From the NCBI GenBank assembly GCA_965220745.1, contig CBDCQT010000012.1, forward strand, positions 448,001 to 512,000: a DNA stretch of 64,000 bases, in the 5' to 3' direction. Shown here one piece after another: positions 1 to 64,000 of this stretch (position 1 is the first letter of the stretch; each line of letters begins with the position of its first letter). Under the pieces are notes generated by a model. That model was not told where the DNA came from. It did no database searches and was given only the letters and a program-made list of their open reading frames with translations. The position numbers were made by a program, and so were the translations under genes. Source of the DNA: Alphaproteobacteria bacterium (GTDB taxonomy: Bacteria; Pseudomonadota; Alphaproteobacteria; UBA828).

Positions 1-1
1 C

Positions 2-1057
2 GTGATCAAGATCGAGCGCGTCGGGCTGGGCGACATCTCGCGCTGGAGCGTGGGCGAGGACCCGGACGGCGGCAACAACCCTGTCTTCGCCAGCCTCAAT
101 CGCAACAAGCGCAGCGTCGCACTCAACCTGAAGTCGGAGGCGGACCGACAGGCCGCGTTGCGCCTGGTAGAGAGCGCGGACGTGGTGGTCAGCAACTTCC
201 GCCCCGGCGTGATCGAGCGCATGGGCTTCGGCTACGACGATCTGCGCCGCATCAATCCGCGCATCATCTGCGCGGTGGGCACCGGCTTCGGGCTGGAGGG
301 ACCCTACGTCCACAAGGGCGGGCAGGATGTGCTGGCCCAGGCGATGAGCGGCGCGATGCACCGCCGTGCGGACGACGCGCTGCCGCTCTCGATCTACCCC
401 ACGGCGCTGGCTGACTACAGCGCCGGCATGCACCTGGTGCAGGGGATCCTGCTGGCGCTGCTGCAGCGAGAGAAGACCGGCGAGGGGCAACAGGTGGCGG
501 TCTCGCTCTACAACTCCATGCTGGCCATGCAGATGCAGGAAGCGGCGATGCGGATGATGCGCGGCCGCGAGCTCAACTGGGCCGCCATGCCGCTCTCCGG
601 CGTGTTCGAGACCACCGACGGCGCCATCGTCATGGTGGGCGCGTTCAAGGAGAACCCGCTGCGCGACATCTGCCAGGCGCTCGGCATCGACGATCTCTCC
701 GCCGACGCCAGATACGCCACCCTGGAGCAGCAGCAGGCCCACCGCCCGGAGCTCCAGGCGATCTTCCGCGACGGCTTCGCGGGCAACACCACCGCACACT
801 GGCTGGCGCGGCTCGATGAGGTCGATATCCTTTGCGCCCCGGTGGTGACTCTGGAAGACGCGTTGGACGCCCCCCAGACCGCCTGCAACCGAATGGTCGT
901 GGAACTCGAACCGACAGCCGGCGGGCCCGTTCGCCTCGTGGCCTCCCCCATCGAGATGTCGGCGGCGCCGTTCGCGGTGCGCCGCGCTCCGCCTGGGCTG
1001 GGCGAGCACAACGACGAGGTGCTGGCACCAGAACGCGCCGGCGAGCACGCGGCGTGA
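2..1057 (+). CDS. CaiB/BaiF family III CoA transferase (5'-truncated by window edge)
   Basis: Motifs LNRNKRSVALNLK, ADVVVSNFRPGV, GQDVLAQAMSG, C-terminal PPGLGEHNDEVL. Confidence 0.93.
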   Translation: MIKIERVGLGDISRWSVGEDPDGGNNPVFASLNRNKRSVALNLKSEADRQAALRLVESADVVVSNFRPGVIERMGFGYDDLRRINPRIICAVGTGFGLEGPYVHKGGQDVLAQAMSGAMHRRADDALPLSIYPTALADYSAGMHLVQGILLALLQREKTGEGQQVAVSLYNSMLAMQMQEAAMRMMRGRELNWAAMPLSGVFETTDGAIVMVGAFKENPLRDICQALGIDDLSADARYATLEQQQAHRPELQAIFRDGFAGNTTAHWLARLDEVDILCAPVVTLEDALDAPQTACNRMVVELEPTAGGPVRLVASPIEMSAAPFAVRRAPPGLGEHNDEVLAPERAGEHAA

Positions 1058-1821
1058 GCGTCGATTTCAATGTCGCCGACGGCATCGCCCGGGTCACGCT
1101 GAACCGGCCCGAGCGCCTGAACGCCATCGACTCCGCATCTGCGGCTGCTCTCGATGATATCTGGACCGCGGTCGACGCGGACCCGGCGATCCGCTGCGTC
1201 GTGCTGACCGGCGCGGGCCGCGCCTTCTGCGCCGGCGCCGACATGAAGGAGGATGGTCCAGAGGGCTTGGCCTATTGGGCCGGCACCGGCGACCACGGCT
1301 TCGGTGGCATCGCGCTCGGCGGCCGCCTGTCCGTCCCCCTGATCGCCAGGGTCAACGGGCTCGCGCTCGGCGGCGGCTTCGAGATGGTGCTCGGCTGCGA
1401 CCTCGTCGTCGCCGCCGAGACCGCATCCTTCGGCTTGCCCGAGCCGCGGGTTGGCCGCTTGCCGCTCGACGGCATGATCCTCCTGCCCCGCCTGATCCCG
1501 CGCACGCAGGCCCTAGGACTGCTGCTCACCGGCCGGCGCATGAGCGCGGCAGACGCGCTCGACTGCGGCCTCATCAATCAGGTCGTGCCGGATGACGCGC
1601 TCGACGGCGCCGTCCAGTCCTGGATCGACGACATCGTTGCCTGCGCGCCGCTCAGCCTGAAGGCGATCAAACGGTCCGCGAACGACACCGCGCACCTTAC
1701 GGTACGTGAAGCCCGCAAGGCCCGCTTGCCGAGCCTCATCGCAGCGCTGCAGAGCCGGGATGCTCGGGAAGGGGTGCAAGCGTTCAGGGAGAAGCGAGAG
1801 CCCGTGTGGAGAGGCGGCTGA
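1054..1821 (+). CDS. Enoyl-CoA hydratase/isomerase (crotonase) family
   Basis: GTG at 1054 overlaps upstream TGA; motifs TLNRPERLNA, AFCAGADM, ALGGGFEMVLGCD, FGLPE. Confidence 0.92.
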   Translation: MSVDFNVADGIARVTLNRPERLNAIDSASAAALDDIWTAVDADPAIRCVVLTGAGRAFCAGADMKEDGPEGLAYWAGTGDHGFGGIALGGRLSVPLIARVNGLALGGGFEMVLGCDLVVAAETASFGLPEPRVGRLPLDGMILLPRLIPRTQALGLLLTGRRMSAADALDCGLINQVVPDDALDGAVQSWIDDIVACAPLSLKAIKRSANDTAHLTVREARKARLPSLIAALQSRDAREGVQAFREKREPVWRGG

Positions 1822-1931
1822 GGCGCGCAGCAACACGGCCGCTTCTACACGGCCGGCAGTCCGCATTGCCGTCACCTCCGAATTCTTCGATGATTCGCCG
1901 TGGAGACGTGGCGAGCGGAACCTGAGAATCA

Positions 1932-2843
1932 ATGCACGCGGCGGTATTGCGGTACTTCGAGGCGGTTGCCGAGGATGGCTCGATTCGCCGCGCCTCCGAA
2001 CGTCTTCATATCTCGCCCTCCGCCGTCAATCGGCAGATTCTCAAGCTTGAGGACTACCTCGGCACCCCGCTGTTCGAGCGGCGACCCGATGGGATGCGGC
2101 TAACCGATGCCGGGCAGCTGGTGCTATGCCACGCACGAGCCACTCTGCACGATTTCGCCCGGCTGCGCGGCGACATCGACAAGCTGCGCGGCGTCGTCAG
2201 CGGTGACGTGACCATCACCACCCTGGACAGTCTGAACGTGCAATTCCTGCCAGAAGCGCTGGCTGAGTTCATTTCCGCTCATCCGGCCGTACAGATCCGG
2301 GTGACGGCCTGCGATCCGGTCGAGACCATGCACGCGGTTACCCAGGGCAACGCGGATCTCGGCCTGACCTTCTCACCGGCCTTGCGTCGTGGAATCGCCG
2401 TTCTCAAGGACGTTCCGTGCCCCATGTGCGCCATCATGGCCCCGGATCACGCACTGGCGGCGCGCAAGACCGTTTCCTTGGACGAGTGCGGCGCCCACCC
2501 GCTGATGTACCAGGATAATTTGGGTTCGATGCAACTCTTCTTGGGAGAGGAGATGGAAGCCTTCAAGAACGCACACAAGCCGGTGGCGATCTCCAACACC
2601 CTGGCCGTCCTGAAGCGCTTGCTGCTGCGCGGTGTCGGCATCGCGTTCTACACGCGCCTGGGCTTCGCCGAGGAGCTGGCCAGCGGGCGCCTGGTCGCAG
2701 TGCCGCTCGAGGAAGAATCCATGTCGACCTTGCGCCTGTGCCTGATTGCACCCTCCGAGCGCAAACCGACTGTCGCAGCCCATGCGATGGCCGAGCACCT
2801 GCAGCAGGCCCTGGCCCAATTTGCCGTCGGCATCGATCCCTGA
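1932..2843 (+). CDS. LysR family transcriptional regulator
   Basis: N-terminal HTH (LRYFEAVAEDGSIRRASERLHISPSAVNRQI), 303 aa. Confidence 0.95.
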   Translation: MHAAVLRYFEAVAEDGSIRRASERLHISPSAVNRQILKLEDYLGTPLFERRPDGMRLTDAGQLVLCHARATLHDFARLRGDIDKLRGVVSGDVTITTLDSLNVQFLPEALAEFISAHPAVQIRVTACDPVETMHAVTQGNADLGLTFSPALRRGIAVLKDVPCPMCAIMAPDHALAARKTVSLDECGAHPLMYQDNLGSMQLFLGEEMEAFKNAHKPVAISNTLAVLKRLLLRGVGIAFYTRLGFAEELASGRLVAVPLEEESMSTLRLCLIAPSERKPTVAAHAMAEHLQQALAQFAVGIDP

Positions 2844-2862
2844 ATCGAGGCGTGACCGTTGT

Positions 2863-3128
2863 TAGAGCCTGTCCGTGATTGAGAGAATCATTAGGAATTC
2901 CGATTAGTTAGGGAATGTGATTCAAGCTGGCTACTGGTGAAGGAGGCCAGCATGGATGACACAGCCCTATTCCAGTGATCTTCGAGAGCGCGTGGTGCGG
3001 GCCCATTTGGCGGGCGAGCCGATTCGCCTGGTGGCGACGCGCTTCGGTGTCAGCGTCTCCTCGGTGCCGAAGTGGGTTGCGCGCTACCGGGCGACGGGGA
3101 GTGTGGCGCCGGGCAGGATCGGCGGACG
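2863..3128 (+). mobile_element. IS630-family left-end remnant with truncated transposase HTH
   Basis: TAGAGC end at 2863, GGAGG RBS, then MTQPYSSDLRERVV...ATRFGVSVSSVPKWVARYRATGSVAPGRIGG from 2956; similarity stops after RIGG. Confidence 0.8.
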
Positions 3129-3175
3129 CAACGTGGCGGGAGACGATTTCGCAGTCATCGCTGGCCGGGACCACC

Positions 3176-3320
3176 ACGATCTCGGCTCAACCGCGCGGCG
3201 TGAGTTTCGCATTCTTGTGGACGTTCATCCGGGGTTCTCTTCTCGGTTCGTTGACAGGTTTTCGTCACCCATCAGATTCCGAGATTCGGCCCCGGATGGA
3301 CAACCTATTGAGAGATCACA
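3176..3320 (-). mobile_element. IS481-family left-end remnant (pseudogenised transposase start)
   Basis: Minus strand begins TGTGATCTCTCAATAGGTTGT at 3320; ATG at 3228 reads MNVHKNAKLTPRG*AEIV, the typical IS481 transposase N-terminus with an in-frame TGA. Confidence 0.75.
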
Positions 3321-3352
3321 TATAGCAGGCTGCTAGAGCATCTTGACTTGGC

Positions 3353-3444
3353 TGTTGTTCGGCGTCGCCGCGTAGCCTCTCGGAATGGAAGCGAACCAAA
3401 CTCCTTGTACGCCGATCGGCATCCAATCTGTGCGTAGAACGACA
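3353..3444 (+). repeat. ~92-bp MITE-like repeat, diverged copy
   Basis: TGTTGTTCGGCG...GAACGACA ends; internal CGCCGATCGGC at nearly the same offset as in 14709-14801. Confidence 0.55.
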
Positions 3445-3615
3445 ATCGGCCGGGGCGGGATGGTGGCGCAGCCGGCGAGTCTGGAACGTTAGACCTTCCG
3501 TCCGCCGAATTGCCTTTATCCGCTCGGTCCCCTGGCTTGTTGAACAGCCGGTCAAGGTCCAAGGGCGACGTCCCGGCCTGTCGGAGGCGAAGCTCGTGTC
3601 TTTGTTGGACACGAC

Positions 3616-3685
3616 CACCTATCCGAACGAGTCTCGGACCTATCCATTTCGCCGACTGACACGCGGGCGGCATGCTCCATAGACT
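3616..3685 (+). promoter_or_regulatory. Putative activator-dependent promoter: two ACCTATCC boxes 21 bp apart, then CTGACA-N18-TAGACT
   Basis: Boxes at 3617 and 3638; 53/58 nt identical inverted copy at 11759-11816; lies upstream of the ABC operon. Confidence 0.65.
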
Positions 3686-3774
3686 TCAGCATCGGGTTGC
3701 TGCCTGGCGGGTTGGCGCGGGCGGGGCGTTGGGGCAACATCGGTGTCCTGAACGCTTGGAGAGCAGACGGATAG

Positions 3775-4689
3775 ATGGCGCTTGCTGCCGCCGAGGCGGG
3801 GCCGAAGCTCCCGCTGCCGGACCTTCGGCGCTTTTTCGCCGACGCCAAGTTTTATTGGCTGGTGTTGCCGGCCTTCACGTTCTTCCTGATCTTCTTCGTC
3901 ATCCCGACCGTCTCGCTGTTCCTGATCTCCTTCGACAAGTCGATCGCGGGCGTGGTCGACATCCAGTGGGACTTCACGCTCAAGAACTACATCCGCTTCT
4001 TCAACCGCTCGCTCTACTACGAGGCGGCGATACGGTCGATCGGGCTCGCGGCGATCGTCTCGGTCTGCACGCTGGCGCTCGGCTACCCGCTCGCCTACTT
4101 CGTCGCCAAGACCAGGCATCCGGGGCGCAACACCTTCTACATGATCCTCGTGCTGAGCGCGATGCAGCTCGACATGGTGATCCGCCTCTTCGGCCTGATG
4201 GTGCTGATGGGCGACAACGGGATCATCAACGGCGTCCTGCGCGATATCGGCGTCATCCGCGAGCCGCTGCCGCTGATGTACAACTTCTTCGGCGCGGTGG
4301 TGGGGCTGGTGCAGTTCACCCTGCCCTTCATGGTGCTCTCGCTGATCGGCATCATCCGAAGCATCCACCCGTCGCTGGAGGAGGCGGCGCGCAGCCTCGG
4401 CGCCAACCGCTGGACCACCTTCTGGCGCATCACCTTCCCGCTCAGCATGCCGGGCATCCTCGCCGGCACGCTGCTGGTCTTCGCGATTTCGATCTCTTCC
4501 TACGTGGTGCCGGCGCTGATGGGCGGCTGGAAGGTGATCGTGATGCCGCTCCACATCTATCAGCAGATCGCCGAGATGGGTAAGTGGCAGTTCGGCGCGA
4601 CCATCGCGGTGGTGCTCTTCGTCACCAGCATGATCGCGGTCTACGTCTATCAGCGCTTCGCGGCGCGCACCGCAGGCGGGCGGGCCTGA
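3775..4689 (+). CDS. ABC transporter permease, PotB-like
   Basis: Hydrophobic helices; EAA motif LEEAARSLGANRWTTFWRITFPLS. Confidence 0.92.
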   Translation: MALAAAEAGPKLPLPDLRRFFADAKFYWLVLPAFTFFLIFFVIPTVSLFLISFDKSIAGVVDIQWDFTLKNYIRFFNRSLYYEAAIRSIGLAAIVSVCTLALGYPLAYFVAKTRHPGRNTFYMILVLSAMQLDMVIRLFGLMVLMGDNGIINGVLRDIGVIREPLPLMYNFFGAVVGLVQFTLPFMVLSLIGIIRSIHPSLEEAARSLGANRWTTFWRITFPLSMPGILAGTLLVFAISISSYVVPALMGGWKVIVMPLHIYQQIAEMGKWQFGATIAVVLFVTSMIAVYVYQRFAARTAGGRA

Positions 4690-4690
4690 G

Positions 4691-5578
4691 ATGGCGGAGA
4701 TGGTGACGGATACGGGGCCCGAGCCGCGCGGCGGTGGCTGGAGGCCGTTCGGCCGGCGCAACGGGCCGCGCGAGGAGCCGGCGGTCGCGCTGCCGCTCCA
4801 GATCGGCGCGTGGATCGCCTTCGTCGTCTTGCTGCTCCCCGTGGTCATCGTGGTGCTGGCCGGGCTCAACTCCGGCGATCACCTGACCTGGCCGCCGGAA
4901 GGGCTCTCGCTCCGCTGGATCTTCGCGTTCTTCGAGGCGAGCGAGTTCCTGGACGCCTACGTGTTCAGCCTCTGGCTCGCTGTGGTGGTCATGGTGATCT
5001 CGACCACGCTCGGCACCATGGCGGCGATCTTCCTCACGCGCATGACCTTCCCCGGCCGCAACCTGCTGAGGGCCTACTTCCTCTCGCCGCTGATCCTGCC
5101 GGGGATCGTGCTGGGGCTCGCGCTCTACGTCTTCTACGTCTCCAGCGGCATCGGGCTCTCGCGCACGCTGCCAGGGCTCATCATCGGCCACGTGCTGGTG
5201 ACGGCACCTTACGTGATCGGCACGGTCTCGGCCGCGCTCTTCAACTTCGACATCGCATTGGAAGAGGCCGCCCGCAGCCTGGGCGCCGGTCCCTGGACGG
5301 CATTCCGCAAGGTGACGCTGCCGATCATCGGGCCGGGCGTTGCAGCCGGTGCGATCTTCGCCTTCATCGTGTCCTTCGGGCAGTTCGACGTGTCGCTCTT
5401 CCTGAGCACGCCGAACTATACGCCGCTGCCGATCGCCCTCTATATTTCGCTGCGATACACGTTCGAGCCGACGGCGGCGGCGGCGGGCATCTTCGCGATT
5501 GCGCTGGTCGTGGTCTCGATGCTGCTCACTTCGCGACTCATCAACATCCGGCGCTTCGCCGGGATCAAGTTCTCGTAA
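4691..5578 (+). CDS. ABC transporter permease, PotC-like
   Basis: WPPEGLSLRW and LEEAARSLGAG motifs. Confidence 0.92.
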   Translation: MAEMVTDTGPEPRGGGWRPFGRRNGPREEPAVALPLQIGAWIAFVVLLLPVVIVVLAGLNSGDHLTWPPEGLSLRWIFAFFEASEFLDAYVFSLWLAVVVMVISTTLGTMAAIFLTRMTFPGRNLLRAYFLSPLILPGIVLGLALYVFYVSSGIGLSRTLPGLIIGHVLVTAPYVIGTVSAALFNFDIALEEAARSLGAGPWTAFRKVTLPIIGPGVAAGAIFAFIVSFGQFDVSLFLSTPNYTPLPIALYISLRYTFEPTAAAAGIFAIALVVVSMLLTSRLINIRRFAGIKFS

Positions 5579-5611
5579 CCGACGATGCAATCGACGAAAG
5601 GAGAATGAACG

Positions 5612-6733
5612 ATGACCGCCAAACGCACTATCAAGCCGTCGCGCCGCACTGTCCTCAAGGGGTTGGCTGCCGGCGGCGGCGTAGCTGCCTCCACCAAGTT
5701 CGGGCTCTTCAACATCAACCATTCCTGGTCGCAGGACGTGCACTGGGACGGCGAGCCCTTCGATGCGGGCGGTGCCACCTTCACGCTCGGCGAGTGGGGT
5801 GGCTTCTGGGAGGAGTTCGTCCGCGACGCGCAGCTGAACGAGTTCGAAAAGACCTACAACTGCACGATCGCCTACGATTCCTCTTGGCCCTGGTTCCCGA
5901 AGTACGTCGCAGGTGGGCCGGAAGACCCGGCCTTCGACATGTGCAACTGGAACCTGCCCGAGATGATGAAGACCGCGCGGGCGGGCGACTACTTCCTGCC
6001 GATCGACGACATCAAGGCGAACGTACCCAACGCGAACGACTGCTGGGACTTCGCCTTCGGCAACGGCATCGGCGTGACCTGGGCCTTTGGCCAGTACGCC
6101 TACGTGTACCGGACCGACCTGGTGGATCCCGCGCCCACGGACTTCAAGTCGTTCTGGGAGGACCGCTTCGCCGGCAACCGTGCCACTTACATCACGTCCA
6201 ATACCCTGCAGATGGTCTTCTTCATCACCGCCAGCGCCGCCTGGGGTGAGGGGCCGGAGGACCTGGATGCCGGTTTCGACGCCATGGAGCGCGCCATGCC
6301 GATGAAGATCAGCGACTTCACCGGCAACATGCAGACCCTGGTGGAGCGCGGCGAGGTGCACCTCGGCGTTCAGTGGGAGGGCGAGGTCTACCTGCAGATG
6401 GACAAGGGCATCTCCGTCGCCCCCGTCATCTGGGACGCCAAGCCGATCCTGACCCAGACCAAGACGATCAGCCGCTACGCCGAGCCGATGCAGAAGAAGC
6501 TCGGCTATGCGCTGATGAACGAGGCGCTCGACCCCGGCTACCAGTCGAAGGCCGGCTCCATATTTTATCTGCGGCCGACCAACGGCAAGGCGGCGGTGTC
6601 GGATAACCTCGCGAGCAAGGGCGTTGCCAACACCGCCGGCGCCATGGAGGGGCTCTGGATCCCGGATTGGAACTGGTATCTCGACAACGAGGACGACATC
6701 GTCGAGACCACCAACGAGATCTTCGGCGGCTAA
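5612..6733 (+). CDS. Extracellular solute-binding protein (PotD/PotF-like), Tat signal
   Basis: SRRTVLK twin-arginine motif; AAGGAG RBS; located between permeases and ATPase. Confidence 0.88.
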   Translation: MTAKRTIKPSRRTVLKGLAAGGGVAASTKFGLFNINHSWSQDVHWDGEPFDAGGATFTLGEWGGFWEEFVRDAQLNEFEKTYNCTIAYDSSWPWFPKYVAGGPEDPAFDMCNWNLPEMMKTARAGDYFLPIDDIKANVPNANDCWDFAFGNGIGVTWAFGQYAYVYRTDLVDPAPTDFKSFWEDRFAGNRATYITSNTLQMVFFITASAAWGEGPEDLDAGFDAMERAMPMKISDFTGNMQTLVERGEVHLGVQWEGEVYLQMDKGISVAPVIWDAKPILTQTKTISRYAEPMQKKLGYALMNEALDPGYQSKAGSIFYLRPTNGKAAVSDNLASKGVANTAGAMEGLWIPDWNWYLDNEDDIVETTNEIFGG

Positions 6734-6767
6734 AGCCTTCTTGCCGGGCGCCTGAACGGAGCAGCGC

Positions 6768-7838
6768 GTGTCGGACGTCGAGCTTACGGGTCTGACCAAA
6801 CGCTTCGGCGAGACCCTCGCGGTCGACGACGTCTCGCTCCGGGTCGAGGAGGGGGAGTTCTTCTCCCTCCTCGGCCCGTCCGGCTGCGGCAAGACCACGA
6901 CGCTCCGCATGATCGCGGGCTTCGTTCGCCCGAACGAGGGGCAGGTCTTCATCGGCGGCGAGGACATGACCCTGCTCCCGCCGGAGAAGCGGGGCATCGG
7001 GATCGTCTTCCAGAACTACGCGATCTTTCCGCACATGACGGTGTTCGACAACATCGCCTTCGGCCTGAAGATGCGGAAGGTGCCAAAGCGGGAGATTCGC
7101 GGCCGCGTCGGCAAGGCGCTCGAACAGGTCAATCTCGACGGCTACGAGCGGCGCTACCAGCGCGAGCTTTCCGGCGGCGAGCAGCAGCGCGTGGCGCTCG
7201 CCCGCGTGCTGATCACCGAACCCAAGATCCTCCTCCTAGACGAGCCACTCAGCGCGCTCGACAAGAAGCTCCGGGAGGAGATGAAGTACTGGATCAAGGG
7301 ACTGCAGCAGTCGCTCGCCATCACCACCGTCTACGTTACTCACGACCAGGGCGAGGCGCTCACCATGTCCGATCGCATCGCGGTGATGAACCGCGCGAAG
7401 GTTGTCCAGATCGGCGCGCCCGATACCATCTACGAGCATCCGGCCGACCGCTTCGTCACCGACTTCATCGGCGAGTCCAACATCCTCGAAGCGCGCGTCG
7501 CGGCGGTGAGCGCGGACGAATGTCGCGTCGCCGTGGGCCGAGTCGAGTTCGCAGCCCCGCGGCGCGACGGGATCGAGACCGGCCAGGCGGTGGGCTTCGT
7601 GGTGCGGCCGGAGCGCGTGCTCATCGGCCCTGCCGCCGAGGCCATCGACGGCACCCGGCTTACCGCGACCGTGGTCGACCGCAGCTACCAGGGCGCGATC
7701 ATCCGTTACCGCATGCAACTCGAAGGCCAGGAGATCGTGGCCGAGGTGCCCAACCGGCCGGATCAACCCCACCTCGCTGACGGGGCCGAGGCCGTGATCG
7801 GCTGGACCGTGGCGAGCAGCGAGCTGCTCGTCGACTGA
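6768..7838 (+). CDS. ABC ATP-binding protein, PotA-like with TOBE domain
   Basis: GPSGCGKT, LSGGEQQRVALAR, LLLDEP. Confidence 0.95.
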   Translation: MSDVELTGLTKRFGETLAVDDVSLRVEEGEFFSLLGPSGCGKTTTLRMIAGFVRPNEGQVFIGGEDMTLLPPEKRGIGIVFQNYAIFPHMTVFDNIAFGLKMRKVPKREIRGRVGKALEQVNLDGYERRYQRELSGGEQQRVALARVLITEPKILLLDEPLSALDKKLREEMKYWIKGLQQSLAITTVYVTHDQGEALTMSDRIAVMNRAKVVQIGAPDTIYEHPADRFVTDFIGESNILEARVAAVSADECRVAVGRVEFAAPRRDGIETGQAVGFVVRPERVLIGPAAEAIDGTRLTATVVDRSYQGAIIRYRMQLEGQEIVAEVPNRPDQPHLADGAEAVIGWTVASSELLVD

Positions 7839-7854
7839 CTCCGTAACCGACTGC

Positions 7855-8958
7855 TCAGACCAGCTCTTCGATCGGCGTGTAGACGTCCGCGATCCCGAAA
7901 TACTTGGGGCCGAACACGTCGAGCGCCTCGGGCGTCCGCATCACCGGTGGCACGCTGACGCCCACCACGCGCACCCGCTGGCCGTACTTGAGTCCCTCGG
8001 TGGTGATCGGCTCGGCGTTCTCCTGATCGAGGATGCAGATCAGGTCCGGCACCATGCCGAGCATGCGCTCGCCCTGCTGAGCCACCAGAAACTCGTTCTG
8101 GAAGCGCACTTCGAGCTGCTCGCCCGAGTTCTCGCCAATGCCTTCGAAGAGCACCCGCCCGATGGCCCAGCCGCGCGTGGTCTCGCGCAATAGGTCCACC
8201 ACCTTGCCTTCGAACAGCACCGTGCAGAAGCGCTTGTCGCGGGAGGTCTGGAAGTACTGCTGGAGCCCGGCGAAGGGGTCGCTCTGGGTCTCGCGGGCCT
8301 CGCGGATCGAGCGGCCGATCTCCATGGCGAGCGTGGTGGTGTAGAGGACGCCGGTCTCCTTCGCCTCCTTGCCCGACATGCTGTAGAGCGCGATTTCCGA
8401 CTTGGTGCCCATGCGGGTGCACACCACCCGCGCGAACCACTCGGATTCGAGATTACTGCGGGCGCGCACGATGACCTCGTTGCCGTGCTCGTCGCGCAGC
8501 ACGATGGGGGACGCAGGCACGCCGTAGACGCCGAAGGTGCACATCTGCAGCTCGGGGAAGGCGCGCCCCATGCCGTCGCCGTCCACGACCGGCAGCCCGG
8601 TCATGGCTCCGATCACCATGGGCAGCGTGCCGTTGATGCCGCCGGCCTCGGCGGAGATGAGCGCGGTGGCCGTGCGGCCCTTCTCGCGCTCGATCGAGCG
8701 CAGGCACTCCACCATGGCATGCGCGCTCGGGATCTTCTCGACCATCACGGTGGGCGCGCCCATGTTGGCGACCGAGACGACGAAGTCGTCGTCGTCGAGC
8801 TCCATCGGGTCCATGATGGTGATGTCGGCGCCTTCCTCCAGCTTCTGGCGCAGGATCAGCCCGCCCACGTAGGGATCGCCGCCGCCGCCGGTGCCGAGAA
8901 AGGCGGTGCCGCGCAGAAAATCCGGCAGTAAGTCGAGGTGCATCTTCATCGTTGGCAT
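7855..8958 (-). CDS. DUF917 family protein (thiohydantoin desulfurase-like)
   Basis: GTAFLGTGGGGDP, MGAP, EAGGING, DGDGMGRAFPELQM, QNEFL, PDLI motifs. Confidence 0.88.
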   Translation of the reverse strand: MPTMKMHLDLLPDFLRGTAFLGTGGGGDPYVGGLILRQKLEEGADITIMDPMELDDDDFVVSVANMGAPTVMVEKIPSAHAMVECLRSIEREKGRTATALISAEAGGINGTLPMVIGAMTGLPVVDGDGMGRAFPELQMCTFGVYGVPASPIVLRDEHGNEVIVRARSNLESEWFARVVCTRMGTKSEIALYSMSGKEAKETGVLYTTTLAMEIGRSIREARETQSDPFAGLQQYFQTSRDKRFCTVLFEGKVVDLLRETTRGWAIGRVLFEGIGENSGEQLEVRFQNEFLVAQQGERMLGMVPDLICILDQENAEPITTEGLKYGQRVRVVGVSVPPVMRTPEALDVFGPKYFGIADVYTPIEELV

Positions 8959-8988
8959 TGTTCGCTATCGCTCCTGCTTGGCTGGCGC

Positions 8989-10533
8989 TCAGCCTTCCGC
9001 GAGATCACCCACCGCCTTGACTCGGACCCGGCAGGCGGCGCCCGGCAGGTAGGCGAGGGGGATCTCCTCGACCTCGATGATCTCGATGCTGGCAGGCTCC
9101 GCACCGGCATCCGCCGCCTTGGCCTGTGCCTCGTCCTTAGCCTGGGCGATGGCGTTCTCGCGGCCCTCCTGCTCGTAGGAGAAGACGCGGTCCACCTCGC
9201 CGCCGACCTGGGCGATGGCAGCGCCGATGGCGTTCGCGACCGCCGAGTGCTTGGGCACGCTCAAGGTCGAGACACCGGCCAGATCGCGCCCGATCAGGAT
9301 GCTGCCGCCGCCCACCAGAATCGCGGGCACAGGCTCCGCGCTCGTCTTCATGCGGTCGATCGCGTCCTCCACCATGGTGTGGATGGTATCCAGCGCGCGT
9401 TTCACAGCACCGCCATCGAGCCCGGCGACGGCGTTACGGTCGCCGATATCGGCGAGCCCGGCGGCGACGGCGATATCGGTGGCGGTCAGCGTGTCGCCGC
9501 CGAAGACCAGCGCCTTCTCCGTCAGTTCGAAGCCGACAGAATCCGGGCCGACAGTGACCGCGTCGTCGCCCCGCACCAGGCTGCCGCCGCCGAGCCCGAT
9601 CGCCAGCACGTCGGGCATGCGGAAATTGGTCCGCACCCCGCCGACGTCGACCGCAACCGCAGACTCCCGTGGGAAGCCCCGGGCCAGCACGCCGACATCG
9701 GTGGTAGTGCCGCCGATATCGACCACGACGGCGTTCTCCTTGTCGGAGAGGAAGGCCGCGCCGCGCATGCTGTTGGTTGGGCCCGAGGCGAAGGTCAGCA
9801 CCGGATAGCGCTCGACGTAAGCCGCGCTCATCAGGGTGCCGTCGTTCTGGCTGATGAAGAAGGGCGCATCGATCTTGAGTTCCTTCAACGAGTCGCGGAA
9901 CGCGCCCACCACCTTGGCCGAGAGCGAGACCAGGGCCGCGTTCATCACCGCCGCGTTCTCCCGTTCGATCAGCCCGACCCGGCCGATCTCGTTGGAGAGC
10001 GTGATCTGCGCGCTCGGGTGTTCGGCGCGGATGATCTCGGCGGCGCGGTCCTCCTGCGCGCTGTTGAGCGGCGCGAAGACCGAGGAGACCGCCACCGATT
10101 CCAGCCCCTTGGCGGCGATATCGCGGGCGATATTGGCGATCTCGGCCTCGTCCAGGGGCGAGATTTCGCGCCCGTCCACCTCGTAGCCGCCCTTGGCCAT
10201 GTAGACGTTGCGGCCGATGGTATCCACCAGGTCGCGCGGCCAGTCGATCAGGGGATTGAGGCTCTCGGTGGCCGGCAGCGCGAGGCGCACGATGGCCACC
10301 GGCACCAGGCGTCGTCGCTCGACGATGGCGTTGGTGAACTGGGTGGTGCCGATCATCACACCGGTGACGATCTCCGGCGCGACCTCGGAGCGGGCGAGCA
10401 CGCCCTCGATGGCGGCCACCACGCCCGCGCCCACGTCGGCGGTGGTGGGTGCCTTGATGGACGCGACAACCGTTGCACCGTCCATCAGCACCGCATCGGT
10501 GTTCGTGCCGCCGACATCGACACCAATTCTCAT
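8989..10533 (-). CDS. Hydantoinase/oxoprolinase A-like protein
   Basis: Start MRIGVDVGGTNTDAVL behind AGGAG RBS; SGPTNS, DIGGTTTD, IGLGGGS motifs. Confidence 0.92.
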   Translation of the reverse strand: MRIGVDVGGTNTDAVLMDGATVVASIKAPTTADVGAGVVAAIEGVLARSEVAPEIVTGVMIGTTQFTNAIVERRRLVPVAIVRLALPATESLNPLIDWPRDLVDTIGRNVYMAKGGYEVDGREISPLDEAEIANIARDIAAKGLESVAVSSVFAPLNSAQEDRAAEIIRAEHPSAQITLSNEIGRVGLIERENAAVMNAALVSLSAKVVGAFRDSLKELKIDAPFFISQNDGTLMSAAYVERYPVLTFASGPTNSMRGAAFLSDKENAVVVDIGGTTTDVGVLARGFPRESAVAVDVGGVRTNFRMPDVLAIGLGGGSLVRGDDAVTVGPDSVGFELTEKALVFGGDTLTATDIAVAAGLADIGDRNAVAGLDGGAVKRALDTIHTMVEDAIDRMKTSAEPVPAILVGGGSILIGRDLAGVSTLSVPKHSAVANAIGAAIAQVGGEVDRVFSYEQEGRENAIAQAKDEAQAKAADAGAEPASIEIIEVEEIPLAYLPGAACRVRVKAVGDLAEG

Positions 10534-10697
10534 GCTTTTCTCCTGCGCTTCGTGCCGCCGCATCCTAATCGCAGTGCCATGTGATCGCACCGTCTAACGT
10601 TGCGCTGCCGCACCCGATTGAACGCCGGGCGGCAGAGACGTAGACTCCCCGCCAGGCAGCGTCCGCTGAGCGACGTTCCAAGGGAAGGGCACTGGCC

Positions 10698-11465
10698 ATG
10701 GCAACGGATGTGAGAGTGGTAACACCGATCACGACCTGGGGTTTTCGGGACAAGTCTGAGTTCGCCGCACTGGAGCGGCCGGACCTGACGATCAGTCATA
10801 TCGAGATCGAGACCGGCCCGGCCTCGATCGAATGCGAATACGACGAGGCGCTCGCCGTCCCTGGCACGATCGCGAAGATCATCGAGGCCGAGCGCGACGG
10901 CTGCGACGCGGTCGTGATCGACTGCATGGGTGACCCCGGCATGCTGCCGGGACGCGAGTGTGTCTCGATCCCGGTGATCGGGCCGTGTGAGGCGGCGATG
11001 CACGTGGCGTCGATGCTGGGGCACACCTTCAGCGTGGTTACGGTGCTGAAGCGGCTGCGCCCGCAGTTCGAGCATCAAGCGCAGCTCTATGGCGTGCGCG
11101 AGAAGCTCGCCTCGGTCCGTTCCGTTTCGATCCCGGTTCTCGAGTTGGAGCAGGATCTCGATCGTACCAAGGCGGCGCTTGCGGAGGAGGCGGTTCTGGC
11201 GGTCGAGGAGGACGGCGCGGATGCGATCATCTTCGGCTGCACAGGCATGCTGGGCTGCGCCGAGGCCGTGCGCCGCGGCCTGCTCGCCAGGGGCTACGAC
11301 GTGCCGGTGATCGACCCGGTGCCATGGGCGGTCAAGCTCGCCGCGAGCCTGGTGGACGCCGGGCTCAGCCACAGCAAGATCACCTACGAGCGCCCGCCGG
11401 CGAAGCCCGTGGTCGGCTACGAGATTCCGCCGATGACGAGCCTCACCCGCGACGCCGCCGAGTAG
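10698..11465 (+). CDS. Asp/Glu/hydantoin racemase family protein
   Basis: GPASIE, catalytic IDCMGDPG and FGCTGM, VIDP. Confidence 0.92.
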   Translation: MATDVRVVTPITTWGFRDKSEFAALERPDLTISHIEIETGPASIECEYDEALAVPGTIAKIIEAERDGCDAVVIDCMGDPGMLPGRECVSIPVIGPCEAAMHVASMLGHTFSVVTVLKRLRPQFEHQAQLYGVREKLASVRSVSIPVLELEQDLDRTKAALAEEAVLAVEEDGADAIIFGCTGMLGCAEAVRRGLLARGYDVPVIDPVPWAVKLAASLVDAGLSHSKITYERPPAKPVVGYEIPPMTSLTRDAAE

Positions 11466-11758
11466 GTGTCGCGCCCAACCCGGTGGACTGGCGCGTCGAT
11501 CTCGACGCCTCCTGCCCCGCGACCTCGGCCGTCGGCGTGGGGTGCCCGATCTCGGCCGGCCTGACGCCCCTCCGGCGGATTTTCCCTTTCGGATCGGCGG
11601 CTGCGGATTCGTCGAGGGCATCAAGTTCCCGAACGTCGAATTCATAACCTCCGCCAATCCTGTGGACTTTCAGACCCATTTGTAGTGAACGCGCGACTCG
11701 AGCGCTGATTGGCCTTGTGCGACTAGGTGCTGGAAACCCGTTATTCGACCGTAGGTGG

Positions 11759-11816
11759 ATGCCGGTCGCGTGTCAGTCGGCGAAATGGATAGGTCCGCAA
11801 CTTGTTCGGATAGGTG
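11759..11816 (-). promoter_or_regulatory. Inverted second copy of the ACCTATCC-box promoter
   Basis: Reverse complement matches 3616-3673 at 53/58 nt; CTGACA-N17-TACGGT on the minus strand. Confidence 0.65.
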
Positions 11817-11892
11817 ATTACAGCCGACAAAGACCCGAGCCTCTCACCGACCGGCCAAGCTTTCGTCTCTCGACTTAGGCTGATCGATTTAG

Positions 11893-14688
11893 CTACGGGT
11901 GCGGCACTTCCGGCGGTTTGTCCAGCCCATGCCGCTGAGCCACGGAGACGGCGAGAGCCCGCTTATTCACGCCCAGCTTGGCATAGATATTCTTCAAGTG
12001 AAATTTCACTGTTGGTTCCGAGAGCCCCAAGTGCCGGGCGATGCGCTTGTTCGAGTGACCTTGCGCAAGTTGTTCCATGACTTCCAGTTCACGTGAGCTG
12101 AGAATATGCGCTGCCTCTCCATGTTCCCCAGAGCGCATGTCAGACAATAATCGGGCGACGAATTCCACTTCAACCTCACTCATGTCGCCGATCCCGGTGG
12201 TTCGAACGACTGCCTGCACCAATTGCGCCAGAAATCTACCCTCTTCGGCAAAGGAACCATAAAATCCGCACGAGCTGCCTAGGGCGATAGCTTGCTTGAA
12301 GGGCTTGGCGGCGGCGCGACTGTCTCCGGATTCATGCAGCGCCATGGACTGCAGGATTAATCCCTTTACCCGGAAGCGAACCGCATTTGCTTCCTGGGAC
12401 TTGCGAACCGCCTCGTTCAGTAACTCCACTGCATGGACGGCGTCGCCAAACCGAATGTGGTATCGGGCCAGGGAAAACGCCGCCATATAGAAGCCGCGCC
12501 AACACGCCCCGGCATCTCCTGCATCGGCGTGAGTCAGGCGATCGATATCCTGCAAAGCCAACTCGGCCAGATCGGCCCGTTCCGCGCGGACAAACAGATC
12601 CAGCCGCTTGTAACAAATAAGGTGCTGAAGCCGGTGCATGTTTCGCCGCCTGATCGTCCGCTCCGCTTGATCGAGTATCTCGGCGGCGGCCTCTGGACCA
12701 TTGTCGGCATATGCCACCTCCATGGCCACCGTGTATCCCGGAACATAAAGCTCGCTCCACCCTTCCCTGACCTCGATATCGTGAAGCGAATTGAAAATAC
12801 GCCGGCTGGCGGCTATTGGGTCGCCGCGTTCGAGATGGATTTCCGACAAGAGCACGGAAGCGATGCCCGCGAGCCCCCTGTCAGCGGGAAAATACCGCTC
12901 AGCCAGGTCTAGCGCCGTTGACCTTCGTTTCTGGGCATCGGAGAGAAGACCTTCTTCAAGATCGATAATGCTAATGTTGATATGAATAAAGAACTGGAGA
13001 TATTTGGCATCGAGATCCCGATAGTAGGCCATGGATCTCTCGCCGGACAGTCTGGCATTCTTCAGATTGCCTGCCTGGATCTGCGTGACGCAAAGAATAT
13101 TATGAAGAACTCCTCGAACGAGCGATTCCGATTCTGGTGTCGATCGTGTCAAACTCTCAAAGCGAGCGATATCTTCATCTGAAATCATCCGGTCTTCATA
13201 AATTCGGAGAAGCGCGCCGATCAGCGTGATCTCGTCGGCCAGATCGCGATCGTCGGTTGCGCCCTGGGCGACGACTTCGTCGAAAAGCTTGGCGGCCTCA
13301 ACGATCCGCCCTTCTTTCGCAAGGACGTAGGCCAAACACAACTTGGCGCGCGGACTGACATGAACCGCATTCGTAGGAATATGATCCAGGAGAGATCGAA
13401 GATAACCCACACCCTGTCTTATGCCGACTAGTACGCCGCCAGCGTTTTCGACATATCCTATCGCCCGCGCGTAAGCGTTTCCTGCCTTGGCGTGGTGTAT
13501 AGCGGACTGGAGATCATCGGCAGCGAAGAACCAATCGGCGGCGCGTCGATGCAACGCATCGACATGTTCCCTGCCGAGATAAATCTGCTGTTGCCGCAAG
13601 AACTCCAGAAACAGTTGGTGATGCCTGAACCACCCGTCTTCGGGAGCATCGCTCCTCGACATCAGGACTCCGGCCTTCCAAGTCTCGAGTAATTTCTCCC
13701 ATCCGTCATTTCGCTCTCGAACAGCATCTGCAAGATCGCCGTTCAAACGCTCCAGGTGCGCCGTTTCCAGAAGAAATTGCTGCTGGTCTTCCGAGAGTTG
13801 TTTGAACACGCGTTCATTGAGATAATCGGCCAACTCGGCCCGCGATCCGGACAGGCTGCTGACATGTCGCTCGAAGGGAACGCTGCCATTGTGGGTCAGG
13901 TGTGTCAGTTGAACCGCGACCGGCCACCCTTCAGTCCGCTCAATCAACTGCCTCGAAACCTGCTCGTCCAGCGGCTGATCGAACAGCGCTCCTATGTCCC
14001 CTTCGCCGAATCTAAGGTCGTCGACCGTGATCTCGTGGACTTCACCTTGCAATCTCAATCCTGAGACCGGAATGCCCGACCGCTCTCTAGTTGCGATGAC
14101 GATATGCAAGGTTTGTGGGCTGTTGTGGATAAGGTATTCGAAAAGCTCGAGGCAAGCGCCGGTATCAGCGAAATGCGCGTCGTCTATGATCAGGCATGCC
14201 TCCACACCGCTTTCGCGCAACAGCGTTGTCAACATCGAGAGGCGAGCAAGCGGCTCCGTATCGCCCGAAACGGAAGCGTGAACATCGAGGTCAGCCCGCG
14301 CCGCTTGTTCCAGGAGCGCGATCAACGACGTCGGATCGCAATCGCGGCGTTCAATTTGAACCCAGGCCCAGGCAATACCGGAACGGCCTAACCTCGCGCG
14401 CAGCTGATTCAGTAGGGTCGTCTTGCCATATCCGGCCGGTGCGTCGATCAGCGTCAGACGCCGCCCAAGATTGTCCTGAATGCGGTCGAGGAGCGGTGTC
14501 CGTTCGATCAGTACGACCCTGTCCGGTGAAGCCATCGACCCATGCCCGGCAACTGGTCCGGCTCGAATCTTAGTCCATGGACGGTTTGTCGACCAAGCTG
14601 GCTGATCGGCGGACCACAGCGGAGCAGGACGGCCCGCCTGGCAGGACGATCGTCTCCAGGTCTGGCCGCCTGAATTCCAGGCGGCCAC
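11893..14688 (-). CDS. MalT-like large ATP-binding LuxR (STAND) transcriptional regulator; start uncertain (alternative ATG at 14535)
   Basis: Walker A APAGYGKT, Walker B LIIDDAH, RTEGWP, WFRHHQLF, C-terminal LuxR HTH LSSRELEV...TVKFHLKNIYAKLGV; visibly more AT-rich than flanks. Confidence 0.92.
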   Translation of the reverse strand: MAAWNSGGQTWRRSSCQAGRPAPLWSADQPAWSTNRPWTKIRAGPVAGHGSMASPDRVVLIERTPLLDRIQDNLGRRLTLIDAPAGYGKTTLLNQLRARLGRSGIAWAWVQIERRDCDPTSLIALLEQAARADLDVHASVSGDTEPLARLSMLTTLLRESGVEACLIIDDAHFADTGACLELFEYLIHNSPQTLHIVIATRERSGIPVSGLRLQGEVHEITVDDLRFGEGDIGALFDQPLDEQVSRQLIERTEGWPVAVQLTHLTHNGSVPFERHVSSLSGSRAELADYLNERVFKQLSEDQQQFLLETAHLERLNGDLADAVRERNDGWEKLLETWKAGVLMSRSDAPEDGWFRHHQLFLEFLRQQQIYLGREHVDALHRRAADWFFAADDLQSAIHHAKAGNAYARAIGYVENAGGVLVGIRQGVGYLRSLLDHIPTNAVHVSPRAKLCLAYVLAKEGRIVEAAKLFDEVVAQGATDDRDLADEITLIGALLRIYEDRMISDEDIARFESLTRSTPESESLVRGVLHNILCVTQIQAGNLKNARLSGERSMAYYRDLDAKYLQFFIHINISIIDLEEGLLSDAQKRRSTALDLAERYFPADRGLAGIASVLLSEIHLERGDPIAASRRIFNSLHDIEVREGWSELYVPGYTVAMEVAYADNGPEAAAEILDQAERTIRRRNMHRLQHLICYKRLDLFVRAERADLAELALQDIDRLTHADAGDAGACWRGFYMAAFSLARYHIRFGDAVHAVELLNEAVRKSQEANAVRFRVKGLILQSMALHESGDSRAAAKPFKQAIALGSSCGFYGSFAEEGRFLAQLVQAVVRTTGIGDMSEVEVEFVARLLSDMRSGEHGEAAHILSSRELEVMEQLAQGHSNKRIARHLGLSEPTVKFHLKNIYAKLGVNKRALAVSVAQRHGLDKPPEVPHP

Positions 14689-14708
14689 GTGGCCGTACGG
14701 CGTTGTAG

Positions 14709-14801
14709 TGTTGTTCGGCGTGAAAAACTGCTCCCCCCAGTATCACGCCACTTCAATAGGTTATCGCGCCGATCGGCGCGCAACTCACGTGCCGAACAAC
14801 A
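14709..14801. repeat. 93-bp MITE-like element with 11-bp terminal inverted repeats
   Basis: TGTTGTTCGGC (14709-14719) / GCCGAACAACA (14791-14801); inverted homologous copy at 51019-51110. Confidence 0.7.
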
Positions 14802-14808
14802 ATCCGGG

Positions 14809-15711
14809 CTAATAGTCGCGGAGCTCCGAGGCTTCGGTGGCGGCCTTGGCACCGCCGCGCATCCGCCCGCTGATCCAGACGCCGAGGATCGTCGCCATAT
14901 AGGGCAGCGAGAGCAGCACGTCGTGCGGGATGCTCGCGCCGAAGAGCAACTGCAGCCTGATTCCCGCGACGCCCACCAGGCTGAAGAACATCGCGGCGAA
15001 GGTTGCGCCAACCGGATGCGCCGCGCCGAAGATGACGGCAGCGAAGCTCATGAAGCCGCGCCCTGCGGTCATGTTGTGGGCGAAGATGGTGAGGCCGCCT
15101 GCAGCGAGCTCGGCACCGCCGATGGCGCCAAGGACCCCGCCCGCCGCCAGCGCGATGAGCCGCGCGGTGGCTGGATTGGTGCCCACGCTGCGTGCCGCGA
15201 GCGGGTGCTCGCCGGCAGCGGCCAGACGCAGGCCGAAGCGCGTGCGGCGCAGCAGTACCCACATGCCCCACACCACAAATGGCATCATCAGAACGAAGAT
15301 CGAGAGCGCGCCGTAGGGGCCGAAGGCCGCGCCCAGCCGGGGCACGCCAAAAGGCGCGGTCACGGCGGCGAGGCTACCGAAGAGCGCCTGGACGGCCAGC
15401 GCTGTCCCGCCGATGCCGAGGCCCGTAAGTCCCAAACCTGCGATGATCGGGTTGGCACCCAGCTTCTCGATCACGAACCAAAGCAGCACGGAGGCGGCGA
15501 CGCAGAGCATGCAGGCGATGCCGATGGCGGCCGGGAACGAACCGGTCAGCACGATGCCGAGAATTGTCGCGCAGGCGCCGATGATCATCACGCCTTCGAG
15601 GCCGAGGTGCCAGACGCCGGCGCGCTGGGCGATGACGCCAGCCATGGTGACGTAGACCAGCGGCGTGCCGGAGCGCAGAATCGCCACCATGAACTCGTGG
15701 AACTCGGTCAT
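14809..15711 (-). CDS. ABC transporter permease (nucleoside/BMP-associated type)
   Basis: RAGVWHLGLEG, RTRFGLRLAAAGEHP, MTAGRGF motifs. Confidence 0.9.
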   Translation of the reverse strand: MTEFHEFMVAILRSGTPLVYVTMAGVIAQRAGVWHLGLEGVMIIGACATILGIVLTGSFPAAIGIACMLCVAASVLLWFVIEKLGANPIIAGLGLTGLGIGGTALAVQALFGSLAAVTAPFGVPRLGAAFGPYGALSIFVLMMPFVVWGMWVLLRRTRFGLRLAAAGEHPLAARSVGTNPATARLIALAAGGVLGAIGGAELAAGGLTIFAHNMTAGRGFMSFAAVIFGAAHPVGATFAAMFFSLVGVAGIRLQLLFGASIPHDVLLSLPYMATILGVWISGRMRGGAKAATEASELRDY

Positions 15712-16754
15712 GTTGGCAGCCTGGCGGCCCGCAGGAGGCGGTCTAACAGCCCTGATTTCGCAGTGATGAAGAGCGCGACGGAGGCGTTGAAGATGTCGAT
15801 GGCGGCGGCTGGCAACCCGGCCAGGATCGGCAGGTAGAGCGCGGCCGACGCAAGGCCGCCGAAGAACATGCTGACGACCGCCGTCGCGAGCACCGATAGG
15901 TTAGCGACCAGCGCGATCAACACCGCGGTGAAGCCGTGGCCGGGCAGAAATCCGCTCGCGATGCGCCCGGTCGGGCCGAGAAGCTCGATGGTGCCGGCGA
16001 GCCCGGCCAGTCCGCCGCTGATGAGGAAGCTCGAAAGGCCCAGGGTCCAGAGCCGCGCGCCCTGAAAGCGCACCATGGTCGGGTTGCGCCCGGCGAGGCT
16101 CGCCAGCATGCCGAAGGGCGTACGGTTGACCAGCACCCACATGGCGAGCGCGACGGCGGCGGCAATGCCGATTATGGCGGGCGAGATGCCCTGTGAATCG
16201 CTGATCCGATAGACCGCCGGCAGCAGTGGGCTCGCCGCCTGCTGGCCGGTGCCGGAGGGGTCCTTGAGCGGACCCGAGGTGACGTAGACCAGCACGAGGG
16301 CTGCGATGAAGTTTCCCATCAGCGTCGTGATGACCTCGTCGGTACCGGAGCGAAGCCGCAAGTATCCCGGCCAGAGCGCCCAGAGCGCGCCCCCCGCCAT
16401 GCCGGCGAGAAAGGTCGCCGGCAGCACGAGGGCGGCCGGGCCGCCGCCGAGCAGGTCGGTGACGAAGGCAGCGCAAATGGCGCCCACATAGAACTGGCCC
16501 TGCGCACCGATATTGAAGAAACCGCAGCGGAATGAGATTGCGACGCCCGTCGCGGTGATGAAGAGCGGGAGCGCCCAGCGCAGGCTCTGCGCCCAGCCGC
16601 CCGCCCGCAAGAAGGCGCCCTCCACGACGCTCTCGAGCATCAGGAGCGCCAAGTAGCCGGCGAGCTCGAAGACGATGCCGCAGAGCGCGAGCGCGAGAAC
16701 GATGAAGGCGAGCGTGCGGATAACCGCACCTGCGCGGATGCTGATGCCGCTCAT
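15708..16754 (-). CDS. ABC transporter permease (nucleoside/BMP-associated type)
   Basis: FNIGAQGQ, EVITTLM, SGGLAGLAG motifs. Confidence 0.9.
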   Translation of the reverse strand: MSGISIRAGAVIRTLAFIVLALALCGIVFELAGYLALLMLESVVEGAFLRAGGWAQSLRWALPLFITATGVAISFRCGFFNIGAQGQFYVGAICAAFVTDLLGGGPAALVLPATFLAGMAGGALWALWPGYLRLRSGTDEVITTLMGNFIAALVLVYVTSGPLKDPSGTGQQAASPLLPAVYRISDSQGISPAIIGIAAAVALAMWVLVNRTPFGMLASLAGRNPTMVRFQGARLWTLGLSSFLISGGLAGLAGTIELLGPTGRIASGFLPGHGFTAVLIALVANLSVLATAVVSMFFGGLASAALYLPILAGLPAAAIDIFNASVALFITAKSGLLDRLLRAARLPT

Positions 16755-17130
16755 TCGACCGCTCCGGTCATGGCGCGGCCCACCGCGGCGATGTCGTAAG
16801 GCGGGACGAACTCGGCGACGATGCGGCCCGAGAGCATGACCACCAGGCGGTGGCTGACGTCGAACAACTCGTCGAGATCAGACGAGATCAGCAACACACC
16901 GCAGCCGCGACCGGCCGCTTGGCGGAGAGCCGACCAGACGAAGGCGGTGGCACCGATGTCGAGCCCGCGCGCGGGCTGCGCGGCGACGATGAGGCGCGCG
17001 TCTTCGTCGATCTCGCGCGCGAGGATCACCTTCTGCGCGTTGCCGCCAGAAAGCGCGCCGGCGTTCTGTGCCGCCGACGCATAGTGCACGCCCCAGGCTT
17101 GGAGCGCCTCGTCGCAGCGCCTGCGCAGGG
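16751..17130 (-). pseudogene. C-terminal fragment of a two-domain ABC ATPase
   Basis: Only LSGGNAQKVILARE, QPARGLD and LLISSDLDE remain; no Walker A; upstream in-frame sequence is unrelated. Confidence 0.8.
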
Positions 17131-17251
17131 CGGCCGGATCACCGGCACGCCGAACGTCGGCTTCGGGCTCACGGGCGCCGGCGCGCGGGAGTACCGCGTA
17201 GGCTGGCGGCTGACTTCGGCGATCTGGGGCGATCGCGGCTTCGAGGTCACC
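17129..17251 (+). pseudogene. Fragment resembling the C-terminal beta-barrel of an autotransporter-like surface protein
   Basis: GGRITGTPNVGFGLTGAGAREYRVGWRLTSAIWGDRGFEVT has alternating amphipathic strands; recognised from memory; no start or proper end. Confidence 0.45.
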
Positions 17252-17255
17252 CGGA

Positions 17256-17450
17256 ATGATCCCCGAGTTCGTGCGCAATCTGAATGCCTGGACCAGGTCG
17301 CGATAATTCGGGAAGCCCAGCGTTGACGGCGCCGGGCGACACGCTGGATCCACCAACGACAATTGGCCGGCATCTGAGTGCAAGATGGGCCGCAACGAGC
17401 CCTACCCCTGCAGTTCAGGCCGAGAATGCAAGCGGTGTTGCGGCGCGTCC
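17256..17450 (+). pseudogene. Decayed UPF0149/YecA-like C-terminus with SEC-C motif
   Basis: One frame reads MIPEFVRNLNAWTRSR*...KMGRNEPYPCSSGRECKRCCG (degenerate GRNEPCPCGSGKKYKRCCG). Confidence 0.6.
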
Positions 17451-17527
17451 CGGCTGGTGCATTGTCGGGGAGGCTCACACCGTTCGATGCAATGGTCCGT
17501 CGAAATGTCGGCGGGCCGAGCGGATGG

Positions 17528-18673
17528 CTACGGCTTCATTCTCCTGGCGATGGCCCGGCCCACCCTTTCGGCGGCCCGTTCGATTTCTCGGTCCCCGAGG
17601 TGAGCGTAGCGCAGGGTCATGCGGACATTGGAGTGGCCGAGCAGCCGGGACACCACCGGCACCGGCACGCCGTGCATCACCGCGTGGCTGGCCACTGTAT
17701 GGCGAAGGTCGTGGAGGCGCACATCCTCGATGCCGGCTTCCTTGCGGACCCGGTACCAAAGACCGAGGTCGGGGTGGCGTGGCCGAGACGGATCGCGCGG
17801 CGACGGAAACACGAACGGACTCTCTCCCCGCGGCTGCCATTCGAGGATACGCCGGGCCTGCGAGTTGAGGGGGACCTTCCGGGGCCCGGTCTTGCTGTCG
17901 GCCAACATGAGCATGTCGCCCTGAACCTCGGACCAGCGCAGGCGCACGATCTCGCCCCTGCGGCACCCGGTCAGCAGCAGGAGCCGGATCACGTCGGCCT
18001 GCTGGCGGTTCCTCCGTCCGGCTTGCCCGTCGAGCGCCCTGTGGAGGCGGGCGATCTCCTCGCGGGAGAGGAAGCGGGTGAGTTCCGGCCGGCGGTTGAG
18101 CTGGATGCCTGCGGTCGGGTTGGCGTCGGCGTGGCCGCGCGCGATGGCGAAGTTCATGATCTGGCGGAGGACGTCGAGGCTGTGATTGGCATTGCCGGGG
18201 GCGGTGCGGCTGAACGCGTCGAACCACCGCCTGACCCGCGCGGGCGTGATGCGGTCGAGCGGGATCGACCCGAACTCCGGCAACAGCCGGCTCGCGAGGA
18301 GCGAGCGGTGACCTTTTTTCGTGGAGGGTTTGTAGCGCGCGAAATGAGCGTCCCTCCACTCGCCCTCAACGAACTCCCGGAACAAGGGGGCGCGGCGTCT
18401 GGGCACGCTCTCCTTCTCAGGCTCGTGGGCGAGCTGCCGCGCGAGGCAATCCCGGCGCGCCTCCGCGATGGTCCTGAGCGACACCGGACCCAGCGAGATG
18501 CGTTTCGAGCGCCCGCCGGATCGCTGCAACCAGACATAGCTCTTCCCACCGCCGGGCCGGACCCGGACCCCGAGGCCGGGGGTGCGGTCGTCCCAGACGG
18601 TGAATTCCCGTTCTCGCGGACGGAGACGTTCGACGGCGGCATCGGTCAGTCGCATGCGCTCCCTGCCGGCCAT
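17528..18673 (-). CDS. Tyrosine recombinase/integrase with N-terminal arm-binding domain (second of pair)
   Basis: WDDRTPGLGVRV arm domain; TGCRRGE, DSKTG, HDLRH, LLGH...RYAH catalytic set. Confidence 0.93.
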   Translation of the reverse strand: MAGRERMRLTDAAVERLRPREREFTVWDDRTPGLGVRVRPGGGKSYVWLQRSGGRSKRISLGPVSLRTIAEARRDCLARQLAHEPEKESVPRRRAPLFREFVEGEWRDAHFARYKPSTKKGHRSLLASRLLPEFGSIPLDRITPARVRRWFDAFSRTAPGNANHSLDVLRQIMNFAIARGHADANPTAGIQLNRRPELTRFLSREEIARLHRALDGQAGRRNRQQADVIRLLLLTGCRRGEIVRLRWSEVQGDMLMLADSKTGPRKVPLNSQARRILEWQPRGESPFVFPSPRDPSRPRHPDLGLWYRVRKEAGIEDVRLHDLRHTVASHAVMHGVPVPVVSRLLGHSNVRMTLRYAHLGDREIERAAERVGRAIARRMKP

Positions 18674-18676
18674 CGA

Positions 18677-19801
18677 TCAGTTTCCTTCCAGCACGGCGCC
18701 AACGATTTCGGCGGCTTCCATCGTCATGACGTCGCTGAGGTGCGTGTACTTGAGGGTCGTCTCCGGGATGGCGTGGCCGAGCAACCGGCCGATGGCGAGC
18801 ACGGTCTCTCCCTCGCGCAGGGCGATGCTGGCATGGGTATGGCGGAGGTCGTGGAGACGAACGTCGCGCAACTCCGACTCGGCACGGAGCTTCCACCAGA
18901 ACCGGTCCAGCCAGCCGTCGCCCTGCGGGCCTGCCGTCCGGTACGAGGGAAACACCCAGCGGCCCTTTCGCTCCAGGGTGTCGAGAATGTTCCTGGCCGG
19001 CTCGGACAGCCAGACGGTTCGAGGACCCGTCTTCGAGTCACGGAGGAACAGGCGCCCCTCTCGGTAGTCGGACCAGCGCAGCGTGAGGATCTCGCCCTTC
19101 CGGCATCCGGTCAGCAGGAGGAGACGCACGACCGCCACCTGCTCCGGATGCTGCCCCTCATGGGCCGCGAGTGCCGTCGACAAGCGTCGGATCTCATCGT
19201 CCGACAGGAAGCGCTCGCGCCCCTCGCGGCGGTAGCGCCGGATGCCCTTGCACGGGTTCGAGGCCTCGGGCCTGAGCCCCATCGCCTCGGCCTCGCGCAT
19301 AATGACGGAGAGCACCGGCATCGACCGGTCGGCGGCGACCGGGGTGGCGCGCAGCGAAGCGAACCAGTTGACGACGTCCCGGCTGTCGATGTCGGCGACC
19401 TGCCGTCCCGCGAAGTGCGGGAGGATCTGGCTGCGCAGGTAGGCCCGGTTCACCGCCAGCGTTCCCGGCTTCCAGACCCAGCTGCGGCGCTCGAACGCGG
19501 CCTCGGCGACGGCCTCGAAGAGGGTCTCGGCGGGATCGCGTGGCGGGTCCTCCCCCAGGCGGATCGCGGCGAGCATGGTCACGGCGCGCGATCGTGCCTC
19601 GCGAACATCCATGGTGGCGGCGTCGCCTATGATCTTCCAGACGCGCTCGCCGCGATGCCGGCAGTGGACGAAGAAGCGCTTGGCGCCCGAGGGTAGCACG
19701 CGGAGGCCGAACCCCCTGAGCTTGCCGTCGCGAATGTCGTATGCGGTCTTGCGGGGCTTGAAGGCGCGGACGCGGGCGTCGGTAAGGTCGGTTCTGGGCA
19801 T
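18677..19801 (-). CDS. Tyrosine recombinase/integrase with N-terminal arm-binding domain (first of pair)
   Basis: RDGKLRGFGLRV arm domain; TGCRKGE, DSKTG, HDLRH, LLGH...KYTH catalytic set; GGGGAG RBS. Confidence 0.93.
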   Translation of the reverse strand: MPRTDLTDARVRAFKPRKTAYDIRDGKLRGFGLRVLPSGAKRFFVHCRHRGERVWKIIGDAATMDVREARSRAVTMLAAIRLGEDPPRDPAETLFEAVAEAAFERRSWVWKPGTLAVNRAYLRSQILPHFAGRQVADIDSRDVVNWFASLRATPVAADRSMPVLSVIMREAEAMGLRPEASNPCKGIRRYRREGRERFLSDDEIRRLSTALAAHEGQHPEQVAVVRLLLLTGCRKGEILTLRWSDYREGRLFLRDSKTGPRTVWLSEPARNILDTLERKGRWVFPSYRTAGPQGDGWLDRFWWKLRAESELRDVRLHDLRHTHASIALREGETVLAIGRLLGHAIPETTLKYTHLSDVMTMEAAEIVGAVLEGN

Positions 19802-20185
19802 CTCCCCTCTCCCGGTTTCGGTTGCATCCTGGGAACCGGGAGTTGACGGATCCGTCCGGATGCAACAATGTGGAGGAGAGAAAACGACCCTGTGTCAGAT
19901 AGTTAGCACCGCAGGTGCGTGGTCCGGTGTGAAACGCGCGGCGCTGGTGCCAGGATCGCGCCATGGGGTGCGAAGGCGGACGGAATCCGGCGGGCGGGAG
20001 GAGCGGGCGCTCCGCAATCGAGAGGCTGCCCCCTTCGCAGTCTGCAACGCGGTCGTCGTCCCAGCGGAATCCTGCCCATCCCGCTTAATCCCGGCGTGGC
20101 CCACAACAAAATTAAGGTTGTGTGTCCCACGTGAGACGCGGGAGGGGTAGTTGCGCCCCGCCAGCGCAACCCTATAGTGCGCGCC

Positions 20186-21367
20186 ATGCCCGCAGAGACT
20201 CTCGACCTCGGCCTCGCCAAGCCGCGCCGTGAGACGCGCGTGGTCGTCGCCATGTCCGGCGGCGTCGATTCGTCCGTCACCGCCGCCCTGCTGGCGGAGG
20301 CGGGCTACGAGGTGGTCGGCATCACGCTCCAGCTCTATGCGTCGGGCGGTCCGCGGGCGCGCCCCGGCGCCTGCTGTGCTGGGGAGGACATCTACGACGC
20401 CCGCCGCGTCGCGGATCGGCTCGGCATCCGCCACTACGTGCTCGACTACGAGACGCGCTTCAAGGAGGCGGTGATCGACGATTTCGCCGACTCCTACCTA
20501 CGCGGCGAGACGCCGATCCCCTGCGTGCGCTGCAACGAGCGGGTGAAGTTCCGCGACCTGCTGGCGCTCGCCCGCGACCTGGGCGCGGACGCGCTCGCCA
20601 CCGGCCACTACGTGCGGCGCGTGGCGGGGCCGGAGGGACCCGAGCTCCACCGGGCGGTCGATGGTGCGCGCGACCAGAGCTACTTCCTCTTCGCGACGAC
20701 GCAGGAGCAGCTGGAGTTCCTGCGCTTCCCCTTGGGCGACATGCCGAAGGAGCGCGTGCGGACGCACGCGGAGCGGCTTGGCCTCGCCGTCGCGGACAAG
20801 CCGGACAGCCAGGACATCTGCTTTGTGCCCTCCGGCCGCTATGCCGGCGTGATCGAGAGGCTCCGCCCCGGTGCCGCCGAGCCGGGCGATATCGTGGACG
20901 AGGCGGGCCGGGTGCTGGGCCGCCACGAAGGCATCATCCGCTACACCGTGGGCCAGCGGCGCGGGCTCGGCATCGCGGCGCCCGAGCCGCTCTACGTGCT
21001 CTCGGTGGATGCCGCGCGCCGCGCGGTCGTGGTGGGTCCGCAGGCTGCGCTGCTACGGGACCGGGTCTTCACCGGCCCGCTCGCCTGGATCGGCGGCGAC
21101 GCGCCCCGGCCCGGCGAAGAGCGGGCGGTGGTGGCGCGGCTCCGCTCCAGCCATCCCGGCGCGCCGGCGCGGCTGGTGCGCGGCGCCGACAGCACCGCCG
21201 AGGTCACGCTGGATGAGCCCGAGCCCTCGACCGCGCCGGGGCAGGCCTGCGTTCTCTACGATGGCGACCGCGTGCTCGGCGGCGGCTGGATCACCGGCAC
21301 CGGGCGGAGCGCCGTTCTCGCGGGCGGTGACGGCCACGCCGGCGTGGCCGAAATGGCCGCCGCCTGA
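20186..21367 (+). CDS. mnmA: tRNA 2-thiouridylase MnmA
   Basis: [49 protein letters not shown]. Confidence 0.97.
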
Positions 21368-21439
21368 CGCCGCGCTCGTGAGTCCCAACCACTCGGCCTT
21401 CGCTCTGCGCGATCCTGCTTCGGAAAGCGGCGAGGGCCC

Positions 21440-22660
21440 GTGACCGAGCCCCGGCTGATTACCGAGAGCGCTCCGCTCGCAGAGCTTTGCGCGGCGTGGC
21501 GGGAGGCCGAGTTCGTCACGGTCGATACCGAGTTCATGCGCGAGAGCACCTATCGCGCCAAGTTGTGCCTGCTGCAGATCGGCCCGGCCGAGGGGGAGCC
21601 GGTCGCCGTCGATCCGCTCGCGGAGGGAATCGACCTCGCGCCGCTCTACGATCTCTTGGTGCGCGCGCCGGTGCTCAAGGTCTTCCACGCCGCGCGGCAG
21701 GACGTCGAGGTGCTGCTGCCGCTCGCCGGCGGGGTGCCGCACCCGCTCTTCGACACCCAGATTGCCGCCATGGTGTGCGGCTTCGGCGATTCGGTCGGCT
21801 ACGAGACGCTGGTCGCCAAGCTCGCGCACGGGCGCATAGACAAGACCCAGCGCTTCACCGACTGGGCGCGCCGGCCGCTCACCGAGCGCCAGCTGCGCTA
21901 CGCCCTCTCCGACGTAAGTCACCTCCGGGTGGTGTACGAGAAGCTCGCGGCGAAGCTGGAACGTACCGGCCGGCGCTCGTGGCTCGACGAGGAGCTGGCG
22001 ACGCTCACGGACCCCGCCACCTACGAGAACCTGCCCGAGGAGGCGTGGCGGCGGATCAAGGTGCGCGGCGGCAACCGGCGCTTCTTCGCCATCCTGCGCG
22101 AGGTCGCGGCCTGGCGCGAGACCGAGGCCGCCCGGCGCGACAAGCCCCGCCCCTGGGTGATGCGCGATACCGCGCTGAGCGAGATCGCAGCGCAGCGCCC
22201 GCGCACGGTGAAGGAGCTCGCCAAGCTGCGCTCGGTGAGCCAGCGAAGCGCCGAGAGCGCTACGGGCGCGGCGCTGCTGGCGGCGGTGGAGCGCGGTCTG
22301 GCGCTCCCCGACGAGGCCTGTCCGAAGCCGCCGCCCCGGCCGGAAAAATCTGCTGCACCAGCGGCCTTGACCGATCTCCTCAAGGTGCTTCTTACCTTCA
22401 AGAGCGAGGAGAGCGGCGTCGCCCGAAAGCTGATCGCCAGCGCCGCCGATCTGGAACGGATCGCCCAGGGGCAGACGAATGGGGTGCCGGCGCTGCAGGG
22501 CTGGCGGCGGGCTCTCTTCGGCGATGCCGCGCTCGATCTGGTGAACGGCCGGCTGGCGCTCACCGTGGAGCACGGCGTGCTTCGCCTGCTCGCCTGCGAC
22601 GGCGCCGTCGATCGCGCGCCGGCGTCGGTTCAGCCGCTGGCAGCCGTGGAGAAGCGGTGA
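21440..22660 (+). CDS. rnd: Ribonuclease D
   Basis: VDTEFMRE, FHAARQD, FDTQIAA, DWARRPL, YALSDV, HRDC region. Confidence 0.96.
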   Translation: MTEPRLITESAPLAELCAAWREAEFVTVDTEFMRESTYRAKLCLLQIGPAEGEPVAVDPLAEGIDLAPLYDLLVRAPVLKVFHAARQDVEVLLPLAGGVPHPLFDTQIAAMVCGFGDSVGYETLVAKLAHGRIDKTQRFTDWARRPLTERQLRYALSDVSHLRVVYEKLAAKLERTGRRSWLDEELATLTDPATYENLPEEAWRRIKVRGGNRRFFAILREVAAWRETEAARRDKPRPWVMRDTALSEIAAQRPRTVKELAKLRSVSQRSAESATGAALLAAVERGLALPDEACPKPPPRPEKSAAPAALTDLLKVLLTFKSEESGVARKLIASAADLERIAQGQTNGVPALQGWRRALFGDAALDLVNGRLALTVEHGVLRLLACDGAVDRAPASVQPLAAVEKR

Positions 22661-23490
22661 ACGCGCGAGCAGCCTGGTTCGATCCGTTGCGGCTCACCGC
22701 CGACGACCCGCGGCCCTACTCCCGAATTGGGCCGGTCAGTGTCCATCCGCATTTCGTCCTGGTCTGCGACCATGCGAGCAACGCGGTCCCGGCCCACATG
22801 GAGCGTCTGGGCCTCGACCAGGCGGAGCTAGACCGCCACATCGGCTGGGACATCGGCGCGGCGATGGTCACCAGATCGCTCAGCGCCTGGCTCGACGCGC
22901 CGGCGTACTTCTCCGGCTATTCGCGCCTGGTGGTCGATTGCAATCGCCCGGTGGGGAGCCCCACGGCGATGCCCGCGGTGAGCGACGGCACCGTCGTGCC
23001 GGCCAATCAGTCGATCTCGCCGGAGGAGGCTGCGGCGCGGACGGACGCGTTCTTCCGCCCCTATCACGACGCCATCGCCGCATGCCTCGACCGAGCGATC
23101 GGCTTTGGCGCGGTGCCGATCCTGGTGGCGGTCCACAGCTTCACGCCGGTCTTCGACGGCTTCGCCCGGCCGTGGGAGGTGGGGCTGCTCTACGAGCACG
23201 ACGACCGGCTGGTGCAGCCGCTGAAGCAGGCGCTCGCTGCGCTCCGCCCGGGGCTCACTGTCGGCGACAACGAGCCCTACGCCATCGTCGGCCCGTCCGA
23301 CTATTCGATTCCGGTGCACGGACAGGGGCGCGGCCTGCCCCATATCGAGATCGAGCTGCGTCAGGACCTGATCGGTACGGAGGAGGGCGCCCGGTCCTGG
23401 GCCGAGACTCTCGCCGTCGCGTTCAAGCAGGTGCGAACGGAGTTGGCGCCGCTCGCGATCGAGAACCGGGTGCCACCGGGCGCCGGATGA
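22657..23490 (+). CDS. N-formylglutamate amidohydrolase family protein
   Basis: GTG overlapping rnd stop; CDHASN, HIGWDIGA, SRLVVDCNR, HSFTP, GDNEPY, EIELRQD. Confidence 0.9.
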   Translation: MNARAAWFDPLRLTADDPRPYSRIGPVSVHPHFVLVCDHASNAVPAHMERLGLDQAELDRHIGWDIGAAMVTRSLSAWLDAPAYFSGYSRLVVDCNRPVGSPTAMPAVSDGTVVPANQSISPEEAAARTDAFFRPYHDAIAACLDRAIGFGAVPILVAVHSFTPVFDGFARPWEVGLLYEHDDRLVQPLKQALAALRPGLTVGDNEPYAIVGPSDYSIPVHGQGRGLPHIEIELRQDLIGTEEGARSWAETLAVAFKQVRTELAPLAIENRVPPGAG

Positions 23491-23543
23491 GCCCTCCGCC
23501 CGCGGAGTGCGGGCGAAGGGAGTTGCCGATACGAAGTTCGCCG

Positions 23544-24203
23544 CTACTCGGGCTGCGGCACGATCCTGAGATAGGGTTTCGGGGCCGTCCAGCCGTCCGG
23601 GTAGGTCTTCCTGGCCTCCTCGTCGGAGACCGCCGGCACGATGATCACGTCCTCGCCCTGCTTCCAGTTCACCGGCGTCGCCACCTTGTGCTTCGCTGTG
23701 AGCTGGCAGGAATCGAGCACGCGCAGCACCTCGTCGAAGTTGCGGCCGGTGCTCATCGGGTAGGTGAGGGAAAGCTTGATCTTCTTGTCCGGGCCGACGA
23801 GGAAGACGGTGCGGACGGTGAGATTGTCCACCGCCGTACGCCCCTCGGAGGTGGTGCCGGCGCCCGCCGGCAGCATCTCGTAGAGGGTCGCGATCTTGAG
23901 CTCGGGGTCCCCGATCAGCGGGTAGTTGACCGCGTGACCTTGCGTTTCCTCGATATCCTTCGACCAGGCGTGGTGATCGCTCACGCCGTCCACGCTGAGC
24001 CCCAGGACCTTGCAGTTGCGCTTCTCGAACTCCGACTTGAGGCCGGCCATGTAGCCGAGCTCGGTGGTGCAGACCGGCGTGAAGTCCTTGGGATGGGAGA
24101 AAAGAATCGCCCAGCCGTCGCCGATCCAGTCGTGAAAGTCGATCGAGCCTTCGGTGGTGTCTGCCGTGAAGTTGGGTGCTTCGTCGCCAATCCGCAGTGC
24201 CAT
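23544..24203 (-). CDS. 1-Cys peroxiredoxin (Prx6 family)
   Basis: FSHPKDFTPVCTTE, GRNFDEVLR. Confidence 0.95.
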   Translation of the reverse strand: MALRIGDEAPNFTADTTEGSIDFHDWIGDGWAILFSHPKDFTPVCTTELGYMAGLKSEFEKRNCKVLGLSVDGVSDHHAWSKDIEETQGHAVNYPLIGDPELKIATLYEMLPAGAGTTSEGRTAVDNLTVRTVFLVGPDKKIKLSLTYPMSTGRNFDEVLRVLDSCQLTAKHKVATPVNWKQGEDVIIVPAVSDEEARKTYPDGWTAPKPYLRIVPQPE

Positions 24204-24380
24204 TGCCTGGTGTCTCCTCTTGAGCGACCGCGGGCCGGCGGTTGCGCAGGCTGCGGTCTTGTCAAATTGGGGTCGAGCGGCCCCTCGCGCGCCTTAGCGG
24301 CCGCCGATAGACGACAATGTGGTGAGCGCAGCCCGCCGCGCAAGCGCCTTTTGCAGGCGCCTGCGCGGGAGCAGATCCAA

Positions 24381-24866
24381 TTAGAGCTGCGTGAGCATGT
24401 GCTCCGCGCTGCTCACGTCCATCTCCGCCGGGTTCTCCTCCACGTTGAGGGTGGTGATCGTGCCGTCGTCCACGATCATGGAGAACCGGGTCGTCCGCTC
24501 GCCAAGCCCGAAGCCGGTGCCGTCGAGGGTGAGCCCCGTCGCCCGCGCGAACTCGCCGTTGCCGTCCGCCAGCATGTCGATGGTATCGCCGCTGCCGGTG
24601 TCCTCGCCCCAGGCCTTCATCACGAACGCGTCGTTGACCGACACGCAGGCGATCTGGTCGACGCCCTTGGCCTTGAGCGCATCGGCCTGCGCCAAGAAGC
24701 TCGGCACGTGCTTGGCCGAGCAGGTCGGCGTGAACGCGCCGGGGACGGCGAAGAGCGCCGTCTTCTTGCCGCCGAAATAGTCGTCGCTCGCTACGTCGCT
24801 GAGCCCGTCCGCCGTCAGCATCTTGAAGTTGACCGACGGCACCTTGTCGCCCGCGCTAACTGCCAT
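24381..24866 (-). CDS. Peroxiredoxin, Prx5/PRX5-like
   Basis: VPGAFTPTCS, SVNDAFVMKAW, LADGNG. Confidence 0.94.
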   Translation of the reverse strand: MAVSAGDKVPSVNFKMLTADGLSDVASDDYFGGKKTALFAVPGAFTPTCSAKHVPSFLAQADALKAKGVDQIACVSVNDAFVMKAWGEDTGSGDTIDMLADGNGEFARATGLTLDGTGFGLGERTTRFSMIVDDGTITTLNVEENPAEMDVSSAEHMLTQL

Positions 24867-25087
24867 TGTCTCCCTCTCCTCTGGCACGTTGGATTGCCGG
24901 GTCCACCCCGGTTGGCGCGCACTATGCGAAGAGCGCCGCGGGAATGCAAACCCCGCCTGTGCCCGCAGCAGCTACCGCATCGGCGTGCTCCGCCCGCTCC
25001 GTTTTCCGCCGCGCGCGCCCGTGCTAGGGAATGCGGCGGCGGCACGTGGTAGCGCGACAGGGAGGGCCCGGCGCGGGCGAGGGAGCG

Positions 25088-27535
25088 ATGACCGAGGCGT
25101 TACCGACTCAGGCCCAGGTGGTGATCGTCGGCGGCGGCATCATCGGATGCAGCATGGCCTACCACCTGACCAAGCTTGGCCTGCGCGACGTGGTCCTTCT
25201 GGAGCGGGGCCATCTCACCGGCGGCACCTCATGGCACGCCGCAGGCCTGGTCAACCAGCTGCGCGCGACCTCGACGCTGACGGAGCTCGCGCGCTACGCC
25301 GTCGGCCTCTACGAGACGTTGGAAGCCGAGACCGGCCAGGCGACCGGCTTCCGCCGCAAGGGCAGCCTGCCCATCGCCCGCACCGAAGAACGGCTCACCG
25401 AGATCAGGCGCACGGCCGCGCTCGGCGACTGCTTCGGCGTCGAGGCCTACGAGGTCGGGCTGAACGAGGTGGCGGCGCTCTATCCGCTGATGGACGTCTC
25501 GCGGATCAAGGGCGCCATCTACATTCCCGGAGACGGCCAGACCAATCCCGTCGATACCGCGATGGCGCTCGCCAAGGGCGCCCGCGCACGGGGGGCGCGC
25601 ATCTTCGAGGAAACCGCCGTCACCGGCTTCGAGCGCAGGAACGGCGCGGTCTCCGGCGTCTGCACCGTTCAAGGCACCGTCGCCTGCGAAACCGTCGTCA
25701 ACTGCGGCGGTGTCTGGGCACGCGAGATCGGGCTGATGGCGGGCGTCAGCGTGCCGCTCTACGCCGCCGAGCACATGTACGTGGTCACCGAGCCGATCGA
25801 GGGGCTCTCGCCCGATGCGCCGATCATCCGCGACACCGACGGCTACATCTACGTGAAGGAGGACGCGGGCCGCCTGCTCGTCGGCTCCTTCGAGCCGGTG
25901 GCGAAGCCGCTGCCGCTGGAGAAGCTGCCCGAGGGCGCCGAGTTCGTCGAGCTGCCCGAGGATTGGGACCACTTCGAGCTGCCGATGACCAACGCCATCG
26001 AGCTCCTGCCGGTGCTCGAACGGGCGCCGATCCGCCGCTTCATGAACGGGCCGGAGAGCTTCACGCCGGACAACAAGTTCGTGCTCGGCGAGGCGCCGGA
26101 GCTCGCGCGCTTCTTCGTCACCGCCGGCTTCAACTCGCAAGGCATCCTCACCGCCGCCGGCGCCGGCAAGGTGATGTCGGAGTGGATCGTGGAGGGGCAG
26201 CCCACGGTGGACCTCGCCGAGCTCGACATCTCCCGCTTCGCCCGCTTCCAGAACAACCGCCGCTATCTGGTCGACCGCACGAAGGAGAGCCTGGGCCTGC
26301 TGTTCCAGATGCACTGGCCCCATCGCCAGGTTGAAACCGCGCGGCCCGTGCGGCTCAGCCCGCTGCACGCGCGGCTTGCCGCCCACAACGCCTGCTTCGG
26401 CGAGGCGGCAGGCTGGGAGCGCGCCAACTGGTTCGCGTCCGACGGCGTGGAACCGGCCTATGAGTACGCCTACGGCAAGCAGAACTGGTTCGATTACGTG
26501 CGGGAGGAGCACCGCGCCGTGCGCCAGGCGGTCGGTATCCTCGACATGAGCTCGTTCGCGAAATACCTGGTGCAGGGGCCGGATGCGGAGCGCGAGCTGC
26601 AGCGCCTCTGCGCCAACGATGTCGCGGTGCCGGCGGGCAAGATCGTCTACACGCAACTGCTCAACAGGCGGGGCGGGATCGAGGCGGACCTCACCGTGAC
26701 CCGGCTCGACGACGACCGTTACCTGGTTGTGACCTCGGCGGCATCCCAGACCCGCGACCTCACCTGGATCGAGCGGAACCTGAGTGACGGCGCGCGGGTC
26801 TATGTCACCGATGTGACCTCGGGCTCCGGCGTGCTCGCCGTGATGGGCCCCAACGCCAGGGCGTTGCTCGGGCGGGTCAGCGATGCCGACCTCTCCAACG
26901 AGGCCTTCCCCTTCGGCACCTGCCAGGAGATCGACATCGGCTACGCGCACGCGAGGGCGATGCGGGTCTCCTACGTCGGCGAGCTCGGCTGGGAGCTGCA
27001 CATCGCGACCGAATACATGGTGCCGGTCTTCGACCGGCTGCTCGAAGCGGGCGCCGACCTCGGCGTCGGGCTGTGCGGCATCCACGCGATGGATTCGCTC
27101 AGGAGCGAGAAGGGCTATCGCCACTGGGGCCACGACATCACCCAGGCCGAGACCCCGCTGGAAGCCGGCCTCGGCTTCGCCGTCTCGTTCAAGAAGGATG
27201 CCGAGTTCATCGGCCGCGCGGCGCTGGAACGCCAGCGCGAGGAGGGACTCACCGCGCGCCTCGTCCACGTGATGCTGGAGAGGCCCGAGCCCTTCATGTT
27301 CCACGACGAGACCATTTACCTGGACGACAGGGTCGCGGGCCGCATCACCTCTGCGGCCTACGGCTACGGCTTCGACCGGCCGGTCGGCATGGGCTATCTG
27401 CTGAGCGACGAGCCGCGCCGGTGGCAGGCACTGGACGACGGCGCCTACGAGGTCGATATCGCCGGCGAGCGTGTGCCGGCGGCGATGTCGCTCACGCCTT
27501 TCTACGATCCGGCAGGCGAGCGGTTGCGGAGCTGA
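25088..27535 (+). CDS. GcvT-family FAD-dependent oxidoreductase (dimethylglycine/sarcosine dehydrogenase-like)
   Basis: GGGIIG, GTSWHAAG, NGPESFTPD, GWERANWF, SYVGELGWEL, SLRSEKGY. Confidence 0.93.
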   Translation: MTEALPTQAQVVIVGGGIIGCSMAYHLTKLGLRDVVLLERGHLTGGTSWHAAGLVNQLRATSTLTELARYAVGLYETLEAETGQATGFRRKGSLPIARTEERLTEIRRTAALGDCFGVEAYEVGLNEVAALYPLMDVSRIKGAIYIPGDGQTNPVDTAMALAKGARARGARIFEETAVTGFERRNGAVSGVCTVQGTVACETVVNCGGVWAREIGLMAGVSVPLYAAEHMYVVTEPIEGLSPDAPIIRDTDGYIYVKEDAGRLLVGSFEPVAKPLPLEKLPEGAEFVELPEDWDHFELPMTNAIELLPVLERAPIRRFMNGPESFTPDNKFVLGEAPELARFFVTAGFNSQGILTAAGAGKVMSEWIVEGQPTVDLAELDISRFARFQNNRRYLVDRTKESLGLLFQMHWPHRQVETARPVRLSPLHARLAAHNACFGEAAGWERANWFASDGVEPAYEYAYGKQNWFDYVREEHRAVRQAVGILDMSSFAKYLVQGPDAERELQRLCANDVAVPAGKIVYTQLLNRRGGIEADLTVTRLDDDRYLVVTSAASQTRDLTWIERNLSDGARVYVTDVTSGSGVLAVMGPNARALLGRVSDADLSNEAFPFGTCQEIDIGYAHARAMRVSYVGELGWELHIATEYMVPVFDRLLEAGADLGVGLCGIHAMDSLRSEKGYRHWGHDITQAETPLEAGLGFAVSFKKDAEFIGRAALERQREEGLTARLVHVMLERPEPFMFHDETIYLDDRVAGRITSAAYGYGFDRPVGMGYLLSDEPRRWQALDDGAYEVDIAGERVPAAMSLTPFYDPAGERLRS

Positions 27536-27552
27536 GGGCGGTAGGGCGCGGC

Positions 27553-29205
27553 ATGGCTGATTGGTACCCGAAGGAGCGGCTGGGCGATCTGCCGGCGGTG
27601 GCGGCCCGGCGCTGGGACGCACGCGAGGCGCTGGTCTGCGACGGCAAGCGCTGGACCTATCAAGACTACGACCGGGAGGTGGACCGCGTCGCCAAGGGGC
27701 TGATGGCGCTCGGAGTCGAGACGGGCGAGCACGTCGCGCTCTGGATGAACAACCGGCCGGAATGGCTCTTTCTCACCTTCGCCATCGCCAAGATCGGTGC
27801 CGTGCTGGTGCCGCTCAACACCCGCTACCGCACCGACGATGTGGCCTACACGGTGCGGCAATCCGACAGCGACACCTGGATCAGCGTCGACCGCTCCGGC
27901 CCGGTCGACTACGCGGCGATGCTGGCCGAGGTGCTGCCGGGGCTGGCGGCGCAGGACCCGCGCGAGGTGGCCATCGAGGACTTCCCGCAGCTCCGCCGTG
28001 TGGTCATCGTCGGCCAGAGCGACATGCCCGGCACGGTGGGCTGGGAGGCGATGCTCGCCGGCGGCGAGGCGGTGAGCGACGCCATGCTCGCCGCCCGTGC
28101 CCAGGCGGTCGATCCCGACGAGCCGGTGATGATCGGCTACACCTCCGGCACCACCGGGCATCCCAAAGGCGTGCTCCACACCCACCTAATGATCCGCAAC
28201 ATGCGCGAGCGAGCCAACCGCATCGGCCTCACCTTCGAGGACGTGATCGTCAACCCGCTGCCGCTCTTCCACATGTACGGCTTCAGCGAGGCCGGGCTGA
28301 TGGCCGTGATCGCGGGCTGCAAGCACGTGCTGCTGGACCGCTTCGACGCCGACGAGTGCATGCGGCTGGTGGAGGCCGAGGGGGCCACAATCACCCACGG
28401 CTTCGATACCCACTACAAGGAATATCTCGATTCCCTGGAGCGAACGCCGCGGGACATCTCCAGCCTGCGCTTCGGCACCTTCCCTTCCGGCATGACCAGC
28501 TCGGCCCGCATCGCGCGGCGGGTGCAGACCGAGATGCTGCCCACCTTCACCGGCTGGGGCATGACCGAGACCTTCACCTTTGCCACCATGTCGTTCGGCA
28601 ACTCGACGCCGGAGCAGCGCTCGGACGCCTCGGGCTTCCCCGCTCCGGGCTTCGAGATCAAGGTCGTGGACCCGGAGACCGGACAGGAGATCGCGGTGGG
28701 CGAGGAAGGCGAGCTGCTGATTCGCGGCTACATGATCACCCAGGGCTACTACAGGAAGCCCGAGGAGACCGCCGAGGCCATCGACGGCGACGGCTGGCTG
28801 CACACCGGCGACACCGTGGTGCTCCGCGCCGACGGGCACATCCGCTTCGTGGGCCGCTTCAAGGACCAGCTCAGGGTCGGCGGAGAGAACGTGTCGCCGG
28901 CGGAGGTCGAGGCCTTCCTCATGGCGCACGAGGCGATCGATCAGGTGGCTGTGGTGGGCTATCCCGATGCGCGGCTCAACGAGGTCGTTGTCGCGTTCGT
29001 CGTCGCCGCGCCGGGCATGACCGTCACCAGCGAGGAAATCGCCGCCTACTGCAAGGGCCGCATCGCGAGCTTCAAGAGCCCGCGTCACGTGTTGAGCGTC
29101 GATGCGTTCCCCATGACCGCGAGCGGCAAGGTGCAGAAGCACAAGCTGCGTGCTCTTGCTCTGGAACGGCTGGGCGACCCGACGGCCGATCAGGCAGCCG
29201 AATAG
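27553..29205 (+). CDS. AMP-binding acyl-CoA synthetase/ligase
   Basis: YTSGTTGHPKG, GWGMTE, GWLHTGD, GGENVSPAEVE, TASGKVQK. Confidence 0.93.
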   Translation: MADWYPKERLGDLPAVAARRWDAREALVCDGKRWTYQDYDREVDRVAKGLMALGVETGEHVALWMNNRPEWLFLTFAIAKIGAVLVPLNTRYRTDDVAYTVRQSDSDTWISVDRSGPVDYAAMLAEVLPGLAAQDPREVAIEDFPQLRRVVIVGQSDMPGTVGWEAMLAGGEAVSDAMLAARAQAVDPDEPVMIGYTSGTTGHPKGVLHTHLMIRNMRERANRIGLTFEDVIVNPLPLFHMYGFSEAGLMAVIAGCKHVLLDRFDADECMRLVEAEGATITHGFDTHYKEYLDSLERTPRDISSLRFGTFPSGMTSSARIARRVQTEMLPTFTGWGMTETFTFATMSFGNSTPEQRSDASGFPAPGFEIKVVDPETGQEIAVGEEGELLIRGYMITQGYYRKPEETAEAIDGDGWLHTGDTVVLRADGHIRFVGRFKDQLRVGGENVSPAEVEAFLMAHEAIDQVAVVGYPDARLNEVVVAFVVAAPGMTVTSEEIAAYCKGRIASFKSPRHVLSVDAFPMTASGKVQKHKLRALALERLGDPTADQAAE

Positions 29206-29223
29206 CCGGCGGCAACCGGGCGC

Positions 29224-31920
<2,697 letters not shown>

Positions 31921-32110
31921 CGGGTTGCTCCTTCTTCCGGCGCGACACGCAGGGCGGCTTCTTGCCGCGTGCGCGCGCCGCCGATAGGCTGGCATCCCCC
32001 AACTTCTAGGCTCGACCGGAGAGGGGTGCAAGATTCCCGGCCCGGCTAGCCCGCATACCTCACCAGAGTCACGCACTGCGCCGCGCGCCGCCTGTTTCGA
32101 GGCGCACGAC

Positions 32111-32758
32111 GTGGCCTGCATCCGCGGCGAGCGTCCGGTCTTCTCCGGAGTCTCGTTGCGCCTCGCCCGTGGCGGGGCGCTGACGCTCGTCGGACCCAAC
32201 GGCGCCGGCAAGTCGAGCCTGATCCGTATCCTTGCCGGCCTGCTGAGGCCGGCCGGCGGCACGCTGACCTGGGAGGGCGCGCCGGTCGATGAGGACTGGG
32301 CCGCTCATCGCCAGCGGGTCCACTACGTAGGCCACCTCGATGCGGTGAAACCCACGCTCACGGCGGCGGAGAACTTGCGCGACTGGGCACGCTTCAGGGG
32401 TGCGTCGCGGGCTACGCCCGGTGCCCTCGAAGCGCTCGGAATCGAGGATTTGGCCGACGTGCCGGGGCGCTTCCTCTCGGCGGGGCAGCGACGGCGACTC
32501 GCACTTGCGCGTCTGGTGGCGGTCCCTGCGCCGCTCTGGCTCCTCGACGAGCCGACGGTGACGCTCGACGCCGACGCATCGGCTCGCGTCGCCGCCATGA
32601 TCGCCGGGCACCGGGCGGATGGAGGCATGGCGATCGTGGCGACGCACGGTGAGATCGCCCTCGACGGTGCTGACCGCCTTGACCTCGGAGATCATTCGGT
32701 CCCCGCCGACATGTTGATGGCCGCAGGCGACGGGGAGTCGGAGGAGGAGCAGTGGTAG
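32111..32758 (+). CDS. ccmA: Heme exporter ATP-binding protein CcmA (start uncertain; similarity extends a few codons upstream)
   Basis: [37 protein letters not shown]; first gene of ccm cluster. Confidence 0.9.
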
Positions 32759-33420
32759 GCGTCTTCCTCCGCCTCATCGGTCGCGAGCTCACCCTCGCGG
32801 TGCGAGGCGGCATCGGCACCTTGATGGCAGTGGTCTTCTTCGTCATCGCCGTGACGCTCTTTCCGCTCGGGGTCGGGCCCGAGCTCGGCCTGCTCAGCCG
32901 CATCGCGGCCGGCGCCGTCTGGGTCGCGGCCCTGCTCGCGGCGCTCCTGTCCCTGGATCGCCTGTTCGTCGCCGACCACGAGGACGGCAGCCTCGAGCAG
33001 CTGATGCTCGGCGTGCTGCCGCTTGAGCTCGTCGTGCTGGCCAAGGCCGTGGCGCACTGGCTCACGACCGGACTCCCGCTGGCCGCCGCCGCGCCGGTGC
33101 TCGCGCTCCTCCTGAACATGAGCGTGGACGGGCTGGTCATCCTGATCGTCTCGCTGTTGCTGGGCACGCCGATCCTCAGCCTGATCGGCGCCGTGGGGGC
33201 GGCGCTCACCGTGGGCCTGCGCCGCGGCGGCGCGCTCATCGCGCTTCTGGTCTTGCCGCTCTATGTTCCCGTTCTCATATTCGGCGTGGGCGCGGTGGAA
33301 GGCGCCGTGCTCGATGTCGGCGTGCATGCGAACCTGTCGATTCTGGCGGGCGGGCTCGTGGGCGCTCTGGTGCTGGGACCGCTGGCGGCGGCGGCGGCGC
33401 TGCGCATGACGGTGGAATAG
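32752..33420 (+). CDS. ccmB: Heme exporter protein CcmB
   Basis: FPLGVGP, DHEDGSLEQL, AHWL, LPLYVPVLIFG. Confidence 0.95.
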   Translation: MVGVFLRLIGRELTLAVRGGIGTLMAVVFFVIAVTLFPLGVGPELGLLSRIAAGAVWVAALLAALLSLDRLFVADHEDGSLEQLMLGVLPLELVVLAKAVAHWLTTGLPLAAAAPVLALLLNMSVDGLVILIVSLLLGTPILSLIGAVGAALTVGLRRGGALIALLVLPLYVPVLIFGVGAVEGAVLDVGVHANLSILAGGLVGALVLGPLAAAAALRMTVE

Positions 33421-33442
33421 GTCGGGCAGGTCGAGGCCAGGC

Positions 33443-34216
33443 ATGGCGACACGGACAACGGGCGCGACGAGGCGAGGGAGGGTCGGATGGACCAGCATCC
33501 ACTTCTTTGCCAACCCGGCCCGCTTTCTCCGCGTGGCGCGAGCGGTCTATCCCTGGGCGGCGGGTTCGACGGCGGCGCTGATCGTGGCCGGCCTGGTGCT
33601 CGGCCTCTACGTGGCGCCGCCTGACTATCAGCAGGGCGACGCCTACCGCATCATCTTCGTCCACGTGCCGGCGGCGTGGATGTCGCTCTTCGTCTATGTC
33701 GTGATCGCGCTTTGCAGCGTGGCCAGCCTGGTCTGGCGCCACCCGCTGGCGGACCTGGTGGCAAAGTCGAGTGCGCCTGTCGGCGCAGCCTTCACCTTCA
33801 TCACGCTCTTGAGCGGATCGCTCTGGGGGCAGCCGATGTGGGGCACCTGGTGGGTGTGGGACGCGCGCCTCACCTCGATGCTGATTCTGTTCTTCCTCTA
33901 TCTCGGCTACATCGCGCTGCACTCTGCTTTTGACGATCCGGCCAAGGGCGCCCGCGTCGCCGCGATCCTGGCGCTGGTCGGCGTCGTCAACGTGCCCATC
34001 GTCAAGTTCTCGGTCGACTGGTGGAACACGCTGCACCAGCCCGCGACCATCTCCAAGATCGATGCGCCGTCGATCGACAGCTCCATGATCGCGCCGCTGC
34101 TGCTCATGGCGGCGGGCTTCATGGCCTACTATGTGACGGTGCTAATTCCGCGCGTGCGCGCCGAGATTGCGAGCAGGCGTATCCGAAATTTGCGAATGGC
34201 CCAGGTCTCTCGATAG
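33443..34216 (+). CDS. ccmC: Heme exporter protein CcmC
   Basis: WGQPMWGTWWVWDARLT, HVPAAW, WNTLHQ. Confidence 0.96.
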   Translation: MATRTTGATRRGRVGWTSIHFFANPARFLRVARAVYPWAAGSTAALIVAGLVLGLYVAPPDYQQGDAYRIIFVHVPAAWMSLFVYVVIALCSVASLVWRHPLADLVAKSSAPVGAAFTFITLLSGSLWGQPMWGTWWVWDARLTSMLILFFLYLGYIALHSAFDDPAKGARVAAILALVGVVNVPIVKFSVDWWNTLHQPATISKIDAPSIDSSMIAPLLLMAAGFMAYYVTVLIPRVRAEIASRRIRNLRMAQVSR

Positions 34217-34250
34217 GGCCGCGCGGGTATCAGGTGAGGCGGGTGTCGCG

Positions 34251-35207
34251 CTAGCTTTCGGCGACGGCGCCCAGCTCCAGGTACTTCTCCCGCCGCTGAC
34301 TACGCAGGGACGCACCGTCGAGGCCGCGCAGGTCGACGAACGCTTCCTCCAGCGCCGAACCGGCCCGATCGATCGTGCTTGCCGCATCCCGGTGAGCGCC
34401 GCCCACGGGCTCCGGCACGATGCCGTCGATCACGCCGAGTGCGTGCAGGTCCTCCGCCGTCAGGCGCAACGCCTCCGCCGCCGTCTCCGCATGGGCCGCG
34501 TCACGCCACAGGATCGACGCGCACCCCTCCGGCGAAATCACCGAGTAGATTGCGTGCTCCATCATCAGCACGCGGTTGGCAACGCCCAGAGCGATCGCTC
34601 CGCCGGAGCCGCCCTCGCCGATGATGAGCGCGACCACGGGCACCCTGACATCGAGACAGGCCTCGATGCAGCGCGCGATTGCTTCTGATTGTCCGCGCTC
34701 CTCAGCGCCGACGCCGGGATAGGCGCCCGGCGTGTCGATCAGCGTCAGCACGGGCACCTGAAAGCGCTCCGCCAGCCGCAGCAGGCGCGACGCCTTGCGG
34801 TAACCTTCGGGGTTGGCCATGCCGAAGTTGTGGGCGACCCGGCCCTCGGTATCGGACCCCTTCTCCTGGCCGATGACCATCACGGTGTGGCCCTGGAGGC
34901 GCCCCAGCCCTCCGATCACCGCCCGGTCCTCGCCGAAGGCACGGTCGCCGGCAAGCGGCAAGAAGTCCGTGATGAGGCGCGAGATGTAGTCGGAGCAGTG
35001 GGGCCTGAGCTGATGGCGGGCGACCAGCGTCTTCTGCCATGGAGTGAGGCGGCTGTAGGTCTGCTTGAGCAGTCGGTCGACCTTGCCCTCGAGGCGCGAA
35101 ACCTCGTCGAGCATGTTGACGCCGCTGTCGTCGCTGAGGTGGCGAAGCTCCTGAAGCTTGCCTTCGATCTCCGCGATCGGCTTCTCGAAGTCGAGATAAC
35201 TGTTCAT
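34251..35207 (-). CDS. accA: Acetyl-CoA carboxylase carboxyltransferase alpha subunit
   Basis: [46 protein letters not shown]. Confidence 0.97.
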
Positions 35208-35400
35208 CGACTCGCCCACTAACCCGCCTCATGTATAGCACGAGGCAACAATTCGACAATCGGAAGCTCGGATTATCGGCGCCCGTCTCTCGTCGCGACG
35301 GTCGCTCTTGGCAACCAGCCCCCGCTGCTGGCGCCATATGGGGTGCGCACTGGCGACGCGCAACCCGACCCTTGCAGCGCGTGCGAGCGGGGCCGTTGCC

Positions 35401-36687
35401 TCAGGCGTCGCGGCCTCTGGCAGCGCGGGAGCGCGGGATTACCCGGAGCTGGGTGATCTGATTTCGCCTGCGGGCGCGGACCTCAAATGTGAAGCCGTAG
35501 AGCGAGAAGGACTCGCCGATCTCGGGAATCTCCTGCGCCTCGTTCAGCACGAGGCCCGCGATGGTTGCGGCCTCCTCGTCGGGGAGATCCCAGTCGTAAC
35601 GCCGATTGAGATCGCGGATCGCGACGGTTCCCGGAATCAGGAACGAGCCGTCGTCGCTCTCCACCACCTCGCTGAGCGCGACGTCGTGCTCGTCGACGAT
35701 CTCGCCCACGATCTCCTCGATGATGTCCTCCAGGGTCACGAGGCCCATCAGCGAGCCGTATTCGTCGACGATCAGCGCGAAGTGAGCCCGACGCTCGCGG
35801 AACGAGTGGAGTTGCTCGTCGAGCGGCGTGGTCTCGGGCACGAACCAGGGCTCGGTCACGATCGACATGACGTCGAGTCGGTCGAGGTCGGCGAGGTTCG
35901 CATGCATCGCCCGCAGCAGGTCCTTGGCATGCAGGACGCCCACGATGTTGTCCGGCTCGCCCTTCCAGACCGGCAGACGCGTGTGGGGGCTGCGGACGAC
36001 CTGGTCGAGGATGTCGGCGGGCGCCGCGTCGGCGTCGATCATCTCCATGGTCTTGCGGTGAGTCATGACCGCGCCGACTTCGATCTCCTCCAGGTCGAGG
36101 ATGCTGCGGAGCATGTCGCGCTCATGCTTGACCATGGCGCCTTCCTGCGCCTGCAGGGCGATGGTGCCCCGAAGCTCCTCCTCGGCGGCGCTCGCCGTCC
36201 TCGGTCCCTGGGAGGCCCCGGCCGCGCTAAGCGTCGCCGAGACGACCAGCCTTACGGCGCCGACAATGGGGGAGAGCAGCCACACGATGGGGCGCAGCAC
36301 CGGCGCCACCCTGAGTGCCACCCGGTCGGCATCGCGGATCGCGTAGGTCTTCGGCAGCACCTCGGCGAAGACCAGAATGACCAAGGTCATGCCGATCGTC
36401 GCATAAGCCACGCCGGCGTCCCCGACCACCGAAATCAGAACGCTGGTGGCCAGTGCGGAGGCGAGGATGTTGACGGCGTTGTTGCCGAGCAGAATCGCGC
36501 CGATCAGTCGCTCCCGATCGTCGGTGAGCCGCTCGACCGCACGCGCGCGCCTGTCGCCGGCGCCTGCCAGATGGTGCATGCGCGGGCGGGAAGCTGCGGT
36601 CAGGGCCGTCTCAGAGCCTGAGAAAAAGCCCGATAACGCGATCAGCAAGCCGATCGCGCCGATGGTGATGGCAGTCTCGGTCGTCAT
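35401..36687 (-). CDS. HlyC/CorC (CNNM) family transporter
   Basis: FFSGSETA, AEVLPK, CBS pair (VDEYG, TLEDIIEEIVGEI), CorC C-terminus. Confidence 0.93.
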   Translation of the reverse strand: MTTETAITIGAIGLLIALSGFFSGSETALTAASRPRMHHLAGAGDRRARAVERLTDDRERLIGAILLGNNAVNILASALATSVLISVVGDAGVAYATIGMTLVILVFAEVLPKTYAIRDADRVALRVAPVLRPIVWLLSPIVGAVRLVVSATLSAAGASQGPRTASAAEEELRGTIALQAQEGAMVKHERDMLRSILDLEEIEVGAVMTHRKTMEMIDADAAPADILDQVVRSPHTRLPVWKGEPDNIVGVLHAKDLLRAMHANLADLDRLDVMSIVTEPWFVPETTPLDEQLHSFRERRAHFALIVDEYGSLMGLVTLEDIIEEIVGEIVDEHDVALSEVVESDDGSFLIPGTVAIRDLNRRYDWDLPDEEAATIAGLVLNEAQEIPEIGESFSLYGFTFEVRARRRNQITQLRVIPRSRAARGRDA

Positions 36688-36739
36688 GGGTGCGTCGTTG
36701 AGGATTGTGGAGGGATGTAATTCGGAGGCGCCGTGAACT

Positions 36740-37885
36740 TCATTCGCCGAAGGCTTGGTCGAGCAGGGCAGCGAGCGCCTCCGGAGGCACGTCCCGGCTG
36801 AGGAAGGCGTGCCCGATGCCGCGTGTCAGGACGAACGTCATCCGTCCGCCCTGCATCTTCTTGTCATGTTTCATTCGCTCGATCAGTGCGGCTGAGTTCC
36901 ACCCGATCGCGGGAAGGGCGTCTGCCTCGCTGGGCAGCCCGACCGCGCGGAAATGGGCCGCGACCCGCGCGGCGTCATCCTTGCTGCACAGGCCGAGGGC
37001 TGCGGAGAGTCGGTGCGCCAGCACCATGCCATAGGCCACCGCCTCGCCGTGCAGGAGCGATCCGTCGTAGCCGGCCTCCGCCTCCAGGGCATGGGCGAAG
37101 GTGTGTCCCAGATTGAGCAAGGCCCGGCTGCCGCTCTCGCGCTCGTCGGCGGCAACGATGCGGGCCTTGGCCCGGCACGAGTGGGCCACGGCGGTCCGCA
37201 GCACGTCCGGATCGCCGTCGAGGAGCGCCGGACCGTTGGTTTCGAGCCAGGTGAAGAACGCCGGGTCGTCGATGAGGCCGTATTTCACGACCTCGGCATA
37301 GCCTGCCCTGCGCTCCCGCAGCGGCAGCGTGGCCAGCGTCACCACGTCGGCGAGCACCAGGCGCGGCTGGTAGAACGTCCCGATCAGGTTCTTGCCGTGG
37401 GTGCTGTTCACACCGGTCTTGCCGCCGACACCGCTGTCCACTTGGGCAAGGAGCGTTGTCGGGATCTGAACGAAGGGGACGCCGCGCAGCAGGATGCTCG
37501 CGGCGAAGCCGGTGAGGTCGCCCACGACCCCGCCGCCCAGCGCCACCAGCGCGGTCGACCGCTCGATCCCGCGGTCCAGGATGTCGTCCAGCACGCCACC
37601 GAGCGTTGCCAGGTCCTTGCTGCGCTCCCCCGCCTCGACGATCAGGTGGGAGGGCGCGAAGCCGGCCCTCCCCAGGGCGTCGAGCGTCGCGTCGAGATAA
37701 AGCCCTGCCACGACGCGGTCGGTGACCACAACCGCCGAGCGGCCTGCCAGGAGCGGCGCCATGAGCCGTCCCGCCTCGCTGACGAGGCCGGCACCCACCA
37801 CGACATCGTAGCTGCGCGGGCCGAGTTCGACACGCACCGTCTCCCGGTCATGGTCGGTTCGTGGGTCGGGGTCCGCTGTGCTCAC
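36740..37885 (-). CDS. aroB: 3-dehydroquinate synthase
   Basis: GGGVVGDLTGF, PTTLLAQVDS, GGKTG, GKNLIG, LNLGHTFAH, HGEAV. Confidence 0.96.
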   Translation of the reverse strand: MSTADPDPRTDHDRETVRVELGPRSYDVVVGAGLVSEAGRLMAPLLAGRSAVVVTDRVVAGLYLDATLDALGRAGFAPSHLIVEAGERSKDLATLGGVLDDILDRGIERSTALVALGGGVVGDLTGFAASILLRGVPFVQIPTTLLAQVDSGVGGKTGVNSTHGKNLIGTFYQPRLVLADVVTLATLPLRERRAGYAEVVKYGLIDDPAFFTWLETNGPALLDGDPDVLRTAVAHSCRAKARIVAADERESGSRALLNLGHTFAHALEAEAGYDGSLLHGEAVAYGMVLAHRLSAALGLCSKDDAARVAAHFRAVGLPSEADALPAIGWNSAALIERMKHDKKMQGGRMTFVLTRGIGHAFLSRDVPPEALAALLDQAFGE

Positions 37886-37889
37886 CGCG

Positions 37890-38483
37890 TCAGGCCTCGA
37901 CGCTCGCCGATGACGGATCGGGACCCGGCTCTCGCTGCTGTGCCTCGACATGCGCGCCGAGCGCGCCAAGCACCGCCTCCACCGTCTGTTCGTGCGGTCC
38001 GTCCCCGCTTTCCACGACAACGTCGGCCTCGGCATAGATCGGGTGACGCTCGTTCATCAGCCGCTGCAGGATTTCGCGCGGATCGCCGCCGGCCAGCAGC
38101 GGGCGATTGTTGCGCCGCGAGACGCGGGAGACCAGCAAGTCGAGGTCGGCGCGCAGCCACACCGATATGCCGCACGCCCGGATCGCCGTGCGCGTTTCGG
38201 GGTCCATGAACGCCCCGCCGCCCGTCGCCAGAACGTGCGGCGGGCGGGTCAGCAGCCGGGCGATGACCCGCCGCTCGCCGTCGCGGAATGCCGCTTCGCC
38301 GTGTATCTCGAAGATGTCCGAGATCGAGCATCCCGCGGCGCGCTCGATCTCTTCGTCCGCGTCGACGAACGGAATGCCGAGTCGGCTGGCGAGCCGGCGG
38401 CCGATCGCGCTCTTGCCCGCACCCATCAGGCCCACGAGGACGACCGAGCAGTCTATCCGTAGGCACCCCAATTCTGCCGTCAT
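37890..38483 (-). CDS. aroK: Shikimate kinase
   Basis: [33 protein letters not shown]. Confidence 0.95.
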
Positions 38484-38650
38484 CGGCTCAGCGGCACACT
38501 CCGCCCCGCCCGGCCGCGGGTCGTTGAAGCGCCGCGCTCGCGCCGATAGACTGCCACACCATCGCCATAATCCGATTCTAACACACAAGCGTCGAATGCC
38601 TCGCGGCTGATTCAGCGTCGACGCGTGTTCAGGAGTGAAGGCACGTCCCG

Positions 38651-38779
38651 TTGAAAGTCCTCGTCATCATCCTCTTGCTCATCATCGGCGGCGGAATCGG
38701 ATTTCTTTTGACCTGGGATATCCCCCCGCCGCCCGGTCCGGTCGAAAAGGTGCTGTCCAATGATCGCTTCGAGAAGTGA
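38651..38779 (+). CDS. Small 42-aa single-TM membrane protein (not in ORF track)
   Basis: TTG start; [42 protein letters not shown]; stop overlaps GTG of next gene. Confidence 0.7.
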
Positions 38780-40677
38780 GAGCACCCCCGGTTAGTCGGA
38801 TGTTCCGACTGCCTCTTCGCCGCTCGCGAGTTGGCCGAAAGCCATGGTCCGCGCTTGTCGGCGCATTTCTTCCGGCTGTTCTGCTGCTGATCGCATCCGC
38901 GGGTGAAGGCATCGCTCAGGATTCCGATGAGCCGTTGCGGCTGATCCCGCAGCAGCAGAGCGAGGACGTCGACGAGAGCGGCTCGGAGCCGGGCGAGGAC
39001 GAAGGCGCGTCCCCGAACATCGATTCGGTCGTGGGCGCAGAGGGTACCGCCGCGACCGCTTCGGCCGCTCCCGCATCGGCCGAAGGCGGCATCCGTGTGG
39101 GCGCGCTCGAGGCCATCGATCCTGATGCGGCTGGCATTCCGGTCGAGGGACTCGAGCCGTTTCCTGGCGATCTCTGGTCGGGCTCGCGTCGCTCAAGGAT
39201 CGAAGCCTTGCTGCCGCGCCTGCCCGTCGCGGCGCCTTCCTTCACCATGCGGCGACTCGCGTTGGGGTTGCTCACCTCGCCGTCGCAACCGCCTGCTGGT
39301 GAGGGCGAGGCCGGTGCACTCGCCCTCGTGCGGGCCGAGCGCCTGGTGGCCATGGGTGCGCGCGACGCTGCTCTTGCGCTGCTGGAGAGTGCCGGTCCGG
39401 CCGGGGGTCAGAGTCTCACCGCCCGGATCGAGAACGACCGCCTTCTCGCTGCGTTCGACCTCGACACCGCTTGCGCGCAAATCCTCGGCAAGGCAGGGCG
39501 GGCCGGCGATGGTTATTGGCGCCGCGTGCGCATCCTGTGTCAGGCGCACGCCGGCATGATTGAGGCCGCAACGCTCGGCCTGGAGCTGCTGCTGGAAACC
39601 GATACCGCGTCCGATCAGGTGTTCGACGACACGATCTATGCCATGGCGGGGTTGGCCGAGCCTGTCGTGGATTCGATGGCCGATCCGACTCCCCTGCGCG
39701 TCGCCGCCTGGCGGCTTGCGCAGCTCCCGATCCCGGTGGAAGCGGTGGGGAGAGCAGCGCCCGATGTGCTGCCGGCGATTGTCGTCGCGCCGGAATCCCT
39801 GCCGGGGGCACGGCTGCTGGCGGCGGAGCGCGCGGAGGCGACCGGCACACTCCCCATTGAAGCCCTTCGCGATCTCTATCGAACCATGTCGTTCTCGTCG
39901 GAGGAGCGCGCCGATGCCCTGGCGCAGGTCGAATCGCTGGAACCGCCGCTCGGCCGCGCCTTGATGCTCCAGGCGATCGAGACAGAGACGGCGCCTGCGC
40001 TCAGGGCGGAGCTGCTGGCGGAGGCACTCTTTCTTGCCGAGGCTCAAGGGGCTCACGGAACTGCGGCGCGAGCGTTCGCGCATCTGGTGGGCACGGTGCC
40101 GCCAGCGCCCGCGCACGTCTGGTTCGGCGCGGCGGCCGGGCGAGCTCTCATTGCGGCCGGCGAGCTCGATGCGGCTGCACGCTGGTACGCACTGGCCACG
40201 GACCATGGCTCGCGCAACCCCGAAGCGTTGCGCGCCTCGTTGCGGCTCTGGCCGTTGATGCTTCTGAGCGGCGATGACGATCATCTGACCAAGGCCAAGT
40301 TCGACGCGTGGCTTTCTCTGCGGGCCGACGAGGGCGGGCGGACCGTCGCGGTCGCGCGGGCGAACTGGCTGGCGATTCTGGTCGATGCGCTCGGAGGCCG
40401 CGTAGACCCGCAGGTCTGGGATCGCCTGTTGCTCGACGAGCCACCTGTGGCAGCGCGGGGGCCGGCGCTGGCGCTGGCGAACGGACTGCTGAAGGCGGCC
40501 GAGGGCGGGCAGCTCGGCGAAACCGTCCTGTTGGCGCTGCTGCTGCTCGGCGACGCCGGCCCCGCCGCTGCAGGCATCGCGACCGTCGGGCCCGTGGTCT
40601 CCAGCCTCGTTTCTGCCGACCTGCAGGAGGAGGCGCGGGCGATCGCCCTGGAAGCGGCGCTCGCGGCGGGGCTTTGA
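38776..40677 (+). CDS. Conserved alphaproteobacterial exported helical protein upstream of xerD
   Basis: Signal-like N-terminus, acidic linker, LWSGS motif, GETVLLALL...EARAIALEA end; position before xerD. Confidence 0.75.
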   Translation: MRAPPVSRMFRLPLRRSRVGRKPWSALVGAFLPAVLLLIASAGEGIAQDSDEPLRLIPQQQSEDVDESGSEPGEDEGASPNIDSVVGAEGTAATASAAPASAEGGIRVGALEAIDPDAAGIPVEGLEPFPGDLWSGSRRSRIEALLPRLPVAAPSFTMRRLALGLLTSPSQPPAGEGEAGALALVRAERLVAMGARDAALALLESAGPAGGQSLTARIENDRLLAAFDLDTACAQILGKAGRAGDGYWRRVRILCQAHAGMIEAATLGLELLLETDTASDQVFDDTIYAMAGLAEPVVDSMADPTPLRVAAWRLAQLPIPVEAVGRAAPDVLPAIVVAPESLPGARLLAAERAEATGTLPIEALRDLYRTMSFSSEERADALAQVESLEPPLGRALMLQAIETETAPALRAELLAEALFLAEAQGAHGTAARAFAHLVGTVPPAPAHVWFGAAAGRALIAAGELDAAARWYALATDHGSRNPEALRASLRLWPLMLLSGDDDHLTKAKFDAWLSLRADEGGRTVAVARANWLAILVDALGGRVDPQVWDRLLLDEPPVAARGPALALANGLLKAAEGGQLGETVLLALLLLGDAGPAAAGIATVGPVVSSLVSADLQEEARAIALEAALAAGL

Positions 40678-41672
40678 CGCGTCGTAGGCGGCCACGGACG
40701 GCCGAAGCCGCGCTCCGCGAGGGCGACGCGGCCGCCATCGAGGCGTTTCTCGAAATGGTTGCCGCAGAGCGCGGGCTCGCCCGCAATTCGATCGACGCCT
40801 ACCGGCGGGACCTCGCCTGTTTTGCCGCCTATCTCGCGCCGTCGCGTATGGCCCTGGTTGAGGCCGACTCCGCGTCGATCCGGGGGTTCGTGGCGGAACA
40901 ACGCCGCTCCGGCGTTGCGGCGCGCACCGCGGCGCGTCGGCTCTCCTGCCTGCGCCAGTTCTATCGGTTCCTGTTGACCGACGGCCGGCGTGACGACGAT
41001 CCCACTGCGACGGTGGATTCGCCAGTGCTCCCTCGCACGCTCCCCGGCGTGCTCAGCGAAGAGGAGGTCGAGAGGCTGCTGGCGGCAGCGTGGCCCGAGG
41101 ACGATGCGGCGAAGATGTCGCCCAGGCGCGAGGCCGACGGGCTTCGCCTGCGGGCCATGATCGAGCTGCTTTACGGCAGCGGTCTCCGTGTTTCGGAGCT
41201 GGTGTCGCTGCCGCTCCACGCGATCTCCGCCGAGACGCAGAGCCTGTTGGTGCGGGGCAAGGGCGACAAGGAACGCCTGGTTCCGCTCGGGGCGCCAGCC
41301 CGCCGGGCGCTCGACGCCTATCTCGCGGTGCGCGATCGTCACCTGGCGAACGGAGCGCCGTCCCGCTGGCTGTTCCCCTCGCGCGGCGCGAGCGGTCACC
41401 TGACGCGGCATCGACTTGCGCAGATGCTCAAGGCGCTGGCGCAGGCGGCGGGGATCGAGCCGAGCCGGGTCTCGCCCCACGCGCTGCGCCATGCCTTCGC
41501 CAGCCATCTGCTCGCCAACGGGGCGGACCTGAGGGCGGTGCAGAAGATGCTCGGCCACGCCGACATCGCGACAACGGAAATCTACACCCATGTCCTCGAC
41601 GAGCGGCTCAAGCGGCTGGTCGAGGCCGGGCATCCCCTCGCCGCCGCCGGCCGCGCGCGCTCGGGCGGCTAA
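40674..41672 (+). CDS. xerD: Site-specific tyrosine recombinase XerD
   Basis: TTG overlapping upstream stop; ERGLARNSIDAYRRDL, LYGSGLRVSEL, GKGDKERLVP, SPHALRH, LGHADIATTEIYTH. Confidence 0.93.
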   Translation: MTRRRRPRTAEAALREGDAAAIEAFLEMVAAERGLARNSIDAYRRDLACFAAYLAPSRMALVEADSASIRGFVAEQRRSGVAARTAARRLSCLRQFYRFLLTDGRRDDDPTATVDSPVLPRTLPGVLSEEEVERLLAAAWPEDDAAKMSPRREADGLRLRAMIELLYGSGLRVSELVSLPLHAISAETQSLLVRGKGDKERLVPLGAPARRALDAYLAVRDRHLANGAPSRWLFPSRGASGHLTRHRLAQMLKALAQAAGIEPSRVSPHALRHAFASHLLANGADLRAVQKMLGHADIATTEIYTHVLDERLKRLVEAGHPLAAAGRARSGG

Positions 41673-41857
41673 AGACATGCTCGAGCAGACATATTTCAGC
41701 CCTGTACCCAGGTCGCCGGTTGTCGGCCTGCGGCGCGCTGTACTAATGTGCCCGACTGCCGCGGGCCATGTAACCGCCGCAGGGGAAGAGCCGTCTGGAT
41801 GGGCCTGCGAGCGATCATGGAGCACAGACTCGGCGTTCCGGGGATGACGGACAGGCG

Positions 41858-43015
41858 ATGAGCGGGCAGCGGCCATTCCTGATTCGCATGAGCCTCTTCC
41901 TGGCCCTCGTGGTCGGGGTGGTCGTCGTGCTGAGCGACACGCTGGGCGATGCGTTCTTCGCCAATTCGATTCTGAACGGCGTCATCCTTGGCGCGCTGGT
42001 CATCGGCATCGTCTACAATTTCCGCCAGGTCCTGCTGTTGAAGCCGGATACCGCCTGGCTCGCGGCGGTGAAGAGCGACGACGTGCCGGGCGCGGCACCG
42101 CCGTCGTCCGCTCGCAAGCCGCGCCTGCTGGCGCCCCTGGCGACCATGTTGGCAGACCGGCGCGGCCGCATGACGCTCTCTGCCGTTTCGCTCCGCAGCC
42201 TGCTCGACGGCATCGGCTCGCGGCTCGACGAATCGCGCGATCTGTCGCGCTACATGATCGGCCTCCTGATCTTCCTGGGTCTGCTGGGCACGTTCTGGGG
42301 CCTGCTCCAGACCGTGACCTCGGTGGGCGACGTGATCGGCGACCTCTCGGTGGCCAATCAGGACATGCTCGGCGTCTTCGACGACCTCAAGGGCGGCCTC
42401 GAAGCCCCGCTCGAAGGGATGGGCACGGCCTTCAGCTCCTCGCTCTTCGGACTCGCGGGCTCGCTCATCCTGGGCTTTCTCGACCTCCAGGCGAACCAGG
42501 CGCGGAACCGCTTCTACAACGAGCTGGAGGACTGGCTCTCCTCCTATACCCGGCTTACCGGCGGCACGCTCGGCGTGGAGGGCGACCAGTCGGTTCCGGC
42601 CTACGTCAGCGCTCTGCTGGAGAAGACCGCCGACAGCCTAGAGGAGCTGCAACGAACGCTCGCGCGCGGCGAAGAGCAGCGCGCAACCTCCTCGGCCAAC
42701 CTGCTGTCGCTCACCGAGCGCCTGGCCACGCTCACGGACCACATGCGCTCCGAGCAGGACCTCATGGTCAAGCTGGTGGAGAATCAGCTGGAGATGCGGC
42801 CGGTGCTTGAGCGCCTCGCGGCGGGCGCCACCCGACAGGGCGGTCTCGACGAGCCCAGCCGCGCGCATCTGCGCAACCTGGACGTCTATCTTCAGCGGCT
42901 CCTGGAGGAGATGGTCTCCGGGCGCGAGCAGTCCGTCGCCGAGCTTCGCAGCGAGATCAAGCTCCTCGCACGGACCATAGCGGCGGTCGCCGAGAACGAG
43001 CGGCGCCAAAGCTGA
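41858..43015 (+). CDS. MotA/TolQ/ExbB-like membrane protein
   Basis: FLGLLGTFWGL, GMGTAFSSSLFGL, C-terminal LRSEIKLLART. Confidence 0.85.
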   Translation: MSGQRPFLIRMSLFLALVVGVVVVLSDTLGDAFFANSILNGVILGALVIGIVYNFRQVLLLKPDTAWLAAVKSDDVPGAAPPSSARKPRLLAPLATMLADRRGRMTLSAVSLRSLLDGIGSRLDESRDLSRYMIGLLIFLGLLGTFWGLLQTVTSVGDVIGDLSVANQDMLGVFDDLKGGLEAPLEGMGTAFSSSLFGLAGSLILGFLDLQANQARNRFYNELEDWLSSYTRLTGGTLGVEGDQSVPAYVSALLEKTADSLEELQRTLARGEEQRATSSANLLSLTERLATLTDHMRSEQDLMVKLVENQLEMRPVLERLAAGATRQGGLDEPSRAHLRNLDVYLQRLLEEMVSGREQSVAELRSEIKLLARTIAAVAENERRQS

Positions 43016-43033
43016 GCGCGGGAGGCCCGCCCG

Positions 43034-44464
43034 GTGTTTGCCGCATCGCGCCTGAAACGAAGGGGCTCTAGCGCCGACTACTGGCCGGGCTTCGTCGACC
43101 TGATGTCGACGCTGCTCCTGGTGATGATCTTCCTGCTCGTCGTCTACATGCTGGCGCAGTACTTCCTGCAGCGCACCCTGTCCGAGGAAACCGAGGCGAA
43201 GGACGACCTCAACGCCCAGCTCAACAGTCTCGACGAGACGCTCGCCCTCGAGCAGCAGGCCAACGCGGATCTCAGGATCAATATCGCCCAGCTCGCGGAT
43301 CAGCTTCAGAGCTCGCTTTCGGTTCGGGACCAGCTCATCGCCGAGCTTTCGATGATCACCGGCGAGCGCGACACGCTCCAGCTGCGTCTCAGGGAGATGA
43401 CGGGGGAGGGGCAGTCCGCGCTCGCCGAAGCAGCCCAGGCCTCCATCAGGGCGGATGCCGGCGAGGAGAAGATCAAGGTTCTGCTCTCCGACGTCGAGCG
43501 CCTGCGCCGCGACATCGACGCGCTGAACGCGGTGCGCCGGGATCTCGAGTCCAAGGTCGGGATAATGGCGGCGGCGCTGATCGAGAGCCGGGGCGAGCTC
43601 GGCCAGAGCGAAGAGGAGACGGCAGCCGTGCGGGCCGATCTCTCCGCGCAGCGCGACACCACGGCGGAGCTCGAAGCGCGCCTCTCCGACGAGCAGGAGC
43701 GCACGGTGCTCGCCCAGCGCACGCTGGAGGAGCGGGAAATCCGCCTCGCCGAGGTGCAGGCCCTTCACCTCGCGGCCCAGTCCTCGTACGACAGCACCCA
43801 GGCGGCACTGGACGAGAACCGCCAGCTCAGCGCGCGCCAGCGCGACCAGATCGCCGTGCTCAACCAGCAGATCGACGCGCTCAGGGCGCAGCTCGGGCGC
43901 GTCGAGGAAGCCCTGCAGATCTCGGAGCGCAAGACCCAGGAACAGGACGTGACGATCGCCAACCTGGGCCAGCGCCTCAACATGGCGCTCGCCGCCAAGG
44001 TCGAGGAACTCGCCGCTTACCGCTCCGAGTTCTTCGGCCGGCTCCGGGAGGTGCTGAGCGACCGGCGCGACTTCACCATCATCGGCGACCGCTTCGTCTT
44101 CCAGTCCGAGGTTCTGTTCGCCCCCGCCTCCGACGAGCTGGGCCCGGAAGGTCACGACAAGTTGGCGAAGTTTGCACAGGTCCTCAGGGACGTGATGGTT
44201 CAGATTCCGTCTGATCTGCCCTGGATCCTGCAGGTCGATGGCCACACCGACAGCCGGCCGATACAGACGGCCCGCTTCCCGTCCAACTGGGAGCTCTCGG
44301 CGGCGCGCGCGATCTCGGTGGTGAACTTCCTCGTCGCCCTCGGCATCCCGCCCGAGCACCTGAGCGCCGCTGGCTACGGCGAGTTCCAGCCTCTCGACGC
44401 GCGCGAGGACGAGATCGCCTATCGCCGCAACCGTCGCATCGAACTCAAGCTGACCCAGCGATAG
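43034..44464 (+). CDS. MotB/OmpA-like peptidoglycan-binding protein with long coiled coil
   Basis: YWPGFVD TM motif, coiled coil, VDGHTD, SNWELSAARA, NRRIE. Confidence 0.88.
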   Translation: MFAASRLKRRGSSADYWPGFVDLMSTLLLVMIFLLVVYMLAQYFLQRTLSEETEAKDDLNAQLNSLDETLALEQQANADLRINIAQLADQLQSSLSVRDQLIAELSMITGERDTLQLRLREMTGEGQSALAEAAQASIRADAGEEKIKVLLSDVERLRRDIDALNAVRRDLESKVGIMAAALIESRGELGQSEEETAAVRADLSAQRDTTAELEARLSDEQERTVLAQRTLEEREIRLAEVQALHLAAQSSYDSTQAALDENRQLSARQRDQIAVLNQQIDALRAQLGRVEEALQISERKTQEQDVTIANLGQRLNMALAAKVEELAAYRSEFFGRLREVLSDRRDFTIIGDRFVFQSEVLFAPASDELGPEGHDKLAKFAQVLRDVMVQIPSDLPWILQVDGHTDSRPIQTARFPSNWELSAARAISVVNFLVALGIPPEHLSAAGYGEFQPLDAREDEIAYRRNRRIELKLTQR

Positions 44465-44568
44465 AGCGAGTCCGTCTTTGACGGACTCGCGACAGGCCGC
44501 GACCGCGGCCCGCCGCTCCTGCGGCGCCCTCGCGGAGGCGCCGGCCGTAGGCCGGCTGCCGTGAGCGA
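44456..44568 (+). repeat. GC-rich multi-hairpin dispersed repeat, copy 1
   Basis: TAGAGCGAGTCCGT-CTTTG-ACGGACTCGC...GTGAGCGA; inverted copy at 53724-53863. Confidence 0.8.
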
Positions 44569-44584
44569 CAAATGCTTCAAGGGA

Positions 44585-46459
44585 TCACCCGGCCGCGCTG
44601 CGGGGCGCGGCGGCGAGGGCGTCTCGCGCCGAATCCTCTTCGCGCCCGTCGTCGAACTGGAGCGCCGCGAGCCTCGCGTAGAGCCCGCCGCGCGCCATCA
44701 GCGCCCGGTGCGTCCCCTCGGCGACCACGCGGCCCTCGTCCATCACCACGATGCGGTCCGCCTTCTGCACGGTGGCGAGGCGATGCGCGATGACGATGGT
44801 GGTCCGCCCCGCCATCAGCCGCTCCAGCGCCGCCTGCACCGCGCGCTCGCTCTCGGCGTCCAGCGCGCTAGTGGCCTCGTCGAGCAGCAGCACCGCCGGG
44901 TTGCGCAGCACGGCGCGGGCGATCGCGAGCCGCTGCTTCTGCCCGCCCGAGAGCCGGGTGCCCTTCTCGCCGAGGAAGGTATCAAAACCCTCCGGCAGGC
45001 TGTCGAGGAAGGCCGCCGCGCCCGCCGCCTCCGCCGCGGCGCGGACCTCCTCGTCGCTCGCCTCGGGCCGGCCGAAGCGGATGTTCTCCCGCGCGCTCGT
45101 CGCAAACATCACCGCATCCTGCGGTACCAGCGCGAAGGAGCGCCGCACCGCCTCCAGCGAGGCCTCCCGCAGGTCGACCCCGTCGAGCACGACGCGCCCG
45201 TCCTCGGGGTCGTAGAAGCGCAGCAGGAGGTTGAAGACGGTCGACTTGCCCGCGCCCGAGGGACCCACCAGGGCGACCGTCTCGCCCGGCGCAACGGCCA
45301 GCGAGAAGCCCTCCAGCGCCGGCGCGTCCGGCCGAGCGGGGTAGTGGAAGGTGGCGCGGTCCAGCTTCACGGCGCCCTGCTGCGGCTCCAGCAGCGGCTT
45401 CGTCACCGCAGGCGCGGGCGCGAGCGCGGGCTCCTCGTTGAGCAGCTCGGCCAGCCGCTCAGCGGCACCGGCGGCGTGCTGCAGGTCGCCGTAAACCTCG
45501 CTGAGCGAGCCCACCGAGCCCGCGACCACCACGGCGTAGAACATGAAGGCGGTCATCTCGCCGCCGGTCATCTCGCCCTGCAGCACCGTGGTGCCGGCGA
45601 TCCAGAGCACGAGGCCCACGCCGCAGAAGACCAGCAGGATGACGATCGCCGTCAGCGTCGCCCGTGCCTGCACGCGCCGCAGCGCCGCGCGGAACGCCGC
45701 CTCCACGTGGTCGCCGAAGCGCTCGCCGCTCCGCTCCTCCTGGCCGAAGGCCTGCACGGTGCGGATGCCGCCGAGCGCTTCCTCCATGTGCCCGCCGACA
45801 TCGCCCACGCGGTCCTGGGCGAGGCGGGAGAAGCGCCGCACGCGCCGGCCGAGCACGACGATGGGGATCACCACCACGGGCACCATCAGCACCACGAAGC
45901 CGGTGAGCGTCGGGCTCGTCACGATAAGCATGGCACTGGCCCCGAGGAACAGCAGCAGGTTGCGCAGCGCCGACGACGCCTGCTGGCCGATCACGGTCTG
46001 CAGCAGGGTGGTGTCGGTGGTGATGCGCGACAGCAGCTCCCCCACCTTGTTGATCTCGAAGAAGGCCGGGCTCAGCCCCACAAGGCGGCGGAAGACTGCC
46101 CGCCTTATGTCGGCCACCACCCGCTCGCCGAGCCAGGAGACGAGGTAGAAGCGCGCAAACGAGCCGCCCGCCAGCAGCGCCACCATGCCCGCCATGTAGA
46201 TCAGCGCATGGTGGAGCCGCGAGATCTCCTCCGCGCTGAGGCCGTCGTCGATCAGGACCCGGAGCCCCTGGCCCATCGCGAGCACCGCCGCGGCGCTGAC
46301 GCAGAGCGCGAAGACCGCCGCCACGATCACTCCGCGGTAGGGCCGGAGGAAGCGGAACAGGTAGCGGATACGGCGGATCTCGCCACGCGGCGGCAGGGCT
46401 GACGACGCCGGCGAATCGCCGGAGCGCCGCCGCCTCGCTTCCGATCCGAAGATGCTCAC
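44585..46459 (-). CDS. Fused permease/ATPase ABC exporter (MsbA-like)
   Basis: TM domain ([11 protein letters not shown]), [27 protein letters not shown]. Confidence 0.93.
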
Positions 46460-46575
46460 CGCTGCCGCCCCCCGTTCTGGTGGCGGCACGATATCCGAGT
46501 CGCGGCGGAGCCAATAGCCGCTTGCGCCGGGCGCGCCGCGTCTATATGAAAGCCGCGCGACAAGCGGGGCCCGCC

Positions 46576-46800
46576 ATGAAGAAAGACATTCATCCCGATT
46601 ACCACGAGATCACCGTCGTCCGGACCGACGGCAGCACCTTTACCACGCGGTCCACGTGGGGCAAGGCGGGCGACACGCTCACCCTCGATATCGACCCGCT
46701 GTCGCACCCGGTGTGGACAGGTGGGGCCCAGCGCATCGTCGACCGCGGCGGCCAGGTCTCGCGCTTCAACAAGCGCTTCGGCGACTTCGGGCTGAACTAA
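46576..46800 (+). CDS. rpmE: 50S ribosomal protein L31 (Cys-free form)
   Basis: [10 protein letters not shown]...[14 protein letters not shown]...VSRFNKRF. Confidence 0.97.
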
Positions 46801-46863
46801 GTCTCGCACGCGCGAAGCGTGGTGCGCGCGAAACCAAGAGCCGCGCACGCCTAACTTCCCCAA

Positions 46864-46896
46864 CCGTCATGGCCGGACTCGTTCCGGCCAACCATG
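46864..46896 (+). repeat. REP-like palindrome
   Basis: GTCATGGCCGGA-CTCGT-TCCGGCCA; inverted relative at about 50420-50452 and another at about 50955-50988. Confidence 0.6.
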
Positions 46897-46996
46897 TCCT
46901 GCTCGTCTGAGGCCCGTGTTCCGAAGGGTCATGTACCCAAGAGCGGCCTCGTGTCTCGTCGGCCCGGTGGGATTATCCCAAATGTTAATTTTAGGC

Positions 46997-47056
46997 GGCC
47001 TATTCCGGCCCACTCCGGCCCAAAGTGGCCCAAGGTGGCCCAAGGTCGCCCACGCG
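46997..47056 (+). repeat. Six degenerate tandem 10-bp units (GGCCCAnnnn)
   Basis: ggcctattcc ggcccactcc ggcccaaagt ggcccaaggt ggcccaaggt cgcccacgcg. Confidence 0.7.
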
Positions 47057-47119
47057 ACAAAATTAGGGGATTATATACCGACCTTGACATCTGAGCGCAA
47101 TTCCCCGTAGCCTCCTCCC

Positions 47120-47240
47120 TGCAACGTTACGCGGACCCGCTTGTCGGGTCGCCCGCTGAATAGAACAGCCCTTGATCCGGCCGGGGTAGCTCCCCGGCTT
47201 GGCGAATAGGCGGGGCTTCACGCTTCCGTGTGACGTTGCA
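47120..47240 (+). ncRNA. Putative structured RNA / 5' leader (multi-stem)
   Basis: 16-bp closing stem (47120-47135/47225-47240, two G-U pairs) enclosing three hairpins; begins just after TTGACA-N18-TAGCCT. Confidence 0.55.
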
Positions 47241-47293
47241 ACGGCCCGGCGCCAGGCGCCAAGGGGCGCGGCCGGTCCACGGGAGATGGACCT

Positions 47294-48610
47294 ATGCTCA
47301 GAACATCGTTGATCGCCGTAGCGTGCGCTGCGGCCGTGATAGCGCTTGCCGCCTGCGGCGGTGGGGGCGGGGGCAGTGGTGAGCGGCCATCCGTCCACCA
47401 CGATATTGTCGGGGTCGACCAAGGCCTCGAGTCTTTTCGAGGGCTGCCGTCAGCCGGCGCGCGCGGCGGTGTGGCGATCCGCTACGGCACTCGCACTGAT
47501 GGCGTGGGTCGCGACGCCTTGGTCGCCTATCTCACCGAAGCCGGCGCCACGACAGCACGCTGGTACGACGTGCCGCCGGACATTCGGGTGATCGGCCCCT
47601 CGACGGCGCGGGAAAAGCAACTCGTGACCGAGGTCGTCGAGGCGATCAACCTATCGCTGCCGCCTGAGCACCGGATCAAGCTCAGGACGCCCGTGGCAGG
47701 GCTCAGCCTGCGCCACACGGTGAATGCCGCTGGCCGCTACTTCCGGGGGAGAGATCACCGCCCGAACACGATCCATATCGAGTTCCTCGACTGCCACGAT
47801 TACCACGACTGTGGCACCTCCGGCGCCACCGCCTGGGGCAACGGGTCCGACCTTCACGCCTACGTCCAGATGGCACGAGGAACACCCGCCTATGGCCGGG
47901 ATGATTGGGCACGCATCCTTCTGGCGCACGAGCTCCTGCACACCCTGCTTGCGGACGAGCATGTCAGCGAGCGCTTCGACTCGATCAATCTGGGCTCCAA
48001 TGCCATCTACGCGGCCGGGCCAGCCTCTATCCTCAAGCCGATCGACCGTGAAGCGCTCCAGGCGCTCTACGGGCACCTCGAACTGCACGACAGCCCAACG
48101 GCCCTCGGCCCTTGGTCGAGCACCTCGACGCATTTCATCGGTGACGGGCGCCATGCCGACTTCGGCGTTGCGCTGAGAAACGGCTACGCGGAGCCGTGGG
48201 CGCGCGGTGCCCGGCCTTCCTCCACGCTCGCGAACAACCGCGCCCTCTTGGGAACGGTCATCTGGGATGGCGCGCTGGTCGGCTTCTCGGGGCACCAATC
48301 CGTCACGGGCGATGCCTTGATCTCCGTCGACCTGACCGTGCTCGATGCTCCCTTGCCCGAGCTCGACGGCAGTGCCGTCTTCACGGCGCTCGAATACTGG
48401 CATCACCCCGAAGCCGACGATCCGTTGGGCGGCTCGATGTGGGGCGACGGCGATCTCGCCTACACGATCACCGTGGACGGCAACACCTTCCGAGAAACTG
48501 GCGGGGATGATGGTAGACTCACGGGGATCTTCACCGGCCGTTCCCATGAAGGAGCCGCCGGCACCTTGGAGCGGTCCGACCTCATCGCAGCCTTCGGCGC
48601 TTCACGCTGA
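47294..48610 (+). CDS. Surface lipoprotein with metzincin-like Zn-protease domain and TbpB/fHbp-like C-terminal beta-barrel (IS passenger)
   Basis: Lipobox LAAC plus Gly linker; HELLHTLLADEH; IDREALQALYG; ends GIFTGRSHEGAAGTLERSDLIAAFGASR. Confidence 0.75.
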   Translation: MLRTSLIAVACAAAVIALAACGGGGGGSGERPSVHHDIVGVDQGLESFRGLPSAGARGGVAIRYGTRTDGVGRDALVAYLTEAGATTARWYDVPPDIRVIGPSTAREKQLVTEVVEAINLSLPPEHRIKLRTPVAGLSLRHTVNAAGRYFRGRDHRPNTIHIEFLDCHDYHDCGTSGATAWGNGSDLHAYVQMARGTPAYGRDDWARILLAHELLHTLLADEHVSERFDSINLGSNAIYAAGPASILKPIDREALQALYGHLELHDSPTALGPWSSTSTHFIGDGRHADFGVALRNGYAEPWARGARPSSTLANNRALLGTVIWDGALVGFSGHQSVTGDALISVDLTVLDAPLPELDGSAVFTALEYWHHPEADDPLGGSMWGDGDLAYTITVDGNTFRETGGDDGRLTGIFTGRSHEGAAGTLERSDLIAAFGASR

Positions 48611-48627
48611 CCATCGGGAAAGAGATC

Positions 48628-48783
48628 ATGGCGAAACAGACCGGCGAGACAGACTTGCTCACCTTGGCGATGCGCCGCGCGCACGCGGAGGCGGCAGAAA
48701 GGCGGGAGCCGGAACTCCCGCCCGATACCGAAAATGCTTCAGCCGCGGATGTTGCTGACGACCAGAATGTTGCCGTCGAGTAG
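48628..48783 (+). CDS. Possible 51-aa small protein (IS passenger)
   Basis: ATG 17 nt after lipoprotein stop with purine-rich RBS; MAKQTGETDLLTLAMRRAHAEAAERREPELPP... Confidence 0.3.
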   Translation: MAKQTGETDLLTLAMRRAHAEAAERREPELPPDTENASAADVADDQNVAVE

Positions 48784-48957
48784 CTTGGTCTCGTTGATCA
48801 AACCGCCCAATAGTCCCCGGTGGACCGCGCCAATGACGGTGGTCTCGACCGCCTCGTGACTGGCGCCGGGGAGCTGCGCGGCAAGGTCTTCGACGGTGTT
48901 GAACTGGCGGCCTCGGCAAGCCGCAAGGACGCGCTGTAGCAGCGGTGTCTGGGACAC
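48739..48957 (-). CDS. 72-aa protein, possible winged helix-turn-helix (IS passenger)
   Basis: GTG start with AAGGAG RBS; TVEDLAAQLPGASHEAVETTVIGAVHRGLL resembles a wHTH. Confidence 0.5.
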   Translation of the reverse strand: MSQTPLLQRVLAACRGRQFNTVEDLAAQLPGASHEAVETTVIGAVHRGLLGGLINETKLLDGNILVVSNIRG

Positions 48958-49169
48958 AGAAGGTCTCCTTGATCTGGAGACCGCCTAACGCCATGCTATG
49001 GAGATTGCGTTTCAGCATGTGCCCGCAGCGGTCTCGTGAGCCATGTGCGGGTGCCGGGAGTTCCCCTGCCAGGGGGTAGGCCCGACCGTCGAGCATCATC
49101 TTAGCCGATGGTGCTCGATGTGTCTTCAGGGTAGTGGCCGCAACTTGTCGACCGTCAAGATGTAGGGGG

Positions 49170-50153
49170 TCAGGCGCTGCGTGCGCCGCTTGACAGGCCG
49201 TTGTCGGCGATCAGCGCGCTGTACGCCAGATGCTTGCCCACCATGTGCGTGACGGCGGTTTCCATCTGCTCGATGGTGTCGGCCTCGCGCACGTTGTGCC
49301 GGCCCGAGAACTCGTTGATGTACCGCTCAAGATGCTTCTGGCTCATCTTGTGGTAGGTACCGTGGTAGCCGCGCTTCAGCATCGCCCAGAAGCTCTCCAT
49401 GCCGTTGCAGTGTGCCTGTCCCCGGACATATTCGCCGGCGCTGTGGTTCACGGCCTCATGGTCGAACCATGCCGCCAGTGCGTTGTACGCCTTCGACTCG
49501 TCGGTGTAGACCGTGGCGCCGGGCTTGGTCCGCTCCGCGACGAAGCCCGCGACATGGGGAGTGTCGGTACCGGCGACGTGGCGAGCGGCGACCTTGTTGC
49601 TCTCGCGATCCTTGGTCCCAACGACTGCGGCCTTGCCGACCGCTCCCCGGCCCGTCAGCTTCACCCGCTTGCTCTTGGGCATGTTCTTCCGCCTGCCGCC
49701 GATATAGACCTCATCGGCCTCCACGGGCCCGGAAAACGGCGCCGCACCGTTGTCGTCCCACGCTTCCCGCAGGCGATGCAGCATGAACCAGGCCGTCTTC
49801 TGGGTCACCTTCAGGTCGCGATGCAGCTTCATGCTGCTCACACCCTTCAGGTTGGTGACGTAGAGGTAGACCGCGAACACCCACTTGCGCAGCGGCAGGC
49901 GGGAGCTTTGCAGCATGGAGCCGGTGCGGACGGAGAAGTAGGACCGGCACGACTTGCACCAGTAGGGCATCGGCTTCGCGTTCGGCACTTCCTTCGTCTC
50001 GGTCGATCCGCAATGGCCGCAGTGGCGCTCGCCGTCCGGCCAGCGCGTATCCTCAAACCACTTCACTGCCGAGGCTTCGTCGGGGAACATCTCGGTCAGT
50101 TCGATGATCGAAATGCCTTCGCGGTGGGCTTTTCCAGGTGCTTTGCGGGTCAT
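49170..50153 (-). CDS. IS1595 family transposase
   Basis: Zn ribbon CGHC...CKSC, TQKTAWFMLHRLR, EADEVYIGG, YTDE, NGMESFW, YINEF. Confidence 0.95.
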   Translation of the reverse strand: MTRKAPGKAHREGISIIELTEMFPDEASAVKWFEDTRWPDGERHCGHCGSTETKEVPNAKPMPYWCKSCRSYFSVRTGSMLQSSRLPLRKWVFAVYLYVTNLKGVSSMKLHRDLKVTQKTAWFMLHRLREAWDDNGAAPFSGPVEADEVYIGGRRKNMPKSKRVKLTGRGAVGKAAVVGTKDRESNKVAARHVAGTDTPHVAGFVAERTKPGATVYTDESKAYNALAAWFDHEAVNHSAGEYVRGQAHCNGMESFWAMLKRGYHGTYHKMSQKHLERYINEFSGRHNVREADTIEQMETAVTHMVGKHLAYSALIADNGLSSGARSA

Positions 50154-50178
50154 TTCTCGTCTCCCCCTTACACCTTGG

Positions 50179-50207
50179 AATATAGGCACTTACCCCTCGA
50201 TTGTCAA
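50179..50207 (-). promoter_or_regulatory. Sigma70-type transposase promoter with -35 inside the IR
   Basis: TTGACA-17 nt-TATATT, then GGGGAG RBS and ATG at 50153. Confidence 0.75.
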
Positions 50208-50494
50208 GGTCGGTATATAATCCCCCAAAATTATCGCAACCACGGAAGCAGAGGCCCGCCCGCCCATCGATCTTGCTTGCCGTGACCCGCTCGCTCTCGC
50301 ACTGCGTCGCGCGGATACGCGCGCGGGAAAATAATCGAACCATCTCGCGATCCTGACGCAGTCACCGCGCCCTGTGCACCGCACCATGGTCCGGGGAGTC
50401 GGGAGGGGAGGAGTCCCACCATGTCTTGCCCGGACCAAGTCCGGCACGACGGCATGTGACAGCGATGGAATGGAGAGAGCGCCCCGGCTCTTCC

Positions 50495-50743
50495 CTAAAT
50501 GCAGTCAAAGTGGAAATGTTTGATGGTGCAGGCCTCGTCCTTGCATTGGACCTTGGTGGGCTGCGCGACCTTGCCGTGAACTGCGCATCCCCTCTCGGCT
50601 GCGCTCCACACCCTTTGCTCTTGGGTCAAGTAACCCGCCTTTATGACGATGTTGCCGCTGTCGAGGTGTTCGACGACCGACGCGAACTGAGCGCAACCGG
50701 CAACGGCCAAGGCGACGATCCCGACAACCAGCAGGCGTCTCAT
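50495..50743 (-). CDS. Small Cys-containing lipoprotein, unknown function
   Basis: GGGAGGG RBS; MRRLLVVGIVALAVAGC lipobox; four further Cys. Confidence 0.7.
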   Translation of the reverse strand: MRRLLVVGIVALAVAGCAQFASVVEHLDSGNIVIKAGYLTQEQRVWSAAERGCAVHGKVAQPTKVQCKDEACTIKHFHFDCI

Positions 50744-51018
50744 CGTTCCCTCCCTGCGTTGATCGCGCGCGCCTCGGACTTGCCGCCAAGGGTCGCAGAC
50801 GATGCGCGGCGCGTCAGGCTGGCCTCATGCTGCACCGCTCGCGCCGCTTACCACCATTATAGGGCTGTCCCTGGCCTCTCGTGTCCCGTTTTGAAGGGTC
50901 GCCGGACGCCGGATCGGCGTGCGCCCGCTCCACCAGTTACTCCCCCACACCGAGATGCCCGGACTTGCCCGGACTTGTTCCGGGTATCCGGGCGTCTCTT
51001 TCGACCAGTCCGACCGTG

Positions 51019-51110
51019 CGTGGGTGGGCACGTGGGTTGCGCGCCGGTCCGCGCGGTAAGTTATTGAAATGGCGTGATACGACGAGGTCGAATTCGCACG
51101 CCAAACAACA
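51019..51110. repeat. ~92-bp MITE-like repeat, inverted copy of 14709-14801
   Basis: 47/54 nt match over 51027-51080, plus shared CACGCCRAACAACA end; other terminus degenerate. Confidence 0.75.
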
Positions 51111-51119
51111 ATCGGGGAC

Positions 51120-52373
51120 TTACACGGCGGCCCAGTGGGAACCTTCGATCCCGCCGACCCGCCGGCCGGACTTGATGTGGATGCGCCGGCCGGGGAGGCG
51201 CCGCAGGACATCGACCAGGTTGGTCGCCTCGAACACCACCAGGTCGGCGGGGGAGCCTGCGGCAACCTCGGGCACAGGCGCGCCGATGATCTTCGCCGCC
51301 CGCGTGGTCACCATCTCGAAGCCCTCGCGGACCTCCTCGTCGAGCCTCATGCCGGCGCTGTGCACGGTCATGTAGGCGAGCTCCACCGGGTCCATCCGGT
51401 TGAAGCGATACCAGATGTCGTACATGTTGTCGGCGCCGGCGGCGACGTTGATGCCGGCGTCGAGCATCTCCTTCACCCGTGACGAGCCCCGGTTCTGGGG
51501 CGTCCGGCCCTCACCGCCCAGCATCTGGAGATTGGCGATCGGCAGCACGGTGACCGCCATGTCGGCGTCCAGCACCTTGTCGATCACCCGCGTCGCCTCC
51601 TCGTCGGGATAGACCGCGAGCGCGTTGCAGTGGCTGGCGACGACCCGGCCCTGCATGCCGTGGGCAACGGTGGCCTCGGCCAGCATCTCCAGCGTCTTGA
51701 GCTCGGCCCGGTCCATGTAGTCGGCGTGCATCTCCACGCCCACGTCGAACTCGGCGGCGAGGTCGAGCACCGTCTCGACGTGGGTGCGCTGGTCTTCCAC
51801 CGAAGCCTCGACTTCCGGCAGGCCGCCGACCGCTGCAGCGCCCATGCCGAGCGCCTCGCGCAGCAGCGCCGGCGCCTCCGGGTCCGCGACGATCCCTTCC
51901 TGGGGGAAGGCCACGAGGGTGACGTCGACGACGCCGGCGAAGCGATCGCGCGCGCGCATCACGCCTTCGAAGGAGACCAGCTTGGTTGCGAAGTCCACGT
52001 CGATCTGGGCGTGCAGGCGGCCGATGCCGTGGGCCGCGGCGAGCCTGAGGGCGGTGCTGGCGCGCTCCTCCACGTCGGCGAGGGTGAAATGGATCTTGGC
52101 CTCGCGGGCGCGGTCCAAGGCCTCCTGCGGCCCGCGCGCACCGAGCAGGTCGCGGCTCAGCACCTTGTCGATGTGGAAGTGGGGATCGACGAAGGAGGGC
52201 GTGACCAGCCCGCCGCGCGCGTCGACACGCGCCGCCGCGTGGCCGTCGAGGGTAGGCGCGACCGCCTCGATACGGCCGTCGCGGATGCCGATGGAGACCG
52301 GTACCGCATCATCGAGACGCACTGCGTCGTGAATGAGAAGGTCCCACTCGGGGCCCGGAGCCGCGTCCGTCAT
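51120..52373 (-). CDS. Amidohydrolase, cytosine/creatinine deaminase-like
   Basis: DPHFHIDK, AFPQEG, MHAD, ASHCNAL, GADNMYD. Confidence 0.88.
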   Translation of the reverse strand: MTDAAPGPEWDLLIHDAVRLDDAVPVSIGIRDGRIEAVAPTLDGHAAARVDARGGLVTPSFVDPHFHIDKVLSRDLLGARGPQEALDRAREAKIHFTLADVEERASTALRLAAAHGIGRLHAQIDVDFATKLVSFEGVMRARDRFAGVVDVTLVAFPQEGIVADPEAPALLREALGMGAAAVGGLPEVEASVEDQRTHVETVLDLAAEFDVGVEMHADYMDRAELKTLEMLAEATVAHGMQGRVVASHCNALAVYPDEEATRVIDKVLDADMAVTVLPIANLQMLGGEGRTPQNRGSSRVKEMLDAGINVAAGADNMYDIWYRFNRMDPVELAYMTVHSAGMRLDEEVREGFEMVTTRAAKIIGAPVPEVAAGSPADLVVFEATNLVDVLRRLPGRRIHIKSGRRVGGIEGSHWAAV

Positions 52374-52412
52374 GTCTCCTCCGCCGTCAATGATTTCGTC
52401 GAGGCCGCGCCG

Positions 52413-53618
52413 TTATTCCCAGTAGATCGGCGAGGTGGTGATGACCTCGACGCTGTCCTTGTGGACGATCAGGTTCTGCTCGAAGCCCACCGCGCCGACC
52501 CCCTCCCAGGCGAGGAAGGCCTCGGAACTGCAGACCATGTTCTCCTGGATGAGCTGGTCCTCGTCGCAGGTCGAAAGACCGTACATCGGATTTTCGAACA
52601 TCATGTCGCAGAGGTGGCCGTAGAGCGGCCATTGCAGGCCGGCCTGGTCGACCGTGTCGCCGCCGCCCGCTTCCCTGGTCAGCCGGTCGCCCTCGCGTGC
52701 GAGCTCGTGGGGTGAGACGCCGGGGCGGATCTTCGCCATCACGCCGTCGACGATGCCCATGCAGGCTTCCATCAGCTCGCGCTGGGTGTTGCTCGGCCGG
52801 CGCCCGCATACCGCCGTCCGCCCCGGGTCCAGAAAATACCCGTGCCGCATCGGCCCCATGATCCAGGCGCGCACGAAGTCGCCGTCTGCGGGCGCGGAAT
52901 CGGGATCGGCGCCGCTCAGCGGGTAGCGGCTAAAATTGTTCATCTCGTCGCCGGTGCCGTGGGAGAGGCGGATGATCGCGGGAATGCCGCCCCGGCGCAC
53001 CACTTCGGCGGCGCCGGCGGCCGCCGCCTCCGCTTCGGTCTGGCCTGAGACAAGGCCCTCCATGATGAGCGTCAGCGCGCGGCTCGCGATGTCGCCGGCC
53101 TCGCGAAAGACCTCCAGTTCGCGCGGGCTCTTGACGTGCTGCACCGACTTGACGAGGTCGTCCTCCGGGCACCAATCGATACGCGGGCACCATTCGCGCA
53201 GCCAGTCCATGTACTTGCAGGGCAGAAAGTCGGTGCCGACGATGGCGACCGGGCCGGTGATCCCCTGCGCGTTGAGCGCGTCCGCCGTGCCCCTGATTGG
53301 GTTCTGGTGCCAGTGCCAGTTGTCAGTTGCGAGCCAGTCCGCCGGCTCCAGGAGCTCGTCGTTGTGCAGCTCGGGCTCCCGGCCCGCGCGCATGATCACG
53401 GCGTTGTGGCCGCGCCCCTGCCAGAGGTTGTTGTCCGGCGTCTGGCCTGGGTGCCCCGAATAGTGGTTCACCAGCCAGAGCAGGTTGGCGCAGCGGTCGT
53501 AAGAGCTCGCGCCGCGCGACCAGATCACCGCCGTCTCGTAACCCCGGCGTGCCATCTCGGCATGAACCTTGGCCCAGCGCGCCTCGTATTCCTCTCTGGG
53601 AAAGACCTGGCTCGTCAT
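52413..53618 (-). CDS. M24 (creatinase/Xaa-Pro aminopeptidase fold) hydrolase
   Basis: FPREEYEARWAKV, VKSPRELE, GYFLDPGRT, YGH, GFEQN. Confidence 0.85.
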   Translation of the reverse strand: MTSQVFPREEYEARWAKVHAEMARRGYETAVIWSRGASSYDRCANLLWLVNHYSGHPGQTPDNNLWQGRGHNAVIMRAGREPELHNDELLEPADWLATDNWHWHQNPIRGTADALNAQGITGPVAIVGTDFLPCKYMDWLREWCPRIDWCPEDDLVKSVQHVKSPRELEVFREAGDIASRALTLIMEGLVSGQTEAEAAAAGAAEVVRRGGIPAIIRLSHGTGDEMNNFSRYPLSGADPDSAPADGDFVRAWIMGPMRHGYFLDPGRTAVCGRRPSNTQRELMEACMGIVDGVMAKIRPGVSPHELAREGDRLTREAGGGDTVDQAGLQWPLYGHLCDMMFENPMYGLSTCDEDQLIQENMVCSSEAFLAWEGVGAVGFEQNLIVHKDSVEVITTSPIYWE

Positions 53619-53723
53619 GGCCGCCCCCTTCGACCTGCCGTCGCGGAAGGTTACTTCCATCGGCGGCTTTCCACCAACCGGCCCGGGCGTTCCCGTTTGG
53701 CACGGAAACGCCCTCGCACTATT

Positions 53724-53863
53724 TCGCTCACGGCAGCCGGCCTATGGCCGGCGCCTCCGCGTCGCGCGTCCACGCGCGCTGGCGCGCGATGGCGCCGCAG
53801 GAGCGGCGGGCCGCAGTCGCGGCCTGTCGCGAGTCCGTCGAAGACGGACTCGCTCTACCGCTG
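53724..53863 (-). repeat. GC-rich multi-hairpin dispersed repeat, copy 2 (27 nt longer)
   Basis: Reverse complement matches 44456-44568 with an internal insertion. Confidence 0.8.
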
Positions 53864-54175
53864 CCTCCTCGACCACAGTCGGGCGCCGGGGCCATGCTGC
53901 TCGGCAACGGTGAACCGCTCGGCCGCAATCAGGGCGTCCAGCGCCTCCCGGAGTGAGCGGCCGGATACCAGGTACTTGCTGATCTTGCCGGGCGGGAGCG
54001 TCAGATCGCGCTGCTTGAGCGCGCCCGAGACATAAGCACGTATCTCGGCGAAGGAGCGGGGCTCGGCGAGGATCGGCGCGAGCAGCCCGTCAAATTCGTC
54101 GAGCCCAAGCGCCGTCTCCCATTCGACGGTGATCTTCTGCTCGAAGCTGTAGCTGCCTTCCAGCAGGATCGCATC
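53855..54175 (-). pseudogene. Start-less C-terminal gene fragment
   Basis: Protein-like frame DAILLEGSYSFEQKITVEWE...RLWSRRQR* with genome-typical codons; no credible start/RBS after the LysR stop. Confidence 0.45.
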
Positions 54176-54197
54176 GGGGCTCGGCCGGCCGGCCCGC

Positions 54198-55118
54198 CTA
54201 GCGCGCCGCGCCTGCGCCATGGGCCACCGCCTTGGGCCCCAGCACCTTCGTCCTGTTGAGCCTGCGGTCGAGCACCTCGACAATGGCGGCAGTCAGCGCG
54301 CGAATGGCGCCGGTCGCCCCGGCAGGATTCCAGAAGAGGCCGATATCGAAGTCGTCGAGAGCGGGCAGCTCCGGACAAGGCGGCAGCGGGCGGAGCGTGG
54401 GCGGCACGGTGCTCTGCGATATCGCCGTGAGACCGAGGCCGCTCTCGATCGCCGCCTGGTTGCCGGCGAGATTCGAGCTGGAATAGACGATCCTGTACGG
54501 GATGTCGCGGCGCCGCAGCGCGCTGAGCACGCGCAGTCGGTACTGGCAACCATCCGGGAAAAGGACCAGCGGGAGCGGGCGCCGTGCGCGCAGATCGTGG
54601 ATCTGGCTGCCGACCCAGGCCATCGGCTCGCGCCACTGATCCGTCAGGTGGGCGGTCGATCGGTCGTCGTGCACGGCCAGCACGACGTCGAACGCGTTCC
54701 GGGCGAGCCCGCCGACGAGGTCGCGGCTCAGCTCGCAGGTCACGTCGAGCGCAATGTCCGGGTGGGTCTCGGAGAACCGGCCAAGCAGCTGCGGCAGGAA
54801 CGAGAGCGCGAAGTCGCTGGGAATGCCGACGCGGATCGTCCCGGTCAGGATGCCGCCGTCCAGGCGGCCCACGCATTCGTCGTTCAACGCCACGATCTGC
54901 TTGGCATACTCGAGGACGATCTCGCCCTGCGGCGTGAGACCGAAGGACTTGCCCGAATTGGTGAGGATCGGAGAGCCGACGATCTGCAGCAGCCGCCGCA
55001 TCTGCAGGCTTACCGCCGACTGCGAGCGGCCGATCTCTTCGCCGGTGCGCGAGAAGCTCTGCGTCCGGTCCAGAACGAGCAGCGTTCTCAACAGGTCGAT
55101 CGGGAGGATGCGTTCCAT
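54198..55118 (-). CDS. LysR family transcriptional regulator
   Basis: LPIDLLRT...SFSRTGEEIGRSQSAVSLQMRRL; divergent from creatinase operon. Confidence 0.94.
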   Translation of the reverse strand: MERILPIDLLRTLLVLDRTQSFSRTGEEIGRSQSAVSLQMRRLLQIVGSPILTNSGKSFGLTPQGEIVLEYAKQIVALNDECVGRLDGGILTGTIRVGIPSDFALSFLPQLLGRFSETHPDIALDVTCELSRDLVGGLARNAFDVVLAVHDDRSTAHLTDQWREPMAWVGSQIHDLRARRPLPLVLFPDGCQYRLRVLSALRRRDIPYRIVYSSSNLAGNQAAIESGLGLTAISQSTVPPTLRPLPPCPELPALDDFDIGLFWNPAGATGAIRALTAAIVEVLDRRLNRTKVLGPKAVAHGAGAAR

Positions 55119-55126
55119 TCGTGCAT

Positions 55127-55143
55127 CATGAGCGGTGCTCATG
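55127..55143. promoter_or_regulatory. LysR-type T-N11-A palindromic operator
   Basis: CATGAGC-GGT-GCTCATG in the divergent intergenic region. Confidence 0.6.
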
Positions 55144-55261
55144 GAACTATATTGACTATTAATGCGGATAATCAATCGCACGGTGCTATTGGTGGTCGCT
55201 GCCGCCTCGTAAACTGACGGGATTCGTTGCCGAGAATGACAACAGTGTGGAGGGGGACGCC

Positions 55262-56500
55262 GTGACCGACACGGAGAGGATCACCACGCAGAAGGTCTGG
55301 AGCGTCGGCGAGATGCAACGGCGTCTGCGCAACCTGCACGCGCTGATGGACGAGCGATCGCTCGACGCCGTGATCCTGACCAGCCTTCACAACGTTCTCT
55401 ATTACACCGGGTTCTTCTGCCCGCCCTTCGGCCGGCTGCACTCTGCGGTGATCCCGAGGAATGGCGAGCCCGCGCTGATCGTCTCCCTCATCGAAGACGT
55501 CCGGCCCCGGCACTGCTGCTACTACGAGGACATCCGCCTCTTCCATGACTGGGAGATGAGCCCGCTCGAAAACAACCTGCGGCTCTTCGGCGAGGTGCTG
55601 CGCGACAACGGCATGGTGAGCGGCCGCCTGGGCTACGAGGAAGATTCGGTCTCGGTCGCGTTCAAGGCGATGATCGACCATGCGCTCGGCGGCTTCGAGT
55701 TCGCCGACGTGGCCTACGACACCATGCGCCAGCGCCTGGTCAAGTCGGAGGAGGAGATCGCCCTCATCCGGCAGGGCGTCAAGGTCTGCGAGGTCGGCGG
55801 CTACGCCGCGCTGGAGGCACTGAAGACGGGCGTGACCGAAGTCGAGATGGCGCGCGCCGCCAATTCCGCGATCGAGGACGAGCTCCGCCGGCGCTTCCCC
55901 GACATCGAGGTCGACAACGTCAACATGTGCTGGATTCAGACCGGCCCTTACCGCAGCCGCGTCGGCCACATCATGAACGCGCACCGGGTGGTGCAGAAGG
56001 GCGAGATGATCAGCGTGAACCCCTACGCGATCATCGGCGGCTACTACCACGTCCTCGAGCGCAGCCTCTATTGGGGGCACATCCCGGACGATGCGCTTGC
56101 GGTCTTCAAGACCAACGTCGAGGCGCATCACGCGGGGCTGCGGACGCTGCGCGCCGGCATCAAGTGCTCGGACGTCGACAAGGTGATCAACCCGATCTAC
56201 CGCGAAGCGGGCCTGCTGGAGGGGCGCTCCTTCGGCACCGGCCACTCGGTCGGCATCATGTGCATCTGGTACGGGCGCGAGGAGGGGGGCGAGCTGCGCC
56301 AGTACAACGACACGGTGCTCGAAGAGAACATGGTCGTGACCATGGAGCCGATGGTGAACGTCGACGGTCTCGGCGGCTTCCGCCACCACGACATCTGCCG
56401 CATCACCGCCGACGGCATCGAGAACCTCAACACCTTCCCGCGCGGCGTCCTGTTGGCGCAGGACGACGGGAGCCTGGAGGAGCTTTGGCTGCCTTCCTAG
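55262..56500 (+). CDS. Creatinase-like amidinohydrolase (M24 fold)
   Basis: LTSLHNVLYY, FGR, GYYHVLERS, RSFGTGHSVG, YGREEGGELR, MEPM, GGFRHHDI parallel creatinase motifs. Confidence 0.82.
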   Translation: MTDTERITTQKVWSVGEMQRRLRNLHALMDERSLDAVILTSLHNVLYYTGFFCPPFGRLHSAVIPRNGEPALIVSLIEDVRPRHCCYYEDIRLFHDWEMSPLENNLRLFGEVLRDNGMVSGRLGYEEDSVSVAFKAMIDHALGGFEFADVAYDTMRQRLVKSEEEIALIRQGVKVCEVGGYAALEALKTGVTEVEMARAANSAIEDELRRRFPDIEVDNVNMCWIQTGPYRSRVGHIMNAHRVVQKGEMISVNPYAIIGGYYHVLERSLYWGHIPDDALAVFKTNVEAHHAGLRTLRAGIKCSDVDKVINPIYREAGLLEGRSFGTGHSVGIMCIWYGREEGGELRQYNDTVLEENMVVTMEPMVNVDGLGGFRHHDICRITADGIENLNTFPRGVLLAQDDGSLEELWLPS

Positions 56501-56534
56501 ATTTGGCCGTCGGTCCGACGCAGCGAGCGGTGCG

Positions 56535-58595
56535 ATGACTGCCCGGCTTGCCGCGGACATCGGCGGCACCTTCACCGACCTGGTGCTGCTGGATCCCGGC
56601 GGCGGTGTGCATGTCGCGAAGACACTGTCGACGCCGGGCGATTTCAAGGAAGGCGTGCTGAGCGGCGTCGAGAGAATCCTGTCGGATGCCGGGACGGTGC
56701 GGGGGCAGGATATTGCGCTCGCCGACGTCGACTACTTCGTGCATGGCGCAACCGTCGTGCTCAACGCGCTGCTGGAGCGGAAGCTGCCGCAGGCTGCGCT
56801 GGTGACCACGGCAGGGTTTCGGGACGTGCTGGAGATCATGCGCACCAACAACCCCCGCATGTACGACCTCAAGTGGGTGAAGCCGAAGCCGATCATCCCG
56901 CGCCATCTGCGCTTCGAGGTCGCCGAGCGCGTCCGTCACACCGGCGAGGCGCTGTGTGCGCTGGACGAGGCGGGCACCCGCGAGGTCGCGCGCCGGATCG
57001 CGGAGCTCGGCATCCGCTCCGTCGCGCTCTGCTTCCTCCATGCCTACGCCAACCCGGACCATGAGCGCCGCGCCCGAAAGATTATTCTGGAGGAGCACCC
57101 GGAGGCGCACGTCACGATCTCGTCCGATGTCGCGAGCGAGCTGAGGGAGTTCGAGCGCACCTCGACGGTCGCGATCAACGCCAGCACGATCCCGATCATC
57201 TCGGCCTATCTGGACGGACTGTCGCGGGCGCTGAGCGACCGGGGCCTGGAGCGGGAGCTCTTCGTGATGCAGTCGAACGGCGGCGTCATCACGAGCCGGA
57301 CCGCCCGGTCGTTGCCGGTCCGCACCGTGATGTCGGGTCCGGCCGGCGGTGTCGTCGGCGCGCAGTTCATCGCGAACCGCATGGGCTTGCGCGACGTGGC
57401 GACCATCGACATCGGCGGCACCAGCAGCGACATGGGCGTCATTTCCGACGGCTTGGCGCGGACGGTCGACCAGAGCGCGGTCGAGGGCTGGCCGATCATG
57501 GCGCCCACCATCGAGATTCTGGCGATCGGCGCAGGCGGCGGCAGCATGGCCTGGGTCGATGAGGGCGGCGCCTTACGTGTCGGGCCGCAGAGTGCGGGCG
57601 CTCGGCCGGGGCCCGCCTGCTACGGTCTTGGCGGGGACGAGCCCACCGTCTCCGACGCCTGCGTCACCCTCAACCGGCTGAATCCGGACTACTTCCTCGC
57701 GGGCGAGATGGTGCTCGACCGCGCGGCTGCCGAGCGCGCCATCCGCGAGCGGATCGCCGAGCCCCTCGGGATGGACGTCGCCGAGGCCGCCGAAGGTATC
57801 CTCCGGGTCGTCACCGCCAACATGAACAAGGCGATCCGCTCGGTCCTGATCGCGCGGGGCTTCGACATCCGCCAGTTCACCCTCATGGCGTTCGGCGGCG
57901 CGGGCGGCATGGTGGCGGGCGAGCTGCTCCGCATCGGCGACGTGCAGCGGCTGGTCGTGCCCAGCAATCCCGGCGCCGTTTCGGCCATCGGAATGCTGGC
58001 CACCGACCTCCGGCACGACTTTGCGCAGTCTTCGGTGCAGTCCTTTGGCGATGTCGAGTGGGGCGAAGTCCGGCACGCCCTGCGTCATCTTCGAACGCTC
58101 GGCGCGGAACGGCTCCAAGCTGATGGCGTGGACGAAGCGGCAATGCACTTCGACGACGCGCTCGACCTGCGCTACGTCGGGCAGGACTATTACCTCCGCG
58201 TCTACGTCGATATCGACGCTCTCGACGGCGAGCGCATCCGGTCCGATTTCGATCGGCTGCACGAGCACACATACGGCTTCGCCAATCCGGAGTTCGAGGT
58301 CGAGATGGTCAACGCACGAGTCTTCGCCATCGGCGCATTCGAGCGGCCTCAGCTTCCGGAGATTGGTGCCCGTGGCTCGTCGGACGGCCCGCTCTCGCCG
58401 AAGGCGCGTCGTCCGGTGTTCTTCGACGGTGCGTTCGTGGAGACGGACATCTACGATGTGACGGCGCTCTGCGCCGACGATGCGATCGCCGGTCCTTGCG
58501 TCATCGAGGACCCGCGCTCGACAATTGTCGTCATGCCGGGCCAGAGCGCTGCGGTCGATCGGTTTCGCAATCTATCGATCGAGGTCGCGGCTTAG
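56535..58595 (+). CDS. N-methylhydantoinase A / 5-oxoprolinase subunit A family
   Basis: DIGGTFTD, HAYANP, REFERTST, SGPAGG, GAGGGS, VGPQSAGARPGPACY. Confidence 0.93.
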   Translation: MTARLAADIGGTFTDLVLLDPGGGVHVAKTLSTPGDFKEGVLSGVERILSDAGTVRGQDIALADVDYFVHGATVVLNALLERKLPQAALVTTAGFRDVLEIMRTNNPRMYDLKWVKPKPIIPRHLRFEVAERVRHTGEALCALDEAGTREVARRIAELGIRSVALCFLHAYANPDHERRARKIILEEHPEAHVTISSDVASELREFERTSTVAINASTIPIISAYLDGLSRALSDRGLERELFVMQSNGGVITSRTARSLPVRTVMSGPAGGVVGAQFIANRMGLRDVATIDIGGTSSDMGVISDGLARTVDQSAVEGWPIMAPTIEILAIGAGGGSMAWVDEGGALRVGPQSAGARPGPACYGLGGDEPTVSDACVTLNRLNPDYFLAGEMVLDRAAAERAIRERIAEPLGMDVAEAAEGILRVVTANMNKAIRSVLIARGFDIRQFTLMAFGGAGGMVAGELLRIGDVQRLVVPSNPGAVSAIGMLATDLRHDFAQSSVQSFGDVEWGEVRHALRHLRTLGAERLQADGVDEAAMHFDDALDLRYVGQDYYLRVYVDIDALDGERIRSDFDRLHEHTYGFANPEFEVEMVNARVFAIGAFERPQLPEIGARGSSDGPLSPKARRPVFFDGAFVETDIYDVTALCADDAIAGPCVIEDPRSTIVVMPGQSAAVDRFRNLSIEVAA

Positions 58596-58625
58596 GCCGC
58601 GCGGGGCGCCGGATCAGGGGGCACC

Positions 58626-60449
58626 ATGGCCAAGGCAGTGCATTTCGTTGACGTGGCGCAGGAGGAAACGGTCGATCCGGTCACGCTCGAGGTCGTCCGC
58701 GCCGGCCTGCACTCGATCATCAGCGAGATGTCGATCACGCTGAACCGGACCTCCTATTCGACGATCCTGCGCGAGATCAACGACTACAGCTGCGTCCTGT
58801 TCGACAGCCGGGGCCGGCTTCTGGCTCAGGCCGAAGGCATCCCGATCTTCAACGGCAGCATGAACTTCGTGGTCGATGCGGTGATCGAGAAGTTCCCGCT
58901 CACCGAGATGGAGGAGGGAGACATCTTCCTCTCCAACGATCCCTACACCGCCGGCGGCACGCACAAGAACGACATCAACGTCGTCATGCCGATCTTCTGG
59001 CAGGGCGAGCTGGTGATGCTGGCGGCGAACAAGGCGCACCACCTGGACATCGGCGGCAAGGACCCCGGCAGCTGGTCGGCGGATGCCCGCAACACCTATC
59101 AGGAGGGCCTCTGCCTGCCCGCGCTCAGGCTCGCGCGGCGCGGCGTGATGAATGAGGAGCTGGTCGAGGTCCTGATGGCCAACCTGCGCACGCCGACGCT
59201 CTCCCGCGGCGACTTCTCGGCCCAGATCGCAGCGCTGAAGACCGCGGAACTGCGCACCCACGAGTGGCTGGAGAAGAATGGGGCCGATGCGCTGACCCGG
59301 ACGGCGGACGCGCTGCTGGACCACGGCGAGCGTGTCGTCCGTGCGGCCATCGAGCGAATTCCCGACGGCGTCTACAAGGCATCGGGCTTCGCCGATGGGG
59401 ACGGCGTCTCCGACGAGCCCATTCCCATCGCGGTCACCGTCACGGTCGACGGCAGCGACATCTACATCGACTTCGCTGGCAGCGGCGCCCAGAGAGAAGG
59501 CTCGGCGGGGAACGCCCATTGGGTCGTGACGGTGTCCATGACACGCCAAGCGATGATGTTCTTCACCGACACCGCACTCGGCGGCAACGAGGGATCGTAC
59601 CGGCCGATCCACGTTTCGGCGCCGCCTGGCTGCGTCTTCAACCCGGAATACCCGGCACCTGTAACGACCGGCATGGGCAACATGGGCACGCGGCTGATCG
59701 AGCTGATCTTTCAGGCGCTGGCGGACGTCATCCCTGAGGAGGTCATCGGCGGCACCTTCGGCTGTTTCAGCTGCATGACCCTCGGCGGCAATGACCCCGA
59801 GACCGACGGCGAGTTCGTGCACTTCGAGTGCTATTCCGGCGGCTGGGGCGGGCGCCACCACGCGGACGGCAACAGCGCGACCGTCTCGCTCGGCAGCGGC
59901 GACGCCTACAACATTCCGGTGGAGGTGATGGAGACCACCACGCCGATCCTGCTCTGCGAGAAGTTTGCGCTGCAGGAAGGCTCCGCCGGCGCCGGCAGGC
60001 ATCGCGGCGGCTTCGGCACCGAGATCGACTACCGGATGATGGGCGAGGCCGAGCTCGCCATCGCGCTCGACCGCGAGACCTTCAAGCCCTACGGCCTGTT
60101 CGGCGGGCTTGAGGGGCAGGGCAGCGAGCTCCTGGTCGAGCCCGGCACGCCGTCGGAAGAGCTCTACGTCCGCGCGAGCGGGGTGAAGGTGGCCGAAGGC
60201 GCGCTCGTCCGCCATCGGACGGCAGGCGGGGGCGGCTACGGCCCACCGACCGAGCGCGATCCGGCCCTGGTTGCGGACGATTGCCTGAACGGACTGATCA
60301 CCATTGAGGATGCACGCGACCTTTATGGCGTGGCGATCGATCCCGGCACCTTCGCGCCGAACCTCGACGCCACGGCCGTCCTGCGAAAGGCCCAGCGAGG
60401 ACAGAGCGGGTGCTCGCCCCCGATATCCGAGAGTGAGCGGACGCAGTGA
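58626..60449 (+). CDS. N-methylhydantoinase B / 5-oxoprolinase subunit B family
   Basis: DPVTLEV, SNDPYTAGGTHKND, HHLDIGG, YQEGL, GAGRHRGG, GGGGYG. Confidence 0.93.
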   Translation: MAKAVHFVDVAQEETVDPVTLEVVRAGLHSIISEMSITLNRTSYSTILREINDYSCVLFDSRGRLLAQAEGIPIFNGSMNFVVDAVIEKFPLTEMEEGDIFLSNDPYTAGGTHKNDINVVMPIFWQGELVMLAANKAHHLDIGGKDPGSWSADARNTYQEGLCLPALRLARRGVMNEELVEVLMANLRTPTLSRGDFSAQIAALKTAELRTHEWLEKNGADALTRTADALLDHGERVVRAAIERIPDGVYKASGFADGDGVSDEPIPIAVTVTVDGSDIYIDFAGSGAQREGSAGNAHWVVTVSMTRQAMMFFTDTALGGNEGSYRPIHVSAPPGCVFNPEYPAPVTTGMGNMGTRLIELIFQALADVIPEEVIGGTFGCFSCMTLGGNDPETDGEFVHFECYSGGWGGRHHADGNSATVSLGSGDAYNIPVEVMETTTPILLCEKFALQEGSAGAGRHRGGFGTEIDYRMMGEAELAIALDRETFKPYGLFGGLEGQGSELLVEPGTPSEELYVRASGVKVAEGALVRHRTAGGGGYGPPTERDPALVADDCLNGLITIEDARDLYGVAIDPGTFAPNLDATAVLRKAQRGQSGCSPPISESERTQ

Positions 60450-60488
60450 CTTGGCAACGCGAAGAAAGCTGAAAGGGAGGGCTTGATC

Positions 60489-61586
60489 ATGTGGAAATGG
60501 ATTACCGGTGCTGTCGCGGCGGTCGCGATCAGCGCGCTCGCCGCCACCGGGGCACAGGCGGCATTCAAGCTGGAGGGCGAGCCCAAGGTCGCGATGCTCC
60601 AGCTCGCCACCGTCAACGACGGCGGCTGGTCCGAGGCGCTCGAGTACGCGCGGGTCAAGACCGAAGAGGCGTTGGGCATCGAGATCGCCTATACCGAGAA
60701 CGTGCCCGAGGATAACTCGGAGATTCTCAGGACCATCGACCTCTATGTGAACCGGGGCCACAACATCATCATCGGCACCTCGTGGGGCTACGGCGACGCC
60801 TTCCTCGAAGCCGCCACCAAGTACCCCAACGTGGCCTTCGTGAACTGCGCCGGCGAGACCAACAACTCGGTGAACCTGGAGAGCTTCTATGCCCGCAGCT
60901 ATCAGGGCTGGTATCTCGCCGGGATCGTCGCCGGCCATCTGACGCAGTCCAAGAAGGTCGGCACCATCGGCGGTTATCCGCTGGGCGTGGTGAACTGGGA
61001 CCTCAACGCCTTCCTGCGCGGCGCGCAGTCGGTGGATTCCGAAATCGAGATGGTCGGCGTCTTCGTCAACACCTGGTACGACCCGGTGAAGGAGACGCAG
61101 GCGGCAGAGGCCCTGCTGGAGCAGGGCGTCGACGTGCTGGGTTCCAACATGAGCACGCCCGGCCCGCATCTCGCCTTCCAGGAGCAAGGCAAGTGGTCGG
61201 TCGGCTTCCAGGTCGACGTGTCGGACCAGGCGCCGGATGCGGTGGCGACCTCGATGATCTACAAGTGGGAGGCCTATTTCATCCCGACGATCTCTGCGAT
61301 CATCGACGGCACCTGGGAGCCTGCTGAGTGGGGCTGGTGGGAAGGAATCGATACCGGTCTCTTCGACGTCGATCCCATCGCGGACTGGGTACCGGCGGCG
61401 GCGGTGGCGGACGTCGGTGCGGCGCGCGCGGCGATGGTCGCGGGCACGCTCGATCCGTTCCAGGGGCCGCTCCATCGCCAGGACGGCTCGCTGGCAGTGC
61501 CCGAGGGCGAAGTCCTCTCCGACGACAATCTGTGGGGGATGAACTACTTCATCCAGGGCGCCATCGGCACCATGCCCGCGGAGTAA
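60489..61586 (+). CDS. BMP family ABC transporter substrate-binding protein
   Basis: Signal peptide; NDGGWS, GTSWGY, YLAG, TWYDP motifs. Confidence 0.9.
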   Translation: MWKWITGAVAAVAISALAATGAQAAFKLEGEPKVAMLQLATVNDGGWSEALEYARVKTEEALGIEIAYTENVPEDNSEILRTIDLYVNRGHNIIIGTSWGYGDAFLEAATKYPNVAFVNCAGETNNSVNLESFYARSYQGWYLAGIVAGHLTQSKKVGTIGGYPLGVVNWDLNAFLRGAQSVDSEIEMVGVFVNTWYDPVKETQAAEALLEQGVDVLGSNMSTPGPHLAFQEQGKWSVGFQVDVSDQAPDAVATSMIYKWEAYFIPTISAIIDGTWEPAEWGWWEGIDTGLFDVDPIADWVPAAAVADVGAARAAMVAGTLDPFQGPLHRQDGSLAVPEGEVLSDDNLWGMNYFIQGAIGTMPAE

Positions 61587-61632
61587 ACCCACCGGGCCGG
61601 TTACGGCCCGCACATAGCGCCGGCGTGACAGG

Positions 61633-63132
61633 GTGAGTCACGCCCTGGAAATCGCCGGCGCTAGCAAGGCGTTCGACGGCCGCCCGGCGCTCAGGCGGGC
61701 GTCGTTCGCCTGCGACTGGGGCGAGGTCCACGCCCTGCTCGGAGAGAACGGAGCCGGCAAGTCGACGCTGATGAACGTCGCCTGCGGGCTCTATGCCCCG
61801 GACGAGGGGTTGATCGCGGTCGACGGACTGCCGGCCGCGATTACCGCGCCGGCCGACGCCGCCAGGCTCGGCATCGGCATGGTCCACCAGCACTACAAGC
61901 TGGTGAAGCGCTTCACCATTGCCGAGAACATCGTGCTCGCCTGCCGCAGCGCGCTCGGCGTGCGCCGTCCGCGGGACGCGGCCGAGGCGGTGGCGGCCAA
62001 GGCGGCGGAGGTCGGTTTCGACATCGACCCCGATGCCGTCGTCGGCGACCTTTCCATCGCCGAGCAGCAGCGCGTCGAAATCCTCAAGGTGCTGCTGCTG
62101 GGCGCTCGGATTCTCATCCTCGACGAGCCCACGTCGGTGCTGACCGATCAGGAGTCTGTCGCGGCCCTCACCTTCATGCGCCGCCTCGCCGAGGACGGCC
62201 ACGCGGTCGTTCTCATTACCCACAAGCTGCGCGAGGTGATCGGCTATTCGTCGCGGGTGACGGTGATGCGCGGCGGCGAAACGGTGCTCGCCGGCGCCGA
62301 GACGGCGGGCCTGGACGCCGAGACGCTCGCCCGGACCATGGTGGGCGAGGAGGGCGAGACGGCAGAACGCCACGCCCGGCAGCTCGGCGAGGTTCGGCTC
62401 CGGGTCGAGGATCTCAGCGTGCGCGGCGCAGGCGGCATCGGCGTAGACGGTGTCGGCTTCGCCGTGCGCGGCGGGGAGATCTATGGGATCGCCGGCGTCG
62501 GCGGCAACGGGCAGCAGGAGCTCGCCGACGCGCTGACCGGGCTGCGCCCGCCCACCCGTGGCCGCATCGCGATCGATGACGACGAGATCGCGGGCAGGGA
62601 TGTCCCCGCCTTCCGCCGTCGTGGGATGCGCGCCGTGCCCGCCGACCGTTTCCGCACCGGCCTCCTGGCGGAGCTCGCGGTCTACGAGAACCACGGCGTG
62701 ACGGGCGTGCCGGCGGGCGAGTACGGCAACCCGGCACTGGTTCGTCGCGGCGCCATGAAAGCGGCGGCAGCGGGTGCCATCGAGGCCTACAACATCCAGG
62801 GTGCGGCGCCCGCCACGCTCTCCAGGCTGCTTTCCGGCGGCAACGCCCAGAAGCTCCTGCTCGCACGTGAGCTCCGGGGTGAGGCCAGCGTGCTGGTCGC
62901 CCACTCTCCCACCCGCGGCCTCGACGTGAGCGCCTGCCGCACCGTCCACGACCTGCTACAGGGCGCGGCAGACGCAGGCACCGCCTGCGTCCTGATCAGC
63001 GAGGACCTGGAGGAGGTGCTTGCGCTGTCGACCACCATCGCCGTGATCAGCCGGGGCAGGCTGGTCGGCGAGTTCGGCGCAGGCGAGGTGAGCCGCGCCG
63101 AAATCGGCCGCCTGATGCTGGGCCACGCATGA
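61633..63132 (+). CDS. Two-domain ABC ATP-binding protein (nucleoside/sugar type)
   Basis: GENGAGKST, LILDEPT, GVGGNGQ, LSGGNAQK, PTRGLD. Confidence 0.94.
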   Translation: MSHALEIAGASKAFDGRPALRRASFACDWGEVHALLGENGAGKSTLMNVACGLYAPDEGLIAVDGLPAAITAPADAARLGIGMVHQHYKLVKRFTIAENIVLACRSALGVRRPRDAAEAVAAKAAEVGFDIDPDAVVGDLSIAEQQRVEILKVLLLGARILILDEPTSVLTDQESVAALTFMRRLAEDGHAVVLITHKLREVIGYSSRVTVMRGGETVLAGAETAGLDAETLARTMVGEEGETAERHARQLGEVRLRVEDLSVRGAGGIGVDGVGFAVRGGEIYGIAGVGGNGQQELADALTGLRPPTRGRIAIDDDEIAGRDVPAFRRRGMRAVPADRFRTGLLAELAVYENHGVTGVPAGEYGNPALVRRGAMKAAAAGAIEAYNIQGAAPATLSRLLSGGNAQKLLLARELRGEASVLVAHSPTRGLDVSACRTVHDLLQGAADAGTACVLISEDLEEVLALSTTIAVISRGRLVGEFGAGEVSRAEIGRLMLGHA

Positions 63133-64000
63133 TGCTCAGCCTCAGCCCGATCTACCTCGTGCCCCGCCAGCAGGCGCCGCTCTGGATGCGGGCGGCGACG
63201 TTCGTCGGCGGCATCGCGCTCGGCCTGCTCATCGCCTTCGGCATCCTCATCGCCTACGGCGTCTCCGCCGGGCAGATCATCAACGAGTTCATCGTCTACG
63301 TGTTCCTCGACCTGAACGGCCTCGCCCAGGTCGTGACCGCGTCTACGCCGTTGGTGCTCGTCGGCCTCGCGGCGGCGGCGGCGCTCAAGCTCAGGTTCTG
63401 GAACATCGGTGTCGAGGGCCAGATGTGGCTGGGCTGCATCGCCGCGACCGGCGTCGCCCTCTTCGACATCGGCCCCGATTTCTTCCGCCTGCCGCTCATG
63501 TTCATCGCCGCCGCCGTCGCCGGCGCCTGCTGGATCGGCATTCCCGCCTTCCTCAAGCTCCGCTTCCGGGTCAACGAGATCATCACCTCGCTGCTACTGA
63601 CCTACGTCGCCTATCAGCTGGTCCAGCATCTGCTGTTCGGCCCGTGGCATGACCCCGGCAGCGCCTTTCCCAACTCCCGGCACTATGACGAGGGGATCGA
63701 GCGTCTGGCGCGGCTCGGCTGGGGCTCCTCCCACACCGGCATCTGGATCGCTTTGGGTTGCGGTGCCCTGCTCTGGTTCACCATGGCCCGCTCCAGGCTC
63801 GGCTTCTACATGGACGCGATCGGCGCCAATGTGGAGGCGGCGCGGGCGGCGGGCATCCCGGTCGTGCTGACCACCGCATTCGCCGCCGCCATGTCGGGCG
63901 GGCTCGCGGGCATCGCCGGCGCGGGGCTCGCCGCCGGGCAGGAATACCGCATGACGCTCTTCATCGCCGGCGGCTACACCTTCAGCGGCATCGTCATCGC
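63129..64000 (+). CDS. ABC transporter permease (3'-truncated by window edge)
   Basis: ATG overlapping ATPase stop; FWNIGVEGQ, VNEIITSLLL, SGGLAGIAG. Confidence 0.88.
   Translation, partial: MMLSLSPIYLVPRQQAPLWMRAATFVGGIALGLLIAFGILIAYGVSAGQIINEFIVYVFLDLNGLAQVVTASTPLVLVGLAAAAALKLRFWNIGVEGQMWLGCIAATGVALFDIGPDFFRLPLMFIAAAVAGACWIGIPAFLKLRFRVNEIITSLLLTYVAYQLVQHLLFGPWHDPGSAFPNSRHYDEGIERLARLGWGSSHTGIWIALGCGALLWFTMARSRLGFYMDAIGANVEAARAAGIPVVLTTAFAAAMSGGLAGIAGAGLAAGQEYRMTLFIAGGYTFSGIVI

Follow-up and report, generated by a model that had tools for sequence, protein, structure and literature searches.

A probable IS1595 transporter element carrying a conserved RNA leader and a zincin-like lipoprotein gene

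What lies between the two perfect inverted repeats downstream of an alphaproteobacterial rpmE gene: an insertion sequence with unrelated neighbours, or one mobile unit with cargo? In the window, by which we mean the whole 64-kb stretch of DNA analysed here, the 8-bp sequence CAAAATTA at 47058-47065 has an exact second copy at 50226-50233. Directly inside these copies lie a left 24-bp terminal inverted repeat, GGGGATTATATACCGACCTTGACA (47066-47089, plus strand, ending in TTGACA), and a right repeat (50202-50225, minus strand) that is its exact reverse complement (24/24), so that the element spans 3160 bp from repeat to repeat. The first-pass annotation had claimed such perfect repeats and an exact duplication around 3160 bp, and both can be read directly. 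The wider search for the repeat that it proposed, run over the 64-kb window with up to three mismatches allowed, returned solely the two end copies; 100 dinucleotide shuffles contained none (mean 0.00, maximum 0). The insertion site lies between rpmE, upstream (46480-46800; Pfam Ribosomal_L31, 1.9e-25), and a small lipoprotein gene. With 64.6% G+C against 67.6% in the flanks, the element has a foreign composition, and GC3 is 0.79 in its lipoprotein gene and 0.84 in its transposase gene, compared with 0.83-0.94 in neighbouring genes. We conclude, with a probability of roughly 80%, that the 3160 bp are one IS1595 transporter insertion sequence (tIS) comprising a transposition module and a cassette of leader, lipoprotein gene and 51-aa protein gene, and that its leader-lipoprotein module has been captured repeatedly and spread between distant bacteria.

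The transposition module is a single minus-strand gene whose product matches Pfam DDE_Tnp_IS1595 (PF12762; 2.7e-40, profile positions 3-153 of 153) and NCBIfam transpos_IS1595 (NF033547; 9.1e-58, 195.6 bits against a cut-off of 75). The zinc ribbon, Zn_ribbon_IS1595 (PF12760), scores 24.8 bits (E 2.2e-05), just below the curated 25.4; a CxxC...CxxC pattern is visible in the translation, and PF12760 is annotated in most close relatives. The reading frame covers 49170-50189 and would encode 339 aa if the GTG at 50189 were used; translation probably begins at the ATG at 50153, for a product of 327 aa (49170-50153), the length of the closest relatives, which are up to 94% identical and 325-327 aa long. 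Among transposases on sequenced plasmids, the closest shares 43% identity. A sigma-70-like promoter (50179-50207, minus strand; 11/12 consensus) has its -35 box, TTGACA, within the right repeat, followed by a 17-nt spacer and the -10 box TATATT; the site is unique in 46800-50500, where shuffles average 0.4. The transposase would be transcribed from this promoter, bind both 24-bp ends and insert the complete unit, duplicating 8 bp of the target, probably with a preference for AT-rich sites.

An 8-bp duplication together with repeats that begin GGGG and agree at 24/24 positions places the element in the IS1595 family, and the lipoprotein, 51-aa and 72-aa genes between the repeats, all unrelated to transposition, mark it as a tIS. 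The intact IS1595 element with passenger genes described earlier is thereby corroborated by the Pfam and NCBIfam transposase matches, and its genes (438, 51 and 72 aa, plus one transposase) are present as described; the recent insertion proposed for it is consistent with the perfect repeats and duplication. One copy is seen within 64 kb, a single duplication spans the whole unit, and this copy may still be active.

The small genes of the element proved to be real. Beginning 17 nt past the lipoprotein stop codon, a gene at 48628-48783 (plus strand) encodes a 51-aa protein with an acidic tail. It had been called only a possible gene, yet it belongs to a conserved family of 22 proteins at E<=0.01, its own included, in whose alignment DLLTLAMRRAHA is invariant. 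Its counterpart in the related locus L069 is of equal length and differs at 13, 11 and 23 first, second and third codon positions, a third-position bias. On the minus strand, downstream of the transposase gene, 48739-48957 encodes a 72-aa protein of an unnamed family of about 70 aa (in a set of 1.84 billion, 14 representatives match at E<=0.001), with tblastn matches in L002 and L009. This gene follows the transposase gene on the strand opposite to the cassette. Ahead of it, a 7-bp hairpin (48962-48982, minus strand) carries in its 3' arm the Shine-Dalgarno of the 72-aa frame, AAGGAG, and is terminator-like for the transposase transcript. The spacer between that hairpin and the transposase stop (48983-49169, minus strand) had been annotated as a second structured leader. 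The minus strand of 48958-49169 folds somewhat better than shuffles (z = -2.58), but blastn of 48742-49179 against 78 related loci gave no match, so that of the two leaders claimed, only the one ahead of the lipoprotein gene stands as a conserved, covarying RNA.

That leader is a conserved structured RNA of about 145 nt at 47110-47253 (plus strand), recovered by blastn, by a covariance model and by covariation, and it has no match in Rfam. A CU-rich stretch (47110-47120) stands directly ahead of helix P1 (47121-47134/47226-47239), followed by P2 (47135-47139/47145-47149), P3 (47152-47156/47210-47214), P3b (47168-47170/47201-47203) and P4 (47180-47186/47192-47198); together they form a conserved core of several helices, in which the stems covary and nucleotides at the junctions are invariant. 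The fold of 47090-47293 is somewhat better than that of shuffles (z = -2.19). Blastn finds the leader sequence conserved in many of the related loci; the covariance model, R1, scores 190 bits at the window leader and, over 1.09 Mb searched, recovers 29 sites with E<0.01, with copies under several phylum labels. The pair counts come from an alignment that was itself fitted to the model structure and so favours it: 93.6% of cells are paired, against 66.6% in shuffles and 32-46% in slid controls, cells with double changes number 245 against 66.5 in shuffles, and compensatory changes are seen in 32 of the 34 pairs. An alignment-free test of P1 gave -25.2 kcal/mol for duplexes between own partners, as opposed to -11.0 +/- 4.0 for cross partners, with the own partner ranked first in 14 of 20 cases. 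A reading frame with a lipobox follows 21 of the 29 R1 hits at a short, fairly constant distance. Rfam 15, searched at E<=1, has no relevant match in 46000-51500 of the window and no leader match in five loci with seven copies between them (L014, L026, L045, L046 and L049).

How might such a leader act? Like a riboswitch, the leader combines conservation and covariation of its structure with a place in a 5' UTR, and its most likely role is to control how the lipoprotein mRNA is translated or how stable it is. Its long covarying P1 would bring the CU-rich stretch on the 5' side towards the Shine-Dalgarno on the 3' side, GGGAGA (47281-47286, plus strand), which lies 7 nt ahead of the lipoprotein ATG in a small hairpin loop; L069 shares both this Shine-Dalgarno and its hairpin. 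Possibly, 47143-47151 pairs with either 47135-47139 or 47242-47250, a weakly supported alternative by its statistics (85.5% paired against 83.1% in shuffles). Promoter boxes (-35/-10) read from the left repeat in the window would set the transcription start near 47120, excluding the CU-rich stretch from the RNA. The leader is missing from the IS-borne relatives L010 and L056 and is therefore dispensable for mobility. More tentatively, and we think this possible rather than probable, the leader founds a new signal-responsive, riboswitch-like class of riboregulators within a host-independent cassette of RNA, lipoprotein and 51-aa protein, repeatedly captured by IS1595 tIS and shuttled between bacteria of different phyla that share one community.

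The window element is one of a set. Among 78 lipoprotein loci, 17 have an IS1595 transposase match above 150 bits, and in 12, representing 8 element types, the lipoprotein gene lies between IS1595-type repeats (GGGRNTTAT...TTGAC), with an 8/8 duplication in nine, 7/8 in two and none in one. The mobility proposed in the first-pass annotation is borne out for a related unit with transposase and lipoprotein: one genome holds five copies of it, identical over 2936 bp, each with its own 8-bp duplication (AATTCTTT, AAAAATTA, AAGATTTT, TATTTAGT and AAAACAAT), and therefore transposase and lipoprotein move there as one unit. The cargo, a combination that the first-pass annotation did not recognise, is not confined to this site; the element belongs to a recurring set of IS1595 units with this lipoprotein family. 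A further unit, at 7594-9707 of L056, is 2114 bp long, bounded by inverted repeats and an 8/8 duplication, and carries the lipoprotein gene but no transposase gene. The transposases of the 8 other cargo-bearing element types are 42-66% identical to one another, and transposase and lipoprotein identities between elements are uncorrelated (Spearman -0.07, 27 pairs), which suggests that related IS1595 elements acquired the leader-lipoprotein module repeatedly. They would also have carried it between distant bacteria: along the lipoprotein tree, 14 changes of phylum label are counted, where the minimum is 7 and shuffling gives 15.6 on average, a placement across phyla that rests on metagenome bins, in which mobile DNA is easily mis-binned. 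In related genomes, the same IS1595 group carries a NotI-like restriction-modification pair and a HicA toxin-antitoxin pair; with these cargos, the elements there seem to be general carriers of small cargo.

Could the window nevertheless hold a plain IS1595 of about 1.1 kb beside a resident lipoprotein gene, with the left repeat a stray solo end? Related loci offer precedents, since the lipoprotein gene of L061 ends at 9266, just outside an IS1595 unit at 9395-12203, that of L006 starts at 5960, outside a unit at 1742-4266, and the loci also contain solo ends as well as a miniature element of 260 bp (L052, 9197-9456). We consider this very improbable here: the 8-bp duplication flanks all 3160 bp between ends that agree at 24/24 positions, no third repeat lies between lipoprotein and transposase genes even with three mismatches allowed, and 8 related element types share the layout, one of them copied whole five times. 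It is also unlikely, if less drastically so, that the leader block acts as DNA, be it a promoter or operator, a subterminal site for transposase binding or an attC-like recombination site. The block does contain long invariant stretches, as protein-binding DNA does, and P1, whose hairpin is imperfect and variable in sequence but semi-conserved at its ends, may loosely resemble integron attC sites. However, its variable parts keep their pairing through two-sided changes (the 245 against 66.5 above) that include G-U pairs, relevant only in RNA, and the P1 partner energies agree with RNA; in every case the block sits on the coding strand, and a start codon with a Shine-Dalgarno follows at a short, fairly constant interval; many of the loci that have it (for example L002, L003, L004, L024, L046 and L047) yielded neither IS ends nor a transposase; and sequence conservation extends to its interior, which is not so in attC sites.

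A different question about the tIS is what its main cargo does. The lipoprotein (47294-48610, plus strand; 438 aa, 432 homologues) starts with the signal peptide MLRTSLIAVACAAAVIALAAC, in which a lipobox, LAAC (Cys21), is recognizable by eye, and continues with the glycine run GGGGGG; a LAACGGGGG pattern recurs in most aligned relatives. Metzincins bind zinc through HExxHxxGxxH, followed by a Met-turn. The window protein has H212-E213-x-x-H216 plus H223, reading HELLHTLLADEH, and the His-Glu-x-x-His is invariant in 31/31 aligned sequences, with the further His at least 90% conserved. Most relatives have Gly three residues past the second His and 'SIM' soon after; the window protein departs from the strict metzincin pattern with Leu for Gly, a third His at +11 rather than +10, and SIN for SIM. 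It matches no Pfam or NCBIfam model, PF00413 (Peptidase_M10) included, although that model matches 14 of the 31 relatives at E<=1 (best 1.3e-06). We therefore rejected membership in Peptidase M10 and call the protein zincin-like only. Its fold was approached through an ESM Atlas model, of mediocre quality (pTM 0.56), of a 54%-identical homologue, P0008. Residues 283-445 of P0008 resemble TbpB_B_D/FHBP_C (PF01298/PF08794) clusters (feature score 0.94, TM 0.72-0.80 by query), a barrel that has no Pfam or PDB match at the sequence level, TbpB_B_D included; its N-terminal half has DUF2927 (function unknown) as best structural match (TM 0.74 by that row), with M10, M57 and reprolysin clusters as feature neighbours at 0.75-0.78, leads only. 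The lipoprotein is thus predicted to combine a metzincin-like N-terminal half with a TbpB/fHbp-type C-terminal barrel, the latter seen only on the homologue.

The surface protease claimed at the outset is accordingly upheld in its lipobox and invariant HExxH, whereas 'surface' and 'protease' stay predictions for a protein that no Pfam or NCBIfam model matched; it may be proteolytic and may sit on the cell surface. The competing view, that the HExxH half is a metal- or ligand-binding module and the whole a receptor or binding protein like TbpB, fHbp or HpuA, strikes us as the less likely one, if one to be taken seriously. The barrel class of the P0008 model belongs to binding proteins (PMC5449769), the window protein fails the strict motif and matches no peptidase model, and the N-terminal half of P0008 has its best structural match in DUF2927; yet an HExxH without exception and a further His so well kept are as expected under selection for catalysis, and the Peptidase_M10 matches of relatives and the peptidase neighbours of P0008 point the same way. 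On the tIS reading, the cassette would consist of the 5' leader, the gene of a lipid-anchored two-domain protein and, directly behind it, that of the acidic-tailed 51-aa protein. For more than 400 proteins named only 'hypothetical protein' in their sources, this gives a domain-level reading (lipobox, zincin-like half, TbpB-type barrel); the leader, a strongly covarying motif that lacks an Rfam entry and precedes genes for exported proteins, is a testable candidate cis-regulator; and an insertion sequence appears as the vehicle for an envelope protein gene, vehicle and cargo having been copied whole five times in one genome.

How does the element compare with known systems? Its end sequence, GGGGATTAT, presumably fits the ISfinder end consensus of the ISNwi1 subgroup, for which ISfinder also lists longer, passenger-bearing members. 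'Transporter IS' denotes an IS1595-family insertion sequence with passenger genes (Siguier, Gagnevin & Chandler 2009, as cited in PMC3129680, PMC11891212 and PMC8101967), and the family features given in PMC8101967 include the 8-bp duplication and a zinc ribbon in all groups except IS1016. Compared with these accounts, the window element has the same DDE_Tnp_IS1595 domain with a probable N-terminal zinc ribbon, 8-bp duplication, repeats starting GG, single transposase gene and extra genes; it differs in that the passenger example named there, of ISNha5, is a transcription regulator, whereas here leader RNA, lipoprotein and 51-aa protein are carried, a cargo family that recurs in 8 other element types. 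Mobile insertion cassettes, mentioned with non-autonomous IS derivatives in PMC3129680, find their likeness in L056, from another genome, which has repeats, the lipoprotein alone, an 8/8 duplication and no transposase; the window element is autonomous, and L056 is its non-autonomous counterpart.

With the Slam-dependent TbpB-fold surface lipoproteins TbpB, LbpB, HpuA and fHbp (Hooda et al. 2017, PMC5449769, which describes Slam in Proteobacteria), the window lipoprotein shares an N-terminal lipobox, a flexible Gly-rich linker and a variable N-terminal domain before the predicted barrel, the barrel match being on P0008 only; barrels of the TbpB/fHbp type are eight-stranded. It differs in having a zincin-like half instead of a handle, and members of its family also carry phylum labels other than Proteobacteria; a scan of 23 window ORFs from 20 to 63 kb revealed no DUF560 (Slam) gene. 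Matrixins (M10) share the HExxH and further His, and in most relatives the Gly and 'SIM', whereas in the window protein the positions of the third His, Gly and Met deviate and no model matches. The leader resembles the riboswitches and leaders of Rfam in its 5' UTR position, multi-helix covarying core and possible alternative pairing, but matches none of the Rfam 15 families at E<=1. IS1595 transporter insertion sequences are already known; the recurring lipoprotein cargo and its RNA motif are new.

The 3160-bp element in the window is bounded by a 24-bp left repeat, GGGGATTATATACCGACCTTGACA (47066-47089), and its exact reverse complement on the right (50202-50225), and the target-site duplication CAAAATTA stands immediately outside each end (47058-47065 and 50226-50233). 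These ends and the duplication are as the first-pass annotation had described them, with coordinates and sequences re-read in the window. The 24-bp repeat occurs only twice in the 64 kb when up to three mismatches are allowed, and not at all in 100 dinucleotide shuffles. The surroundings are ordinary chromosomal genes (aconitase, accA, aroB, an ABC exporter, creatinase, hydantoinase), with rpmE (46480-46800; Ribosomal_L31, 1.9e-25) as the left neighbor and an 82-aa lipoprotein-like ORF on the opposite strand (50495-50743) as the right one. G+C is 64.6% in the element versus 67.6% in the flanks, and the GC3 of its two large genes (0.79 and 0.84) lies below that of most neighbors (0.83-0.94).

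The transposase (327 aa, 49170-50153, minus strand) matches DDE_Tnp_IS1595 at 2.7e-40 and NCBIfam transpos_IS1595 at 9.1e-58, reaches the zinc ribbon of the IS1595 family slightly below its curated score, and has the same length as its closest relatives, to which it is up to 94% identical. The transposase promoter is the sole sigma-70-like site in 46800-50500, agreeing with 11 of 12 consensus positions; its -35 box TTGACA falls within the right repeat and its -10 box 17 nt further inward, and the Shine-Dalgarno sequence GGGGGAG precedes the ATG at 50153. The whole element found no match by blastn among 72,556 plasmids, while tblastn with the transposase returned 449 plasmid records, all below 60% identity and none bearing an IS name.

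Some features of the insertion site recur elsewhere. A unit of about 70 bp adjoins the element on its left (46986-47056), opening with TAATTTTAGGCGGCC and continuing in tandem 10-bp repeats resembling GGCCCAAGGT. L069, one of the loci holding lipoprotein homologs in other genomes (L-numbers denote such loci throughout), has a counterpart at 6682-6756 in opposite orientation, also directly adjoining an IS, which there sits at the TAAAATTA end of the unit and in the window at the other end; the first 15 bases of the unit are absent from the remainder of the 78 loci examined. This unit may serve as a preferred target, or two related genomes may simply share a repeat. Just left of this unit, GGGATTATCCCAAATG (46966-46982) forms a small, terminator-like palindrome similar to the opening bases of IS1595-type ends (GGGGATTAT...), and may be either the leftover of an older insertion or chance. 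The 82-aa ORF to the right is Cys-rich and without a Pfam match. Between lipoprotein and transposase within the L032 element is a similar 82-aa ORF (9491-9739; 31% over 83 aa, E 2.5e-08), and L009 9209-9535 was noted alongside these two.

Does the cargo travel with its transposase? Scanning one genome per species with a 31-sequence lipoprotein alignment yielded 78 loci, all in metagenome-assembled genomes, and 17 of them have an IS1595 transposase within 8-kb flanks. A check of related genomes for repeat pairs and their contents, proposed on first pass, placed the lipoprotein gene between IS1595-type repeats (GGGRNTTAT...TTGAC) at 12 of the 78 loci, which represent 8 element types; the duplication matches at 8 of 8 positions in nine of them and at 7 of 8 in two, and is absent from one. 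One alphaproteobacterial genome holds five copies (L010-L013 and L029) that are identical over 2936 bp, each comprising the lipoprotein and a convergent transposase in the same layout as in the window, and each flanked by a different AT-rich duplication (AATTCTTT, AAAAATTA, AAGATTTT, TATTTAGT and AAAACAAT). Five identical copies with differing duplications show directly that a lipoprotein-transposase unit of this type transposes as one whole. At L056, a 2114-bp unit with repeats, an 8/8 duplication and the lipoprotein is without a transposase; at L009 a nested ISAzo13 transposase lies between the IS1595-type ends; and at L061 and L006 an IS1595 unit holds other cargo, with the lipoprotein a short way outside it.

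These and other loci display a range of further arrangements. The L061 unit (9395-12203; 2809 bp, 25-bp perfect ends, 8/8 duplication AACCGGAA) combines a NotI-like restriction endonuclease (PF12183, 1e-39) with a D12 N6-adenine methyltransferase (PF02086, 8.9e-12), by these domain matches a predicted restriction-modification pair carried by the IS. The cargo of the L006 unit (1742-4266) is a leader RNA, of the kind found upstream of the window lipoprotein, with a small lipoprotein, the metalloprotease-like lipoprotein lying 1.7 kb outside. L069 contains a 4392-bp relative of the window element (6757-11148; target-site duplication TAAAATTA) with leader, lipoprotein, 51-aa gene and transposase, plus four further items that include an XRE-type HTH gene, a DUF1902 protein and a HicA toxin gene. 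At L031, an IS1595 copy with a frameshifted transposase (6164-7983) sits next to, or inside, a broken lipoprotein gene, and 5 kb further stands a solitary end (13374-13403), 93% identical over 30 bases to the window repeat and with no adjacent transposase. At L052, a 260-bp MITE-like miniature with IS1595-type ends (9197-9456) directly follows a lipoprotein gene; no duplication was seen around it.

Was this partnership formed once? Transposase and lipoprotein identities between elements are uncorrelated (Spearman -0.07 over 27 pairs), so co-divergence of transposase and cargo was rejected: the pairing has formed, or been reshuffled, on several occasions rather than a single one. In a quick maximum-likelihood tree of 58 lipoproteins, from which four duplicate loci and 17 further loci (best single alignment below 330 residues, or with a stop) were dropped, the phylum label changes 14 times (possible minimum 7, shuffled mean 15.6), and several strongly supported sister pairs bear different phylum labels. 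Such a pattern agrees with frequent transfer, though mobile DNA is readily assigned to the wrong bin.

A part of the element that is conserved at the DNA level precedes the lipoprotein gene. When the element was compared with the loci by blastn, window positions 47109-47258 retained 72-82% identity over 110-155 nt in many loci, whereas the N-terminal coding sequence next to them showed no DNA-level conservation. Across 20 anchor-defined copies of this leader (47110-47253 in the window), the long outer stem P1 differs wholly in sequence from copy to copy with its complementarity kept. MAFFT and RNAalifold misaligned these variable strands and missed P1, and the covariance model, R1, was therefore constructed on the window sequence with helices P1, P2, P3, P3b and P4 drawn by hand. 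A further hairpin, GCUG/CAGC (47155-47158 with 47166-47169), shows some compensation, yet two of its bases also belong to P3, and it was excluded from the model. In the 1,090,691 bases of the window and 74 loci (four duplicate loci excluded), R1 has 34 matches at E<=1, 29 of them at E<0.01, and a single one inside the window.

In the alignment fitted to R1, standard pairs occupy 93.6% of cells, compared with 66.6% in shuffles; changes on both sides occur in 32 of 34 pairs and fill 245 cells where 66.5 are expected; sliding the partners by 1-3 columns lowers pairing to 32-46%. Because this alignment was fitted to the model, we added an alignment-free test of P1: the two strands of one copy form duplexes with a mean of -25.2 kcal/mol, compared with -11.0 +/- 4.0 for strands of different copies, and the true partner comes first in 14 of 20 copies and second in four more, these four belonging to two near-identical pairs. 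No Rfam family was matched at E<=1 by window positions 46000-51500 or by five loci with seven leader copies. The R1 matches, the covariation and the alignment-free test together uphold the first reading of this upstream stretch as a structured leader and show it to be a conserved RNA. That P1 is instead an attC-like site is an alternative considered unlikely.

The ORF downstream of the 29 stronger R1 matches belongs to the family of the window lipoprotein in 19 cases, with the start codon mostly 26-46 nt past the motif; in two it encodes another small lipoprotein, and in the remaining eight, among which are Sel1-repeat and RTX-like proteins bearing signal peptides, it is of another or an unclear kind. 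The leader lies inside IS1595 units in the window and at L069, L049, L008, L032, L009 and L006, and is also present at loci where no IS ends were found. Two IS-borne copies, L010 and L056, lack it. The leader therefore goes with the gene rather than with the transposon. At L006 (1742-4266) and L027 (7004-7600) it stands ahead of a different small lipoprotein of 127-146 aa, which has no Pfam match. At L026 (969-1340) two leader copies stand in tandem; behind the first comes a stretch similar to an IS1595 end (TATCCGCTTGACTT), which looks like the insertion of a leader-lipoprotein unit right behind another leader.

What might this RNA do? Most copies carry a CU-rich stretch immediately 5' of P1 (in the window, 47110-47120), and the Shine-Dalgarno sequence follows 3' of the motif, so the formation of P1 may carry an anti-Shine-Dalgarno sequence to its complement. 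The segment 47143-47151 can pair either with 47135-47139, forming P2, or with 47242-47250, and the latter helix shows a few compensatory changes, G-C to A-U in five sequences, its pairing overall being barely above shuffles. A switch function, with this helix as the candidate alternative pairing, is possible.

The smaller genes fared differently from the second structured stretch noted on first pass. On sequence grounds the 51-aa ORF (48628-48783), initially listed as possible, is a genuine gene found alongside this branch of the lipoprotein family: it has 21 other homologs of 47-61 aa, in which DLLTLAMRRAHA is invariant and the tail is acidic and proline-rich, several of them on contigs of the same size as contigs bearing lipoprotein homologs, and its counterpart in L069 occupies the same place, with differences skewed to the third codon position. 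For the 72-aa ORF (48739-48957, minus strand), 1.84 billion proteins yielded 14 representatives at E<=0.001, mostly of about 70 aa; L002 and L009 contain relatives as well, and Pfam gave no match. The spacer on the transposase side (48958-49169) holds a 7-bp hairpin whose 3' arm contains the AAGGAG of the 72-aa ORF. This spacer, proposed on first pass as a second structured leader, does not count here as a conserved structured element: blastn found nothing similar in the 78 loci, and its folding z of -2.58 is weak when taken alone.

The lipoprotein itself (47294-48610, plus strand) has 432 homologs at E<=0.001 among 8000 scored candidates, and their sole name in any source is "hypothetical protein." Its N-terminus, MLRTSLIAVACAAAVIALAAC followed by GGGGGG, comprises a lipobox-bearing signal peptide and then a Gly run, common to most relatives, and on sequence grounds the predicted lipid anchoring is well supported. 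No Pfam or NCBIfam model matched the window protein; Peptidase_M10 is matched by 14 of 31 relatives at E<=1, at best 1.3e-06. All 31 aligned sequences keep H212, E213 and H216, and conservation at H223 is 90% or more; the family consensus is HExxHALG..HV..FDSIM, with Gly replaced by Leu and Met by Asn in the window protein. Structures were compared using ESM Atlas entry P0008, 54% identical to the window protein over its full length: residues 283-445 resemble TbpB_B_D/FHBP_C clusters (feature score 0.94, TM 0.72-0.80), and the N-terminal half resembles DUF2927 models, with weak leads to M10, M57 and reprolysin clusters. A PDB sequence search with the family profile returned nothing below E 0.26, the only thematically apt match being MJ1213 (E 0.48), aligned over HExxH. 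We read the protein as a putative zinc peptidase, probably located at the cell surface.

How does this element compare with known systems? PMC8101967 describes the IS1595 family by an 8-bp duplication, a single transposase gene, and a transposase with zinc-finger and DDE domains; the element has the duplication, the single gene and the DDE domain, its zinc-finger match falls slightly under the curated score, and it therefore fits that family. The subgroup expected for it is ISNwi1. The predicted architecture of the lipoprotein (lipid anchor, flexible linker, variable domain and, judged from P0008, a putative TbpB-type barrel) is that of the Slam-dependent surface lipoproteins described in PMC5449769; no Slam gene was present among the 23 window ORFs scanned. 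Passenger genes have been described in insertion sequences before, and it was for the IS1595 family that the name "transporter IS" was introduced (PMC3129680, PMC11891212); the window element thus belongs to an established class, the passenger-carrying IS. Text searches of the literature turned up no account of this cargo or of elements like it; within that literature, the recurring cargo (a putative zincin/TbpB-barrel lipoprotein family with its 51-aa companion), the repeated pairing of that cargo with diverse IS1595 transposases under several phylum labels, and the leader RNA motif all appear to be new.
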